Assembly: GCA_964551725.1 (NCBI GenBank)
Contig: CAZKED010000005.1
Span: 1-57,940, forward strand
From: an uncultured archaeon
Lineage (GTDB): Archaea > Iainarchaeota > Iainarchaeia > Iainarchaeales > DTGL01
Reading direction: 5' to 3'
Length of the DNA stretch: 57,940 nucleotides
The number at the start of each line of letters is the position of its first letter. Positions within the stretch are counted from its first letter, which is position 1. Both the position numbers and the translations under genes were made by a program. Below the pieces are notes generated by a model that had not been told where the DNA came from, ran no database searches, and worked only from the letters and a program-made list of their open reading frames with translations. This document shows, one piece after another, positions 1 to 57,940 of this stretch.

Positions 1-3000
1 GTGTTTCCTCCTTGTCCGTACCATGTTTCTCCTGTGAGTTGTAGTGGTGTTTTTGTGTGAAGTGCTTTTTCTGTGTAGTGGGTTGGCGTGATTGTTGTGT
101 CTGTTTCACTGCAAGTGAATCCTATTGTTGTTCCGTTTGGTAGGAAGGTTGTTCCTGTTGTTGTGTCTTCCGCTGTTAAGTGTTCCATGTATTTGTTTTC
201 CGGTTGGTTGCAAGCGGTTGTTTCCTCAAGTGTTGTGTTAATTGTTTCCGAGCCCTTCCTCCATTCAACCAGATAATCAATGCCCTCTCCGTATGTTTCC
301 TCAGTGTTTTCTGTTATAATGGTATCTCCTTCAAACAAAGCATAGTATAGTTCTGTCGGCTGGCTTGTTTGTGTTTGGAATTTTAGTGGGTATGATTCCT
401 TGTAGTAGAGTTTGTATAATGGGTTTTCTCCTTCCTGTTCGAGTTTTAGGTGTATTATTGTTCCGTCTTGTAGTTCTGCCGGCGTATTGTATTGGTATGT
501 TTGGATTATTCCTATTCCGAGTGAGTCTGTGCTGAGGGGTTGTATTGTTTCTTCGCTTGCGTAAGCGGGAATGCTTTCCCCTTTTATTTCGTCCACTAAG
601 GGTGTGGAATTTCTTTTTTTGAGGAACAGGTTTTGTGAATATTTTGTTCCTTGTTCCGAATCCAGTTCTGCAAGACTTTTTAGTTTTGAGAGGGAAACGG
701 TTGTGTTTTCGTATCCTGTTTCTGTTTTTGTGGTTGCCAAGGTTATTGAGTATTGCCCGCTTACTGTTTCTCCCACGTTGTAGTTCCATTGGCTTAAGTC
801 CAGTAGGTTTGTGTTTTGTAGGTTGTTTTGTGTTTCAAGTTCTTGGATGTCACTAGCATATTCTTGTGTGAAATTGTTTTTGAACGCGTCATTGTAATAG
901 TCTCCTATTAGGAATGCCTGTGTTTCGGCAAGCGTTATTTCCCCAAGTTCTTCAATGTTCTTGCTTGCTTCTGCTGCGCTTTTTATCAGCGAGATGGTCA
1001 ACTGAGAGGCGTTGCAGAAATATTCTCCGCAAGTGTTTGTTGTAACCGAGCCAAAGTCTTGTGCCAGTAATACTTTATCCAACCCGTATTCTTTTGCTTT
1101 TAACGCGGTTGCTTCCTGTACTGGCAGTGGGGGAATTTCATCTGTTACAAATTCCCCATTTCTTATTGCGAATTGCAGGTAATCAGTGCTTTCATTTCTC
1201 AAATCCTTTGAGGTTAATTTTAAGGTGTAAAAGCCGTCTTCAAAGTTTGATGGATTGATGTTGCATAGTTTTTGGGTTACAAATGAGCCTCTTGTTGTTC
1301 TATATTCGTACCCAATATATTTTGTTTCTCCTTCATATCCGTTGCATAACTGAGACCATTCATTTGGGTTTTCTCCTTCGCCGTATTCAATAGTGTATCC
1401 AGTGAATATTGCTGTTCCTTCTGTGGGCCAGAATTGGGTTAGGTTTCTGTAGTCGTTGGTGGCTATGCCTGCTATGTAGTAATTGCTGCCTTCGGGGTAT
1501 ATTCCTTCTAGTATGGCAAGTGGCTGGTAGAAATATAGGTCGGTTGTTTTTTCTGGTTCAAGAACCCCCAAGCCTTGTTCGTTGAAGGAGTAATCAAACT
1601 CTTCGATTGGTTCAGTGGAATTTCTAAGCACCTGCTTTAAATAAATCCATTCATCAATATCCCTTGCGTTGCTCAGGGGGATTTTGCCCTTGAAATACTC
1701 CAGAGCCAAAGCAGCCAAACCAGTCACAACACTGGCGGAAACCCCTGTCCCGCTTTCTGGAAAATAACCTTCGGGGCATAGGGAGTTCTCGGGTGCTTGC
1801 AAAACCGCTTCTCCAGACATTGCCCCGCATATAAAGTCTCCGGGCGCAACGAAATCAGGCTTTACTCTGTAGGAATTCATTCCCTGCACTATTTGAGTAT
1901 ATTTTCCAACTATTTCTTTTTGTAGTGTGGGTCCGTGTGAGTTGTAGCATGCGAGTTGGCTTTTTTGCGGGTTTTCATCCGAGCAGTTTTCATAAACTAG
2001 TTCTTGGTTGTAGTTTTTTGAATAAATTGAACCAACACTTAAAGCATAAACATTTCCAGCAGGACCGAAAATAAATTCGCTTTCAGTATTTCCTTCATCT
2101 CCAGAATTGGTTATTATTAATACTTTATTTCTGCTTGCGTGGTCTCTTATTCTAACCTCAAGAGATTCATATGGTTTTTGTGGTTGGACCGGGTCTGTTG
2201 TTTGTTTTAGTTTTTCATAATTGATAGCGAGCAGGATTAAATCGGGTTTGTTGGTGGTTTCTCCTTTCCCCTCTGGAGAAATGGACATTCCAATCCCTGT
2301 GAGAATGGTGTCCAAGTATGATTTTCCTTCAGAGTCTGCTATTTTGTAGTTGTATAGTGTTGCGTTGGGCGCGATTCCTGTTTCGTTTCCCGCAATTATT
2401 GTTGCAAGAGTAGTTGTGTGGCCCTCGTCATCCATTATGTCAGTTCTTTCGTAGATTTTTGAGGGTTCGGGGTATCTGTTATCCCAGAAGTCGTATTCTT
2501 CCAGATCTTGTGCTGTTCTTATCACGTTTTGGAAATATTTTATTTTTTCGCAAGTGGATGGTCTTGGGTGGAATCCTATTTGATCTGAGGGCATTGGAAA
2601 ATCGTTTTCTTCGCAGTTTCCGAATTCGTCAAGTGTGTAGTCTATTCCTGTGCCGAGGATTGCTATTGTTATTCCTTGTCCTGTCTGGTTTTGAAGGTTT
2701 TCTGGTATGAGTGTTTGGGGCATTGTTCCAATACCTGTTTCCTGGAGGCTGGCTTTTTTTTCCGAGAGGCTGGCGACAATTTCGCTTACTTCTTTTTCTT
2801 TAAATGGGTTTTTTGACATGTAAATGGGAAAATTGCACATTACGTCCAATCCTTTTTCCTTCAGGGTTTTTGCCTGTTCTAGTGAAATAGCCAGAGTGGT
2901 TGATTTTGTTAGAAGCAGGTTTCTTTGCCCGAGTTCGAAGTATTTGTCTTGGTCTGTGCCGGGGCGTATTTCCAGCATTCCTTTTGCTTTTTCTATTTCC

Positions 3001-3341
3001 GCATCCAATTCATTGTTCAATTGTTTTTCTCTTATATCTGTTTTTATTTTTTGCATTTTTTGGTTGGCGTTTTTTAAGTGTGAAATCTGCGTTTTGAATG
3101 GGACAAGCGCTTCTGTTTCTTCGAGTTTTGCCAGCTTTCCTTCAATCCTGCCCTGCAATTCCTGTGATTGCGCGTACACTTCGAGCAATGAGGGCTTTTC
3201 CGGGTCTCCCATTGGAGAGCTTGTTAGTATGTAGCCGAAGCAGTCAGCGTTTTCCTCTCCGTTCTCTTTCTCTGCTGTTGCCATTGGGGCAAGGGAGAGG
3301 ACCAGAATTAACACGATTGCAGAATAAAACAGTTTTTCCAT
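1..3341 (-). CDS. Secreted subtilisin (S8)-like protein, >1113 aa, 3' end beyond window; probably catalytically dead
   Basis: Manual translation is open from ATG 3341 (GGTG RBS; signal peptide MEKLFYSAIVLILVLSLAPMATA) to base 1. It is missing from the ORF track because it has no stop in the window. S8 motifs: TGQGITIAILGTGIDY, DDEGHTTTLATIIAG, GIAPNA, KPDFVAPG, SGTGVSASVVTGLAAL. Confidence 0.85.
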   Translation of the reverse strand, partial: MEKLFYSAIVLILVLSLAPMATAEKENGEENADCFGYILTSSPMGDPEKPSLLEVYAQSQELQGRIEGKLAKLEETEALVPFKTQISHLKNANQKMQKIKTDIREKQLNNELDAEIEKAKGMLEIRPGTDQDKYFELGQRNLLLTKSTTLAISLEQAKTLKEKGLDVMCNFPIYMSKNPFKEKEVSEIVASLSEKKASLQETGIGTMPQTLIPENLQNQTGQGITIAILGTGIDYTLDEFGNCEENDFPMPSDQIGFHPRPSTCEKIKYFQNVIRTAQDLEEYDFWDNRYPEPSKIYERTDIMDDEGHTTTLATIIAGNETGIAPNATLYNYKIADSEGKSYLDTILTGIGMSISPEGKGETTNKPDLILLAINYEKLKQTTDPVQPQKPYESLEVRIRDHASRNKVLIITNSGDEGNTESEFIFGPAGNVYALSVGSIYSKNYNQELVYENCSDENPQKSQLACYNSHGPTLQKEIVGKYTQIVQGMNSYRVKPDFVAPGDFICGAMSGEAVLQAPENSLCPEGYFPESGTGVSASVVTGLAALALEYFKGKIPLSNARDIDEWIYLKQVLRNSTEPIEEFDYSFNEQGLGVLEPEKTTDLYFYQPLAILEGIYPEGSNYYIAGIATNDYRNLTQFWPTEGTAIFTGYTIEYGEGENPNEWSQLCNGYEGETKYIGYEYRTTRGSFVTQKLCNINPSNFEDGFYTLKLTSKDLRNESTDYLQFAIRNGEFVTDEIPPLPVQEATALKAKEYGLDKVLLAQDFGSVTTNTCGEYFCNASQLTISLIKSAAEASKNIEELGEITLAETQAFLIGDYYNDAFKNNFTQEYASDIQELETQNNLQNTNLLDLSQWNYNVGETVSGQYSITLATTKTETGYENTTVSLSKLKSLAELDSEQGTKYSQNLFLKKRNSTPLVDEIKGESIPAYASEETIQPLSTDSLGIGIIQTYQYNTPAELQDGTIIHLKLEQEGENPLYKLYYKESYPLKFQTQTSQPTELYYALFEGDTIITENTEETYGEGIDYLVEWRKGSETINTTLEETTACNQPENKYMEHLTAEDTTTGTTFLPNGTTIGFTCSETDTTITPTHYTEKALHTKTPLQLTGETWYGQGGN

Positions 3342-3472
3342 TAAAACACCAACCCTTAAAAGTTTTTTTTGTCTTTAGGAGGGCAAAAGGCTTTTTTTAC
3401 CTGTTAATAATTAGGGGGTTTTAGGGAATTTATTTGTTTTGATTGCCTGAATCCAAGCATTAACCGCGGGAT

Positions 3473-4936
3473 TCAGTACGCTTTTGAGAAATAGCTCTTT
3501 CGCTTGGCGGGCTTTCCGCAGTAAGCGCATTTTTCTGCCTTCTGGGCATGGAATGGAATTAAGCGGTTGCTTGCCCCTGTTTCGTCCTTTATTGCTTCCT
3601 CGCATTCCCTGCGCTCACAAAAGCCCGCTAGAACGAGCTTGTTTTCTTCCAGCGCCTGCAGGAATTCACTCCTGTTCTTTGCTTCCACGGTGTTTTCCTG
3701 CAGGAATCTTTTCTGTTTTGTGAGCAATGAGCGCTGTATTTTTTCAAGCGTCTGCTTTACTGCATTCTCCAAATCTTTTTCCTTTACCGTTTCTTTCGCG
3801 TGCGAATCCCTGCGCACGAGCACAACCTGCTTCTTTGCGAGGTCTTTTGGGCCGACTTCAACGCGCAGCGGAATGCCCTTCAATTCCCATTCGTTGAATT
3901 TCCACCCAGCCGAATAAACGTCGCGGTCGTCCAGAATTGGGTTGAATGCTGCAAGCGCCTGCTTTAGTTCGCGGGCTTTTTTCAGGACTTCCTTTTTTGA
4001 TTCCTCGAAAACAATGGGCACGATAACGAGCTTGTTTTCAGCGAGGCGCGGGGGAATTATTGCCCCGCGATCATCGCCGTGCGCCATTATTATAGCGCCA
4101 ATTAGGCGCGTTGAAATGCCCCAGGAGGTCTGCCATGCGTATTTTTCCTTTCCATCCTCGTCCAAGAATTTAATTCCGAAGGGCTTGGAGAAATTCTGCC
4201 CCAGGAAATGGGAGGTGCCCATCTGCAGTGCTTTTCCGTTGGGCATTAAGGCTTCCATTGTGAATGTTTCCTCCGCGCCCGGAAATTTTTCCATGGGGGT
4301 TTTTTTGCCTTTTAGCACGGGAACCGCGAGCCAGTTTTCCATGAGGTCAACGTATTCGTCCAGTATGTACAATGCTTCCTTTAAGGCTTCTTCGCGTGTT
4401 GCGTGCACTGTGTGCCCTTCCTGCCACAGGAATTCGCGAGTGCGGAGAAAAGGGCGAGGGTGCTTGAATTCCCATCTCACTATGTTCACCCACTGGTTGA
4501 GCAAAAGCGGCAGGTCCCTGTGGGAGCGAATCCATTTCGCGTATGATTCGTACATTATTGTTTCCGAGGTCGGGCGGATTGCAAGGCGTTCCCTCAGCTT
4601 TGTGCTTCCCGCGTGCGTGACCCATGCGACTTCCGGTTCAAAGCCCTGCACGTGCTCCTTTTCCTTTTCGAACAGGTGCTCTGGAATGAACAGGGGAAAG
4701 TAAACGTTTTTGTGCCCCGTGCTCTTTATTTTTGAATCGAATGCCCGCTGGATTTTTTCCCAGATCTGATACGCGTTGGGCTTTAAGACCATGCTCCCGC
4801 TCACGCTCGTGTAATCAGCAAAGTCGGCTTTTTGCACCAGTTGCGTGTACCACTCGCTGAAGTCCTCTTCCTTTTTTACCGTCAGACCTAACAGCGCGCG
4901 CTTGTCGTCTTCCAAGCAGTCTTTTTTGCCTGCCAT
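3473..4936 (-). CDS. proS: Prolyl-tRNA synthetase, archaeal/eukaryote type
   Basis: FSEWYTQLV, RPTSET, RWEFKHPRPFLRTREFLWQEGHT, LQMGTSHFLGQNF, C-terminal Zn cysteines and FSKAY end. Confidence 0.97.
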   Translation of the reverse strand: MAGKKDCLEDDKRALLGLTVKKEEDFSEWYTQLVQKADFADYTSVSGSMVLKPNAYQIWEKIQRAFDSKIKSTGHKNVYFPLFIPEHLFEKEKEHVQGFEPEVAWVTHAGSTKLRERLAIRPTSETIMYESYAKWIRSHRDLPLLLNQWVNIVRWEFKHPRPFLRTREFLWQEGHTVHATREEALKEALYILDEYVDLMENWLAVPVLKGKKTPMEKFPGAEETFTMEALMPNGKALQMGTSHFLGQNFSKPFGIKFLDEDGKEKYAWQTSWGISTRLIGAIIMAHGDDRGAIIPPRLAENKLVIVPIVFEESKKEVLKKARELKQALAAFNPILDDRDVYSAGWKFNEWELKGIPLRVEVGPKDLAKKQVVLVRRDSHAKETVKEKDLENAVKQTLEKIQRSLLTKQKRFLQENTVEAKNRSEFLQALEENKLVLAGFCERRECEEAIKDETGASNRLIPFHAQKAEKCAYCGKPAKRKSYFSKAY

Positions 4937-5003
4937 TTTTTACCACTCTGCTTTTCTTTTTGCAGTAATAATTCAACAGCGCTATTGTTTTTAATGGTTG
5001 GTT

Positions 5004-5453
5004 TTAGAACATGAGCAGCCATGGAAGGGAGAAAACGAATAGTGCAAACAGCAGCAGTAGCACGGCGAACAAATAGTACCACTTTTGTTTTTTTGCGGCT
5101 TTGCGGCCCTTGTACAACAGAAAAGCAGCAACCGCAATAAACGGTGCGCTGATTACTGAAACGACAAAAAGCGTTCCCACCTGCCTTTTCTGGTGCCATT
5201 CGCTGATTTTCGCTGTCAAGTATTCTTTTTTTTGCGGCGATATCCTACACTGCCCGCCTGTCCACGCACAATCCGGCTCCTGGTCTTCTTCGCAGTCTAT
5301 TTGCAGGCATTTTTGCTGTGTTGCCGCTGTGAGGCATCTCGCCTGGCATTCACGCAGGGGCATTTCGTCGGGCGCCGGCAGATAAGCAAAAGCATTGATT
5401 GAAAAAAAGGCCAGCGCCAGAAAAACAGCCAAACCCAGACCGCCTTTTTCCAT
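5004..5453 (-). CDS. Hypothetical membrane protein (signal peptide, small 6-Cys ectodomain, two C-terminal TM helices)
   Basis: 149-aa ORF; hydrophobic N-terminus, CQARC...C...C...C...C, two hydrophobic segments flanked by Lys. Confidence 0.75.
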   Translation of the reverse strand: MEKGGLGLAVFLALAFFSINAFAYLPAPDEMPLRECQARCLTAATQQKCLQIDCEEDQEPDCAWTGGQCRISPQKKEYLTAKISEWHQKRQVGTLFVVSVISAPFIAVAAFLLYKGRKAAKKQKWYYLFAVLLLLFALFVFSLPWLLMF

Positions 5454-5505
5454 TCAGAACACGTAATAATTGAACGACATTATTGTTTTTAAGGGTTGGG
5501 TTCTG

Positions 5506-5604
5506 CCTTTTTTCTTTTAAAAAAGAAAAAAGGTAAGTTGCCAAAAAAAGAAAACCTGCTCAGTTTCTTTTTGCAGCGTGCTTTTTCTTTGCTAAAGAAA
5601 AAGC
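5506..5604. repeat. Cluster of AT-rich perfect inverted repeats 3' of tRNA-Pro(GGG)
   Basis: CCTTTTTTCTTTT-AA-AAAAGAAAAAAGG (5506-5533) and GCTTTTTCTTT-GCT-AAAGAAAAAGC (5580-5604). Confidence 0.8.
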
Positions 5605-5608
5605 CGAG

Positions 5609-5683
5609 CGGGGCCGCCGAGATTTGAACTCGAGTCGCCAGCTCCCCGAGCTGGAATGATAGACCAGGCTACACTACGGCCCC
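5609..5683 (-). tRNA. tRNA-Pro(GGG), with C at position 33 and no encoded CCA
   Basis: GGGGCCG/CGGCCCC acceptor stem, anticodon arm CCAGC-TCGGGGA-GCTGG, T arm TCGAG-TTCAAAT-CTCGG. Confidence 0.9.
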
Positions 5684-5732
5684 AGAACTCTTACTGATTT
5701 TTTCGGCAGTGAAATTTAAAATACCGCTGGAT

Positions 5733-8700
5733 TCAGCGGTATTTGGGGAGTATGAATTCGTCGAATTCGCTTCTCTTTTCCGGCTTCCCGGGCTTTTTGG
5801 GTTTTCGTTTTTGCACGGCTGGCTTTCCTTTTTTTGCCTTCGGCAGCCCGGTTTTCTTTTTCTTCCGCTCTTTGAATCTTTTTGCGAGAGAGCCGAGCCC
5901 TTTTTCCAGTGCTTCCGCTCTGGAGGGCATGCTGTACAACTGGAAGCCGAAGAAGACAGCCAAGGCAATGAAAAGCACTGCGAGAGCGAGAATTGTGGGA
6001 AGGGTCCAGTCGTACACCCTTTCAATGTAGGTCTGCACCGAGGTTTTTCCCGTGAAGCCCTGTTCCACCGACAGCTGAACGGAATGCTGTCCTTCGAGCG
6101 ACTGGGAAAGCTTTGCAACGTATTCCCCTGTTGCGGTATTCCTCGTCATTTCGATTTTTTGTGCTTCGCCGTCTATTGAAATTGTTGCCTTTACCGTGTT
6201 TTCTTTCACTTCGCTTCCGTCGGGATAGAAGAGTTTCGCCCTCACGGTGTCGGGCATTGAAAAATCGAATGCCGCTCTTCCTTCCCCGGGATAGGTCATT
6301 TCAACGCTCAAGAGACCCGTGAGAGGAATTGTTGCGGTTTCCCTGTCGATGTATGAGTTTTCTCCCGCTCTTGCCTGCCCGTAGATTTTGAGTTCCGCTT
6401 CCCGGAATCCGTATTCGGCGGAAGGCATTTTAATGGTTGCAGTGAATTCGTCCCCTTCGCCTTTTTTGAAGGTTCCCCTTTCCCTTGTTCCCTCTATTGC
6501 GTATGAAATCCTGTCCTGGCTTGTTTCCATGCCCTGCGGGGAGAAAACCCTCGCTTTTACCGAGACCGGCTGGCGGTATCCGTACTTTTTCCCGGTGAAT
6601 TCCGGTTCGAGTAATTCGACGTTGAGGAAGGGGTTTTTCTTTTGTATGGGGATTGCGAATTCCTTTTCAAGCCGGTTTCCGTGCGAGTCCTCCCCCCTGA
6701 GCAAAAGCACCAAGCCGTAGTCGAGGTCCTCCTCCGTTATTGTGTGGGAGATTGTCGCAATCGTTGCCTCTTCGTACTGCTTCATCCTGTACTTTTTTGA
6801 AAAGAATTTCGATTTGAGTTCCGCGTAGAATTCAACCTCTTCAGGCATTGCATTATTGGGGAGGAGCGGCCTCACTTCTATTTTGCCTACGGGGGAATTC
6901 AGGAAAAGCTCGTCCCTGAAGGGATTGCCCACTTCGAGTTCCGCGGACCGGAAGTAAATGGGCAGGAGAGCGTGCGTTTCGTGCAGCAATCCGTCGATTG
7001 TTGCCTCAACCTCCACTTCAAGGTATTCAATCGGGTCGAAAGCATATCCTGTTTCGAGCGTTGCGCTGAACTCTCCCGCACCCTCGCTTTCAAGGGAAAG
7101 GTCCTTTTTTCCCCTTATTTTAGCGCTCAGTTTCTCTATCTGCGAGAGCGCGACGGGATTGCCCATTTCGTCCAAAACCTTTAACTTGAGGGAGTATTTT
7201 TTGTCCTTTTCAAAGGGTGCTTTTGCGGAAATTTCGGGTTCCGTGAGCTTTGCCTTCAGTGCGGACCTTTTCACTTTAACTTTGACGCTCTGCTGTTCCC
7301 TGTTTCCGGATTCGTCGGTCACAACCACTGTTGCCGTGAACGTTTTCTCCGCTTCCCCTTCGCCCAAATAATAGGTGTGGCTTATTTCATAACCGCCTTC
7401 CACGGTTGTTCCGTCTCCGAAATGCCATTCGATTTTTATCGGCTCCCCTTCCGGGTCGCCTGCCTCCAGAGTGAAAGTGAAGGGCTCGCCTTCCCTCTGG
7501 GTTTCCCAGGGATTAACCGCAAGGCTTTTTATTTCCGGCTTTTTGTTCTGGGGAACGGGCTTGACTCCGACTTTGTTCGAATAAGCCGATTCGTTGCCTG
7601 CAGCATCAATTGCTGTAACCCTGTAATAATAAATGAGACCCGCGCTCACCGCGGTGTCGTCGAATTCGTTGAAGCCGGAAAATCCCGCTTCCACGTAATC
7701 CTCGTCGTTGGGTCCTTTTCTGTAAATCTTGTATCCCGCCATTTCCGCATTGTCAGCGGAGGAATTCCAGTTAAGGAAAACAATTTCCTCTCCGGCTTCG
7801 GCTCTCAGGTTCACGGGAGTGCTTGGCGGGACAGAGTCCTCTTCGGGCGGACTCGGGCTCGGGGACGGCGAAGGAGAAGGCGAGGGCGAAGGACTCGGAG
7901 ATTGAGAAGGCAAAGGGCTGGGCGAGGGGGATGGAGAAATTTCAGGACTCGGAGACGGCGGCGGGCTGGGCACCGGAACGCATTTGTGCTCAAGGCATTC
8001 CTTTCCCAGAGGGCATTCCCCGCACTGCACGCCGCATTCCTGCACAGTTCCTGCACCGCATTCCCATTTTTTTATTTCGCAGATTTCTTCGCTTGTTTTG
8101 CACACGCACTTGTGCTCCTGTTCTGCTGAAAAGCCGAGGAATCCTTCCGGGGCAAACGTAACTAGTTCCTCGGAAGTGCATTCGTGGTAAATGTCGCAGG
8201 TGCCGCAGATTACGGCGTTACCGCAGTTGTCAATGCAGTAACCGCATTCCCATTCCGCGGAGCAGCAGTTTGTGCATTCGAGTTCGAAGCACTGGTGGTT
8301 TTCGCAGTATTCTCCTGCTGCGCACTCTCCGCATTCGATTTCCGTATTGCACCTGTTCTCTGTGCCTGAACCGCACTCCCACTGCATTCCCCCGCAGGAC
8401 TTTGGAACGCACTCGCATTGGTTCTGGGAGCACTGCCATCCTTCCTCGCATTCCCCGCACTGCACGCTGCAGTCTCCCACGGAACCAGAACCACATTCCC
8501 AGTTTTCGAGAGGGCAGACTAGTGCATTGCTCTTGCACTCGCACTTGTTTTCCTCGCAAATGTGGTATTGGTCGCATGTTCCGCATTCAAGCGTGCCGTC
8601 GCATCCGTCGCTTTCGGTGCCGCATTCGAATCCCTGGGTGCACGAGGTTTTGGGCTCGCATTGGTGTTGCCTGCATTCCCCGTCCGAGCAGCCGTAGAGG

Positions 8701-9761
8701 CACTGCACCACTTCCGCCCACTCGCATTCCTTGCTTTTACGCCCCAAGAATTTTTCGTCCTTGCACACCCATTCTTGGTCGTTGCAGTCCGCTTCGCATT
8801 CTTCTGCCTGACCGTATTCTCCTGCCGGGCAGTGCTTTCCCTCAGGGCATTCGAGGCAGGCTATCTCGTGACCGCAGTTGTCGCTGAGACCTGCACCGCA
8901 TTGCCCCAAATCATAATAGTGCCCGCAGTCCCAGCATTCCTGTATCGGGTTGAATACTTCCACCCACGTGTGCCAGTTGCCGTTGCACCACCAGCCTGGA
9001 CCGTTAACGCAGGCATCCGCATCAATTTTGTATCTTCCGTTTTCCACTTTTGTCGTATCCCATTCAATGCTCAGCCCGTCGCTTGCGTCGGTGTCATTAC
9101 CTATGCTTATCTTACTCGAATAGGGCGCGCCTTCTTTTTTGTACCAGAACCTCCCGATTTCCGGTCCGGAGTTTTCCAGTTCCTCCAGCACTATCGTTAT
9201 CGTTCCGCTCACTTCGTCGTTTTCCTCCGGTGAAACAATTTTCACTCTCGGCGCGCTCACGTTAACCCTTTCTCTCTTGTTTGCGGGGTGCTGGTAGGCG
9301 CTCACCGCGCTGAACCACCATTCCTCGGAGCCCAGGCGCCGGTGGTGCCTTTTTCCTGCTGGATCCCTGTTGTCCGCCGTGAATTGGAGCACAATTCCGC
9401 CGTTGCAGTATTCCTCGCAGGGAATGTCGCACACGATTCGTTTCTGCTCGGCATAGCAGTTGATTGGAGAGCCCACGCATTCTGGCTGCCTCAGGTCTTG
9501 TACTGAGTCAATGTTTATGTTGCTGTAATAGGGCTCGCAGTCCTGCACCAGCTCGCTGGAATTGTTTTCGAATTTGCATCCTGGTATGGCAATAATTATT
9601 CCGGTTACTTTTTGCCCCGCGCCCCATCTGCATTCGGTTTCAAAACTCACCTCGCCCCATCCGTAATAGGTTTCCTTGGGGCTGATTGAGCAGTTGAAAG
9701 CCGCGGCTTGCTGTGCGAAAAGCAGAATTGCCAGCGCTGACAGCATCCAGCGAAGTTCCAT
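5733..9761 (-). CDS. Large cell-surface protein (signal peptide, Ig-like domain, Cys-rich repeats, Pro-Ser linker, FN3-like and PKD-like domains, C-terminal TM anchor, Lys-rich tail)
   Basis: 1342-aa ORF; WDTTKVENGRY Ig-like motif; repeated C..ECG...C...CGEC units; (SP)n linker; LNWNSS..GYKIYRK..YYYRVTAIDAAGNES (FN3); WHFGDGT..SHTY (PKD); TM LPTILALAVLFIALAVFFGF. Confidence 0.9.
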   Translation of the reverse strand: MELRWMLSALAILLFAQQAAAFNCSISPKETYYGWGEVSFETECRWGAGQKVTGIIIAIPGCKFENNSSELVQDCEPYYSNINIDSVQDLRQPECVGSPINCYAEQKRIVCDIPCEEYCNGGIVLQFTADNRDPAGKRHHRRLGSEEWWFSAVSAYQHPANKRERVNVSAPRVKIVSPEENDEVSGTITIVLEELENSGPEIGRFWYKKEGAPYSSKISIGNDTDASDGLSIEWDTTKVENGRYKIDADACVNGPGWWCNGNWHTWVEVFNPIQECWDCGHYYDLGQCGAGLSDNCGHEIACLECPEGKHCPAGEYGQAEECEADCNDQEWVCKDEKFLGRKSKECEWAEVVQCLYGCSDGECRQHQCEPKTSCTQGFECGTESDGCDGTLECGTCDQYHICEENKCECKSNALVCPLENWECGSGSVGDCSVQCGECEEGWQCSQNQCECVPKSCGGMQWECGSGTENRCNTEIECGECAAGEYCENHQCFELECTNCCSAEWECGYCIDNCGNAVICGTCDIYHECTSEELVTFAPEGFLGFSAEQEHKCVCKTSEEICEIKKWECGAGTVQECGVQCGECPLGKECLEHKCVPVPSPPPSPSPEISPSPSPSPLPSQSPSPSPSPSPSPSPSPSPPEEDSVPPSTPVNLRAEAGEEIVFLNWNSSADNAEMAGYKIYRKGPNDEDYVEAGFSGFNEFDDTAVSAGLIYYYRVTAIDAAGNESAYSNKVGVKPVPQNKKPEIKSLAVNPWETQREGEPFTFTLEAGDPEGEPIKIEWHFGDGTTVEGGYEISHTYYLGEGEAEKTFTATVVVTDESGNREQQSVKVKVKRSALKAKLTEPEISAKAPFEKDKKYSLKLKVLDEMGNPVALSQIEKLSAKIRGKKDLSLESEGAGEFSATLETGYAFDPIEYLEVEVEATIDGLLHETHALLPIYFRSAELEVGNPFRDELFLNSPVGKIEVRPLLPNNAMPEEVEFYAELKSKFFSKKYRMKQYEEATIATISHTITEEDLDYGLVLLLRGEDSHGNRLEKEFAIPIQKKNPFLNVELLEPEFTGKKYGYRQPVSVKARVFSPQGMETSQDRISYAIEGTRERGTFKKGEGDEFTATIKMPSAEYGFREAELKIYGQARAGENSYIDRETATIPLTGLLSVEMTYPGEGRAAFDFSMPDTVRAKLFYPDGSEVKENTVKATISIDGEAQKIEMTRNTATGEYVAKLSQSLEGQHSVQLSVEQGFTGKTSVQTYIERVYDWTLPTILALAVLFIALAVFFGFQLYSMPSRAEALEKGLGSLAKRFKERKKKKTGLPKAKKGKPAVQKRKPKKPGKPEKRSEFDEFILPKYR
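7845..7977 (-). repeat. Low-complexity Pro-Ser linker inside the surface protein
   Basis: Encodes PVPSPPPSPSPEISPSPSPSPLPSQSPSPSPSPSPSPSPSPP with varied synonymous codons. Confidence 0.85.
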
Positions 9762-9883
9762 TCAAACCAGCAAAAATAAGGGATTAATTGGTTAATATAA
9801 TTAACGCTTCGCAAACCCGCGGCATTCCTGTTAGGGAGGGATAGGTTTATTAATGATGGAATTGTTATAGGGAATGTGGTTTT

Positions 9884-10069
9884 ATGGGAATGACTGTGTG
9901 CCCGAAATGCGGTTCTTCCAATATTGATAACACTGGGCATATGACTGGCAGGGGAAGAGTTATTTACTACCCCGGCAGTGCTAAAGTGCTTGCAAGAGGA
10001 AACCAAATAATTGCCTGCTCATGCAATGACTGCGGCTACATTGAGCTGTACAAAGAAATAAAGAAATAA
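9884..10069 (+). CDS. Small Zn-ribbon protein (DUF2082-like)
   Basis: CPKCGS ... CNDCGYIELY motif pair; start may be ATG 9890. Confidence 0.75.
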   Translation: MGMTVCPKCGSSNIDNTGHMTGRGRVIYYPGSAKVLARGNQIIACSCNDCGYIELYKEIKK

Positions 10070-10192
10070 AACAACGCAGCAGTCCGCTGCCAGTTTTCGG
10101 CAGGTTTTTCATAATTCATACAAACAAAGAAGAAAAAAATAGAGCGCGCCAGCAAGCAGCCAAGAAAAACTTCAGTGCAGAAAAAAGAAAAG

Positions 10193-10323
10193 TGAGCCCG
10201 GCGGGATTCGAACCCGCGACACCCAGGTCTCACCCGGCTTAAGCCCTAAGAGCGTCACCCCAAAATTCCCACAACGAACATAAGAAAATTGGTCTGGTGC
10301 TCTGCCGACTGAGCTACGGGCCC
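10193..10323 (-). tRNA. tRNA-Lys(CTT) with two introns: 40 nt at 30/31 (10254-10293) and 18 nt at 37/38 (10229-10246)
   Basis: Removing both gives a 73-nt cloverleaf with anticodon arm CCAGG-CTCTTAA-CCTGG. Intron 1 forms a strict BHB (CACC/GGTG central helix, AG|A and AC|G bulges). Intron 2 forms a relaxed BHB. Confidence 0.88.
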
Positions 10324-10406
10324 GCTAGCATTCTTACTATTAAATTGCACAGCATAATTTAAAAAGGATTTCCAAAAACCGCTTTCCCCTGCCTGTTTTC
10401 TTTTTC

Positions 10407-10568
10407 CTATTTCGGTCTGCGCGTGAACCTTGAAATCCAGCCGGGTCTTTTTCTCGGCGGCTTCCTGTCAATTCTTTCACCCGCCTTGTTCGCCTGCTGT
10501 TTAACCTGGCGCCCTTCCCTTTCGATTGAGCTTTGCCTTCTCCTGCCTCCGGGAATCCTTAAGTTCAT
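10407..10568 (-). CDS. Small Arg/Lys-rich hypothetical protein (53 aa)
   Basis: ATG at 10568 preceded by GGAGG, 22 nt downstream of tRNA-Pro(TGG); MNLRIPGGRRRQ...RFTRRPK. Confidence 0.5.
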   Translation of the reverse strand: MNLRIPGGRRRQSSIEREGRQVKQQANKAGERIDRKPPRKRPGWISRFTRRPK

Positions 10569-10589
10569 TTCTTCTGCCTCCTGCAAAAG

Positions 10590-10663
10590 CGGGGCCGCCG
10601 AGATTTGAACTCGAGTCGCGAGCTCCCAAAGCTCGTATGCTGGCCAGACTACACCACGGCCCC
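10590..10663 (-). tRNA. tRNA-Pro(TGG)
   Basis: GGGGCCG/CGGCCCC acceptor, anticodon arm CGAGC-TTTGGGA-GCTCG, T arm TCGAG-TTCAAAT-CTCGG. Confidence 0.95.
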
Positions 10664-10736
10664 ATGCCGGATTATTGAACCCCAATCATTTTTTCTTTTC
10701 GCGTTTCTTTTCACAAATTTTTTCTTTTCGCAACTC

Positions 10737-10819
10737 CCAATTTGAGCTTTGCTCAAATGGGCGCCAAAAAATCTTTTGATTTTTTGAGCGTACCTTTTCT
10801 TTTTCCTAAAAAGAAAAGG
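10737..10819. repeat. Three tandem hairpins 5' of tRNA-Pro(TGG), related to the 5570-5604 element
   Basis: ATTTGAGC-TTT-GCTCAAAT, CAAAAAATC-TTTT-GATTTTTTG, CCTTTTCTTTTT-CCT-AAAAAGAAAAGG. Confidence 0.8.
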
Positions 10820-11041
10820 CAGGGCTGCACCACGGTCCCACGCTTTCGCGGTTAAGTAATTGTGCAGGGGTTAAATTTAAAATTAGCGGCAGGGCGGCGT
10901 AAATGCCGCCCCTTTGCTCTCAACACTTTTATAATTCCCCGAGAAAGTTGTTTTAAACCTTTTTCGTCTTTCCGCGCTACCTTCCCCGCGCCAATCGGGA
11001 AGGTTTTTTAACCACTTCAGCGCTTTTTTAAATGGTTCAAA

Positions 11042-12871
11042 ATGCTTTTCTCCAGAATAGCGGAAACGTTCGAGCGCGTTGAAGCCGCAAGCTCGCGCAT
11101 TAAAATGACAGGCATTCTAGCCGAACTTTTCGCCGAAGCGGGAAGCAGCGAAATAGCACGCGTTGTCTATTTGTGCCAGGGTCAGTTGGGCCCGGCTTAC
11201 GAGCGCTTGGAATCCGGAATGGGGGAGAATTTCGTCGTGCAGGCGATTTCGAAAATCACGGGGCACAGCGAGCAGAAGGTGAAAGCATTCTACAAAGAAA
11301 AAGGCGACCTCGGGCTGGTGGCACAGGAACTGGTGCAGCAAAAAAAGCAGAAAAGTTTGTTTGCCGAATCGCTGTCCCTTGAAAAGGTTTTCGGCAATTT
11401 TTTGAGGATTGCCAGAGCGGAAGGAAGGGGTTCGCAGGAAGCAAAGAAAAGACTGCTCGCCGAACTGTTAAACTCTGCTTCGCCCTTGGAGGCAAAGTTT
11501 ATAGTGCGCGTTCCGTTGGAAACACTGCGCTTGGGCGCGGGCGATCCCACAATAATGGATGCTCTCGCGGAGAACCACTTGGAGGAGTTCGGGAAGAAGA
11601 ATGCTGCGCTCGTGAAGGCGCTTTCGAAAAAGTATGAAGGCGCGGAACTGCACAGGCAGTTGCGCGCGAAGTTGAGGGAAAGGATTGAGGCAAAGTACAA
11701 CATTCACTCCGACCTGGGTTTCATTGCGGGGAAGCTCAAGGAGAGCGGACTCAAGGCACTTAAAAAAATTGAAATCACTCCCGGTATCCCCATAAGACCG
11801 ACGCTTGCGGAAAGGCTGCCGACTTCAAAAAAAATAGTGGAAAAACTGGGCAAGTGTGCTGTGGAACAAAAAATCGACGGTTTCAGGATGCAGATTCACA
11901 GGGATTCCTCGAAAGTGACAGTGTTTTCCCGCCGAATGGAGGACATGACGGAGATGTTTCCCGAAGTCGTCAGCGCGGTAAAAAAGCAGGTCAGGGCAAA
12001 GCGCGCTATATTCGAGGGGGAAGCGGTTGCCTACAACGAGGAAGCCGAGCAGTTTTACCCTTTCCAGGTAACGATTCAGAGAAAGCGCAAGTACGGCGTG
12101 GAGGAATTTTCGCGGAAATTTCCCCTGAAACTGTTCCTCTTTGACCTCATGTTTTTGGAGGGCAGGAATTTGATGCAGTTGCCTTTCCGCGAGAGAAGGA
12201 AAAAACTGAAAGGCATTATTGGAAAGGGAAAGGCAATTGCTTTGACCAAACAGATTGTTACAGGCGAGGTTGAAAAAATAAACAGGTTTTTCGAGGAAAG
12301 CGTTGAAGCCGGACTGGAGGGAATCATTGCAAAGGACTTGGACGCGAAATACATTGCCGGAGCGCGCAAATTTGCCTGGATTAAACTCAAGCGCTCTTAC
12401 AGGGGCGAGCTCAGTGACAGCGTGGACGCGGTGATAATCGGCTACTATAAAGGCAGGGGTCAGCGCACCAAATTCGGTCTGGGCACACTGCTCGTCGCAG
12501 CCTACAACGACGAAAAGGACCGCTTTGAATCGGTTGCAAAGATTGGAACGGGAATGAGTGAAAAGCAGTTGTCCGAGTTGGAGAATGCCCTCAGCAGAAC
12601 CAGGGTGCAGAAAAAGCCCGCGAGAGTGGAATCCGGTCTTGAGCCAGATGTATGGGTTGACCCCAAGTACGTTATTGAGGTCAGGGCGGATGAAATAACC
12701 AAGAGCCCGGTGCATTCGTGTGCCCGCGATGAAATGGGCGAGGGTTTGGCTTTGCGGTTTCCGAGAATGGTTCAGTTGCGTTCCGATCGCGCGCCAGAAC
12801 AGGCTACTACGACCTCTGAAATAATAAGGATGTTCGGGCAGCAGGGGAAGGTTTCAACGGAGGCGGAGTGA
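11042..12871 (+). CDS. lig: ATP-dependent DNA ligase
   Basis: Motif I EQKIDGFR, FEGEAVA, LFLFDLMFL, GLEGIIAK, WIKLK, LRFPRMVQLRSDR. Confidence 0.97.
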   Translation: MLFSRIAETFERVEAASSRIKMTGILAELFAEAGSSEIARVVYLCQGQLGPAYERLESGMGENFVVQAISKITGHSEQKVKAFYKEKGDLGLVAQELVQQKKQKSLFAESLSLEKVFGNFLRIARAEGRGSQEAKKRLLAELLNSASPLEAKFIVRVPLETLRLGAGDPTIMDALAENHLEEFGKKNAALVKALSKKYEGAELHRQLRAKLRERIEAKYNIHSDLGFIAGKLKESGLKALKKIEITPGIPIRPTLAERLPTSKKIVEKLGKCAVEQKIDGFRMQIHRDSSKVTVFSRRMEDMTEMFPEVVSAVKKQVRAKRAIFEGEAVAYNEEAEQFYPFQVTIQRKRKYGVEEFSRKFPLKLFLFDLMFLEGRNLMQLPFRERRKKLKGIIGKGKAIALTKQIVTGEVEKINRFFEESVEAGLEGIIAKDLDAKYIAGARKFAWIKLKRSYRGELSDSVDAVIIGYYKGRGQRTKFGLGTLLVAAYNDEKDRFESVAKIGTGMSEKQLSELENALSRTRVQKKPARVESGLEPDVWVDPKYVIEVRADEITKSPVHSCARDEMGEGLALRFPRMVQLRSDRAPEQATTTSEIIRMFGQQGKVSTEAE

Positions 12872-13105
12872 ATGCTTGGAAGGAAACTGAGGTTTTTGGA
12901 AAAAGTGATTATTTTTGTTCTGTCTTTTGCCGCGGTTCTATTTTTCGGCGTGGTTTTCAGGATTTGGAACATTGAATGGACATTCTATCTGTTCCGCGCG
13001 GAGAAATGGGTTGAGCTTGTTTTCGTGCTTGCGGTTGCAACAGGCATTACACTGCTGTTGGTCAAGCTCTTGCAGTGGGAGTTCCGTTTCGAGCGCACTC
13101 ATTAG
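12872..13105 (+). CDS. Small hypothetical membrane protein (2 TM)
   Basis: 77-aa ORF abutting the lig stop; two hydrophobic helices. Confidence 0.7.
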   Translation: MLGRKLRFLEKVIIFVLSFAAVLFFGVVFRIWNIEWTFYLFRAEKWVELVFVLAVATGITLLLVKLLQWEFRFERTH

Positions 13106-13779
13106 CAAAGCGTGGCTTTTTTCACGCGGAGTTCGCCTCTCGCGCCGTCCCACTCCTTTTCCGCTTTCTCTATTCCAATCCTTTTATTGAAAAGCGGCGC
13201 GTTGACGACAAGCGTTTCCAGTTCGCCGCCCTCGCCCGCCAGTGAGAGCCCGAACTTTTCCCTGAGCGCGGCGAGATCGCCCAACGCTGCCCCATCCAGT
13301 TTTCTTCCGAGCCATCTTTCGTCCAGCCCAGCGGCGTAAACGCCCACGATGATTATTTCCATTTTTTCTGCCAGCATTTCCTCCAGCAGTTTTTCCTCGT
13401 CGCGGTGCCAGAGCGGGGCAATCGATTTTAAGCCCAGCCCCGAGGCAATGCTGTCCACTCTTTTCTTCTGGTAATTGGATGCTATTGCGCCGCTGACCAC
13501 TCCTTTTATGCCGGCGCTTTTTTTGAGGTCCGAGAGTATTTCTCTTAGGACGCCGAGTTCTTTTTCCTTTCCCTCGCTTGTTTCCCCTATGACCAGCGGC
13601 AGGTTCATTGCTTTTGCCGAAAGTTCCGTCAGCGCAATGTTTGGCAGGTGGTACATGTACGAGTCTTTTGCAAGCGAGCGGATTGTTACGAGGCATTCGA
13701 TGGAATGCCCTGTCTGCAGCGCGCGGTGTAACGCTAACACCGAATCCTTGCCCCCGCTGAATAATGCAGCGCAATTCAT
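13102..13779 (-). CDS. dph6: Diphthine--ammonia ligase (PP-loop ATPase, Dph6 family)
   Basis: LFSGGKDS PP-loop, SYMYH, GAIASNYQ, APLW, GEGGELET. Confidence 0.9.
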   Translation of the reverse strand: MNCAALFSGGKDSVLALHRALQTGHSIECLVTIRSLAKDSYMYHLPNIALTELSAKAMNLPLVIGETSEGKEKELGVLREILSDLKKSAGIKGVVSGAIASNYQKKRVDSIASGLGLKSIAPLWHRDEEKLLEEMLAEKMEIIIVGVYAAGLDERWLGRKLDGAALGDLAALREKFGLSLAGEGGELETLVVNAPLFNKRIGIEKAEKEWDGARGELRVKKATLC

Positions 13780-13842
13780 ACCAATGCAGGGGAAGGATTT
13801 AATTAAAAAGATTTATTGCCTCTTTCTTTCAGCGGTGGGTTT

Positions 13843-15159
13843 ATGTTGAGGGAATTTCTGAAAAAGCATTCGCTGGAATACGGGGATGTTATCTCGCTGG
13901 AGTTCGAGGGAAGGCAGTTCAGGGGCACTGTGCTGCCGGACAGCAATCCAAGCACGCTGGTGCTCAAACTGGAGAACGGTTACAATTCCGGCTTTGACCT
14001 CGGGCTGGTCGGGAAAGTGAGAAAGCTCGGGTCGGGGAAGGGCGTCAGCAAGGAAATGGAAGTGAAGGTAAAGACCCTGTCCGGACTGCCCAGGGTAAGC
14101 ATTCTCGGAATGGGGGGCACTGTCACAAGCCGCGTAAACTATGAAATCGGCGGAGTGATAACGGATTTCACTCCCGCTGAATTGCTGTCCAAGTTTCCCG
14201 AACTTGCGAAAATAGCCCGAACTGCCCCGGTGCTTGTCGAGAACATAATGTCGGAGGACGTTTTGTACTCGCATTACTCTAAGTTAGCCCGCGCAATAAA
14301 AAAAGAAATCGATTCCGGTGCGGACGGCGTGATTGTAACGCACGGCACGGACACAATGCATTATACTGCTGCGGCGGTTTCCTTCATTTTTTCCGCGCTG
14401 CCTGTTCCCGTGCTCTTTGTGGGCTCGCAGAGGAGCAGCGACAGACCGAGTTCCGATGCAGCGGACAATCTGCTCAACGCTGTATACTTTATTGCCAACA
14501 GCGATTGGACCGGTGTTGCATTGTGCATGCACAATTCAACCAACGATAACGTTTCCGCGATTCTTCCCGGCACGCGCACCCGCAAGATGCATACCTCGCG
14601 CAGGGATGCGTTCAAGGCAATTGACTCAGAGCTGATAGCGCTCGTGAATTTCAAGGAGGAAAAAATCGAATTCCTCTCGAAGGAGCGCGCCAGAAAAAAG
14701 AAGGGCGGCAAATTCGTGCTGAAAGACAGGTTTGAGGAAAGAGTGGGAATGCTTTACTCGCATCCCGTCATTCTGCCGGAGCAGATTGAATTCTTCCGCA
14801 AGAACAAATACAAGGGTCTGGTGTTGATGGCCACAGGCATTGGGCACATGCCGATTAACACGAAGGGCACTGAAAAAAACCGCAAGGCGCTCAAGGCACT
14901 GATTGATTCCGGCTGCATTGTTTGCGTTACATCACAATGCCTTTACGGCAGAGTGCACGAGAACATTTACACGAACGCCCGCAGGCTCCATGAGCTGGGC
15001 ACAGTATTCCTCAATGACATGCTTCCCGAAACAGCGTTCATAAAGCTCGCCTGGCTTTTGGGCAATGAGCCCAAGCGCGCCGCTGAATTGATGCCCGAAA
15101 ATTTGCGCGGCGAATTGTCGGAGAGAAGGCTCGGGGGGGAGTTTAAGCCGGGAAAGTAG
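13843..15159 (+). CDS. gatD: Glutamyl-tRNA(Gln) amidotransferase subunit D
   Basis: N-terminal KLENGYNSG domain, GGTVTSRVNY, HGTDTMHY, GSQRSSDRPSSD, HTSRRDAF; ATG 13843 preferred over 13816. Confidence 0.93.
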   Translation: MLREFLKKHSLEYGDVISLEFEGRQFRGTVLPDSNPSTLVLKLENGYNSGFDLGLVGKVRKLGSGKGVSKEMEVKVKTLSGLPRVSILGMGGTVTSRVNYEIGGVITDFTPAELLSKFPELAKIARTAPVLVENIMSEDVLYSHYSKLARAIKKEIDSGADGVIVTHGTDTMHYTAAAVSFIFSALPVPVLFVGSQRSSDRPSSDAADNLLNAVYFIANSDWTGVALCMHNSTNDNVSAILPGTRTRKMHTSRRDAFKAIDSELIALVNFKEEKIEFLSKERARKKKGGKFVLKDRFEERVGMLYSHPVILPEQIEFFRKNKYKGLVLMATGIGHMPINTKGTEKNRKALKALIDSGCIVCVTSQCLYGRVHENIYTNARRLHELGTVFLNDMLPETAFIKLAWLLGNEPKRAAELMPENLRGELSERRLGGEFKPGK

Positions 15160-15181
15160 CCAACAGCAAAGGATAAATAGA

Positions 15182-15231
15182 TTAAATGGTATTATTTATT
15201 TATAATAGGTTAAATGGTATTATTTATTTAT
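15182..15231 (+). repeat. 22-bp tandem direct repeat
   Basis: TTAAATGGTATTATTTATTTAT at 15182-15203 and 15210-15231, separated by AATAGG. Confidence 0.85.
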
Positions 15232-15916
15232 GCCCAACCTTTCAAGGTTCAACCCGTTTAGATACTTTCATCCTCGGCGAAAGAAAAAAGGGATTTCCGC
15301 AGTGGACTTGGGGTCCGAGGATACTTTTGGTGAGATAAGGAGATTTTCCGAAAAACCAGGGAGGGCGCTTGAAGGAGTCAGCCTTTCTTTTGCGGGTGTT
15401 CCAGAGAGAAGTTTAAAGGAGAGAGAAAGGAAAGGCGCTTTGAACTCTGAGAGTAGCATAGCTCTTGTGCCTGCGAGAATCGAGAAAAGAGTTGAGGAAT
15501 ATCCCGCCAACACCATGCCGCATTTCAGAATGAGTTATGTTCTTTCGAGGCTTCCCGCAGAGAGCGTGACGGAATTGTTTGGCTCAAAAAGGGCATTTGC
15601 AAAGATTGCAAGAGAAGTCTACAGAGCGCTTGTGCCTGGAGGCAGGTTCAGAATTGTGGATTTCAGGGATTCCATTGAGAGAACTGTTAGAACCTTGGAG
15701 GAAGCAGGCTTTGAGGTTCGCAGGTGGCCCGCCGATGAATCGGTCTATAAAGATGGAAGACTTCCAACTTATTGGCAGCAGTATTATGCTGACGAGGCAA
15801 AAAAGGAAGTTGAAGAAGAGAATAAGAGGCGAGCCGCGCGCGGGGAAAGTAAAATGATGAAAAAGGAAGAATCAGAAAAATGGCCATGGGTTCTTGTGGC
15901 TGTTAAAAGGAAGTGA
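15230..15916 (+). CDS. Divergent class I SAM-dependent methyltransferase-like protein
   Basis: AVDLGS (motif I-like) and EVYRALVPGGRFRIVD; basic N-terminal extension. Confidence 0.6.
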   Translation: MPNLSRFNPFRYFHPRRKKKGISAVDLGSEDTFGEIRRFSEKPGRALEGVSLSFAGVPERSLKERERKGALNSESSIALVPARIEKRVEEYPANTMPHFRMSYVLSRLPAESVTELFGSKRAFAKIAREVYRALVPGGRFRIVDFRDSIERTVRTLEEAGFEVRRWPADESVYKDGRLPTYWQQYYADEAKKEVEEENKRRAARGESKMMKKEESEKWPWVLVAVKRK

Positions 15917-15967
15917 AAATTGTTCCTCGGTCCGCCCATCAATCCTCATTCTTTCGTCGGATTCATC

Positions 15968-16012
15968 GTCAGCTCTTCATCGGAACAATATCTAATTAAT
16001 ATAAAAGTGTTT
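15968..16012 (+). repeat. Cassette-boundary repeat, copy 1 (truncated/hybrid)
   Basis: GTCAGCTCTTCATCGGAACAATA identical to copies 2 and 3, followed by TCTAATTAATATAAAAGTGTT. Confidence 0.9.
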
Positions 16013-16029
16013 AAAAAAGGGATTTTTTT

Positions 16030-16374
16030 CTATTTTTTCCTGTATTTGAATTTTCTGTCGTATTTTTTGTGGTCCATCCATTCGAGAACAATGCTCACTA
16101 CGATGAGTTTTTGTTTTCCTACGGAATAGATTAGTCTCCATGCGTTTGGAAGGTTGTATTTCCACAGGTTGTCTATTCCGTATTTTTTCCTGTATTCTTT
16201 CGGAATGAGTTTCTTTGAAATTCTTATTCCGCAGAACGCGTTTTCCTCAATGTCCGAAAACGCCCTGGCTAGAAAGTCGTAAAGCTGCTTGTCTTCTGTT
16301 TTGCCTTCCAGTAATTTTGCGAATGCCCTCTTTACTTTGTCATCGGCAAAAATAACATGCGAGGGGAGTTTCAT
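16030..16374 (-). CDS. RelE-like toxin
   Basis: LWKYNLPNAWRLIYSV...VLEWMDHKKY RelE-fold pattern; ATG 16374 overlaps the upstream stop (ATGA). Confidence 0.75.
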   Translation of the reverse strand: MKLPSHVIFADDKVKRAFAKLLEGKTEDKQLYDFLARAFSDIEENAFCGIRISKKLIPKEYRKKYGIDNLWKYNLPNAWRLIYSVGKQKLIVVSIVLEWMDHKKYDRKFKYRKK

Positions 16375-16670
16375 TTCTTTGCCCTCCAGCGCAAATCCGG
16401 TCTTTTCGTGTAATGTTCGACCAGTTTCGGGTTCCAAATCCAGATTATTGCGCCGTCCTTGTCAATTAGAATCTTGCCTGAGTATTCCAGGTAGTCGAGG
16501 ATGAGGTTGAACGTCTGGTACATTGTTTTTTTTGGCAGGCTGCGCCATAATTCCGCTTTTGTCGGGTATTCCTCCGCTTTCTGTATTGCCTCTTCAACCA
16601 TTAAGACAGTGTCAAGCCTCGGATAGCGGAGAATGTTTTTGGGAGCGAAAACCGTTTTGGTTCCAGCCAT
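16371..16670 (-). CDS. Winged-HTH protein, putative antitoxin
   Basis: YPRLDTVLMVE...LWRSLPKKTMYQTFNLILDYLEYSGKI; translationally coupled to the toxin. Confidence 0.7.
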   Translation of the reverse strand: MAGTKTVFAPKNILRYPRLDTVLMVEEAIQKAEEYPTKAELWRSLPKKTMYQTFNLILDYLEYSGKILIDKDGAIIWIWNPKLVEHYTKRPDLRWRAKK

Positions 16671-16680
16671 TTAATCACTG

Positions 16681-16710
16681 TATCAATTGATATAATAAGT
16701 TATTTTAAAC
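16681..16710 (-). promoter_or_regulatory. TA1 promoter with palindromic operator
   Basis: Perfect palindrome TATCAATTGATA (16681-16692) between the TTTAAAAT box (~16702-16709, minus strand) and the ATG. Confidence 0.6.
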
Positions 16711-16729
16711 CTTTCTGCCCGGCGGACAA

Positions 16730-16805
16730 TTTTATATTAATTAGAGTGGATGCAATTAATTGTCAGCTCTTCATCGGAACAATAAATAATGTGCATAAAA
16801 GTGTT
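16730..16805 (+). repeat. Cassette-boundary repeat, copy 2 (76 bp)
   Basis: TTTTATATTAATTAGAGTGG-atgcaa-TTAATTGTCAGCTCTTCATCGGAACAATAAATAATGTGCATAAAAGTGTT. Confidence 0.95.
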
Positions 16806-16854
16806 TTTAAGGGGTTTTGGTTTCGTGCCGGCGCGATTTCTTTTGTTTCAGCGT

Positions 16855-17265
16855 CTAGAGCATTCCGATTTCTTCTTTCATTTCCTTTGTTGTTTTTGTT
16901 TCCACTCTTGCCTGTTTCTTGAATTCCTTGTCGTCGCTCCAGATTATTGTGTTTTCTTTGAGGGCGCATGCGAGGTAGAGCCAGTCTTTCGGGTCCTTGG
17001 AAAGGGATGCGGCTGCCGGCAGGTAGGGCTTTAATTCCCCGTCCTCAACAAAAACAACCTGTTCCAAGAGTTTTTCGCAGAGCGATTGGAATTCAGCAGT
17101 GTTTCCATGGTATTTGTTCTCTAGGTATGAAGCGTATTTCTGGAACTCTTTGAGCAAAAATCGCGGAGCGAAAAGCCTTATCTCCGGAACAAACCAGATT
17201 CTCCGTGTAAGGCTTTTCTTCAATAATGCGGAGAAAAGGATATTGGCATCAACTGTTGCCTTCAT
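16855..17265 (-). CDS. PIN-domain (VapC-like) toxin
   Basis: VDANILFS, LLKE, DPKDW, IWSDDKEF acidic PIN residues. Confidence 0.9.
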   Translation of the reverse strand: MKATVDANILFSALLKKSLTRRIWFVPEIRLFAPRFLLKEFQKYASYLENKYHGNTAEFQSLCEKLLEQVVFVEDGELKPYLPAAASLSKDPKDWLYLACALKENTIIWSDDKEFKKQARVETKTTKEMKEEIGML

Positions 17266-17491
17266 CCAAAAGCCTCTTGGCGTGTTTTGCCATTGACTTG
17301 TCCGCTTTTGTTGAAAGCAGTTCAATGTCCTTTTCTGTCAGTGTGCTTTTTTTCGCCAGTTTTTCGGCTGTTTCAAAGTCGTGCAGTTTCTTTTCGATCA
17401 TTGTGCGGATTGCGTTAGACCATCGAACCTCCGGATGCTGCTTCATTTTCTGCTTTGTCACGTCGCTTACGGAAAGGGTAATATTGGGCAT
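17249..17491 (-). CDS. Ribbon-helix-helix antitoxin
   Basis: MPNITLSV...KMKQHPEVRWSNAIRTMIEKKL; overlaps the PIN start by 17 nt. Confidence 0.8.
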   Translation of the reverse strand: MPNITLSVSDVTKQKMKQHPEVRWSNAIRTMIEKKLHDFETAEKLAKKSTLTEKDIELLSTKADKSMAKHAKRLLDEGNS

Positions 17492-17498
17492 AACAAAT

Positions 17499-17532
17499 CA
17501 CATAATTATTATGTGCCAATACTTATTTTAAA
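17499..17532 (-). promoter_or_regulatory. TA2 promoter with inverted-repeat operator
   Basis: CACATAA-TTA-TTATGTG (17499-17515) downstream of a TTTAAAAT box. Confidence 0.6.
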
Positions 17533-17556
17533 TGTATTGTTTGGGCATTACTGGGG

Positions 17557-17632
17557 TTTTATATTAATTAGAGTGGTTCGCTTTAATTGTCAGCTCTTCA
17601 TCGGAACAATAAATAATGTGCATAAAAGTGTT
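17557..17632 (+). repeat. Cassette-boundary repeat, copy 3 (76 bp)
   Basis: Identical to copy 2 apart from the 6-bp segment (ttcgct vs atgcaa). Confidence 0.95.
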
Positions 17633-17704
17633 CTCTCTTGTCATCCTTAAAAAAGAAATCTTTTTAACGATTAAAATTTAATATAAGTGAGAGAGGTGAT
17701 AAAT

Positions 17705-18133
17705 ATGTCAACGGAAGAAAACAAGGCTGTTGCCCGCCGCATTTTTGAAGAGATTATCAACGGGCGGAATCTGGAAGTGGTGGAAGAACTCATTGCTCCC
17801 GGTTATTTATTCCATGGCTCTGGCGGTCGCGAATTGCGCGGTCCCGAGGGATTCAAACAACTGATTTCCCAGCCCCATGCTGCCTTTCCAGATTTTCATC
17901 TCACGGTTGAGGACATAATTGCAGAGGGAGATAAAGTGGCGTGCCGTTTCTCGACCAAGGGCACACACAAAGGCGTTCTGGGCGGCATTCCGCCCACAAA
18001 GAAGCAGGTTACGAACAGGGGGATGTCGGTTTATAGAATTGCCGGCGGCAAGGTTACAGAGCACTGGGAAATCCTGGACATGCTGGGTGTTATGCATCAA
18101 CTCGGCGTGATTCCGCAGGAGCAAAAGAAATAA
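17705..18133 (+). CDS. SnoaL-like ester cyclase family protein
   Basis: MSTEENKAVARR, AFPDFHLTVEDIIAEGDKVACRF..GTHKG, GGKVTEHW..DMLGVMHQLG; GGTGA RBS. Confidence 0.9.
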   Translation: MSTEENKAVARRIFEEIINGRNLEVVEELIAPGYLFHGSGGRELRGPEGFKQLISQPHAAFPDFHLTVEDIIAEGDKVACRFSTKGTHKGVLGGIPPTKKQVTNRGMSVYRIAGGKVTEHWEILDMLGVMHQLGVIPQEQKK

Positions 18134-18159
18134 ACTTTGCACATCTAAAAAATCTTTTT

Positions 18160-18200
18160 GCATTGCGTGCTGGCTGCGTCTCTTCAGCACGCCGCAATGC
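18160..18200. other. GC-rich stem-loop between the island and pyrB
   Basis: GCATTGCG/CGCAATGC plus TGCTG/CAGCA with a 3-nt bulge. Confidence 0.5.
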
Positions 18201-18262
18201 GGTGAAATTTGCAAAAATTCCGCTTTTTGCCGAAATTTCCTCCTTTTCCGGGAAAGTTTTAA

Positions 18263-19785
<1,523 letters not shown>

Positions 19786-19789
19786 TTGA

Positions 19790-21118
19790 ATGGGCGCCGA
19801 ATTCGACCTAGTGCTTGACAGCGCTAATTTCCTGTACCGCGGAAAAGCCCGCAAAAAATGCATAGGAATCCGCGACGGAAAAATTTCGCGGGTAAAAGGC
19901 AGGCTCACCGCCGAAAAAAGAATGAGGTGCTCGCGCCTCTTTGTCCTGCCCGGTTTGGTTGATGTGCATGTGCATTTCCGCGTGCCGGGAGCGGGACAAA
20001 AAGAGGACTGGCTGCACGGTTCCAGGGCGGCACTGCACGGCGGCGTTACGTCCGTTCTCGACATGCCCAATAATACGCCGGGAATTTGCACCGCGCGGAA
20101 ACTCAAAAAAAAGCGCGCCATTGTAAAAAAGAAAGCGGGAGTGAATTTCGGCCTGCACTTCGGTGCCTCGCCCGAACACCTGGATGAAATTCAAAGAGCA
20201 AAGAATTTCGCAGCGCTGAAAATATTCATGGGTTCCTCGACAGGCACGCTTCTCCTGGACAAGCGCACTGAACAGAAAAAGGCGTTCTCCCTTGCAGAAA
20301 AAGCGGGAAAAATCGCAATGGTGCACGCCGAAGACGAACAGATAATAAAAAAAAACCTGGCGACGGCGAAAAGAAACGGGAAGAACGACATTCGCTTCCA
20401 TTCAAAAATCCGTTCGGTTGAAGCCGAGGAAAAAGCTGTAAAGCGCGCTTTGCAGTTGCAGCGGGAATGCGGGAACAGGCTGCATGTATGCCATGTCTCA
20501 AGCGCCCGTGCACTCGAACTTCTTAAAAAAGCCAAGCCGGAGGCAGCGGGAAAGATTTCCTGCGGTGTCACGCCGCACCATTTGTTTCTCGCGGAAGACG
20601 ACGCGGTATCGCTGGGAAACCTCGCGAAAGTTAACCCCTCGCTCAAGAGCAGGGCGGATTGCAGGGCGTTGTGGAACGCGCTTTTGCGTGGCACAGTAGA
20701 CCTGGTTGCTTCCGATCATGCCCCGCACACTTTCGGGGAAAAGAATACCGACTATTTCAGCGCGCCGAGCGGCGTTCCGGGAGTTGAAACAATGCTTCCA
20801 TTGCTGCTTAACGCTGTTAACAGCGGGCTGCTGCCGATGGGGAAGGTTGTTGAATGCTGTTGCGAGAATCCCGCGCGCCTCTTCGGTCTCCAGGGAAAAG
20901 GGCGGATTGAAGTGAATGCTGACGCCGACCTGGTTGTCGTGGACATGAAAAAAGAGCATTCCCTCAGGGGAAAGGAATTGTTCTCAAAGTGCATGTGGAC
21001 TCCCTTTGAGGGAATGCGCCTGAAGGGCTGTGTGGAAAAAACGCTTCTGGCAGGTGAAATCTTGTTTGACGGCGAGCAAATAGTTAGCGATAAAAAAGGA
21101 AGCGAGTTAATGTTTTAG
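19790..21118 (+). CDS. pyrC: Dihydroorotase
   Basis: PGLVDVHVHFRVPG, DMPNN, HAED, HVS, KVNPSL, SDHAPH; operon context. Confidence 0.9.
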   Translation: MGAEFDLVLDSANFLYRGKARKKCIGIRDGKISRVKGRLTAEKRMRCSRLFVLPGLVDVHVHFRVPGAGQKEDWLHGSRAALHGGVTSVLDMPNNTPGICTARKLKKKRAIVKKKAGVNFGLHFGASPEHLDEIQRAKNFAALKIFMGSSTGTLLLDKRTEQKKAFSLAEKAGKIAMVHAEDEQIIKKNLATAKRNGKNDIRFHSKIRSVEAEEKAVKRALQLQRECGNRLHVCHVSSARALELLKKAKPEAAGKISCGVTPHHLFLAEDDAVSLGNLAKVNPSLKSRADCRALWNALLRGTVDLVASDHAPHTFGEKNTDYFSAPSGVPGVETMLPLLLNAVNSGLLPMGKVVECCCENPARLFGLQGKGRIEVNADADLVVVDMKKEHSLRGKELFSKCMWTPFEGMRLKGCVEKTLLAGEILFDGEQIVSDKKGSELMF

Positions 21119-21131
21119 GGGGTGTTTTTTT

Positions 21132-21773
21132 TTGGATTCCTGGGAGGTTGCTGAAATCCTGCTCAAAATAAAAGCAGTGACATTGAGTCCGGGCAAGCCC
21201 TACCGTTACGCTTCGGGCATTTTGTCCCCAATCTACACCGACAACAGGCTGCTGATGGGCTATCCGAAAGAGCGCGCGAAAATAATCGATTCAATGGCAG
21301 CGCTGATTGCGGGAAAGGGGATAAAGGCGGATGTTGTTGCGGGCACCGCGACAGCGGGAATACCGCATGCAGCATGGCTCGCGGGAAAACTTGAAAAGCC
21401 CATGGTGTACGTGCGTTCGAAAGAAAAAGAGCACGGAAAGGAAAACAAAATAGAAGGTCGCGTTGAAAAAGGATGGAATGCGGTTGTGGTCGAAGACCTC
21501 ATAAGCACGGGCGGCAGTTCAATTGCAACAGTGCAGGGGCTGCGCGGCGCGGGTCTGACGGTGAACGATATTGTGGCGATTTTCACCTACGAAATGCGGG
21601 CGTCAGAGGAAAAATTCTCCGCCGAAAAAATCAGGCTGAATGCCCTCACCGGCTTTTCAACGATGATTGAAACCGCCGCAGCCGGGAATTACATCTCCCA
21701 AGAGGAGAAAAAAATCGCACTGGAGTGGAACAAGGACCCGGCGGACTGGGGCAAGAAAATGGGTTTTGAATAG
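21132..21773 (+). CDS. pyrE: Orotate phosphoribosyltransferase
   Basis: SGILSPIYTDNR, YVRSKEKEHG, VVEDLISTGGS. Confidence 0.95.
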   Translation: MDSWEVAEILLKIKAVTLSPGKPYRYASGILSPIYTDNRLLMGYPKERAKIIDSMAALIAGKGIKADVVAGTATAGIPHAAWLAGKLEKPMVYVRSKEKEHGKENKIEGRVEKGWNAVVVEDLISTGGSSIATVQGLRGAGLTVNDIVAIFTYEMRASEEKFSAEKIRLNALTGFSTMIETAAAGNYISQEEKKIALEWNKDPADWGKKMGFE

Positions 21774-21781
21774 GTGGCAAA

Positions 21782-22645
21782 ATGGAGTACTCTGAATTGC
21801 TGAAAGAATCAGCGGAAAAAAACAAGAGCATTGTGTGCATGGGCATCGACCCTTTGCTTGACAGGATTCCGCTGAAGGGAAAGCCGGTGGAGGACACGCT
21901 TGTTGAATTCTATTCCCAGATAATTGAGGCAGCCAGCCAAGAGAACTGCATGCCCTCCGCTTTCAAGCCAAATTACGCTTTTTTTGCACAGTACGGTTTT
22001 GCGGGTCTCCGGGCGCTCAAGAAAATAATTGAATTGGTTAAGGGAACAGGCGTTCCGTTAATTTTGGACGTGAAGCGCGCTGACATAGGAAAGACAAGCA
22101 AAGCGTACGGCAGAGAAATTTTCGAGTTCTGGCAGGCGGACTGTGCAACAATCCAGCCCTACATGGGCTCTGACTCAGTGCAGCCATTCGTTGAATGGTG
22201 CGAGCAGAAAGGCAAGGGTTTGTATTTGCTGAACAGGACTTCCAACAAAGGTGCAACGGATTTTCAGAACCTTAAAACCGAGACAGGCAATCCGTTGTAT
22301 CTGGACATTTCAAAAAAGCTCGTTGAATGGGGTGCGAAAAGCAGGGGCAATCTCGGCGCGGTTGTAGGTGCCACTTCTCCAGCCGAATTGGAGGCAATTT
22401 GTAATTACTTTGTTAAAAATTCCCAGTTCGGGGTTCCGCTGCTCATTCCCGGTGTGGGCGCGCAGGGCGGTTCCGCCGAAGAGGTTTGCGCTGTACTGAA
22501 AAAAACGGGAATGCCTCTCGCATTGCAGCGTATAAATTCGAGTAGCGGAATAAATTTCGCCTACGAAAAGGAAGGTACGGATGATTTTGCGGGCGCGGCG
22601 GTGCGCGCAATAAAGAAGCTCAACTCGGAGATTGGATTCAAATGA
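21782..22645 (+). CDS. pyrF: Orotidine-5'-phosphate decarboxylase
   Basis: CMGIDP, FKPNYAFF, DVKRADIGKT, RTSN, GAVVGAT, LLIPGVGAQGG. Confidence 0.95.
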   Translation: MEYSELLKESAEKNKSIVCMGIDPLLDRIPLKGKPVEDTLVEFYSQIIEAASQENCMPSAFKPNYAFFAQYGFAGLRALKKIIELVKGTGVPLILDVKRADIGKTSKAYGREIFEFWQADCATIQPYMGSDSVQPFVEWCEQKGKGLYLLNRTSNKGATDFQNLKTETGNPLYLDISKKLVEWGAKSRGNLGAVVGATSPAELEAICNYFVKNSQFGVPLLIPGVGAQGGSAEEVCAVLKKTGMPLALQRINSSSGINFAYEKEGTDDFAGAAVRAIKKLNSEIGFK

Positions 22646-23172
22646 AAAAGGCAATCGCTGTCGTGGGCTCCGCAGCCGTTTCACCCAGCGAATCCGAGAT
22701 AAAATTGTGCAGGGAACTCGGAAAAGCGATTGCAGGGCGAGGTTTTGTCCTGCTTACGGGCGCTTGCCCGGGGTTCCCGCTTGAAGCCGCGCGCGGGGCA
22801 AGGAAAGCAGAGGGCACGGTCGTGGGAATTTCTCCCGCTCCGGACTACAAAGCGCACGTGGAGCAATGGGATTATCCGGTGCAGGAATTCGATTCGATTA
22901 TTTTTCCCGGCTTTGGCAGGGGCAGGAACCTCGTGCTGGTGAGAAGCGCTTCCGCGGTTGCTGTGTTGGGCGGAAGAATGGGTACTTTGAACGAATTCAC
23001 AATTGCGTTCGAGGAGGGAAAGCCCATAGGAGTTCTCTCGGGCATCCGCGGAATCGGCGAGCACCTGGAAAAAATAGCGGAATGGGCGCGTAAGGAAACA
23101 GGGGCTAAAATTTTCCGTTCAGCCGATGCGAAAGAACTGGTTGAACTGCTGGCAAAGGAAACGGAACGCTAA
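22642..23172 (+). CDS. LOG/SMF-like nucleotide-binding protein (TIGR00725-like)
   Basis: LTGACPG, RNLVLVRS, GGRMGTLNEF. Confidence 0.8.
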   Translation: MKKAIAVVGSAAVSPSESEIKLCRELGKAIAGRGFVLLTGACPGFPLEAARGARKAEGTVVGISPAPDYKAHVEQWDYPVQEFDSIIFPGFGRGRNLVLVRSASAVAVLGGRMGTLNEFTIAFEEGKPIGVLSGIRGIGEHLEKIAEWARKETGAKIFRSADAKELVELLAKETER

Positions 23173-24341
23173 AAGAGCAAATCCCTGCATGCCAGCGCGG
23201 TTATTTCCGCGAACTGGGTGAGCTGCCTTAATTCTATGAATTCGTTTGACTTGTGCAATTTTTTTGCCCCGGGGCAGAATCCAACCGCGAAAATCCCTTT
23301 TGCGGCGAATTTTTTTGCCATTGTAGTGCCGCTTTCCGTTATTACCCTCGGGGTTTTCTTGCCTATCGCTTCCGTGTTCTTGATGAGGGAATGCACCAAG
23401 GGATGCGTTTTTTTCAGGAGGAAGGGCGGCTGGTTTTCCTCGATTTCTATTTTGAATTTCGCCTTCGGATTCTTTTTTTCAACGCTTTTCGCGAACCTTT
23501 CCAGTTTTCTGAGCATTTTTTCCGGGTTCTGGCAGGGCAGATAGCGTATGTCAAATTCCACAACGCAGTCCGCCGGCACGGTGTTGAAAGAGGCGCCGCC
23601 CTTTATTGTTCCAACGTTGAGCGTGGGTTTTCCGAAATAGCGCATTTTTTTGTATTTCATGTTCCATTTGCCCAGTTTGCGGAGGAATTCCGCCATGTTC
23701 GTTATTGCGTTCACTCCCTTTTTCGGTCTTGAACCGTGCGCCTGCTTTCCCACGGATTCGACTCTGACACGCATTATTCCCTTTTCGCCTATTGTTATTT
23801 CCCTCATTCCCGAGCCGATGTCGGGAATGATTGCATAATCCGAATTGAGTTTTTTTTCATTGAGCAGGAATGCGGCTCCGAGTTTCGAGCCGCGTTCTTC
23901 GTCCGCGGCAAAAACCGCTGTCAGCGTTCCGCGCATTTCCTTTTCGTATTTTTTCATTGCGAGCATGAGGAAAAGCGTTGCCGCAAGCGGACCCTTGTCG
24001 TCCTCCGCGCCCCTGCCGTAAATCCTGCCGTGCTTTTCCACTGCCCTGAAAGGATCGGTTTTCCAGCCCTCGCCTGCGGGAACAACATCCGAATGGCAGG
24101 CAATGCACAGTTTGGGGTTTCCCCTGCCGATTCTTGCTATAACGTTTGTCCGTCCGCGTTCTTTTGCGTAAGTCCTGAATTTTATTCCCCGCGCTTTGAG
24201 CTCGCGTTTTATAATGCGAGCGGCAAGGTATTCCCTGCCCGGCGGGTTCACTGTTTTTGCTGAAATGAGTTCCTTGAGCAGCGAGGATATTTTGCTCTCT
24301 CCCGCGGAAATTTCCTCGAGCAGTTCTTTTTCTGCCACCAT
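23169..24341 (-). CDS. M20 family metallopeptidase (ArgE/DapE-like)
   Basis: HSDVVPAG, GRGAEDDKG, DEERG, AHGSRP..GVNAI, HKSNE. Confidence 0.9.
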   Translation of the reverse strand: MVAEKELLEEISAGESKISSLLKELISAKTVNPPGREYLAARIIKRELKARGIKFRTYAKERGRTNVIARIGRGNPKLCIACHSDVVPAGEGWKTDPFRAVEKHGRIYGRGAEDDKGPLAATLFLMLAMKKYEKEMRGTLTAVFAADEERGSKLGAAFLLNEKKLNSDYAIIPDIGSGMREITIGEKGIMRVRVESVGKQAHGSRPKKGVNAITNMAEFLRKLGKWNMKYKKMRYFGKPTLNVGTIKGGASFNTVPADCVVEFDIRYLPCQNPEKMLRKLERFAKSVEKKNPKAKFKIEIEENQPPFLLKKTHPLVHSLIKNTEAIGKKTPRVITESGTTMAKKFAAKGIFAVGFCPGAKKLHKSNEFIELRQLTQFAEITALACRDLLF

Positions 24342-24421
24342 TTTACCGCAAGAATTGAATCCGATACTTTTTTTAAAGTGAATTGCGTTATTGTTCTACA
24401 TTGCTGTTTTACGGTGACCGC

Positions 24422-25951
24422 ATGGAGGAACAGGAACACTATTCGATGAACCTTAAGGTCAAAACCATTCCGGTTGTTGCAAAAATATTCATTTCAATAC
24501 TCCACGAGGAGACCGCGAAAAGCCTGGGCATTCTTCCCCTGGACCGGGCGGAGCTCGTGCACGAGGAAAAGAACCGCTCTGTTATCACGGTGGTGGACAC
24601 AACCGATTCAATGATTAAAAGGGACGAAATAGGGATTTTCGAGGACGTCAGGCAGAAACTGAACGTGAAGGAAGGGGAAAAGCTCGAGGTTTCAGGCGTT
24701 TCAACTCCCGAATCATTGGAATTCATAAAGAAGAAAATGCACGGCGGAACCCTGGGCGAAACCGAGATTAAAAAAATCGTCGAGGACTTCGGCGAAAACA
24801 AGCTGTCGGATATAGAGGCAAGCGCTTTCATGACTTCGGTGTTCATTAACGGTTACACACTGAACGAAACGGTTGCAATGGCTAGGGCGCTTACTGAAAA
24901 CGGCATTACGCTTAAACTGGACGTTGAACCTGTCGTGGACAAGCATTCCATAGGCGGCGTGAACGGCAGGGCGACAATGCTCATTGTCCCGCTAGTTGCC
25001 TGCGCTGGTCTCTACATTCCCAAAACGTCCTCGCGCTCCATTACCTCGGCTGCCGGCACCGCTGACGCAATGGACGTGCTCGCCAATGTGAGCCTTTCCG
25101 CAGAGCAGATAAAATCCATTACGGAAAAGCACGGCGGCGTAATTGCTTGGGGTGGTTCCCTTGACCTCGCGCCGGTGGACGACAAAATAATAAAGATTGA
25201 AAGACCGCTCTCCATGGACCCCAAGGGGCAGGTTATTGCCAGCGTTCTGGCAAAGAAGGCGTCTGTTGGCTCGAAGTACGTTGTTGTCGACATTCCCATT
25301 GGCAAGATGCTTAAGGTCAAGAGCAGGCAGGACGGAAAGGAACTCGCGGGAATGTTCATAAAGGTGGGAAGCAAGCTGGGAATGAAGGTTGAAGCCGTGC
25401 TTACCGACGGAGAGCAGCCGAGCGGTTCGGCTTTCGGTTCCGCCCTTGAAGCGGCGCACGTTTTGAAAATCCTCGAAGGACAGGTTTACGATTCCCTGGC
25501 GCAGAAGAGCTGCGAGTTGGCGGGAGTGCTGTTCGAGTTGGCCGGTAAGAGAAAGCAGGGAAGGGGATACGATTACGCAAAGAAACTCTTGGAATCGGGC
25601 GAAGCCCTCAAGAAATTCCAGAAAATAATAAGAGCGCAGGGAAAGCGCATTGACCGCTCAAAGGACGTTCCTGTAGCGCCTTACAAGACGGAAGTGCACG
25701 CCGGCAAAGCCGGCGAAGTGAGCTATATCAACGTGAAGAAAATGATAAACATCGCAAAGATTGCGGGCGCTCCCTCGGATGTCACTGCCGGCGTTCTCCT
25801 AAACGTGGAGGTCGGGCAGAAAGTCAAGGCAGGCGAATTGCTTTACGAAATCCACGCGGAGAACCGCAGGAAACTCGACCTTGCGGCAAAGTACGCGGCA
25901 AAGGACAAAGCCGTGCAGATGGAAAAAATAATAATCGAAAGGTTTATTTAG
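24422..25951 (+). CDS. AMP phosphorylase (archaeal nucleoside monophosphate phosphorylase)
   Basis: N-terminal barrel domain, DKHSIGGV, PKTSSRSITSAAGTADAM, YVVVDIPIG. Confidence 0.92.
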   Translation: MEEQEHYSMNLKVKTIPVVAKIFISILHEETAKSLGILPLDRAELVHEEKNRSVITVVDTTDSMIKRDEIGIFEDVRQKLNVKEGEKLEVSGVSTPESLEFIKKKMHGGTLGETEIKKIVEDFGENKLSDIEASAFMTSVFINGYTLNETVAMARALTENGITLKLDVEPVVDKHSIGGVNGRATMLIVPLVACAGLYIPKTSSRSITSAAGTADAMDVLANVSLSAEQIKSITEKHGGVIAWGGSLDLAPVDDKIIKIERPLSMDPKGQVIASVLAKKASVGSKYVVVDIPIGKMLKVKSRQDGKELAGMFIKVGSKLGMKVEAVLTDGEQPSGSAFGSALEAAHVLKILEGQVYDSLAQKSCELAGVLFELAGKRKQGRGYDYAKKLLESGEALKKFQKIIRAQGKRIDRSKDVPVAPYKTEVHAGKAGEVSYINVKKMINIAKIAGAPSDVTAGVLLNVEVGQKVKAGELLYEIHAENRRKLDLAAKYAAKDKAVQMEKIIIERFI

Positions 25952-26676
25952 TAACACAATTTAAACGCAAAAGAAACGACATCCTTTCCAGAACCATCTT
26001 TGATGTGATCTGGGTCCCAAATATAATCGTTTTCTAATATTTTCCTTTCATTGTTTAATTCGGCGATAGCCTTGCAAGCAATCATTCTAGCCGACCCATA
26101 TCCGAATATCCAAAATACTTCGTTTTCATTTTTTATTAATTTTAAAATTTTTGATTTAGTGGAGGAGATAGAGTCATCTCCTTTAACAAAAATAGTTATT
26201 CTGTCCCAATTTTCAATCATTTTGTCAAATTTTTTAGCGATATCCTCTGTAAGTAGATTTTCTAACTTTAATTTGCTTAGATATGCTATAACGCTATGAA
26301 TAGCCCCCGTAGACCCCATGTTTATTACAGTTACGCCCTTGGGGCCCTCTCTGCTTAGAGCTTCTGTCTTTATAGAAGAAATATCGATTTTTTCACCCAA
26401 CCTGTTGCTTTCTGCAACGACTAGCCCCACACGGCAGAAATCAATTGCCCAATGATCAGCGCCTACACATTCCTTGAGTCTTTTGAACGCATCTCTTTTT
26501 GATATTTCAGCAAGAGCATTTCCCATTTTGTGGGATGCGCTAAAGCCATATTTTTTCCTATTAGCAAGTTTGCTAAGTTTGCCTAAAATCTTATCAATTA
26601 CAGCAGCGGTGGCCCCCTTAGACATTGAATAAACTAATTCTTTCAGGATTTTTTGTGGGGATTCATCCCCACTCAT
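25948..26676 (-). CDS. Hypothetical protein (AT-rich insert)
   Basis: 242-aa ORF, no motif recognised. Confidence 0.75.
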   Translation of the reverse strand: MSGDESPQKILKELVYSMSKGATAAVIDKILGKLSKLANRKKYGFSASHKMGNALAEISKRDAFKRLKECVGADHWAIDFCRVGLVVAESNRLGEKIDISSIKTEALSREGPKGVTVINMGSTGAIHSVIAYLSKLKLENLLTEDIAKKFDKMIENWDRITIFVKGDDSISSTKSKILKLIKNENEVFWIFGYGSARMIACKAIAELNNERKILENDYIWDPDHIKDGSGKDVVSFAFKLCY

Positions 26677-26933
26677 TTTTTCACCTGTTTCTCCTCAAAT
26701 TCAGAAAGATATTTGGATACAGAAAGAGGGTCACCTTTGATAACCAATAGGGAACCAGGAACAATTGTGGCACTGTCAAAGGAAACTTTTTCATCTGAAT
26801 TTGGGCAAATGTAAGGTTTTCCATTTTTTTTATCGTATAAGAAACCGTCTTCCAAAATTTCATAACCTAAAGCTTTAAGTAATGCCCTTTTTTGCTCTTG
26901 GGTTATGTTAAAGAATTTTAATGTTTTTTCCAT
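26673..26933 (-). CDS. Hypothetical small protein (AT-rich insert)
   Basis: 86-aa ORF with GGAGG RBS; ATGA overlap with the downstream gene. Confidence 0.75.
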   Translation of the reverse strand: MEKTLKFFNITQEQKRALLKALGYEILEDGFLYDKKNGKPYICPNSDEKVSFDSATIVPGSLLVIKGDPLSVSKYLSEFEEKQVKK

Positions 26934-27002
26934 GGGAGGCCTCTATACAATATCCTCTCAAGGGGTATTTAAATCTATCTATTGAAAAAATTTAAAACTC
27001 TC

Positions 27003-27836
27003 TTAAAGGGTCCTCTTTGAGGTAAGGGAGTTGAATAATTCCACCAAATCTTCCACTCCGAGGAGCATTACTTTTTTTTGCGCGTTTTTCAGTTCCGCGC
27101 GCTTTTTCCCGAATTTTTTTTTCTCAAGCGCGAGCTCCCTTGAAATAAAAGGGAACGCTTTCTGCAGCGCGTTGCTCAGATTCTTGTTTTTGTAGCGGAA
27201 CAATTGCTCGACAAAGCGCTCGAATTTTTCCTCGTCCGCTGCAGGGGGTTCCCGCTTGATTCTTTTCATTCTCAGTATGACGGAATCGCTTTTTGGTTTA
27301 GGAAAAAAGGAGCCGGGTCCAAGCCTTTTGAGGGGCTTGAGGGAGAAATGGTATTGCGACAGAACGCTTAACGCGCCGTATTCCGCGAAGCCGGGCTGCG
27401 CGATTAGCTTTTCCACGAATTCCGCCTGGAAAACCAGAATGCCGAGTTCGAATTTTTCGCGGAGAAGGCGCATGACAATTTTTTTGCTTATGTTGTAGGG
27501 CGGGAATGAAACGACCTTGTTGAATGCCGGCAGTTCGCAGTGCAGGAAGTCCGCGTTCAGTACTGTGAGATTTTTTTTGGGCAGTTCTTTCCGCAGCAGT
27601 TCGCAGAATCCTTTTTCTATTTCAAGCGCTATTACCCTGCAGTGTTTTTGGATTTCCCTGGTTAAAAAGCCCGTGCCCGCACCAATTTCGAGCACTGTGT
27701 CTTTTTCTTTCAGCGCGGATTCGCGCACGATTCTTTCTATTGCCCGCCAGTTTACGACGAAGTTTTGCCCGAATTTTTTCGAGGGGCGGAAGCGGTATTT
27801 CACCATCAAATTGTTCAGTTCTGTGAACAAACTCAT
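27003..27836 (-). CDS. ksgA: 16S rRNA m6,2A dimethyltransferase (KsgA/Dim1)
   Basis: KKFGQNF, VLEIGAGTG, YGALSV, FFPKPKSDS; conserved neighbourhood. Confidence 0.93.
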   Translation of the reverse strand: MSLFTELNNLMVKYRFRPSKKFGQNFVVNWRAIERIVRESALKEKDTVLEIGAGTGFLTREIQKHCRVIALEIEKGFCELLRKELPKKNLTVLNADFLHCELPAFNKVVSFPPYNISKKIVMRLLREKFELGILVFQAEFVEKLIAQPGFAEYGALSVLSQYHFSLKPLKRLGPGSFFPKPKSDSVILRMKRIKREPPAADEEKFERFVEQLFRYKNKNLSNALQKAFPFISRELALEKKKFGKKRAELKNAQKKVMLLGVEDLVELFNSLTSKRTL

Positions 27837-27859
27837 TGAACCATCCCTTGCACAGCGCT

Positions 27860-28450
27860 TCACCGGAAGCGCAGTCTCTCCTTTTTGGGAGGTCTTGCGA
27901 AAAGGTAGTGCTTTAGGTCTTTGTCGCGGAGTTCTGAAATTATTCTTTTTATTATTGTTTTTTCGGGGTTGGGCATAAGCGGAACGCGCTTTTCCATGTC
28001 CTCGAATGACTTGAATGCCTGCTTCTCCCGCTCGGACAGAATGTCGCGCATGTGCTTTTTTCCCAGCCCGGGCAGCAGTTCGAGCTGGTGCCTTCTGATT
28101 GTTATCGGTCCTGCTTCGTTGTAGAATTTGAGGAATTTTTCGCTTTCCTTTTTCACTATTTCATTTATCGCGTTCTCCAGTTCGTTCTGTGCCGTAGAAG
28201 TTAGCTCTTCAAAATTTATTCTTTTTTTTATGAACAGCACTTTGTCCCTTTCCTCCTTCCCTATGTAAACGCGCTCCATTGCTTTCAGTTCGCCTTTGGG
28301 CACCACTTCCAGCAAGGTGAAATATTTTTCCCCCAGCAACTGCGCTATTGGCTCTTCCTTGAAGGAGGTGCTCTTTCCTTTGGGCAGATAGTCAAGCGTG
28401 AGCGCAAAGTCCTCTACGAGCATCTCTTTTTTTTCATTGCCTTTTTCCAT
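27860..28450 (-). CDS. DUF655 family RNA-binding protein
   Basis: ALTLDYLPKG, FTLLEV, FYNEAGPITIRRHQLELLPGLGKKH. Confidence 0.92.
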   Translation of the reverse strand: MEKGNEKKEMLVEDFALTLDYLPKGKSTSFKEEPIAQLLGEKYFTLLEVVPKGELKAMERVYIGKEERDKVLFIKKRINFEELTSTAQNELENAINEIVKKESEKFLKFYNEAGPITIRRHQLELLPGLGKKHMRDILSEREKQAFKSFEDMEKRVPLMPNPEKTIIKRIISELRDKDLKHYLFARPPKKERLRFR

Positions 28451-28513
28451 AAGAGCCCCCCCTTTTTTTTATCCAGTTTTTTTCTGATTGTTCTGTTTTT
28501 TTCCTCTTTTTGA

Positions 28514-37634: not shown

Positions 37635-38760
37635 TTTTCGTGTATGCTTTTTCGAATTCTGATGCAACGGTTTTAATGGAGTATTTTTTTACCGCCAATC
37701 CGCGGGCGCGTTTTGATTTTTCCTCCCGCAGTTTTTTGCTCTGTATGTATTTTTCCATTGCATCCGCTATCGCTTCCACGCTGCGCGGTTTCACCAAAAG
37801 CGCGGCGTTCCCCACAACGTTTTTTATTTCCCCTGTGTCCGTTGCAATTATTGCATTCCCGGAAGCCATTGAATCCAGAAGCGACATGCTTGCCGTTGCC
37901 TCGAAAGCAAAGGAGTGGACCATTATCTCGGCGCTCCCGTAAATTCGCGGCGTGCTCTCATAGGGAACGCGCTCCAAGAAGAAAACGTTTTTTTCCAGCC
38001 CGAGTTTTTCCGCTAGCCGGAATAATTCTTTTTTCCCCCTGCCGCCGCCGAATATCAGGTATTTGTATTCCGGGTGTTTTTCAGCGATTGACTTCATCGC
38101 CCTTACAATGAGGGAAATGCCCTTAACGTTCGTGGAGTGCAGGGGCTTCAGGGAAATTATCAAATGCGGGCCGTATTTTTCCAGGAGTCCGGGAGCGCGC
38201 TTTTTGGGCGTGAACTTTTCCGTGTCCACGCCGTTGGGAATCATTTTTATTTTTTTGCGCGGAATGCCCCATTTGAGCAGGTATTTTTCAATATTGTGGG
38301 TGCTCATTGAAACAAGCAGGTCGAAGCCAGTGCCTTTGAGCAGCCATTTGTTCAAAAGGAAGAATGCCTTTGCGTTCAAGCTCTGCCCCTCTTCGCTCAA
38401 ATATTCCACTCCCGCGAGAAGCGGAACGCCCAGTGCCTTTTTTATTTTTTTTCCTATGAGCGCGGGGAACACGTCGTTCTGGGCGTGCACCACGTCAGGA
38501 TTGAATTTCCGCGCGAGCTCCACCGCCCGGCGGGCATTCAGCAGGTATTGGAATTTGTGGAATGCGTGGTGCCCTATTGCGCGGCTGTAATAAACGCGCA
38601 GTCCCTTTGGCAGGCGCGCGCTGTGGTCTGTGTAGGGAGTGAAAACGAAAATTTCGTGCCCTTTTTTAAGCAGTTCGCGGAGCAGGTTGTTGCAGAATAT
38701 TTCGCCGCCTCCGCCTTTCGGCTCTAGGTTGAAGGTGTGGGTTATGTAAAAAATTTTCAT
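37606..38760 (-). CDS. GT4 glycosyltransferase
   Basis: GGGEIF, PDVVHAQ, IPNGVDTEKF, SMASGNAIIATD; ATG 38760 preferred. Confidence 0.9.
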   Translation of the reverse strand: MKIFYITHTFNLEPKGGGGEIFCNNLLRELLKKGHEIFVFTPYTDHSARLPKGLRVYYSRAIGHHAFHKFQYLLNARRAVELARKFNPDVVHAQNDVFPALIGKKIKKALGVPLLAGVEYLSEEGQSLNAKAFFLLNKWLLKGTGFDLLVSMSTHNIEKYLLKWGIPRKKIKMIPNGVDTEKFTPKKRAPGLLEKYGPHLIISLKPLHSTNVKGISLIVRAMKSIAEKHPEYKYLIFGGGRGKKELFRLAEKLGLEKNVFFLERVPYESTPRIYGSAEIMVHSFAFEATASMSLLDSMASGNAIIATDTGEIKNVVGNAALLVKPRSVEAIADAMEKYIQSKKLREEKSKRARGLAVKKYSIKTVASEFEKAYTKIISAQAKKS

Positions 38761-38841
38761 ATTCAAGAATTGCACCAAACCCTTTTTAAACCATATAAAA
38801 CATAATTTTATAACTGTTTTTTCAGCAGGAGTTTGTTCGGA

Positions 38842-39309
38842 ATGGACAAGATAGACGGGGTCAGGGTAAGGAAACTCAGGCGCATAACCGACAAGCGGGG
38901 CTTCCTCGTGGAAATAATGCGCGGGGACTGGCCCGAATTCAAAAAATTCGGACAGGCATACCTGACATGCTGCAATCCCGGCTGGGTCAAAGCGTGGCAT
39001 TTCCACGAAAAGCAGACAGATTCAATGGCTGTTGTCTGGGGAAAGGCAAAAATAGTGCTTTACGATTTCAGAGAGAAATCCCCCACTTATGGTAAAATGA
39101 ACGAATTCATCGTTTCCTGCTCCGAGCCCTTGCTCATACAGATACCCCCCATGGTAATGCACGGCTTCACTGCCTTGGGCAGCGAGCCCGCGCTCATAGT
39201 GAATGTGCCGGACAGGCTTTACAATTATGAAAAACCTGACGAACTGCGCGAACCGTATGATTCCAAAAAAGTGCCCTATGACTGGGGCAAGGTAAAGGGC
39301 GGCGGCTGA
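38842..39309 (+). CDS. rmlC: dTDP-4-dehydrorhamnose 3,5-epimerase (cupin)
   Basis: DKRGFLVE, KAWHFH, IPPMVMHGF. Confidence 0.88.
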   Translation: MDKIDGVRVRKLRRITDKRGFLVEIMRGDWPEFKKFGQAYLTCCNPGWVKAWHFHEKQTDSMAVVWGKAKIVLYDFREKSPTYGKMNEFIVSCSEPLLIQIPPMVMHGFTALGSEPALIVNVPDRLYNYEKPDELREPYDSKKVPYDWGKVKGGG

Positions 39310-39310
39310 A

Positions 39311-40273
39311 ATGAAGTACGACAGGGTTCTCGTAACAGGCGGCTGCGGCTTTATTGGCTCGAATTTCATCCGCTTCATGCTGGAGAAATATACAGGAATT
39401 AAAATAACGAACTTGGACAACCTTTCCTATGCAGGGAGGAAGGAAAACCTTCGCGATATTGAGAAGAACAGGCGCTACAATTTTGTAAAGGGCGACATCT
39501 GCAGCCGCAGAATGCTGAAAAAATGGGTTCACAAAAATGATGCAGTAATAAATTTTGCCGCCGAATCGCACGTTGACCGCTCCATTCAGGATTCCTCGCC
39601 TTTCATTCACTCCAATGTTCTCGGCGTGCAGAGGCTTTTGGACGAATGCCTGCGCTCCGGCACCGAATTCATTCAGATTTCAACCGATGAAGTGTATGGG
39701 AGCATCAAGAGCGGGAGCTTCAAGGAGGGCGCGAAATTCAATCCTTCTTCGCCCTATTCCGCTTCAAAGGCTGCCGCCGAGCTCTTGTGCAACGCTTATT
39801 ATGTAACGCATGAAATGCCGATCTCCATTACACGCTCTTCCAACAATTTCGGTCCCTGCCAGTTCCCGGAAAAGTTCATTCCTGTTGTAATACTCCGCGC
39901 CCTCAAAAGCGAAAAGATTCCGGTTTATGGCACGGGAAAAAACATGAGGGATTGGTTGTATGTAAAGGACAATTGTGCGGGAATTGACACAGTGCTGGGA
40001 AAGGGAAGCAGGCGGTGCGGGGTATACAACATTGGAATGGGCACGGAGAAAAGGAACATTGATTTGGCGAAAGCCATACTGAGAATAATGGGAAAGCCCC
40101 TCACGCTGATTGAATTCGTAAAGGACAGGAAAGGTCACGATTTCAGGTATTCAATCGACTCCACTAAACTCATAAAGCTGGGCTGGAAGCCCGGGCACTC
40201 ATTCGATGCGGCACTGCGGGAAACAGTGCAGTGGTATCTGTCCAATGAATGGTGGTGGAAGGACCTTGTCTGA
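39311..40273 (+). CDS. rmlB: dTDP-glucose 4,6-dehydratase
   Basis: VTGGCGFIGSNF, FAAESHVDRS, STDEVYG, YSASK, DRKGHDFRY. Confidence 0.95.
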   Translation: MKYDRVLVTGGCGFIGSNFIRFMLEKYTGIKITNLDNLSYAGRKENLRDIEKNRRYNFVKGDICSRRMLKKWVHKNDAVINFAAESHVDRSIQDSSPFIHSNVLGVQRLLDECLRSGTEFIQISTDEVYGSIKSGSFKEGAKFNPSSPYSASKAAAELLCNAYYVTHEMPISITRSSNNFGPCQFPEKFIPVVILRALKSEKIPVYGTGKNMRDWLYVKDNCAGIDTVLGKGSRRCGVYNIGMGTEKRNIDLAKAILRIMGKPLTLIEFVKDRKGHDFRYSIDSTKLIKLGWKPGHSFDAALRETVQWYLSNEWWWKDLV

Positions 40274-41141
40274 CATTCTCCTCATAGGAAAGGGCTTTCT
40301 GGGCGAAAAGATTCATTCCCTTTTCGGTTCCAGCATAACAATGGAGACCGCCGACATTGTTCCCGGCACTGATTTTTTCCTCGATGTAACAAACCCGGGG
40401 CAGTGCTCCAGGGCAATGCGCAAGGCAAGCCCCGAAACAGTAATTCTGACCGCTTCCCTGGCGGGAGTGGACTACTGCGAAAGGAATGCGGAAAAAGCAT
40501 TCGCGGTGAACGGCTATGGGGTCAAGAATGTCGCGGAAGCAATACGCGAATTCAGCCCGGAAGCAAAGCTTGTTTATTTTTCAACCGATTACGCTTTCGA
40601 CGGGAAAAAAGGCAACTACAACGAAAACGATTCAGTCAATCCCCTGGGCGTTTACGCAAAATCAAAAGTGAAAGGCGAAAGGGAGGCAATGCGCTTGGAC
40701 GATTTCCTCGTGCTCAGGGTCTCCACCCTGTACGGATTCAATTCCCGCGAGGACAAAATGACTTATACGAGAATGATAATAGAAAACCTGCGGGCTGGAA
40801 AAAAAATACTCGCGTCAAAGCAGGTAACATCGCCCACATTCATTGACGACTGTGCGAGGGCAGCCCTTGCGCTGGTGGAAAAAAAGCAGTGCGGGATATT
40901 CCATGTTGCTGGTCCCGAGTCATTCTCCCGCTCTGCCTGGGCGCAAAAAGTCGCGGAATCCTTTGACCTGGATTCAGGGCTGATTGAAGAGGTTGCAGAG
41001 CTGCCGGGCCAGGTTGCCCCGAGGCCCGCGGACTCATCGCTTGACACAGGCAAGCTGCTTTCCGCGGGAATAAAAATGTCCCCCCCTTCGGTTGCACTGG
41101 AAAAAATGCGGGGGCAGATGGAAAAGGAGGGAGTTCTATGA
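40266..41141 (+). CDS. rmlD: dTDP-4-dehydrorhamnose reductase
   Basis: GKGFLG, FSTDYAFDG, YAKSK, RPADSSLD; TTG start inferred. Confidence 0.9.
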   Translation: MSDILLIGKGFLGEKIHSLFGSSITMETADIVPGTDFFLDVTNPGQCSRAMRKASPETVILTASLAGVDYCERNAEKAFAVNGYGVKNVAEAIREFSPEAKLVYFSTDYAFDGKKGNYNENDSVNPLGVYAKSKVKGEREAMRLDDFLVLRVSTLYGFNSREDKMTYTRMIIENLRAGKKILASKQVTSPTFIDDCARAALALVEKKQCGIFHVAGPESFSRSAWAQKVAESFDLDSGLIEEVAELPGQVAPRPADSSLDTGKLLSAGIKMSPPSVALEKMRGQMEKEGVL

Positions 41142-41863
41142 AAGGAGTTATTCTTGCAGGGGGCACCGGCTCAAGGCTCATGCCTTTAACGCGCGTTACA
41201 AACAAGCACTTGCTTCCTGTGTACAAAAAGCCCATGATTTATTACCCAATAGAGAAACTCGTTGAAATGGGTGCAAAGGAAATACTTCTCGTGTGCGGAA
41301 AAGAGCACGTGGGAGACTTTGTCAGGCTCCTCGGCTCAGGAAGGGATTTCGGGGTGAATTTCACATACGAAATACAGGAATCCGCCTCGGGAATAGCGGA
41401 CGCGCTTCGCCTCGCCGAGGACTTTGTTGACGGGCAGAAGTTTGCGGTTGTGCTCGGGGACAACATTTTCGAGGACTCTTTTTCAGGCGCGCTGCATGAA
41501 TTCCGCAAGGGAAAAGAGGAAGCGCGCGTTTTCCTCAAAGAAGTACAGGACGCGGAGAGGTTCGGCGTGGCTGAAGTGCAGGGCAGCCGCGTGCTTAAAA
41601 TAGAGGAAAAGCCCGCAAAGCCCAAAAGCCCTTACGCCGTCACCGGACTTTACATGTACGACGGAAGCAAGGTTTTTGATATCATCGCCGGGCTTAAGCC
41701 GAGCAAGCGCGGCGAGTACGAAATAACGGATGTGAACAACCATTTTGCGAAAAAAGGCACCCTCGGGGCGGCATTCCTCAAAGGGTTCTGGACGGATGCG
41801 GGAACGTTTGAATCCTATTTCCGCGCTTTGCACCTGCTTATGGAGAAAGAAAAGGGCAAGTGA
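41138..41863 (+). CDS. rmlA: Glucose-1-phosphate thymidylyltransferase
   Basis: GVILAGGTGSRLMPLT..TNKHLLPVY, LGDNIF, SKRGEYEITD. Confidence 0.95.
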   Translation: MKGVILAGGTGSRLMPLTRVTNKHLLPVYKKPMIYYPIEKLVEMGAKEILLVCGKEHVGDFVRLLGSGRDFGVNFTYEIQESASGIADALRLAEDFVDGQKFAVVLGDNIFEDSFSGALHEFRKGKEEARVFLKEVQDAERFGVAEVQGSRVLKIEEKPAKPKSPYAVTGLYMYDGSKVFDIIAGLKPSKRGEYEITDVNNHFAKKGTLGAAFLKGFWTDAGTFESYFRALHLLMEKEKGK

Positions 41864-42747
41864 TTGCTGTGCTTGAGGCAAGCATAATTGTCGCCACAAA
41901 AAACCGCGCTCCCATCCTCAGGAAAACGCTTGACGCAATGCTTGCATTGCGGCATCCCTCTTATGAAGTAATTGTCGTGAACGACGGCAGCAGCGATGAA
42001 ACGGAAAAACTGCTGGAGGGTTTTTCAAAAGGGTCCGGGAAAATAAAAGCGCTTAATTTTCCCCGTTCCAGGGGTCCGGCGTTCGCGAGAAACCGCGGGA
42101 TTGAATTGTCCCAGGGAAAATTCATAGTGATAATGGACGACGACTGCATTCCCTCGCGGAAATGGCTTTCCGAACTGCTAAAGCCGTTCAGCAAAGGAAA
42201 AAAAGTCGGCATTACGTCTTCCTTCAACGACTGGGGCGGCACTTCCACTGCGTACAGGCGCGAACTGCTTGAAAGAATCGGCTTTTTTGACGAGGAATTT
42301 CCCACGAGCTATCGCGAGGATACTGACACGGTGTTCAAAATATTTGACCTGGGCTACCGCCTGGAGCGCAATCCGCGCGCGGAATTCGTGCACGAGCACT
42401 CGCAGCCAAAAGGCTTCTGGGAAAAAGCGAAATACGGCTGGGCGCGCGTGAAAGTGCACCAGGTCGATCCCTTACTTTACAGGAAGCACCCCGCGCGCAC
42501 GAAAGAATTCCTTGACATCAAGCTCGGCTTTGTGAGGAATCCCCTGCGTGACTTTGAGAATGCAACCGGTCTATGGTGGAAAAAGAATCCCAGAGTGGTG
42601 CTCGCCTCCCCGCAGGGCGTTCCCCTGCTCGAGAACAGGACTCCAGTGCACACACTGTTCATTATTTTCGTGGGAGTGCTTTACGCTTTCGCCGTGAAAC
42701 TTTCGCGCCTGTACGGGAGCATTAAATACGGAAAACTGCTGGTGTGA
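41860..42747 (+). CDS. GT2 glycosyltransferase
   Basis: VVNDGSSD, GPAFARNRG, MDDD, FDEEF..EDTD. Confidence 0.9.
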   Translation: MIAVLEASIIVATKNRAPILRKTLDAMLALRHPSYEVIVVNDGSSDETEKLLEGFSKGSGKIKALNFPRSRGPAFARNRGIELSQGKFIVIMDDDCIPSRKWLSELLKPFSKGKKVGITSSFNDWGGTSTAYRRELLERIGFFDEEFPTSYREDTDTVFKIFDLGYRLERNPRAEFVHEHSQPKGFWEKAKYGWARVKVHQVDPLLYRKHPARTKEFLDIKLGFVRNPLRDFENATGLWWKKNPRVVLASPQGVPLLENRTPVHTLFIIFVGVLYAFAVKLSRLYGSIKYGKLLV

Positions 42748-43379
42748 TTATGCTGGATGCCAAAGAAGAGGAGTTTTTTTCGCGCTTGAAGAAAAGGCAC
42801 ATGCACGCGCTTTTGTCGGTTTCCCTCGCAATAATCCTTTTCTGCCTTGCTCTGGTTTTCGGGGTTTTTTTCCCGCGTTCCATTGCTTCGGCGGTTGTTT
42901 TTATTGCCGGCTTCCTTTCAGTGCTCTTTGGAGTTTCCCTGAAGCGCGGCATTTTTTTGAGGCATTCCGGGGACGAGGGCATGCTCGTCCTCGATTCAGT
43001 GTCACATCCCGTGCGATTGCTGGGAATTTTTTTCTTTTCCCCTGCAAGGCATGCCGTAAGCTCCGCGCTCCAGAGAAAGCTTTTCCAGTTTTTCCTTCAT
43101 TTCTGCTACTGGCTTATGCTTGTCTTTCTTTTTCCCCAGCTCTTGTTCATTGCAGTCTTTTTTTCCGAGCCGGGGGGAACGCTTGAGGCACTCGCCCTTT
43201 TCTGGGGCTCTGAAATTGTAATGTTTCTGATTTTCGTGTTTGTTGCAGCGCTTTCAATGGAGTGGAGCGACAGCGCGAAAACAATGCAGGACATTGAAAA
43301 ATACCATGCCGAATTCTCTGAATCAGCGAAAGCAATCGACAGCGAAAGATTGCTTGAGCTCAAGGAAAAAATCGGCTGA
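42744..43379 (+). CDS. Hypothetical membrane protein (~4 TM)
   Basis: Hydrophobic segments, no recognised motif. Confidence 0.7.
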   Translation: MIMLDAKEEEFFSRLKKRHMHALLSVSLAIILFCLALVFGVFFPRSIASAVVFIAGFLSVLFGVSLKRGIFLRHSGDEGMLVLDSVSHPVRLLGIFFFSPARHAVSSALQRKLFQFFLHFCYWLMLVFLFPQLLFIAVFFSEPGGTLEALALFWGSEIVMFLIFVFVAALSMEWSDSAKTMQDIEKYHAEFSESAKAIDSERLLELKEKIG

Positions 43380-43381
43380 TT

Positions 43382-44215
43382 TCAGCGCCGGAGCCTGCGC
43401 GCGAATTTCCGCGCCAAATCGCGGACTCTTCTCGCTCCCCGCACGCGCGGGAGAGTTTTTCTTTTTTTTTCTGGCGCGGCGAGCTTGCGGCTTTTTTCAA
43501 TGAATTCCCTCGGGGATTTCACTTCAATGAATTCAATTCCTGCCGCGCAAGCCATTTCTCGGTCGGAGGGGCGGTCGCCGAAGGCATAGCCCTTGGGATT
43601 CGAAAAATAGGAAAGGAACTCCCCTGCAGCGGCACGCTTTGTGGAATGCACCGGCACAATGTCGCAACCCGCGGCAGTGGGAATCATTGCCATTTTTGTT
43701 GAGAATTCCCCTGAAAAATTGGCGAGTCTCACCGCTTTTTTCACCGCTTTCTCCAGTTCGCGCCGGCTTGCGCCCGGAACACCGCGGGTGGTGTAACAGA
43801 AGGAAACCCTTGTGGGCACAACCCTGAACCGTCCGCCGAGTTTTTCCACGGTTCTTTCAACGAATCCCGAAATTCTCTTCCTTTCAGTTTCCGCGTAAAT
43901 TTTTGCCTGACCTATTGGCGTGTGCTCCCATGCGCCGGTTTGGGCGTGCCTGAAATAGCGGAGCGAGCCGTGCTCCGCGTAAACCAAAACGCTTTCATGC
44001 AATCCGTGTTTTTCAAGCGCTTTTCCCAGACCCAACTCTTGCAGCGAAGCCGGGCTCCTCCCTGTAATAATGCATACACTGAATCCCCCTGCCTGGAATT
44101 CCCTCATTCTTTCAAGCGCTTTTTCCGATATTACCCTTTTTCCTATCGCTCCGCCGGTTATTACGTCGTCAAGGTCTAGGAGCAGCACTTTGTCAATTTT
44201 TTCCCTTGAAGACAT
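43382..44215 (-). CDS. HAD-superfamily (Cof/IIB-like) phosphatase with Arg-rich C-terminal tail
   Basis: LLDLDDVI, TGRS, AEHG, K(STKR), GDRPSD. Confidence 0.8.
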   Translation of the reverse strand: MSSREKIDKVLLLDLDDVITGGAIGKRVISEKALERMREFQAGGFSVCIITGRSPASLQELGLGKALEKHGLHESVLVYAEHGSLRYFRHAQTGAWEHTPIGQAKIYAETERKRISGFVERTVEKLGGRFRVVPTRVSFCYTTRGVPGASRRELEKAVKKAVRLANFSGEFSTKMAMIPTAAGCDIVPVHSTKRAAAGEFLSYFSNPKGYAFGDRPSDREMACAAGIEFIEVKSPREFIEKSRKLAAPEKKRKTLPRVRGARRVRDLARKFARRLRR

Positions 44216-44332
44216 GCTTCCACTTTTGTACCAATACCATAAAAATAGTTTTTGCTGCCCTTTATAATAGTATAGGGGCATTATTGGATAATTCGCCTGT
44301 TTTAGTGCAAATCTTGGAAAACGTGGTAAAAA

Positions 44333-45781
44333 ATGCGCATTTTAATGTTGAACCCGCCCTTCAAGCCGAAGTTCTCCAGAACCTCGAGAAGCCCGGCGGT
44401 AAGCAAGGGCGGCTGCGTGTACTATCCCATGTGGCTTGCTTATGCCACGGGCGTGCTGGAAAAGGCAGGGCACAAAGTGAAATTGCTTGACGCGCCGGCA
44501 GAGGGAAAAAACCGCGCTCAAACGCTAAAGATTGCCAAGCGCTTCAAGCCGGAATTGTGCGCGCTCGACACTTCAACGGCGAGCATTTTCAACGACCTCG
44601 TGGTTGCGGAGAAATTGAAGGATGCAACGGGCTGTTTCACTGCAATGATGGGAACGCACGTTTCCGCTCTTCCCGAGTGGACTCTGCAACAGAATGCCGC
44701 GGTTGACGCTGTCGCCGTGCACGAATACGATTACACGCTCAGGGAACTGGCAGAGGAACTGGGCAAAAAAAAACCCAATCTTGCAAAGGTCAAGGGACTT
44801 GTTTACCGCTCCAAGGGAAAAATTATAAGGAACGAGAGCAGGCCGTTTATCAAGAATCTGGACGAGCTTCCTTTCGTCAGCGCGGTCTACAAAAAGCATT
44901 TGAACCCGCGCAATTACTTCTATCCCGCGAACCTGTATCCCGAGATAACTATTGTCACAGGCAGGGGTTGTCCGTTCAGGTGCACTTACTGCGTGCTGCC
45001 CCAGACAATGTTCTCCCGCTCCTACAGGACAAGGAGCATTGAAAGCGTTATCGCAGAACTCAAATACATAAAAAAGGCATTCCCCAAAGCAAAAGAGGTT
45101 TTCTTCGAGGATGATACGCTTACCGCGAACCCTTACAGGGTGCGCGAGATGTGCGATGCAATGCTGAAAGAAGACCTGCAGTTAACTTGGAGCACAAATG
45201 CCCGCGCTGACGTTGATTTTTTCACCCTTAAAAAAATGAAGAAATCCGGCTGCAGGCTCTTGTGCGTGGGCATTGAATCGGGAAGCCAGGAAATACTGAA
45301 CAATATTCGCAAGGGCACGCGCATTGAAACGATTCGCAGGTTCATGGCTGATGCAAAGCGCGCTGGCATTCTGGTTCACGGATGCTTTATGCTCGGCAAC
45401 AAGGGCGAAACAAAGGAAACAATACGCAAGACAATTGATTTTGCAAAAGAACTCGACCCTGACACGGCGCAGTTCTTTCCCATAATGGTTTACCCCGGCA
45501 CGGAAGCCTATGAGTACTTCCGCAGGGAAGGCTTCCTGGTCAGCGAGGATTATGCCCAATGGGTCAACGAGGAGGGAAGCCACAACTGCATGGTTTCGAG
45601 ACCCTGGCTTTCAAGCAGGGAGTTGGTGCAATTGTGCGACATGGGCCGCAGGGAATTCTACCTCCGCCCGAAATTCCTTGCGGGAAAGGTGAAGGAAGGG
45701 CTGGCTGACCCCAAGGAGTTCATGCGCCTGGCAAAAGGCGGCAAAACATTCCTTAAATACATTGTCCGCGGAACAAAATGA
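44333..45781 (+). CDS. B12-binding radical SAM protein (HpnJ/BchE-like)
   Basis: N-terminal cobalamin-binding-like domain, GRGCPFRCTYC, FEDD, GIESGSQ. Confidence 0.9.
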   Translation: MRILMLNPPFKPKFSRTSRSPAVSKGGCVYYPMWLAYATGVLEKAGHKVKLLDAPAEGKNRAQTLKIAKRFKPELCALDTSTASIFNDLVVAEKLKDATGCFTAMMGTHVSALPEWTLQQNAAVDAVAVHEYDYTLRELAEELGKKKPNLAKVKGLVYRSKGKIIRNESRPFIKNLDELPFVSAVYKKHLNPRNYFYPANLYPEITIVTGRGCPFRCTYCVLPQTMFSRSYRTRSIESVIAELKYIKKAFPKAKEVFFEDDTLTANPYRVREMCDAMLKEDLQLTWSTNARADVDFFTLKKMKKSGCRLLCVGIESGSQEILNNIRKGTRIETIRRFMADAKRAGILVHGCFMLGNKGETKETIRKTIDFAKELDPDTAQFFPIMVYPGTEAYEYFRREGFLVSEDYAQWVNEEGSHNCMVSRPWLSSRELVQLCDMGRREFYLRPKFLAGKVKEGLADPKEFMRLAKGGKTFLKYIVRGTK

Positions 45782-45790
45782 GCTGGTTGA

Positions 45791-46765
45791 ATGAACGCAA
45801 GCATAATCGTTCCTGTTTTCAACGCCCGGAGCACTATACGCGAATGCATTACTTCACTTAAAAGCCAGAGGTTTTCCGGCAAATTTGAAATAATCGTCGT
45901 GGACGACGGTAGCACGGATGGAACGCTTGAAGAACTGGAAGGAATGCGCGAAATAAAAATAATAAGGCAGAAAAACTCGGGTCCCGCTTCCGCAAGGAAC
46001 AAAGGGGCGAGGAATGCGCGCTATGAAATTGTCGCGTTCATTGACGCGGACTGTGTCGCCTCGGGCACATGGCTTGAGGAAATGGTAAAGCCCTTCAGCG
46101 AAAAAAGCGTTGCAGGAGTGCAGGGCGCTTACAGGACAAAACAGAAAGAGTTTATGGCAAGGTTTTCCCAGATTGAAATAGAATACAGGTACAAAAAAAT
46201 GTTGGACTCTGAGCGAATGGACTGGATTGGTTCCTATTCCGCGGCATACCGCCGCAGCATATTCCTTAAAGAGCAGGGCTTTTCCAGGGAATTCCGCAAA
46301 GCAAGCGGCGAGGACCCTGACTTGAGCTACAAGCTCTCCGAAAAGGGCTATTTGCTAAAATTCAATCCCCTTGCCGTGGTCTACCACTCCCACCCTGTTT
46401 CAATACGCGATTATTTGAGGAGAAAATACGTGCACGCTTTCTGGCGCGTTCTCCTTTACAAAAAGCATTCCTCAAAAGCCGCAAAAGACAGTTACACGCC
46501 GCAGCCCTTAAAGGCGCAAATCGGCTTTTTGGGGCTGTTTTTTGCCTTTTTAGGGCTTTCAGCAATCAATGAAAATTCCCTGTTTTTCGCCCTGTTGTGC
46601 CTGTTTTTCTTTGTTTTTTCCACTCTGCCCTTTGTTTTCTTTGCGCTGAAACGCGGTTTTCTCCTGGGTGCAGCGTCTTTTTTCATTCTCCTGGCAAGAG
46701 ATACAGCCTTTATAGCGGGACTGCTCAAGGGCACGCTGTGCGGGATTTGGAGGGCTAAAAAGTGA
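45791..46765 (+). CDS. GT2 glycosyltransferase with C-terminal TM helices
   Basis: IIVPVFN, VDDGSTD, GPASARN, FIDAD, EDPDL. Confidence 0.92.
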   Translation: MNASIIVPVFNARSTIRECITSLKSQRFSGKFEIIVVDDGSTDGTLEELEGMREIKIIRQKNSGPASARNKGARNARYEIVAFIDADCVASGTWLEEMVKPFSEKSVAGVQGAYRTKQKEFMARFSQIEIEYRYKKMLDSERMDWIGSYSAAYRRSIFLKEQGFSREFRKASGEDPDLSYKLSEKGYLLKFNPLAVVYHSHPVSIRDYLRRKYVHAFWRVLLYKKHSSKAAKDSYTPQPLKAQIGFLGLFFAFLGLSAINENSLFFALLCLFFFVFSTLPFVFFALKRGFLLGAASFFILLARDTAFIAGLLKGTLCGIWRAKK

Positions 46766-47883
46766 AAATTTGCCATTTTTCCAACCGTTTTGCGCCCTGC
46801 GAGGGCGGCATTGAGAAAGTGGTTTTGGACTACTGCCTTGAAATGAAAAAACGCGGTCACGAGAGCAAAGTTGTGTGCCTGAACAAATGCGCTCATTCTG
46901 GGAAAAAACTCCCCAAAAAGAGCACTGAGCAGGGCATTGAGGTCGAGCGCGTGCCCTTTCTCGACCTCGGCTTTTACAGGATTTCTCCGAGCATTCTCCT
47001 GCACTTAAAGGACTGCGATGTATTGCACGTGCATGGCATTGGCTATTTCGCGGACAAACTCATTCCCCTCAAGCTCTTTCACGGCAGGCCGGTCATCGTG
47101 AGCACGCACGGCGGAATATTCCACACCTCGCCGAACAACCCGCTTAAAAAATTCTACTTTTATTTGTGGAACCGTTTTCTTTTGCGGTTTGCGGACAAAG
47201 TCATCGCGGTCAGCGGACACGACCTTGAATTGTTCTCGCGCATTCTGCCGGATGAAAAAATTGCACTCGTAGAAAACGGGCTGCGCCTGCAGCCCTTTGC
47301 GGGGCTGGGAAAGAAAAAAAAGAGGAATGCTTTCCTTTTCGTGGGCAGGCTCAGCAAAAACAAGCGCGTTGACCTGTTGCTCGAGGCATTCTCCCTCGCT
47401 GCGAAGAAAAATAAAAGCACAAAGCTCTTTGTGGTAGGCGGCGATTTTGAAGGATTGCTCTCCGGCCTTAAAAAGAAGGCAAAAAAGCTCGGCATCTCCA
47501 AGCAAGTGAAGTTCACAGGCAAAGTTTCCGATGCCGAACTGCTGGAGCATTACTCCAGGGCAGAATTCTTTGCCTCCGCCTCGGAATACGAGGGCTTCGG
47601 GGTAAGCGCGCTCGAGGCAATGGCTTCGGGCTGCATTCCTGTGCTGAACGCCATTCCCTCATTTGAAAAAATTCTCTCGGGGGGGAATGCGGGCTTTATT
47701 GCCGATTTTTCCCATCCGGAAAAGGCAGCGGAAACGCTCGGCAAAGCGTTCGCCCTTGGAAAAGCCCGGCGTGAAAAAATGTCCCGCGCGGCAAAAAAGC
47801 GCGCTTCGCAGTTCTCGTGGGATGCACGCATAAAACAGCTGCTTAAAGTTTACAAAAATTCAATAAAGGGAGTGGTATTGTGA
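46762..47883 (+). CDS. GT4 glycosyltransferase
   Basis: GGIEKVV, FVGRLSKNKR, YEGFGVSALEAMASG. Confidence 0.93.
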   Translation: MKICHFSNRFAPCEGGIEKVVLDYCLEMKKRGHESKVVCLNKCAHSGKKLPKKSTEQGIEVERVPFLDLGFYRISPSILLHLKDCDVLHVHGIGYFADKLIPLKLFHGRPVIVSTHGGIFHTSPNNPLKKFYFYLWNRFLLRFADKVIAVSGHDLELFSRILPDEKIALVENGLRLQPFAGLGKKKKRNAFLFVGRLSKNKRVDLLLEAFSLAAKKNKSTKLFVVGGDFEGLLSGLKKKAKKLGISKQVKFTGKVSDAELLEHYSRAEFFASASEYEGFGVSALEAMASGCIPVLNAIPSFEKILSGGNAGFIADFSHPEKAAETLGKAFALGKARREKMSRAAKKRASQFSWDARIKQLLKVYKNSIKGVVL

Positions 47884-49046
47884 GAGTGCTTTATTCCGCA
47901 ATAGATGTGGGCATTCCTGCATTTCACGGAGGGGCATCGCACGTGCAGGAAAGCGTTTCAGCATTGGAGAAACTTGGGCACGAGGTGTTCCTTGTTTCCC
48001 AAGGGGGGTGGGGAAAGCCGCTCGCTGAGAAGAAGCGGAACGTTTCAATTTACCGCGTGCCCGTTTTTTTCGAACACGGGTTTTTGCGCGTGCTGAATTT
48101 ATGGCTTTTTTCAATCCCGCTTTTTATTTACCTGCTTTCTTTCAAGGTGGTTGATTTTGTGTACGAAAGGAACAGGGTGTTCGGCAATTGCGCCGTAGTG
48201 CTCGGCAAAATTCTGGGAAAAAAATGCGTTATTGAAATGAACGAGCCCCTGGTGCAGGCTGCGGAGCAGGAATTCGGGCACTCGCCCAAATTCTATTTTG
48301 TCAAGTGGTGGTTTTATTTTACCGCGCGCTTCGCGGACGTTGTAACCGTAACGCACAAGTGCATGGCTTTCGGGCTGCCCAAAGAAAAAATACTGAAAAT
48401 CCATTACGGCGCCAATCCCGAGAAGTTCTATCCCGCGAGAAGGAATCCCGCGATAGTGAAAAGGTTTTCCCTGAAAACGGGAAAGACAGTGTTCTACTCC
48501 GGTTCTTTCCGCGAATGGCACGCACTGCGAGAAACAATCGAAGCAGCCGCAATCGCGGTTAAAAGGGACCGCTCGCTCAAGTTCCTTTTCGCCGGAAGAG
48601 GGGAAAAATTCCAGGAAGCAAAAAAACTCGCGGAAGAAAAAGGTCTGCGGCGCAACGTTGTTTTCCTCGGCAGAGTGCCCTTTTCGAGAATGAATTCCTA
48701 CATTAATTCAAGCGACACCTGCCTCGCGCTTTTCAGCTGCTACTACCCCTTGTTCAGGAAATGCTCCTATTTTTACTCCGCCCTCAAAGTGCACGAGTAC
48801 AAGGCGTGCGGTAAGCCCGTCATTGCAACTAAAATGGGCAACCTCAGGAAAATGGTAAAGCACGGAAAAAACGGGTTGCTCGTGAGCAATTCCCCAAAGG
48901 AAATCGCTGCCGCTGTCCTAAAGCTGTCGCGCAGTTCTGCTTTGCGGAAGAGAATGGGAAAGCGCAACAGAACCGAAGTGCTCGAAAAATACAACTGGAT
49001 TGCCGTGACGGAAAAAGTTCTCAGGGCGGTGAAAGCCCGTGAATGA
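47880..49046 (+). CDS. GT4 glycosyltransferase
   Basis: GGASHV, YSGSFREWH, SALKVHEYKACGKPVI. Confidence 0.9.
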   Translation: MRVLYSAIDVGIPAFHGGASHVQESVSALEKLGHEVFLVSQGGWGKPLAEKKRNVSIYRVPVFFEHGFLRVLNLWLFSIPLFIYLLSFKVVDFVYERNRVFGNCAVVLGKILGKKCVIEMNEPLVQAAEQEFGHSPKFYFVKWWFYFTARFADVVTVTHKCMAFGLPKEKILKIHYGANPEKFYPARRNPAIVKRFSLKTGKTVFYSGSFREWHALRETIEAAAIAVKRDRSLKFLFAGRGEKFQEAKKLAEEKGLRRNVVFLGRVPFSRMNSYINSSDTCLALFSCYYPLFRKCSYFYSALKVHEYKACGKPVIATKMGNLRKMVKHGKNGLLVSNSPKEIAAAVLKLSRSSALRKRMGKRNRTEVLEKYNWIAVTEKVLRAVKARE

Positions 49047-49827
49047 AAGCGCGGAACTGAGAAAACTTTACTCGGATAAATACTTCAGGCACTGCTGTAG
49101 GGGAAGCAATGAATTTGAAGGGGGCAAACTGCACCATTCCTTCAAAAGAGCCCTCAGCGAACTCAAGCCGCATAAGGGAGACAGGGTTATTGACATTGGC
49201 TGCGGTCGCGGCGAAGCGGTAATTGAATGCGGAAGGCGGGGCTGCCTTTCAATTGGAACGGATTTTTCGATGAATGCCCTCAGGATAGCGGCAGGGAACG
49301 CCCGAGGAAAAGCATTTTTTGTCCTCGCTGACGCAACGGAACTGCCCTTCCGCTCTGCAGCATTCAATAAGGCATTCTTTCTCGAAACACTAGAGCATGT
49401 TCCCAAGGAAAAGGAAGCAGGGCTGTTTTCCGAGATTGAAAGGGTGCTTTGCGGGAAGGGAAAGCTCTTTGTCACCACTTCGCCGAGCAGTTTTGTTTCA
49501 AAGCCGTTGTATGCAATTGCAGGCCTGCTGGGAATGAAACGCGGCTTGAACGAGCAAATGCATGTGAATGAAAAGAATTATTTTTCCCTGCGCGCTTCTT
49601 TGCGCAGAGCGGGTTTTTCTCCCAGAATCAAAATGCGTTTTGTGCCAGAATGGTTCGAGGTTGCAGTTAAAGGAAAGCGCTTTGACTTTGTTTTCCTGCC
49701 CTTCGTGGGAATTTTGAAGTCAAGGCCCGTGAAATGGCTGTGCGGGCGTTCCCCCCTCAGGTTTTTTTTCGGAACGCATCTGGGGGCGTTCGCCGAAAAG
49801 GGGGAACGCAAAGCGGGGCGGGTTTAA
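49039..49827 (+). CDS. Class I SAM-dependent methyltransferase
   Basis: VIDIGCGRG, DATELPF, LEHV. Confidence 0.9.
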   Translation: MNESAELRKLYSDKYFRHCCRGSNEFEGGKLHHSFKRALSELKPHKGDRVIDIGCGRGEAVIECGRRGCLSIGTDFSMNALRIAAGNARGKAFFVLADATELPFRSAAFNKAFFLETLEHVPKEKEAGLFSEIERVLCGKGKLFVTTSPSSFVSKPLYAIAGLLGMKRGLNEQMHVNEKNYFSLRASLRRAGFSPRIKMRFVPEWFEVAVKGKRFDFVFLPFVGILKSRPVKWLCGRSPLRFFFGTHLGAFAEKGERKAGRV

Positions 49828-49860
49828 AAAATGTTTTTTTATGGAATTAAAGTGGTTTGA

Positions 49861-50379
49861 ATGGTTGTCATCCCAAAACACTTGGATTACCTCAAAAGGT
49901 TCGCCGACCTTGATTCAGGCAGTGTGCTTGACGTGGGGGTAAGCAGCATCCATCCTCACAGGAGCCTGCGAGGAAAAAACGTATTGCACTTGGACCTGGA
50001 AAAAACGCCCGGTGTTGACGTTTGCGGGGATGCGAGAAATCTTCCCTTCCCAAGGGATTCATTCGATTTTGTTGTCTGCTCGCACTTGCTCGAGCACCTT
50101 GAGTCCTATGAGGACGCTAACTCGGTTGTGGTGGAACTTAAGAGGGTTGCCAGAAAGAAAATAATAATCGTGGTTCCCGAACTGCGGGAGGTTGATTTGG
50201 GGCCGGCTTACAAAAACGAGCACAAAATTGCTTTTACAAAATACTTGCTTGTTTTTCTTGCGGGAAAAATAAATGGATTGAATGTGGAGTATTGTGGCAA
50301 CCATTCAATTGGGTTTTTCGGCGGCCTTCGCGGTTTTTTTGGAATGGGCGATTTGGTCTGCGTATGCTCAAAGCAGTAG
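49861..50379 (+). CDS. Class I SAM-dependent methyltransferase (short)
   Basis: VLDVG, GDARNLPF..SFDFVVCSHLLEHL. Confidence 0.85.
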   Translation: MVVIPKHLDYLKRFADLDSGSVLDVGVSSIHPHRSLRGKNVLHLDLEKTPGVDVCGDARNLPFPRDSFDFVVCSHLLEHLESYEDANSVVVELKRVARKKIIIVVPELREVDLGPAYKNEHKIAFTKYLLVFLAGKINGLNVEYCGNHSIGFFGGLRGFFGMGDLVCVCSKQ

Positions 50380-50385
50380 AAGGTA

Positions 50386-51066
50386 ATGCTTATGAAAAGG
50401 GAGAATTTTTCAATCATTGTTCCCGCATTCAACGAGGAGCAGGGGATAGCGGAAGTAATCCACAGGTGCAAAAAGGTAATGCGGAAGGGTGACGAAATAA
50501 TCGTGGTGGACGATGGCAGTGTGGACTGCACTTCAGAAAAGGCGAAAAGCGCGGGCGCCAAGGTTGTAAGGCATGAAAAGAACAAGGGAAAAGCATTTGC
50601 CCTGAAAACCGGCTTTAAGGCAGCAGCGAACGAAATAGTTGCAACGATTGATGCAGACTGTACTTATCCTCCGGAGGCGTTCCCGGAAATGCTCGCCGAG
50701 CTGGAGGGCGCTGACCTTGTAGTGGGAACGCGCTTTAGGAGAATGTGGCCCCGCGACCTGGCGTGGCACAGGGTTGCGGCAAACAAGCTTGGGGCGTTAT
50801 TTGCAAGCGTTTTGCTTGCCAGAAAGGTAACGGATGTAACCACGGGACTGCGCGCTTTCAGGAAAAAAATATTGAAGGGCATGCCTGAAATAAGAGCTGA
50901 AGGGCTGGACTTTGAGGCGGAGTTTACCGCAAGGGCAATTTCAAACGGCTTCCGTTACAAAGAGGTGAAAATTGTCGCTGAAATGAGGAAAGGCCGCTCT
51001 ACTTTGAGTTTTTTCAGGCACTTGTGGCTTTTCTTCAAAGCCGTTCTGAGGGGAAAATTTTCATGA
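50386..51066 (+). CDS. GT2 glycosyltransferase (DPM1/polyprenol-phosphate type)
   Basis: IVPAFNEE, VDDGSVD, NKGKAFAL..G, DADCTYPP, DVTTGLRAF. Confidence 0.9.
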   Translation: MLMKRENFSIIVPAFNEEQGIAEVIHRCKKVMRKGDEIIVVDDGSVDCTSEKAKSAGAKVVRHEKNKGKAFALKTGFKAAANEIVATIDADCTYPPEAFPEMLAELEGADLVVGTRFRRMWPRDLAWHRVAANKLGALFASVLLARKVTDVTTGLRAFRKKILKGMPEIRAEGLDFEAEFTARAISNGFRYKEVKIVAEMRKGRSTLSFFRHLWLFFKAVLRGKFS

Positions 51067-51082
51067 TTTTTTTGGTGGAAAA

Positions 51083-51607
51083 ATGTTGAGGAGTTTTAGG
51101 AGAAAACAAATTCTTTCGCTCGTGCAGCCCTTTGTTGGAACGAAGACAAAAGTGCTTGACGCGGGCTGCGGCGATGCTTGGCTTTTGCATTCATTGAAAG
51201 CAAAAAGAAAAGTTGGCTTGGATACCCAAAGGCATCAAAGGCTTTCCATGCAAGGAATTGAATTCTTCCAGGCAAGCGTTTACTCGCTGCCCTTTCCTTC
51301 CGCGAGCTTTGACGTTGTTGTCCTAAATTCAATGGTCGAGCACTTAAAGGATGCGAATAAAGCGCTGCGCGAGTGCAGAAGGACGCTTAAGAAAGGAGGA
51401 AAAATTCTCGTTTGGATGCCCACAGCGCAGTCCGACTGGCTCTTGAAACTGCTCTCCTCTCTCGGCTTGTTGGGAAGATTCAGGCACGAAAGGTATTACG
51501 GCTTGGAAGAGTTTGCGGCGATGCTCGAGAGAGCGGGTTTCAGGGTTCTGAGGAAGGAATTCAAAAATTTTTCAATTAATGAGTTTTTTGTGGGGGAAAA
51601 GAAATGA
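51083..51607 (+). CDS. Class I SAM-dependent methyltransferase
   Basis: VLDAGCG, LPFPSASFD, VEHL..ALREC.RTLKKGG. Confidence 0.88.
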   Translation: MLRSFRRKQILSLVQPFVGTKTKVLDAGCGDAWLLHSLKAKRKVGLDTQRHQRLSMQGIEFFQASVYSLPFPSASFDVVVLNSMVEHLKDANKALRECRRTLKKGGKILVWMPTAQSDWLLKLLSSLGLLGRFRHERYYGLEEFAAMLERAGFRVLRKEFKNFSINEFFVGEKK

Positions 51608-52818
51608 ATTCTTCCAGGCTTCGGCGTAAGCCAATGAATTTTTTGCTTGTTTCAATTGACTGCCTCAGGGCAGACTGGCTTAAGACACCCGCTCTTAGAA
51701 AAATTTCAGAAAAGGGAATCCAGTTTACCAACGCAATCACCGCTGCAAATTCAACCGATCCTTCGCATTTGTCCGTCCTCACAGGCCTTTACCCCAGAAC
51801 CCACGGAATACACGAGAACGGGATACGCCTCAACAAGAAAAATTTCAAACACGTTTTTTTGCAGGAAATCCTTAAAGGCAAAGGCCATCATACCGCAGGA
51901 TTTGTCGGAGTGGAACACATGGGCGCGCTTTACGGGTTTGACAGGGGGTTTGACTTTTTTTCATCCTCTTCTTGGGGTCTTTTCAGGTATTTGTTCAACA
52001 AAAAACTGGGTCTCTGGATTGGAAAGCACCACATAACCTTGGTTAAGATTTTGTCAAGAATTGGATTGAATTTTGCAAAGCACAGTAGGAAATGCAAGGA
52101 GGTTTTTTCGGATTTCAGAAAATGGTTTGAAATGGAAAACAGGCAGCCGTTTTTTTCCTTTGTCCATTTCTTTGACGCTCATGTAATTTACAAAAAAAAG
52201 TATGAATCCAGCTTGGAAAAAATAGATTTTTTCCTTGGAAAAATGGTTGAAATGGTCCCGCGGAACACCTGCATTATTGTTTTCGGGGATCACGGGCAGA
52301 TTTTTAAAGAAAACGGAAATAAGCAGCAAGGACATGGCCACACATTGAAGGAGGAGGAATTGAGGGTTCCGCTTGTTTTTTATTTCAAGGACGGTTCCTT
52401 TGGCTCTAAGGAAGTAAAAAGACAGGTGCAGCTCGTTGACATCTTTCCAACAGTGCTGGATTTGACTGGTGCAGGATTTAAGAGCGAGGGAAGTTCCCTC
52501 AAACCGTTTATTGAAGGAAAAAAGGCAGTTGAATTCCGCAAAAACGCGTTTACTGTTTCATATTTCCCTTTCGCGAAAAAATGGAGTGTTCGAAGGGAAG
52601 ACGGATGGAAGCTTGTTTATTTGAGGGAGCGCCGTTCTTTCAAACTTTTAAATTTTCTCAGAGACCCCAGCGAAACAAAGGATTTTTCAGAGGAGTTCCC
52701 TGAAAAAGCGAAAGAACTCAGGAAAGATCTTCTCGGTTTCCTTGAAGGGGGAAAAATTGCCAGGGCAAAGAAAGACAGAAGAACCAATGAAATGCTTAAA
52801 GGGCTCGGCTATTTGTGA
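51604..52818 (+). CDS. Sulfatase-like / alkaline-phosphatase-superfamily protein (Thr nucleophile)
   Basis: IDCLRAD, STDPSH.S.LTGLYP..HG, HFFDAH, GDHG, RVPL; start 51604 or 51634. Confidence 0.88.
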   Translation: MNSSRLRRKPMNFLLVSIDCLRADWLKTPALRKISEKGIQFTNAITAANSTDPSHLSVLTGLYPRTHGIHENGIRLNKKNFKHVFLQEILKGKGHHTAGFVGVEHMGALYGFDRGFDFFSSSSWGLFRYLFNKKLGLWIGKHHITLVKILSRIGLNFAKHSRKCKEVFSDFRKWFEMENRQPFFSFVHFFDAHVIYKKKYESSLEKIDFFLGKMVEMVPRNTCIIVFGDHGQIFKENGNKQQGHGHTLKEEELRVPLVFYFKDGSFGSKEVKRQVQLVDIFPTVLDLTGAGFKSEGSSLKPFIEGKKAVEFRKNAFTVSYFPFAKKWSVRREDGWKLVYLRERRSFKLLNFLRDPSETKDFSEEFPEKAKELRKDLLGFLEGGKIARAKKDRRTNEMLKGLGYL

Positions 52819-54017
52819 ATTTTTTCGCTTTCCTGCACTGCCTTCCCGTAAAGCAGTTCGAAGTCGGCGAGGAGTTTTTCCCACGAATAGTTTTTCCTTA
52901 CATGTCCTCTGCCATTTTTCGCAATTTTTTTCCTCAACGATTTTTTTCCCAGCAATTCCTTCATCCCTTTTTTAAGTTCCTCTGCGGAACCCGCCCTGAC
53001 CAAGTACCCTGTTTCCAAGTGCTTCACAACCTCTGGAATTCCGCAGACCCTTGCGGCAAGCAGTGGTTTTTCCATTGCCAATACCTCTAACATTCCGTGG
53101 GGGAAAGGGTCATACAGAGAGGGCATCACAACAAGCACACTTTTTGAAATCAGCGCAGGCATTTTTTTGTGTTCAATCCCGCCCAAAAATTCCACTTTGT
53201 CCTGCAAGCCGAGCTCGCGCGCTTTTTTTCTGTAGAATGCCTCGCTTTTTCCCGAGCCGGCAATTTTGAGCTTTGTTCCATTTATCCCCGTGAATGCCTC
53301 CAGCAATTCATCCAGTCCTTTCCAGGGAACAATCCTGCCGGCAAAAAGAACGAATTTCTCGCTGCGCGCGTACTTTTTCGGATTGAAAAGCGCGAGGTCA
53401 ACCGCGTTGCGGAGCAGAACGGTTTTTTTTCCCGGCACGCCTCTGCGTAGCAGCTGTTTCTGCTGGAATTCGCTCGGGCATGTGACAAGCGCTGATTTTT
53501 TTACAAGCCAGGACTGCAGTGAGTCGAGCACTCTCGCCTTGAGCGGGAGTTCCGCTTTTCCGCCCCTGTACCTTTTCCCTATTTTTTCAAAGCCGAGCGA
53601 TGAATAGTTTATGAGGAATTCGAGGGAAAGGTCGCCGGTGTATTTTGTTATAAGCGGGGCTTTGCTCCGTGCAATTTTTTTTGCCAGCACCGCTGCTGCG
53701 GCGCTAAGGTTTAAATCGTGTGCGTGGACCACGTCAGGATTCCATCTTCTCATAATCGGCGTTGCAAGAAAAGCCATTGAAAAAACAGAAAAAATATTGT
53801 CGAGCGCGGAGGCTTTTTTTGGGTTACCGCTCAAATGCCGGGCGCGGTGCACTGTAAAGCCCTTTTTTTTCTCCGTTTTGGCGTAAGCCGGAAATCTGAG
53901 CGTTACCACTTTGACCGAATGACCTTTTTCAGCAAGTCTTTCCGCGAGTTCCGGCACGCTGCTCGCGGGACCGCCTATTCTCGGCGGATAGTTTGCTGAA
54001 ACAATGAGCAGTTTCAT
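52809..54017 (-). CDS. GT4 glycosyltransferase
   Basis: YPPRIGG, PDVVHAH, FAGRIVPWKG, DPFPHGMLEVLAM. Confidence 0.92.
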   Translation of the reverse strand: MKLLIVSANYPPRIGGPASSVPELAERLAEKGHSVKVVTLRFPAYAKTEKKKGFTVHRARHLSGNPKKASALDNIFSVFSMAFLATPIMRRWNPDVVHAHDLNLSAAAAVLAKKIARSKAPLITKYTGDLSLEFLINYSSLGFEKIGKRYRGGKAELPLKARVLDSLQSWLVKKSALVTCPSEFQQKQLLRRGVPGKKTVLLRNAVDLALFNPKKYARSEKFVLFAGRIVPWKGLDELLEAFTGINGTKLKIAGSGKSEAFYRKKARELGLQDKVEFLGGIEHKKMPALISKSVLVVMPSLYDPFPHGMLEVLAMEKPLLAARVCGIPEVVKHLETGYLVRAGSAEELKKGMKELLGKKSLRKKIAKNGRGHVRKNYSWEKLLADFELLYGKAVQESEKIHK

Positions 54018-54072
54018 GTTAGTAATAGTGCCTCTGAAAGTATTTAAAAGAACCCTGCAATGTTATTTTTTA

Positions 54073-54807
54073 ATGGAGCCTGTTTTTTCCGATTTCAGCG
54101 GAAGCAAGGCGCATTTCCGCTTCTCAAAAGCCCGTTCGAAAAGGATTCTCAGAGTGCTTTCCCTTTTCAAGGAATTGAAGGGCTGCTGTTTGCTGGATGC
54201 TGGCTGCGGTTACGGCTTTGTGTCAAGGGAGCTTGCGCGTAAGTGCGGGGAGGTGACAGGTGTTGACACCAACAGGCGTGCGATTGATTTTGCCAAGCGG
54301 GCTGCGAGGGAAAAGGGGGTTAAGAACTGCAGTTTCCTCAACGAAAATGCTGAAAGGCTTTCATTTGGGGGGAATTCATTTGACATTGTAGTGTCTTATC
54401 AGGTATTGGAGCATGTTGGAAACCAGAAAAGATATTTGAAGGAATTGAAGAGAGTGCTTAAGGAGGACGGCGTTCTCTATATTGCCACACCAAACAGATT
54501 TTACCCAATTGAACCGCATTACAAGATTCCATTCCTTGCCTTAATGCCTTCCTTCCTTGCAAACATTTTTGTAAGGGCAAGGGGCGTGAAAGAATATGAT
54601 ATAAAACTTCTTTCGCGGAAAAAACTGGCGCAATTGCTTATGGAAACCGGTTTCCAATTCGAGGATTTCACGGGCAAAATTGTAAGAGATCCAGAAAAGT
54701 TTTGCGCGCGGAAGGATTTCGGGTTAAAAATGAAGTTCTTGAAGCACTTTTATTTCTTTCCCTTCAGATGCTTTGTGCCGGGCTTTATTTTTGTCTGCCG
54801 GAAGTGA
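54073..54807 (+). CDS. Class I SAM-dependent methyltransferase
   Basis: LLDAGCGYG, SFDIVVSYQVLEHV, RVLKEDG..ATPNR. Confidence 0.9.
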   Translation: MEPVFSDFSGSKAHFRFSKARSKRILRVLSLFKELKGCCLLDAGCGYGFVSRELARKCGEVTGVDTNRRAIDFAKRAAREKGVKNCSFLNENAERLSFGGNSFDIVVSYQVLEHVGNQKRYLKELKRVLKEDGVLYIATPNRFYPIEPHYKIPFLALMPSFLANIFVRARGVKEYDIKLLSRKKLAQLLMETGFQFEDFTGKIVRDPEKFCARKDFGLKMKFLKHFYFFPFRCFVPGFIFVCRK

Positions 54808-55783
54808 TTTTCCCTTTTTTAGGGCTCCCCAAAAAGCGGTAACCCCAGGAAAGAGAAACAATGAAGCCAAGGGCGATTGGCAGCAGTATAACCAGCCTTC
54901 GCGCAATTACCACAACGAGTGCAATTCCCGAAGGAACGCCTAGGAACTCGAACATTAAAATCATGGCGAATTCCCTCACTCCGAGCCCGCCCGGAATCTG
55001 TGAAAGCCCGCCCACGAAGATAGAAATGGCGACAATTACGAGAATGTAGCCCATTGGAACATAAGTGCCATAGGAGAGAAAAAAAGACTCCATTACAAGT
55101 GTTTGCACCACCCAGTATGCAGCAACCAAAACCAGCACAGGAAACATTTTCCTGCTTAAGAGTATCTGCATCCATGTTTCGCGTATTTTTTTGAGTGATT
55201 TGAATAAAATCAAGGAAGCGCTTTTAATAAAAGCGTTTTTTATTTTGCCCGATTTTTGCACGGTTTTTTCAAAGAATGAAACAGGAATTTTGAAAAAAGC
55301 AATAAGGACAACCAGGACAGGGACGGTAAATGCCAGCATTCTCTCAAATGAAACATAGGGCAGTCCCCGGGAAAAAAAGTACAGGGCAGAAAAGGCGAGA
55401 AGTATTTGGGTGCCTGTGTCCATTGCGTATTCGAATGAGGCAAGGGAAAGCGCATTGCCTTTTCCCATGCCCATTGCTTTGTTGAGTGCAATCGCTTTTG
55501 CTGGAATGTTGAGCCTTGAGGGGAAGGCGTATGAAATGAACCGGTTGAAGAATTCCAATTGCAGGAATTTTGAAAAACCCGGGCTTTTTTCTTCGAGCGT
55601 TTTTGAGAGAATTTTCATTCTCAATGCGAGCAAAAAAAAGCCTGAAAGAAAAAGCACAATTGCCAGCAGGAAAAACTCCGGGTTCTTCAAATCAAGCAAT
55701 TGGTCAATGTTAATTTTCTGGGAATAAATAAAATAGGCGAAAATCGCAATTCCTGCAAGGTAAAAAATAAACCTTTTTTTCAT
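54785..55783 (-). CDS. Flippase-like membrane protein (LPG-synthase TM / AglD2-like)
   Basis: Multi-TM, IPGGLGVREFAM, RR in last TM; ATG 55783 preferred. Confidence 0.82.
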   Translation of the reverse strand: MKKRFIFYLAGIAIFAYFIYSQKINIDQLLDLKNPEFFLLAIVLFLSGFFLLALRMKILSKTLEEKSPGFSKFLQLEFFNRFISYAFPSRLNIPAKAIALNKAMGMGKGNALSLASFEYAMDTGTQILLAFSALYFFSRGLPYVSFERMLAFTVPVLVVLIAFFKIPVSFFEKTVQKSGKIKNAFIKSASLILFKSLKKIRETWMQILLSRKMFPVLVLVAAYWVVQTLVMESFFLSYGTYVPMGYILVIVAISIFVGGLSQIPGGLGVREFAMILMFEFLGVPSGIALVVVIARRLVILLPIALGFIVSLSWGYRFLGSPKKGKITSGRQK

Positions 55784-55837
55784 CAAATTAAGAATATATG
55801 ACTTCTTTTTATAATCTTTTCTTGTGTTTTTCCCAGT

Positions 55838-57046
55838 ATGAACGTTGTTTTTGTAACGCTTGACGCTTTGAGGCGGGACAGGCTTGGATGTTACGGTCAC
55901 AAGGGAAATTTGACACCCGCAGTTGATTCAATTGCAGAAAAAGGCATTGTCTTTGAGAATGCCGTAACAGTGTCAAACACGACTGACCCGAGCCATGCCT
56001 CTTTTTTCACCGCCACTTATCCCAACGTTCACGGGGTCAGGGAGAACGGCTGGAAATTGAAGAAAAAAATTCCAATGCTTGCAGGCGAACTCAAAAGAGG
56101 CGGTTATGCAACAGCCGCAGCAGTAAGCGTTGAGCATTTAAGCTCTTATTTTGGCTGGAATTCCGGCTTTGATTATTACTTCAACAACAACAAGTTTGAC
56201 AGCGCATACCATTCGCTCAGCAGGCTTGGCTTCAGGCTGGGCAAATACAGGTTTTTCAGCGTGTTCTCCCTGTTGAGAAAAGCCGGGCTGCTTAAAAACA
56301 CCCATTGCCGTCCATCAAGCGAAACAAATCGTGCAGTGCTGCCGTGGATTGAAAAGCACGCCGGGGAAAATTTTTTCCTCTGGATTCATTATTTTGACAT
56401 TCACAAGCCCTACAAGCCGAACTATGATTCAGGGGTAAAACTTGTGGACGAAGCTGTTGGAAAACTCACAGAGAAATTGCGGGAAACCGGCATTTTTGAA
56501 AAAACCGCTTTAGTGCTCACATCCGACCACGGCGAAACATTCAAGGAAGAGCACGGCTATGAGGAGCACGGTCATTCACTGTATGAGCAGGAGATAAGAA
56601 TTCCCCTAATTCTCCACTTCCCTCAAAAACTGGGCAAAGCCAGAATTGAACAGCAGGTGCGTTCAATTGACGTAATGCCCACGCTTCTTGAACTGCTTTC
56701 CCTTAAAATCCCCAAGACCTGCCAGGGCAGAAGCCTTCTGCCCGCTTTAAATGGAGAGGAGTTGGGGCTTGATGCCTTTGTTGAATCATATCCAGTATAC
56801 AGGGACTCAAAATGTCTTAGGACGCACAATGGCTGGAAGTATATTTTCAACGCCGACAGGGAAGACGAGCTTTTCAATTTAGGGAATGACCAGTTTGAAA
56901 AAAACAATTTACTTGAAAAGGAAAAGGACACGGCGGAGAAAATGAAAAAAATGCTTTTTGAATGGATTGAATCAGGCGAGACAATTGAAAACCAGCAAAT
57001 TGATGGTTTCACTGCTAATAACCTGAAGGGTCTTGGCTATTTGTGA
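55838..57046 (+). CDS. Sulfatase-like / alkaline-phosphatase-superfamily protein (Thr nucleophile)
   Basis: LDALRRD, TTDPSH.S.FTATYP.VHG, HYFDIH.PY, SDHGE..EHG, IRIPL. Confidence 0.9.
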   Translation: MNVVFVTLDALRRDRLGCYGHKGNLTPAVDSIAEKGIVFENAVTVSNTTDPSHASFFTATYPNVHGVRENGWKLKKKIPMLAGELKRGGYATAAAVSVEHLSSYFGWNSGFDYYFNNNKFDSAYHSLSRLGFRLGKYRFFSVFSLLRKAGLLKNTHCRPSSETNRAVLPWIEKHAGENFFLWIHYFDIHKPYKPNYDSGVKLVDEAVGKLTEKLRETGIFEKTALVLTSDHGETFKEEHGYEEHGHSLYEQEIRIPLILHFPQKLGKARIEQQVRSIDVMPTLLELLSLKIPKTCQGRSLLPALNGEELGLDAFVESYPVYRDSKCLRTHNGWKYIFNADREDELFNLGNDQFEKNNLLEKEKDTAEKMKKMLFEWIESGETIENQQIDGFTANNLKGLGYL

Positions 57047-57940
57047 TTCCTCAAATCATACAATTTTATGCCATTTTTTTCCATTACCACCGGCTTGTCC
57101 AGCGTGGAGCAGTCTGAAAGGAAATAATCAACAAACACTTTCCTGTTTGGGTCGTTGGGGTCTTCCATGGAGTAATCGCCTGCATTTATTGAACCGAACC
57201 ACAGGACCCTGTTGCCTTCCTTGTCAAATATGTCCGCGCCGGGAATTTCATCCGTGAACTTGTGCACCGCCCAAGGGAAGTGGAAAATTCTTCCCGCTTC
57301 CATGTAACGGCAGTAATTTTTTTCCTGTTGCGGGTCAGGGTTGTCGTAAAGGGAATTGTAGGGAAAACTGTACTTGTTTACTCCTGCCGGAACATCCAAA
57401 AAGCAATTGTCGATTCCAAGAGTGAAAGGTCCTTCCATCTGGTTTATTTTTTCCCCTATTTCGTAGAATCCCACAGGAAAGGAACGCGCTTGGCTGACCA
57501 CCAAAGCGAAGCCCGCAAAGTAAAGAAGGTGAAAGGCGAGGATTAAAACGATTGCCGTTTTTACAATTCTCTTCTTTTTTTTGCCTTTTTTTCCAAGCAA
57601 TTTTTTTAACCCGTAAGCGGAAAAAATGCTTGCAGGGATAAACATTAAAAAGGCAATTTTTGCCGGCATGTACAACTGGTGGATTGAAGCAATCGGGCTC
57701 CACCTCATGATAAAATTTAATACAACGCAGCCCGTGAGAAATCCAATGAATAGAAACCCTGCAAAAACCCAATTGGCAAGTTCTTCCATTTTTTTCTCTT
57801 TTATTGCAGCGAAAAAGCCGAGTATTGCCGGGTAAAATGCGAACAGTGCAATTAAATTTGGCACCGTTATGCCCCCCTTTATTAGAAACTTGTTTGCTTT
57901 CGGCATTATTTTGAAGAGGAAAAGCCCGAGCGTTTCAGGC
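57037..57940 (-). CDS. Multi-pass membrane protein, 5' end beyond window (possibly a GT-C-type transferase)
   Basis: Frame stays open past ATG 57906 to the window edge (PETLGLFLF...); TM helices followed by a soluble C-terminal domain. Confidence 0.75.
   Translation of the reverse strand, partial: PETLGLFLFKIMPKANKFLIKGGITVPNLIALFAFYPAILGFFAAIKEKKMEELANWVFAGFLFIGFLTGCVVLNFIMRWSPIASIHQLYMPAKIAFLMFIPASIFSAYGLKKLLGKKGKKKKRIVKTAIVLILAFHLLYFAGFALVVSQARSFPVGFYEIGEKINQMEGPFTLGIDNCFLDVPAGVNKYSFPYNSLYDNPDPQQEKNYCRYMEAGRIFHFPWAVHKFTDEIPGADIFDKEGNRVLWFGSINAGDYSMEDPNDPNRKVFVDYFLSDCSTLDKPVVMEKNGIKLYDLRNHK

What the first reader, a model, noticed from the sequence alone, without database searches (positions are those of the whole stretch)
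1..3341. Giant secreted subtilisin homologue with a dismantled catalytic triad
Seen: the catalytic Asp position reads AILGTGIDY (Gly, codon 2652-2654, instead of DTG) and the nucleophile position reads SGTGVSA (Gly, codon 1743-1745, instead of GTSMA). His is retained (EGHTT, 2418-2420) but its HGT context is altered, and the oxyanion Asn is Asp (NSGDEG). The fold-defining motifs and an intact >1100-codon frame are kept. Established: S8 catalysis needs Asp-His-Ser. Inference: this is a pseudoprotease repurposed as a surface scaffold, peptide-binding adhesin or protease decoy, which is relevant to host attachment in a DPANN cell. It is invisible in the supplied ORF track.
Basis: partly seen in the sequence, partly recalled or inferred. 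Interest (0 to 1): 0.7.

Follow-up and report, generated by a model that had tools for sequence, protein, structure and literature searches.

The report
Secreted dead subtilase of a DPANN archaeon
This gene encodes a 1162-residue secreted protein of a small DPANN archaeon that keeps the fold of a subtilisin protease but has lost its catalytic residues; it probably works as a non-enzymatic surface or binding protein, which is unusual but not without precedent.

Summary
The minus strand of 1-3341 carries 1113 stop-free codons of a 1162-aa secreted protein. It passes the Pfam S8 threshold (75 bits). It reads Gly at the catalytic Asp (codon 2652-2654), Gly at the Ser (1743-1745) and Asp at the oxyanion Asn (2097-2099). 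His is kept, but its HGTH context is lost.

Among the 110 nearest relatives that span the whole domain, 107 have intact D/H/N/S. The only exceptions are this protein and its two full-length homologues (51-56% and 36% identical). All three share Asp->Gly and Asn->Asp. They vary at His (H/Y/L) and Ser (G/N/T), and all have lost the SLG substrate strand. The loss is therefore old, not recent decay.

The organism is archaeal and closest to Candidatus Iainarchaeum (DPANN). The gene has a foreign base composition and sits among paralogous giant secreted proteins. Its first ~740 codons are hypervariable between contigs whose downstream DNA is 100% identical.

The C-terminal ~420 aa form an unannotated module. 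It is also found fused to an intact S8 protease, a CN-hydrolase and a glucosaminidase-like protein.

"Pseudoprotease" is supported. "Adhesin or decoy for host attachment" remains inference. I rate it a new variant of a known kind, comparable to CspC/CspA.

The parts
3..3341 (-). Codons 1-1113 of a 1162-codon gene (protein P0001). The last 49 codons lie beyond the window start.
   Evidence: Translation without stops. Full-length protein and encoding contigs. 100% DNA match of the window to L001.
3273..3341 (-). Sec-type signal peptide, residues 1-23 (MEK / hydrophobic core / MATA then EKE).
   Evidence: Read directly from the sequence. It is the only hydrophobic stretch in the protein.
2727..3272 (-). 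N-terminal region, residues 24-205. The E/K/Q-rich stretch (about residues 57-125) looks helical from composition. It is followed by a propeptide-like segment.
   Evidence: Sequence. The only hit for residues 57-162 is a coiled-coil-type chance match to PDB 4ijj. No Pfam I9 hit.
2805..2936 (-). Possible vestige of the C-terminal half of an I9 subtilase propeptide (residues 136-179, ...LAISLEQAKTLKEKGLDVMCNFPIYMS).
   Evidence: hhalign against the propeptide regions of 103 active relatives: P = 4e-4, probability 35%. hmmsearch: P0005 E = 0.014 and P0002 E = 0.019, both above all 1000 shuffles; P0001 itself had no reportable domain. The evidence is weak.
1587..2681 (-). Subtilase (S8) fold domain, residues 221-585, non-catalytic.
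   Evidence: Pfam PF00082, 75 bits, E = 7.9e-21. 58 of the 99 columns that are at least 85% conserved in active relatives are retained.
2652..2654 (-). Gly230 (GGC) at the catalytic Asp position.
   Evidence: Gly in all three clade members, Asp in 107/107 other relatives.
2418..2420 (-). His308 (CAC) at the catalytic His position, in HTTT instead of HGTH.
   Evidence: Tyr in P0002 and Leu in P0005.
2220..2228 (-). Ala-Ile-Asn 372-374 in place of the Ser-Leu-Gly substrate-binding strand (subtilisin BPN' 125-127).
   Evidence: S/L/G are 100/90/95% conserved in active relatives. The clade reads AIN, TFN and NFD.
2097..2099 (-). Asp415 (GAT) at the oxyanion-hole Asn position.
   Evidence: Asp in all three clade members, Asn in 107/107 others.
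1743..1745 (-). Gly533 (GGG) at the nucleophile Ser position (GTGVSAS instead of GTSMAxP).
   Evidence: Asn in P0002 and Thr in P0005.
1122..1541 (-). Post-S8 beta-sandwich-type domain, residues 601-740 (EDGFYTLKLT...DYLQFAI), followed by a Pro-rich linker (PPLPV).
   Evidence: Many active relatives align through this region, up to query residue ~730. The aligned residues 664-722 of the homologue P0002 give a weak Por_Secre_tail match, E = 0.0011. Invariant motif in the clade.
3..1112 (-). C-terminal module, residues ~744-1162 (the window holds it up to residue 1113). It is an unannotated ~420-aa family.
   Evidence: Also present in P0017, P0068/P0153, P0133 and an L086 protein. No Pfam family. 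No credible PDB match by sequence or fold.
3356..3441 (-). Upstream region with an A/T-rich TATA-like box (TTTTAA, 15-20 nt before the ATG). A ~60-nt stretch here is 85% conserved upstream of the divergent homologue P0002.
   Evidence: Upstream sequence. L001 9901-9961 against L003 1401-1459, 85%. Promoter function is inferred, not tested.

Best explanation
Shown. The gene encodes a secreted, very acidic, disulfide-rich, multi-domain protein of an Iainarchaeota-like DPANN archaeon. The domain order is: signal peptide, propeptide-like N-terminal region, subtilase-fold domain, beta-sandwich, Pro-rich linker, ~420-aa C-terminal module. The subtilase domain is a non-peptidase homologue of family S8. 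It lacks the catalytic Asp, the Ser nucleophile, the oxyanion Asn and the SLG substrate strand. The same is true of its only two full-length homologues, so catalysis was lost in their common ancestor and the protein has been kept since.

Inferred mechanism.
- Catalytically dead subtilases cannot cut off their own propeptide. The N-terminal region therefore probably stays attached to the remodelled cleft, as in CspC.
- The whole N-terminal 'head' (residues 24-740) would then act as a non-enzymatic binding or recognition surface.
- The C-terminal module is conserved, and elsewhere it is fused to real hydrolases. It would act as the constant part that targets or docks the protein, either to the cell's own envelope or partner proteins from the surrounding locus of giant secreted proteins, or to a target surface.
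- Heads and tails are reshuffled between strains or copies by recombination near the linker, which gives a variable head on a constant tail.
For: S8 homology and exact substitutions.

The loss is confined to a small clade. 107/107 nearest relatives have D/H/N/S. P0001, P0002 and P0005 read G-H-D-G, G-Y-D-N and G-L-D-T.

The cleft is remodelled but the scaffold is kept. 58, 46 and 52 of 99 conserved columns are retained, and the losses cluster at HGTH, SLG, N155 and GTSMAxP.

The protein is maintained, not decaying. All three are intact ORFs of 1119-1179 codons at 36-56% identity. dN/dS is about 0.23-0.27 in codons 1-740 with dS saturated above 2, so this is an upper bound. It is 0.09-0.16 in codons 861-1162.

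Secreted and not anchored. There is a signal peptide only and no other hydrophobic segment. Net charge is -77. There are 14 Cys, 12 of them conserved between P0001 and P0002. Cytoplasmic neighbours have pI 8-9.5 and secreted neighbours pI 4.5-5.6.

Propeptide vestige: (weak).

Dead subtilases stay uncleaved, with the propeptide held in the cleft (CspC/CspA): PMC7200643.

The C-module is a separate family fused to hydrolases. P0133 has an intact S8, a PKD domain and the module. P0017 has a CN_hydrolase and the module. P0068 has the module and a glucosaminidase-like region.

Locus. The gene is flanked by paralogous secreted proteins of 1342, 1320 and 854 aa with PKD/Ig domains, plus an LRR protein.

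Variable head, conserved tail. L001 and L003 are 100% identical for 10 kb after the stop. Inside the gene, identity falls from 96% to under 40%. Contigs from two samples that also contain P0002 break at or near the head/tail junction.

Archaeal/DPANN origin.
Against: - No binding partner, localisation or expression data exist. The surface, adhesin or docking roles are inference from architecture and neighbourhood.
- No anchor motif was found: no transmembrane segment and no archaeal sorting-signal family among the NCBIfam hits.
- P0001 itself gave no significant propeptide match.
- The fold of the C-module is unknown. Only one of five AlphaFold models was confident.
- It is unresolved whether P0001 and P0002 are alleles of one locus or paralogues. 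One of the three observed gene arrangements could be an assembly chimera across a 131-nt identical stretch.
- No structure model of the S8 part was made, so an unconventional active site could not be excluded in three dimensions.
Confidence: 0.6

Rival explanations
1. Regulatory or sensor pseudoprotease working with an active subtilase, in the manner of CspC/CspA with CspB. The dead domain would bind a ligand or a partner protease and control its activity. It could also act as a decoy or inhibitor for foreign proteases.
For: The only well-studied S8 pseudoproteases work this way (PMC7200643). The best PDB and NCBIfam partial matches around the Ser->Gly region are to CspC. An active protein with the same S8, sandwich and C-module architecture exists elsewhere (P0133).
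Against: No active S8 gene lies in the 57.9-kb window or in the flanks that were fetched. The CspC model score is 24.6 against a cut-off of 675. The canonical substrate-binding strand is destroyed, which makes a substrate-mimicking decoy less likely.
Confidence: 0.15
2. The functional part is the C-terminal module, for example a surface- or membrane-interacting effector. The dead subtilase head would be only a carrier, shield or folding aid inherited from an active ancestor such as P0133.
For: The module is the most conserved part: 92% aa identity over residues 861-1162 against 39% in the head, with dN/dS 0.09-0.16. It occurs without any S8 domain in P0017, P0068, P0153 and the L086 protein.
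Against: The high identity of the tail includes synonymous sites and grades into 100% identical flanking DNA. Much of it therefore reflects recent recombination rather than constraint. The head is still under purifying selection at 36% identity across three members.
Confidence: 0.15
3. It is still a hydrolase that uses a non-canonical catalytic arrangement, for example His308 with another nucleophile such as Ser535, or Thr in P0005.
For: His308 is retained in P0001, and a Ser lies two residues after the former nucleophile position.
Against: Neither residue is conserved in the clade. His is Tyr or Leu, and position 535 is Ala in P0002 and P0005. The oxyanion Asn, the Asp and the SLG strand are all gone in every member.
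Confidence: 0.03
4. It is a decaying gene (pseudogene in the making) or an assembly or annotation artefact.
For: The gene has an atypical composition, GC3 0.40 against 0.57-0.61 in its neighbours. Several contigs break inside it.
Against: The identical full-length ORF was recovered in independent ENA and JGI assemblies. Two diverged homologues also keep frames of over 1100 codons. dN/dS is well below 1. Conserved Cys pairs and scaffold motifs are kept.
Confidence: 0.03

Closest known systems
CspC and CspA, subtilisin-like pseudoproteases of Clostridioides difficile and other Peptostreptococcaceae (PDB 6MW4; NCBIfam NF040808)
   Same: Both are S8-fold proteins with substituted catalytic residues that are kept as functional non-enzymes. 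Ser->Gly is shared with CspC (GTGVS in both). As in CspA, the pseudo-active-site residues vary between homologues (PMC7200643). The propeptide is expected to stay uncleaved.
   Different: - Independent origin: only about 70 residues align, and the NF040808 score is 24.6 against a cut-off of 675.
- CspC keeps the Asp and changes His->Thr. Here the Asp and the oxyanion Asn are lost and His is variable.
- This protein is archaeal, secreted and twice as long, with a beta-sandwich and a 420-aa C-terminal module.
- There is no spore-germination context and no adjacent active partner.
Active archaeal and bacterial multi-domain subtilases with an I9 propeptide, S8 domain, beta-sandwich and FG-GAP or PKD domains
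   Same: They share the S8 scaffold, the conserved Cys pairs, the insertion before the SSRGP motif and the following sandwich domain. P0133 also shares the C-terminal module.
   Different: Those proteins have intact D/H/N/S and score about 210 bits against PF00082, compared with 75 bits here. Identity is at most 30%.
SPEARE proteins of Nanohaloarchaeota (PMC6642349)
   Same: Both are giant DPANN extracellular proteins that combine a serine-protease-like region with adhesion-type domains and have been proposed to mediate cell-cell interaction.
   Different: SPEARE proteins are 3,300-8,500 aa. They are membrane-anchored, with a cytoplasmic restriction-endonuclease part and laminin-G domains. None of these features is present here. 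No homology to SPEARE was tested or seen.
MEROPS category 'non-peptidase homologues' of family S8
   Same: By definition this category holds proteins that match the S8 family but lack one or more catalytic residues. This protein fits exactly.
   Different: It is a bookkeeping category, not a functional family, and says nothing about mechanism. That MEROPS uses this category is from my own knowledge.

Membership tests
Peptidase family S8 (subtilases; Pfam PF00082) | Sequence profile match above the curated threshold across the whole domain | tested here: met
   75 bits against a cut-off of 21.8, E = 7.9e-21, profile positions 1-281 of 288.
Peptidase family S8 (subtilases; Pfam PF00082) | Catalytic triad Asp-His-Ser in that order | tested here: not met
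   Gly230, His308, Gly533. The 107 nearest active relatives all have D-H-S.
Peptidase family S8 (subtilases; Pfam PF00082) | Oxyanion-hole Asn and SLG substrate-binding strand | tested here: not met
   Asp415, and Ala-Ile-Asn at 372-374.
Peptidase family S8 (subtilases; Pfam PF00082) | N-terminal I9-type propeptide (intramolecular chaperone) | tested here: inconclusive
   No Pfam I9 hit. hhalign P = 4e-4 and probability 35% for residues 136-179. hmmsearch was weak for P0002 and P0005 and gave nothing for P0001.
Csp pseudoproteases (CspC; NCBIfam NF040808 CspC_non_triad) | Full-length match to the curated CspC model | tested here: not met
   24.6 bits against a cut-off of 675. Only residues 524-599 align.
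Csp pseudoproteases (CspC; NCBIfam NF040808 CspC_non_triad) | Pseudo-active site with Asp kept, His->Thr and Ser->Gly; cspBA-cspC context in spore formers | tested here: not met
   The pattern here is Gly, His, Gly. The genome context is archaeal. The CspC pattern is taken from PMC7200643.
Mycosin (TIGR03921) | Equivalog model score | tested here: not met
   34.2 bits against a cut-off of 278.75.
SPEARE proteins | Transmembrane anchor, cytoplasmic type III restriction-enzyme domain and laminin-G domains | tested here: not met
   No hydrophobic segment other than the signal peptide. S8 is the only Pfam domain.
Class II membrane-fusion proteins (flavivirus E, bunyavirus Gc, HAP2, fusexins), considered for the C-terminal module only | Three-domain beta architecture that superposes on solved members | tested here: not met
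   These proteins top the Foldseek lists for two models. However, E = 5e-4 to 1e-2, probability is at most 0.2, TM-score is below 0.1 and rmsd is about 30 A.
Class II membrane-fusion proteins (flavivirus E, bunyavirus Gc, HAP2, fusexins), considered for the C-terminal module only | C-terminal stem and transmembrane anchor | tested here: not met
   The protein ends ...MYWNKEKIMKIA with no hydrophobic segment.
Diversity-generating retroelement target | Template/variable repeat pair and a nearby reverse transcriptase | tested here: not met
   Self-comparison of the window against the 13.3 kb of L001 that overlaps it shows only the tRNA-Pro copies, repeats inside ORF1342 and one 51-nt 80% match. 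The head alleles differ at saturation rather than at adenine-specific sites. No reverse transcriptase was looked for beyond the ORFs that were scanned.

The most novel reading that the evidence does not exclude
The conserved C-terminal module could be a very remote structural relative of class II membrane-fusion glycoproteins. It would be carried on secreted hydrolase or pseudo-hydrolase heads by DPANN-like organisms to engage or remodel a partner cell's envelope. The dead subtilase head would then provide strain-specific recognition. The only support is that class II fusogens repeatedly rank first in Foldseek for two independent models. Set against this are negligible TM-scores, the lack of a membrane anchor, and the helical N-terminal part of the module.
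Probability: 0.03. Interest if true: 0.9.

Novelty: new variant of a known kind. Interest (0 to 1): 0.45.

Why it matters
Subtilase pseudoenzymes are well documented only for the Csp germination proteins of Clostridia. This protein shows an independent, old loss of catalysis in a secreted archaeal subtilase. All four catalytic-machinery positions and the substrate strand are replaced, yet three diverged lineages keep the protein under selection.

It lies in a locus of giant secreted proteins in a DPANN genome. The molecular basis of cell-surface interaction in that group is largely unknown. The protein also has a variable head on a constant tail, a pattern typical of surface proteins under diversifying pressure.

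The work also defines an unannotated ~420-aa module shared with secreted hydrolases. That module would merit a family description and a structure.

In practical terms, automated annotation would call this gene an 'S8 family serine peptidase', which would be wrong about its activity.

Tried and rejected
1. First attempt at the 1.84-billion-protein representative search: the P0001+P0002 alignment had more than 1200 profile positions, so the job failed. It was repeated with P0001 alone.
2. GTDB genome scan with the P0001+P0002 alignment: no relative was found. The species, or at least the gene, is absent from the representative genomes.
3. No S8-like gene lies next to ProRS in 80 other archaeal or bacterial loci, so the position is not conserved.
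4. Word-indexed search with the C-module alignment returned nothing, not even P0001. I treat this as a prefilter failure, not biology. A search with the P0068 module added only P0153.
5. Viral-contig scan for the module: nothing found.
6. Profile search of the module against PDB sequences: the only hits were designed WD40 repeat proteins whose score comes from summing seven sub-threshold repeats. Rejected as spurious. A Pfam scan of the module members gave nothing.
7. AlphaFold model of the P0001 module: pLDDT 59.7, too poor to use. The model of the homologous P0153 module had pLDDT 74.9 and pTM 0.76, but the other four models scored 50 or less. Foldseek against PDB and BFVD gave no match with TM above 0.15.
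9. Halophily as the reason for the acidity: rejected, because cytoplasmic proteins of the window are basic.
10. N-glycosylation sequon enrichment: 14 observed against 11.1 +/- 3.0 expected, which is not significant.
11. dN/dS on the head is unreliable because dS is saturated. I use it only as an upper bound.
12. A literature search for the sample identifiers gave no information on the environment.
13. No structure model of the S8 part was made.
Full report
**1. Observation**

The reverse strand of window 1-3341 translates into 1113 codons without a stop. It begins with a typical signal peptide, MEKLFYSAIVLILVLSLAPMATA|EKE. The ORF runs off the window start, so the mechanical ORF list does not show it.

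The complete protein (P0001, 1162 aa) was recovered from the protein collection. It sits on an ENA contig of 90.7 kb (L001) and a JGI contig of 11.4 kb (L002), both identical to the window in the gene.

Pfam places residues 221-585 in Peptidase_S8: 75 bits against a cut-off of 21.8, E = 7.9e-21, profile positions 1-281 of 288.

- Gly230 = 2652-2654
- His308 = 2418-2420
- Asp415 = 2097-2099
- Gly533 = 1743-1745

PDB alignments put these residues under the Asp, His64 and catalytic-Ser positions of solved subtilases.

**2. More than chance, and not recent decay**

An exhaustive search of 1.84 billion representative proteins gave 951 hits with E below 1e-3. I aligned the 110 listed relatives that span both ends of the domain. 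The four catalytic-machinery columns read D/H/N/S in 107 of 107 sequences. The three exceptions are:

| Protein | Asp | His | Asn | Ser |
|---|---|---|---|---|
| P0001 | G | H | D | G |
| P0002 (1179 aa, 51-56% identical) | G | Y | D | N |
| P0005 (1119 aa, 36% identical over the full length, E = 1.7e-130) | G | L | D | T |

Asp->Gly and Asn->Asp are shared by all three, so they predate the divergence. The His and Ser positions have drifted since. That resembles what is described for CspA homologues (PMC7200643).

Active relatives have 99 columns that are at least 85% conserved. The three proteins keep 58, 46 and 52 of them. The losses cluster around the cleft:
- HGTH becomes HTTT, YDTG or LSTP.
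- The Ser-Leu-Gly substrate strand becomes AIN, TFN or NFD.
- GTSMAxP becomes GTGVSAS, GTNVAAA or GTTTASA.

Scaffold glycines, the KPD motif and the Cys pairs are kept.

dN/dS between P0001 and P0002 is about 0.23-0.27 in codons 1-740, with dS above 2. Because dS is saturated, this is an upper bound. It is 0.09-0.16 in codons 861-1162.

The nearest proteins with an intact triad are at most 30% identical.

**3. Anatomy**

- Residues 1-23: signal peptide.
- Residues 24-205: an E/K/Q-rich region that looks helical from composition. It ends in a segment (136-179) with weak similarity to the C-terminal half of the I9 propeptide of active relatives. hhalign gives P = 4e-4 and probability 35%. hmmsearch ranks P0002 and P0005, but not P0001, above 1000 shuffles.
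- Residues 206-600: the dead subtilase domain.
- Residues 601-740: a sandwich-type domain with the motif EDGFYTLKLT. Many active relatives share it.
- A Pro-rich linker follows.
- Residues ~744-1162: a module with no Pfam family and no meaningful PDB sequence match.

The protein has no hydrophobic segment other than the signal peptide. Its net charge is -77. It has 14 Cys, of which 12 are conserved between P0001 and P0002. No archaeal sorting signal was detected.

**4. The C-terminal module**

The same module occurs in other proteins:
- P0133: an intact S8 protease with a PKD domain and the module, i.e. an active counterpart of this architecture.
- P0017: a CN_hydrolase domain followed by the module.
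- P0068 and P0153: the module at the N-terminus, followed by a glucosaminidase-like region.
- A 789-aa secreted protein on a 1.19-Mb metagenomic contig (L086).

All of these sit in singleton or very small clusters. The pseudoprotease clade and most module carriers are unnamed in public sources; only P0133 carries a name, 'subtilisin family serine protease/PKD repeat protein'.

AlphaFold gave a poor model for the P0001 module (pLDDT 59.7). The model for the P0153 module was better (pLDDT 74.9, pTM 0.76), but only one of five models was good.

Foldseek against PDB and BFVD found nothing credible. Class II viral fusion glycoproteins top all three lists, but with E = 5e-4 to 1e-2, probability at most 0.2, TM-score below 0.1 and rmsd about 30 A. 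I record this as an unexplained lead, not a match.

A module fused to different hydrolases is most simply read as a targeting or docking domain. That is an inference.

**5. Organism and neighbourhood**

The window is archaeal. It holds an intron-containing tRNA and an isolated 5S rRNA. It also encodes AglB, GatD, an AMP-phosphorylase-like protein, TBP, KsgA, DUF655, and an ATP-dependent DNA ligase and diphthamide synthase.

Its ProRS is 71-72% identical to those of Candidatus Iainarchaeum MAGs. The next best hits are other DPANN lineages.

The gene lies between ProRS and, in L001, a 1320-aa PKD protein and an 854-aa protein. These two, together with the 1342-aa ORF at window 5733-9761, are paralogous secreted proteins. 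An LRR protein follows.

The pseudoprotease gene is compositionally foreign. Its GC3 is 0.40, against 0.57-0.61 in the genes on both sides. P0002 has GC3 0.39 and P0005 0.29. No S8 gene lies next to ProRS in 80 other genomes. This points to acquisition by horizontal transfer, which is an inference.

**6. Variable head, conserved tail**

L001 (with P0001) and L003 (with P0002) are 100% identical for 10 kb downstream of the stop codon. Inside the gene, identity falls from 96% at the 3' end through 73% to under 40% before codon ~740. The upstream genes also differ: ProRS in L001, and an unrelated 388-aa ORF, p388, in L003. An independent contig, L084, confirms the p388-P0002 arrangement.

L002 carries P0001 but switches to HicB and AMMECR1 genes right after the stop.

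P0001 and P0002 co-occur in at least two samples. In both, the ProRS-P0001 contig ends at or near the head/tail junction, at L001 positions 12222 and 12090.

All three arrangements share an identical 131-nt stretch at the 3' end of the gene. I therefore cannot decide between alleles of one recombination-prone locus and two paralogous loci with one chimeric contig. Either way, recombination has homogenised the tail while the heads are anciently diverged.

No DGR-type repeat pair is present in the window or the L001 stretch that overlaps it.

**7. Mechanism, with status of each step**

- Shown: the protein cannot use the subtilase mechanism. It is secreted, maintained by selection and modular.
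- Established elsewhere: subtilases with catalytic substitutions do not autoprocess and keep their propeptide. CspC and CspA function as non-enzymatic sensors or regulators. Restoring their triad does not restore activity (PMC7200643).
- Inferred: here the propeptide-like region stays bound to a remodelled cleft. The head serves as a strain-variable recognition surface. The tail docks the protein to a conserved partner.

Because the SLG strand is gone, binding of peptides in the canonical substrate mode is unlikely.

**8. Comparison and novelty**

This protein works like the Csp pseudoproteases in being a dead subtilase kept for a non-catalytic role, but it is not a member of that family. The NF040808 score is 24.6 against 675, the substitution pattern differs, and the domain is archaeal.

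In MEROPS terms it is a non-peptidase homologue of S8. It differs from the SPEARE proteins of Nanohaloarchaeota in size, anchoring and domain content.

I rate it a new variant of a known kind: an independent pseudo-subtilase lineage with a new architecture and an undescribed C-terminal module. Interest is moderate at 0.45. The finding is real and clean, but the function remains inferred and S8 pseudoenzymes have precedent.

Noticed in passing
window 5733-9761 (-); L001 13515-17477 and 17569-20133 (+): Three paralogous giant secreted proteins (1342, 1320 and 854 aa) flank the pseudoprotease. They are about 25% identical over 600-900 aa, acidic, and carry PKD/Ig-like domains. Together they form a surface-protein locus. 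The 1342-aa gene also has an internal ~107-nt repeat at 72% identity.
   Followed up: partly
window 1-4000, 16000-18000, 26000-30000, 54000-56000: Low-GC islands (41-45%) occur in a ~50% GC genome. The first is the pseudoprotease gene, with GC3 0.40 against 0.57-0.61 in its neighbours. The 16-18 kb island holds a PIN-domain gene (16855-17325). The 26-30 kb stretch holds KsgA, DUF655 and TBP genes.
   Followed up: partly
window 5608-5683, 10589-10663, 10193-10323 (all -); 30095-30210 (+): There are two tRNA-Pro genes (GGG and UGG) whose ~77-nt stretches are 87% identical. A third tRNA of 131 nt was found only by Rfam and probably contains an intron. A 5S rRNA gene stands alone, next to the TBP gene.
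   Followed up: no
window 33413-47900 and 51600-57050: A cluster for protein glycosylation or envelope synthesis: AglB/STT3 (33413-35632), a GT4-family sugar-phosphate transferase, GT1/GT4 glycosyltransferases, a B12-radical-SAM enzyme, two sulfatases (51604-52818 and 55838-57046) and an LPG-synthase-like membrane protein. It is consistent with heavily modified surface proteins.
   Followed up: no
L002 10020-11371: In one assembly the pseudoprotease gene is followed directly by a HicB-like antitoxin gene and an AMMECR1 gene instead of the PKD protein. The switch occurs within a few bases after the stop codon.
   Followed up: partly
L003 150-1316; L084 (matches L003 22-4465): A 388-aa ORF with weak alpha/alpha-toroid-type matches (pectate lyase, squalene-hopene cyclase, LanC-like; E about 1e-3) precedes P0002. 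It shares the low GC3 (0.42) of P0002. It has no counterpart in the window.
   Followed up: partly
window 24383-25951 (+): An AMP phosphorylase-like protein (Glycos_trans_3N, Glycos_transf_3 and PYNP_C domains). By my recollection this enzyme type belongs to the archaeal AMP/RuBisCO nucleotide-salvage route found in many DPANN genomes.
   Followed up: no
L087 1-1383 (-) and 4891-5253 (+): The distant clade member P0005 is flanked by what looks by eye like an archaeal-type AAA ATPase gene (not scanned against any library) and by a small Cys-rich secreted protein. Its contig has 38% GC, so the clade spans lineages of different base composition.
   Followed up: no

What the first reader, a model, noticed from the sequence alone, without database searches (positions are those of the whole stretch)
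15968..17632. Two toxin-antitoxin operons packaged as cassettes between copies of a 76-bp direct repeat
Seen: a 23-bp core GTCAGCTCTTCATCGGAACAATA recurs at 15968, 16762 and 17589 (periods 794 and 827 bp). Copies 2 and 3 match over a 20-bp left arm and a 50-bp right arm and differ only in a 6-bp segment between them (ATGCAA vs TTCGCT). Each interval holds exactly one complete, self-promoted but unrelated TA operon (wHTH+RelE-like; RHH+PIN), both on the minus strand. Established: gene cassettes bounded by recombination sites, often carrying TA pairs, are the layout of integron attC arrays and Acinetobacter pdif modules, and tyrosine recombinases exchange strands across a 6-8 bp spacer. Inference: this is a site-specific cassette array whose site matches neither canonical attC nor dif by eye and whose recombinase lies elsewhere. 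This is the best candidate for an undescribed system in the window.
Basis: partly seen in the sequence, partly recalled or inferred. Interest (0 to 1): 0.8.

Follow-up and report, generated by a model that had tools for sequence, protein, structure and literature searches.

The report
Gene cassettes stacked on a small-RNA gene
The repeat is the front end of a small ribosome-modifying guide RNA gene, copied at each junction where a small toxin-antitoxin module was inserted, so this archaeon stacks mobile cassettes on a C/D box RNA gene much as other microbes stack them on tRNA genes or in integrons.

Summary
The 23-bp core occurs three times (0 expected by chance). Copies 2 and 3 share 76 bp apart from one 6-mer. 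Each interval holds one TA operon.

What it is:
- On the minus strand, copy 1 plus the 49 nt to its left (15919-15989) is a complete C/D box sRNA gene. Both of its guides are complementary to Iainarchaeota 16S rRNA.
- The core is that gene's 5' stem, C box and the first 6 nt of the D' guide. Copies 2 and 3 are truncated 5' copies that keep the gene's TATA-like upstream region.

Evidence for cassettes:
- Distant relatives have gatD directly next to pyrB.
- The closest relative has only the PIN/RHH cassette, bounded by the same sites, and its sRNA is visibly chimeric.
- Other contigs place the same cassette among different neighbours.

Most likely mechanism: Campbell-type site-specific insertion into the sRNA gene's 5' end, in which each cassette supplies a replacement promoter and 5' end.

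It is not a canonical integron and not dif-like. The recombinase is unidentified. A zinc-ribbon tyrosine integrase family sits at the same gene's 3' end in relatives, but it is absent from the window. I rate this a new variant of a known kind. I found no description of a C/D sRNA gene used as an attachment site.

The parts
15919..15989 (-). Complete C/D box sRNA gene. In the sense direction: 5' stem AUUGUUCC (15982-15989), C box GAUGAAGA (15974-15981), D' guide GCUGACGAUGAAU (15961-15973), D' box CCGA (15957-15960), loop (15950-15956), C' box AUGAGGA (15943-15949), D guide UUGAUGGGCGGA (15931-15942), D box CCGA (15927-15930), 3' stem GGAACAAU (15919-15926).
   Evidence: Box layout read. Orthologous copies hit archaeal C/D families over the full model length; the window copy is weaker at 14.7 bits. 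The terminal stem covaries. Both guides are complementary to the L011 16S rRNA.
15968..15990 (+). Repeat copy 1 (core). It is part of the intact sRNA gene: the reverse complement of the 5' stem, the C box and the first 6 nt of the D' guide.
15991..16029 (+). Y1 arm. It includes an inverted copy of the X arm (15991-16010) and a T/A-rich TATA-like box (about 16010-16018) placed to drive the sRNA on the minus strand.
   Evidence: (I3), and the conserved spacing of the T5-7AA box in 10 of 11 sites read
16030..16374 (-). TA1 toxin, 114 aa, RelE/ParE/YoeB-like.
   Evidence: homologue names and Pfam on homologues; ParE_toxin E=0.033
16371..16670 (-). TA1 putative antitoxin, 99 aa, no family match. 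It overlaps the toxin start by 4 nt. The palindrome GTATCAATTGATAT and a TATA-like box lie upstream (16671-16715).
16730..16816 (+). Site 2: X arm 16730-16749, variable 6-mer 16750-16755, TTAATT 16756-16761, truncated sRNA 5' copy (core) 16762-16784, Y arm with TATA-like box 16785-16816.
16855..17265 (-). TA2 toxin, 136 aa, PIN_2 domain.
   Evidence: (E=2.8e-25)
17249..17491 (-). TA2 antitoxin, 80 aa, RHH_12 / VapB-like. The palindrome CACATAATAATTATGTG lies upstream.
   Evidence: (PF26688)
17557..17665 (+). Site 3: X arm 17557-17576, variable 6-mer 17577-17582, TTAATT 17583-17588, truncated sRNA 5' copy (core) 17589-17611, Y arm 17612-17632. A 14-bp insertion follows, then the T/A box TTAAAAAAGAAATCTTTTT (17647-17665), which resembles the one beside copy 1.
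   Evidence: (D7)

Best explanation
The repeat is the promoter-proximal 5' end of a housekeeping C/D box sRNA gene. That sRNA is a guide RNA for 2'-O-methylation of 16S rRNA. The 5' end was duplicated each time a small circular cassette inserted into the gene by conservative site-specific recombination.

The intact gene lies on the minus strand at 15919-15989. Each cassette carries an attP-like site made of:
- the X arm, a 6-bp spacer and TTAATT;
- a copy of the sRNA's first ~17-23 nt;
- the sRNA's TATA-like upstream region.

Strand exchange occurs within GTCAGYTC, which lies inside the D' guide. It fuses the cassette-borne promoter, 5' stem and C box to the resident remainder of the sRNA, so the gene stays whole. 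The previous 5' end is pushed outward as a truncated copy. Repetition gives the array sRNA | TA1 | TA2 | displaced ancestral 5' end. TA1, next to the intact gene, is the newest insertion.

Shown: the sRNA identity, the truncated copies, the cassette modularity across relatives, and the chimeric sRNA in the closest relative.

Inferred: circular intermediates and a trans-acting recombinase, probably of the tyrosine type, encoded elsewhere.
For: 1. sRNA identity.
- Orthologous copies hit archaeal C/D families (sR2, sR18, snoPyro_CD and others) over the full model length, at exactly the predicted coordinates and strand, in four independent loci (E 0.007-0.05).
- The terminal stem covaries: 5 of 8 pairs change on both sides, covariation score 0.435 against 0.14 for shuffles (0/500), and at most 0.18 for slid controls.
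- The D' guide GCUGACGAUGA is the exact complement of UCAUCGUCAGC in the 16S rRNA of the Iainarchaeota locus L011. The D guide UUGAUGGGCGG pairs with CUGCCCAUCAA in the same 16S, including a lineage-specific A.

2. The insertions are real.
- L007 and L014 have gatD about 125 bp from pyrB.
- The closest relative (L005/L085) has sRNA | PIN-RHH | X+core and lacks TA1 and orf228.

3. Chimeric sRNA in L005.
- The in-gene 5' strand CUAUACUCC pairs with only 3 bp of the 3' strand GGAACAAU. The displaced copy keeps UAUUGUUCC, a perfect 8-bp partner.
- The in-gene 5' end and its flank match the PIN-side arm of the same cassette in L090 and L091. This places the exchange left of core position 9.

4. Modularity.
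- L090 carries TA1-like | RHH+RelE-like | PIN-RHH | 118-aa gene, separated by three sites.
- L094, L095 and L096 join one site and flank to two different upstream cassettes.
- Nucleotide homology of the PIN/RHH unit (about 83%) stops at the sites.

5. Ten of 11 sites keep a T5-7AA box 18-21 nt beyond the stem. This matches the native upstream region in array-free genomes.

6. Precedent. Archaeal pTN3-type integrases target the 5' half of tRNA genes, and the recombinant gene is then expressed from an element promoter (PMC8371274).

7. The same sRNA gene is demonstrably an att target at its other end. In L102, an 8.5-kb island starting with a tyrosine integrase is bracketed by a 19-bp direct repeat of the sRNA 3' end.
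Against: - No recombinase for the 5' site was found. There is none in the window. The linked integrase family uses the 3' end in the one case that could be resolved. Only one locus (L096) has both the integrase and a 5' array.
- No circular or empty-site junctions could be examined, because all four contigs of this strain are identical.
- The exact core was absent from the viral, genome and metagenome scans. A degenerate pattern found only three further contigs, so the sample of arrays is small and comes from one narrow clade.
- Window sites 2 and 3 are identical over 50 bp on a side where the model predicts different histories. This needs added homogenisation.
- The 6-bp variable segment is unexplained.
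- The window sRNA has non-consensus D and D' boxes (CCGA) and scores poorly in Rfam.
Confidence: 0.6

Rival explanations
1. Shuffling by homologous recombination only. The repeated 60-100-bp blocks (sRNA promoter + 5' end + X arm) act as portable homology. Cassettes are gained, lost and reordered by general recombination or gene conversion after DNA uptake, with no dedicated site-specific recombinase.
For: Window sites 2 and 3 are 100% identical over 20 + 50 bp, as expected from gene conversion. No recombinase was found. Homology between sites extends well beyond a typical core.
Against: All internal sites share a sharp, constant left boundary of sRNA-derived sequence (TTAATT|GTCAG) across four genomes. 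In L005 the exchange maps to the first 8 bp, although the two copies differ immediately to the right. This model does not explain how unrelated cargo first acquired the same X arm and truncated sRNA copy.
Confidence: 0.15
2. A graveyard of larger integrated elements. Successive integrase-bearing plasmids or viruses integrated at the sRNA 5' end and were then deleted down to their addictive TA modules.
For: TA modules resist loss and are common on archaeal mobile elements. Most, though not all, cargo is TA. An integrase island sits at the same gene in relatives.
Against: Deletion remnants should have ragged inner ends. Here unrelated cassettes share conserved X and Y arms on both sides, and the same PIN/RHH unit keeps the same two boundaries in four contexts. 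No integrase fragments were seen in the arrays.
Confidence: 0.12
3. Xer/dif-type modules, like Acinetobacter pdif modules or IMEX elements, moved by the chromosomal XerA recombinase.
For: TA-carrying modules between short sites resemble pdif modules. The nearest named family of the linked integrase is archaeal XerA.
Against: The sites contain no 11-6-11 imperfect palindrome. The sites are direct repeats, not alternately inverted ones. The shared segment is an sRNA gene fragment. The linked integrase scores 101 bits against the XerA cutoff of 220 and carries an extra ~100-aa zinc-ribbon tail.
Confidence: 0.05
4. A canonical integron cassette array (CALIN) with attC sites served by an IntI integrase.
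For: The array consists of short, co-oriented cassettes rich in TA modules. Integrons are reported in archaeal MAGs, including DPANN lineages (PMC9668308).
Against: There are no R''/R' boxes. The sites do not fold better than shuffles as single-stranded DNA (z -0.54 to +0.81). The conserved part is central and not palindromic. The only linked integrase scores 43 bits against the integron-integrase cutoff of 265.
Confidence: 0.03
5. A non-mobile regulatory repeat: a shared promoter/terminator or K-turn (L7Ae-binding) element duplicated along with the TA operons.
For: The repeat contains TATA-like boxes, T-runs and a C box followed by CUGA.
Against: The two TA operons are unrelated, so a duplication cannot explain the repeat. 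Relatives show gain, loss and reordering at the sites. More distant homologues of the same TA pairs lack the repeat (L088, L108).
Confidence: 0.04

Closest known systems
Integrative elements that use RNA genes as attachment sites, especially pTN3-type archaeal integrases, which target the 5' half of a tRNA gene (PMC8371274)
   Same: The direct repeats are a segment of a small structured-RNA gene. A complete gene sits at one end and truncated copies at the other junctions. The inserted DNA brings a replacement 5' end and promoter, so the gene stays functional. Tandem accretion occurs at one hotspot.
   Different: The target is a C/D box sRNA gene, not a tRNA gene. The inserted units are ~0.8-kb cassettes without an integrase. 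All units share a conserved non-target arm (X arm).
Integrons: sedentary chromosomal integrons, CALINs, and the archaeal integrons of Ghaly et al. 2022 (PMC9668308)
   Same: An array of small, mostly co-oriented, promoter-bearing TA and other cassettes separated by lineage-homogeneous sites. The newest cassette lies next to the primary site. Arrays occur without an adjacent integrase.
   Different: The sites are not attC: no R/L boxes and no hairpin. The primary site is a functional RNA gene, not attI. No IntI-type integrase is present.
Tycheposons and their cargo-only satellites in Prochlorococcus (bioRxiv 10.1101/2020.12.28.424599; the comparison is from my own knowledge of that work)
   Same: Tyrosine-recombinase elements and integrase-less cargo modules accumulate in tandem at RNA-gene att sites and form variable islands.
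   Different: The target there is a tRNA/tmRNA gene in bacteria and the elements are larger. Here the host is a DPANN archaeon, the target is an sRNA gene and the cargo is dominated by TA modules.
Acinetobacter pdif modules / Xer-dependent IMEX elements
   Same: Small modules, often TA pairs, bounded by short recombination sites and moved by a recombinase encoded elsewhere.
   Different: No dif-like palindrome is present. The sites are in direct orientation, not alternating, and are derived from an RNA gene.
Archaeal C/D box sRNAs (Rfam sR2, sR18, snoPyro_CD)
   Same: The same box order, 12-13-nt guide spacing, terminal stem and rRNA complementarity.
   Different: All hits are below the family gathering scores. 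The window copy has CCGA in place of CUGA at both D boxes.

Membership tests
Integron (IntI + attI + attC cassettes) | An integron integrase carrying the IntI-specific additional domain | tested here: not met
   No tyrosine recombinase is present in the window (tblastn). The integrase family linked to the same locus in relatives scores 43 bits on TIGR02249 (cutoff 265) and 22 bits on NF011946 (cutoff 435).
Integron (IntI + attI + attC cassettes) | attC sites: R''/L''...L'/R' inverted boxes (RYYYAAC / GTTRRRY) that fold into a hairpin as single-stranded DNA | tested here: not met
   No such boxes are seen on reading the sites. Sites 2 and 3 fold no better than shuffles on either strand (z -0.54, -0.30, -0.36, +0.81). 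Only the reconstituted TA1 junction forms a hairpin (z -5.8), and that is not general. IntegronFinder/HattCI could not be run.
Integron (IntI + attI + attC cassettes) | A tandem array of short, mostly co-oriented cassettes, each bounded by a recombination site | tested here: met
   The window has 2 cassettes and 3 sites. L090 has at least 4 cassettes and 3 sites, all co-oriented.
RNA-gene-targeting integrative elements (tRNA-type att) | The direct repeats equal a segment of an RNA gene, with a complete gene at one junction and truncated copies at the others | tested here: met
   Complete sRNA at 15919-15989(-); truncated 5' copies at 16762-16784 and 17589-17611. The same layout occurs in L005 and L096.
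RNA-gene-targeting integrative elements (tRNA-type att) | The target gene is reconstituted from element-borne sequence (a chimeric gene) | tested here: met
   In L005 the in-gene 5' strand mismatches the resident 3' strand, whereas the displaced copy matches it perfectly. The in-gene 5' end is cassette-linked in L090 and L091.
RNA-gene-targeting integrative elements (tRNA-type att) | The element encodes its own integrase | tested here: not met
   The cassettes hold only TA or small genes. Integrase-bearing islands exist only at the sRNA 3' end in relatives.
Xer/dif modules (pdif, IMEX) | A ~28-bp site with two ~11-bp inverted arms around a 6-8-bp spacer, with modules flanked by oppositely oriented sites | tested here: not met
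   No such palindrome is present in the sites, and all sites are in direct orientation.
Archaeal C/D box sRNA | Boxes in the order C, D', C', D with 12-13-nt guides, and a terminal stem kept by covariation | tested here: met
   Box layout in 7 orthologues. Stem covariation 0.435 against 0.14 for shuffles, 0/500.
Archaeal C/D box sRNA | Guide complementarity of at least 10 nt to rRNA, adjacent to the D and D' boxes | tested here: met
   Each guide pairs over 11 bp with the 16S rRNA of L011/L040. The window organism's own 16S was not available.
Archaeal C/D box sRNA | Reaches an Rfam family gathering score | tested here: not met
   Best score is 29.5 bits against 42 (sR2) in relatives and 14.7 bits in the window. 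These families are lineage-specific, so this test is weak.
Type II toxin-antitoxin | Two small overlapping genes, one from a known toxin family | tested here: met
   TA2: PIN_2 E=2.8e-25 plus RHH_12/VapB-like. TA1: RelE/ParE/YoeB-like by homologue annotation, with only a weak direct hit. Activity was not tested.

The most novel reading that the evidence does not exclude
DPANN (Iainarchaeota) archaea carry a previously undescribed, integron-like cassette system whose primary attachment site is the 5' end of an rRNA-methylation guide (C/D box sRNA) gene. Integrase-less mini-cassettes of ~0.8 kb, mostly toxin-antitoxin pairs, each carry a replacement promoter and 5' sRNA segment. A trans-acting recombinase stacks, shuffles and exchanges them. 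That recombinase may be the zinc-ribbon tyrosine integrase family that also integrates islands at the 3' end of the same 60-70-nt gene.
Probability: 0.45. Interest if true: 0.8.

Novelty: new variant of a known kind. Interest (0 to 1): 0.7.

Why it matters
- **New class of attachment site.** It would add C/D box sRNA genes to the short list of attachment sites for site-specific integration. Until now that list has been essentially tRNA/tmRNA genes and a few protein genes. Here both ends of one ~70-nt gene appear to be used.
- **Gene exchange in DPANN archaea.** It would give DPANN archaea a concrete mechanism for exchanging small gene modules. These organisms have tiny genomes, and little is known about how they acquire genes.
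- **Testable predictions.** The 16S methylation targets and the recombination substrates can be tested directly with existing metagenomic reads and simple in vitro assays.
- **Annotation warning.** Truncated C/D box fragments in archaeal genomes can be scars of insertion.

Tried and rejected
- **Exact scans for the core.** The 23-mer in viral contigs and in GTDB genome contigs, and a 20-mer in metagenome contigs, found nothing. A degenerate site pattern found three contigs from one metagenome and nothing in viral contigs.
- **tRNA-fragment origin of the core.** ARAGORN and Rfam find no tRNA there.
- **attC-like hairpin.** Rejected for sites 2 and 3.
- **X arm as a decayed copy of the rest of the sRNA.** The MAFFT alignment suggested this, but semi-global alignment against shuffles gives p = 0.3-0.8. 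Rejected.
- **sRNA ancestral to the gatD-pyrB spacer.** It is absent from L007 and L014.
- **Integrase in the window.** None found.
- **Integrase family in viral contigs.** None found.
- **More distant homologues of both TA pairs.** L088 (tox1, 82% identity) and L108 (PIN, 69% identity) sit between housekeeping genes without sites. The arrays are therefore confined to a narrow clade.
- **MITE/transposon reading of the TA1 inverted repeat.** Rejected, because there is no target-site duplication and the other cassettes lack the inverted repeat.
- **Population variation in this strain.** None: all four contigs are identical.
- **Literature.** No paper contained both 'c d box srna' and 'integrase'. 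The review of archaeal tyrosine recombinases does not mention sRNA targets.
Full report
**Observation**

The 23-bp core GTCAGCTCTTCATCGGAACAATA occurs exactly three times on the + strand, at 15968, 16762 and 17589. There are no further matches at up to 3 mismatches, and none are expected by chance. Copies 2 and 3 are identical over 76 bp (16730-16805 and 17557-17632), apart from ATGCAA versus TTCGCT.

Each interval holds one two-gene operon on the minus strand.
- TA1 is a 99-aa protein followed by a 114-aa toxin. The toxin has more than 1300 homologues, mostly from DPANN archaea. Some are annotated RelE/ParE or YoeB. Its own Pfam hit is marginal.
- TA2 is an RHH_12/VapB-like protein followed by a PIN_2 protein.

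Four contigs from different samples are 100% identical to the window. Three of them span all three copies, so the layout is not an assembly artefact. The window is archaeal: it carries gatD, a diphthamide synthase, an ATP-dependent DNA ligase and an intron-containing tRNA. Its nearest genome records are Candidatus Iainarchaeum MAGs.

**Comparative anatomy of the interval**

In two more distant Iainarchaeota loci (L007, L014), gatD lies about 125 bp from pyrB. Everything between gatD and pyrB in the window (orf228, TA1, TA2, a SnoaL-like gene) is therefore added material.

The closest relative is L005, with longer versions of the same locus in L085 and L086. Its GatD is 71% identical to the window's. 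Its interval has a different content: only the PIN/RHH operon is shared (85% aa identity), followed by three unrelated genes before pyrB. There the PIN/RHH unit is flanked:
- on the RHH side by TTAATT + GTCAGTTCTTCATTGGAACAATA, which is the core with 2 mismatches;
- on the PIN side by a more diverged core, joined to the same ~50-nt left flank that precedes window copy 1 (88% identical over 78 bp).

TA1 and orf228 are absent from this relative.

A 2.1-kb contig (L090) carries the same PIN/RHH unit (86% aa identity) between two sites, plus a third site. Its order is TA1-like | RHH + RelE-like pair | PIN/RHH | 118-aa gene, all co-oriented. In L091 the same unit has an IS-like transposase ORF interrupting the X arm.

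A degenerate scan of metagenome contigs found three contigs from one sample. In them, one site plus its right flank is joined to two different upstream cassettes. Nucleotide homology of the PIN/RHH unit to the window (about 83%) starts at the PIN stop codon and ends in the core of site 3.

The units therefore behave as cassettes whose boundaries are the repeats.

**What the core is**

I read the region on the minus strand. Window copy 1 plus the 49 nt to its left has the layout of an archaeal C/D box sRNA:

| Element | Sequence (sense) |
|---|---|
| 5' stem | AUUGUUCC |
| C box | GAUGAAGA |
| D' guide (13 nt) | GCUGACGAUGAAU |
| D' box | CCGA |
| loop | 7 nt |
| C' box | AUGAGGA |
| D guide (12 nt) | UUGAUGGGCGGA |
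| D box | CCGA |
| 3' stem | GGAACAAU |

Orthologous copies carry consensus boxes (GAUGAUGA, CUGA, AUGAUGA, CUGA). They were found in L005, L096/L107, L097-99, L100, L102 and L103-106.

Three lines of evidence support the identification.
- **Rfam.** A permissive Rfam search hits several archaeal C/D families (sR2, sR18, sR1, snoPyro_CD and others) over their full length, at exactly these coordinates and strand, in four independent loci. E-values are 0.007-0.05 and scores are below gathering. The window copy scores only 14.7 bits.
- **Covariation.** The terminal stem is kept by covariation: window AUUGUUCC/GGAACAAU, L096 UGCUCC/GGGGCA, L102 UGGCC/GGCCA, L100 GGC/GCC. Five of 8 pairs change on both sides. 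The covariation score is 0.435 against 0.14 for shuffles (0 of 500 reach it) and at most 0.18 for slid partners.
- **Guide complementarity.** Both guides are complementary to the 16S rRNA of an Iainarchaeota MAG (L011; Rfam places its 16S at 7-1494). The D' guide GCUGACGAUGA is the exact complement of UCAUCGUCAGC. The D guide UUGAUGGGCGG pairs with CUGCCCAUCAA over 11 bp with one G.U pair. This includes an A where, from my own knowledge, the near-universal sequence CCGCCCGUCA has a G.

By the N+5 rule (my inference), the D guide would direct 2'-O-methylation of the cytidine equivalent to E. coli C1402.

The 23-bp core is thus the reverse complement of the sRNA's 5' stem, its C box and the first 6 nt of its D' guide. 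Sites 2 and 3 are truncated 5' copies. Their sRNA-derived sequence ends sharply at GTCAG, where TTAATT replaces the rest of the guide in every internal site of every genome examined.

To the right of the core, 10 of 11 sites keep a T5-7AA box 18-21 nt beyond the stem. Array-free genomes have the same box upstream of their sRNA. On the sense strand this is a TATA-like box at a distance from the sRNA start that I judge typical of archaeal promoters.

**Evidence for insertion by exchange within the core**

In L005, the 5' strand now in the gene (CUAUACUCC) pairs with only 3 bp of the resident 3' strand (GGAACAAU). The displaced copy on the far side of the cassette retains UAUUGUUCC, a perfect 8-bp partner. 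That displaced copy is also the version present in the window.

The in-gene 5' end and its flank (GGAGTATAG AATAATTCGTGGGAAGTTATTTTAATG) are homologous to the PIN-side arm of the same cassette in L090 and L091. The L005 sRNA is therefore a chimera of a resident 3' part and a cassette-borne 5' part.

The two L005 copies already differ at core positions 9 and 14. The exchange must therefore lie in the first 8 bp, GTCAGYTC. This is the outcome expected of Campbell-type integration of a circle whose site reads X arm - 6 bp - TTAATT - core - promoter region. It is the sRNA analogue of integration into the 5' half of tRNA genes by pTN3-type archaeal integrases, where the recombinant gene is expressed from an element promoter (PMC8371274).

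On this model, TA1, next to the intact gene and absent from L005, is the most recent arrival in the window. Site 3 holds the displaced ancestral 5' end.

**Recombinase**

None is encoded in the window.

In L096 a tyrosine recombinase gene starts about 55 bp beyond the 3' end of the sRNA. The sRNA's 5' side carries a cassette array, which gives an integron-like picture. The full-length protein (P0241) is 409 aa, with Phage_int_SAM_4 and Phage_integrase domains and a C-terminal CxxC...CxxC tail.
- Its best NCBIfam model is archaeal XerA, at 101 bits against a cutoff of 220.
- The integron-integrase model gives 43 bits against a cutoff of 265.
- Its best solved relatives are XerA structures.

Homologues of 58-74% identity were found. 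For six of them the genomic context was fetched, and in all six the gene lies just downstream of the same sRNA. In L102, a 19-bp direct repeat of the sRNA 3' end (AGATGGGCGAACTGAGGCC) brackets an 8.5-kb island that begins with the integrase and ends just before the sRNA's T-run.

This family therefore integrates islands at the 3' end of the sRNA gene. Whether it also acts on the 5' site is unknown. Most integrase-bearing loci have no 5' array, and the window and L005 arrays have no integrase. The same ~70-nt gene is thus used at both ends.

**Comparison with known systems**

- **Not a canonical integron.** The sites lack R/L boxes and do not fold better than shuffles as single strands (z -0.54 to +0.81). 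The only linked integrase is not an IntI. The archaeal integrons already described were defined by IntI-specific domains and canonical attCs (PMC9668308).
- **Not dif-like.** There is no 11-6-11 palindrome, and the sites are direct repeats.
- **What it works like.** It resembles RNA-gene att duplication with tandem accretion of integrase-less satellites, and in population behaviour it resembles an integron.
- **Literature.** Searches found no paper combining C/D box sRNAs with integrases. The review of archaeal tyrosine recombinases lists tRNA genes as targets and makes no mention of sRNA genes.

**Open points**

- The variable 6-mer has two allele classes (TTCGCT/TTCTGT/TTTGCT and ATGTGT/ATGCAA). 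The classes are not tied to particular cassettes, and the 6-mer lies outside the sRNA-derived segment. It is not the overlap region, and I cannot explain it.
- Window sites 2 and 3 are identical for 50 bp on the side where the same cassette has a different arm in relatives. This suggests local homogenisation.
- The Y1 arm is an inverted copy of the X arm, which makes a hairpin only for the reconstituted TA1 junction (z -5.8).
- The window sRNA has CCGA at both D boxes, together with A and G at position 5 of the C and C' boxes. These changes may be compensatory (my reading, untested), or they may mark decay.
- All arrays found belong to one narrow clade. More distant homologues of both TA pairs lack the sites.

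**Verdict**

The cassette-array reading is supported by comparative evidence. The site is identified as a truncated C/D box sRNA gene. The mechanism (site-specific insertion at the gene's 5' end by a recombinase acting in trans) is inferred. I judge it the most likely explanation, with a confidence of about 0.6.

Noticed in passing
L102:9929-9947 and L102:18410-18428: A 19-bp direct repeat of the sRNA 3' end brackets an 8.5-kb island. The island starts with the zinc-ribbon tyrosine integrase and carries Mrr-type nuclease and ATPase genes. This looks like an integrative element that uses the 3' end of a C/D box sRNA gene as attB.
   Followed up: partly
L011:1362-1375 and L040:1093-1106: The 16S rRNA of these Iainarchaeota MAGs reads CACUGCCCAUCAAG in the decoding-centre stretch that is almost universally CCGCCCGUCA. 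The sRNA D guide matches this lineage-specific version.
   Followed up: partly
window 10193-10323 (-): Rfam calls a 131-nt tRNA here, presumably intron-containing. ARAGORN did not report it.
   Followed up: no
window 18168-18200: A G+C-rich imperfect inverted repeat (gcattgcgtgctg...cagcacgccgcaatgc) lies between the SnoaL-like gene and pyrB. It may be a terminator or another structured element.
   Followed up: no
L091:1-600: A DDE-transposase-like ORF (182 aa, cut by the contig end) replaces the sequence from the middle of the X arm onward, next to the PIN/RHH cassette. This suggests an IS insertion into a site.
   Followed up: no
L004 (contig end at 6196): This Logan contig of the same strain ends one base after core copy 2. 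An assembly break of this kind is expected from a repeat longer than the k-mer, which may explain why the arrays found in relatives sit on short contigs.
   Followed up: no
window 15230-15916 (+): orf228 abuts the sRNA 3' end. It matches no Pfam or NCBIfam family, and no counterpart was found in any of the related gatD loci. Its origin is unknown. L085 carries a 296-aa methyltransferase-like gene elsewhere in its interval.
   Followed up: partly
L094:700-750 (read on the - strand): A degenerate site. The X arm, TTTGCT, TTAATT and only the first 10 nt of the core are fused directly to the 3' end of the RelE-like toxin gene. Relative to L090 this is a 37-bp deletion.
   Followed up: no
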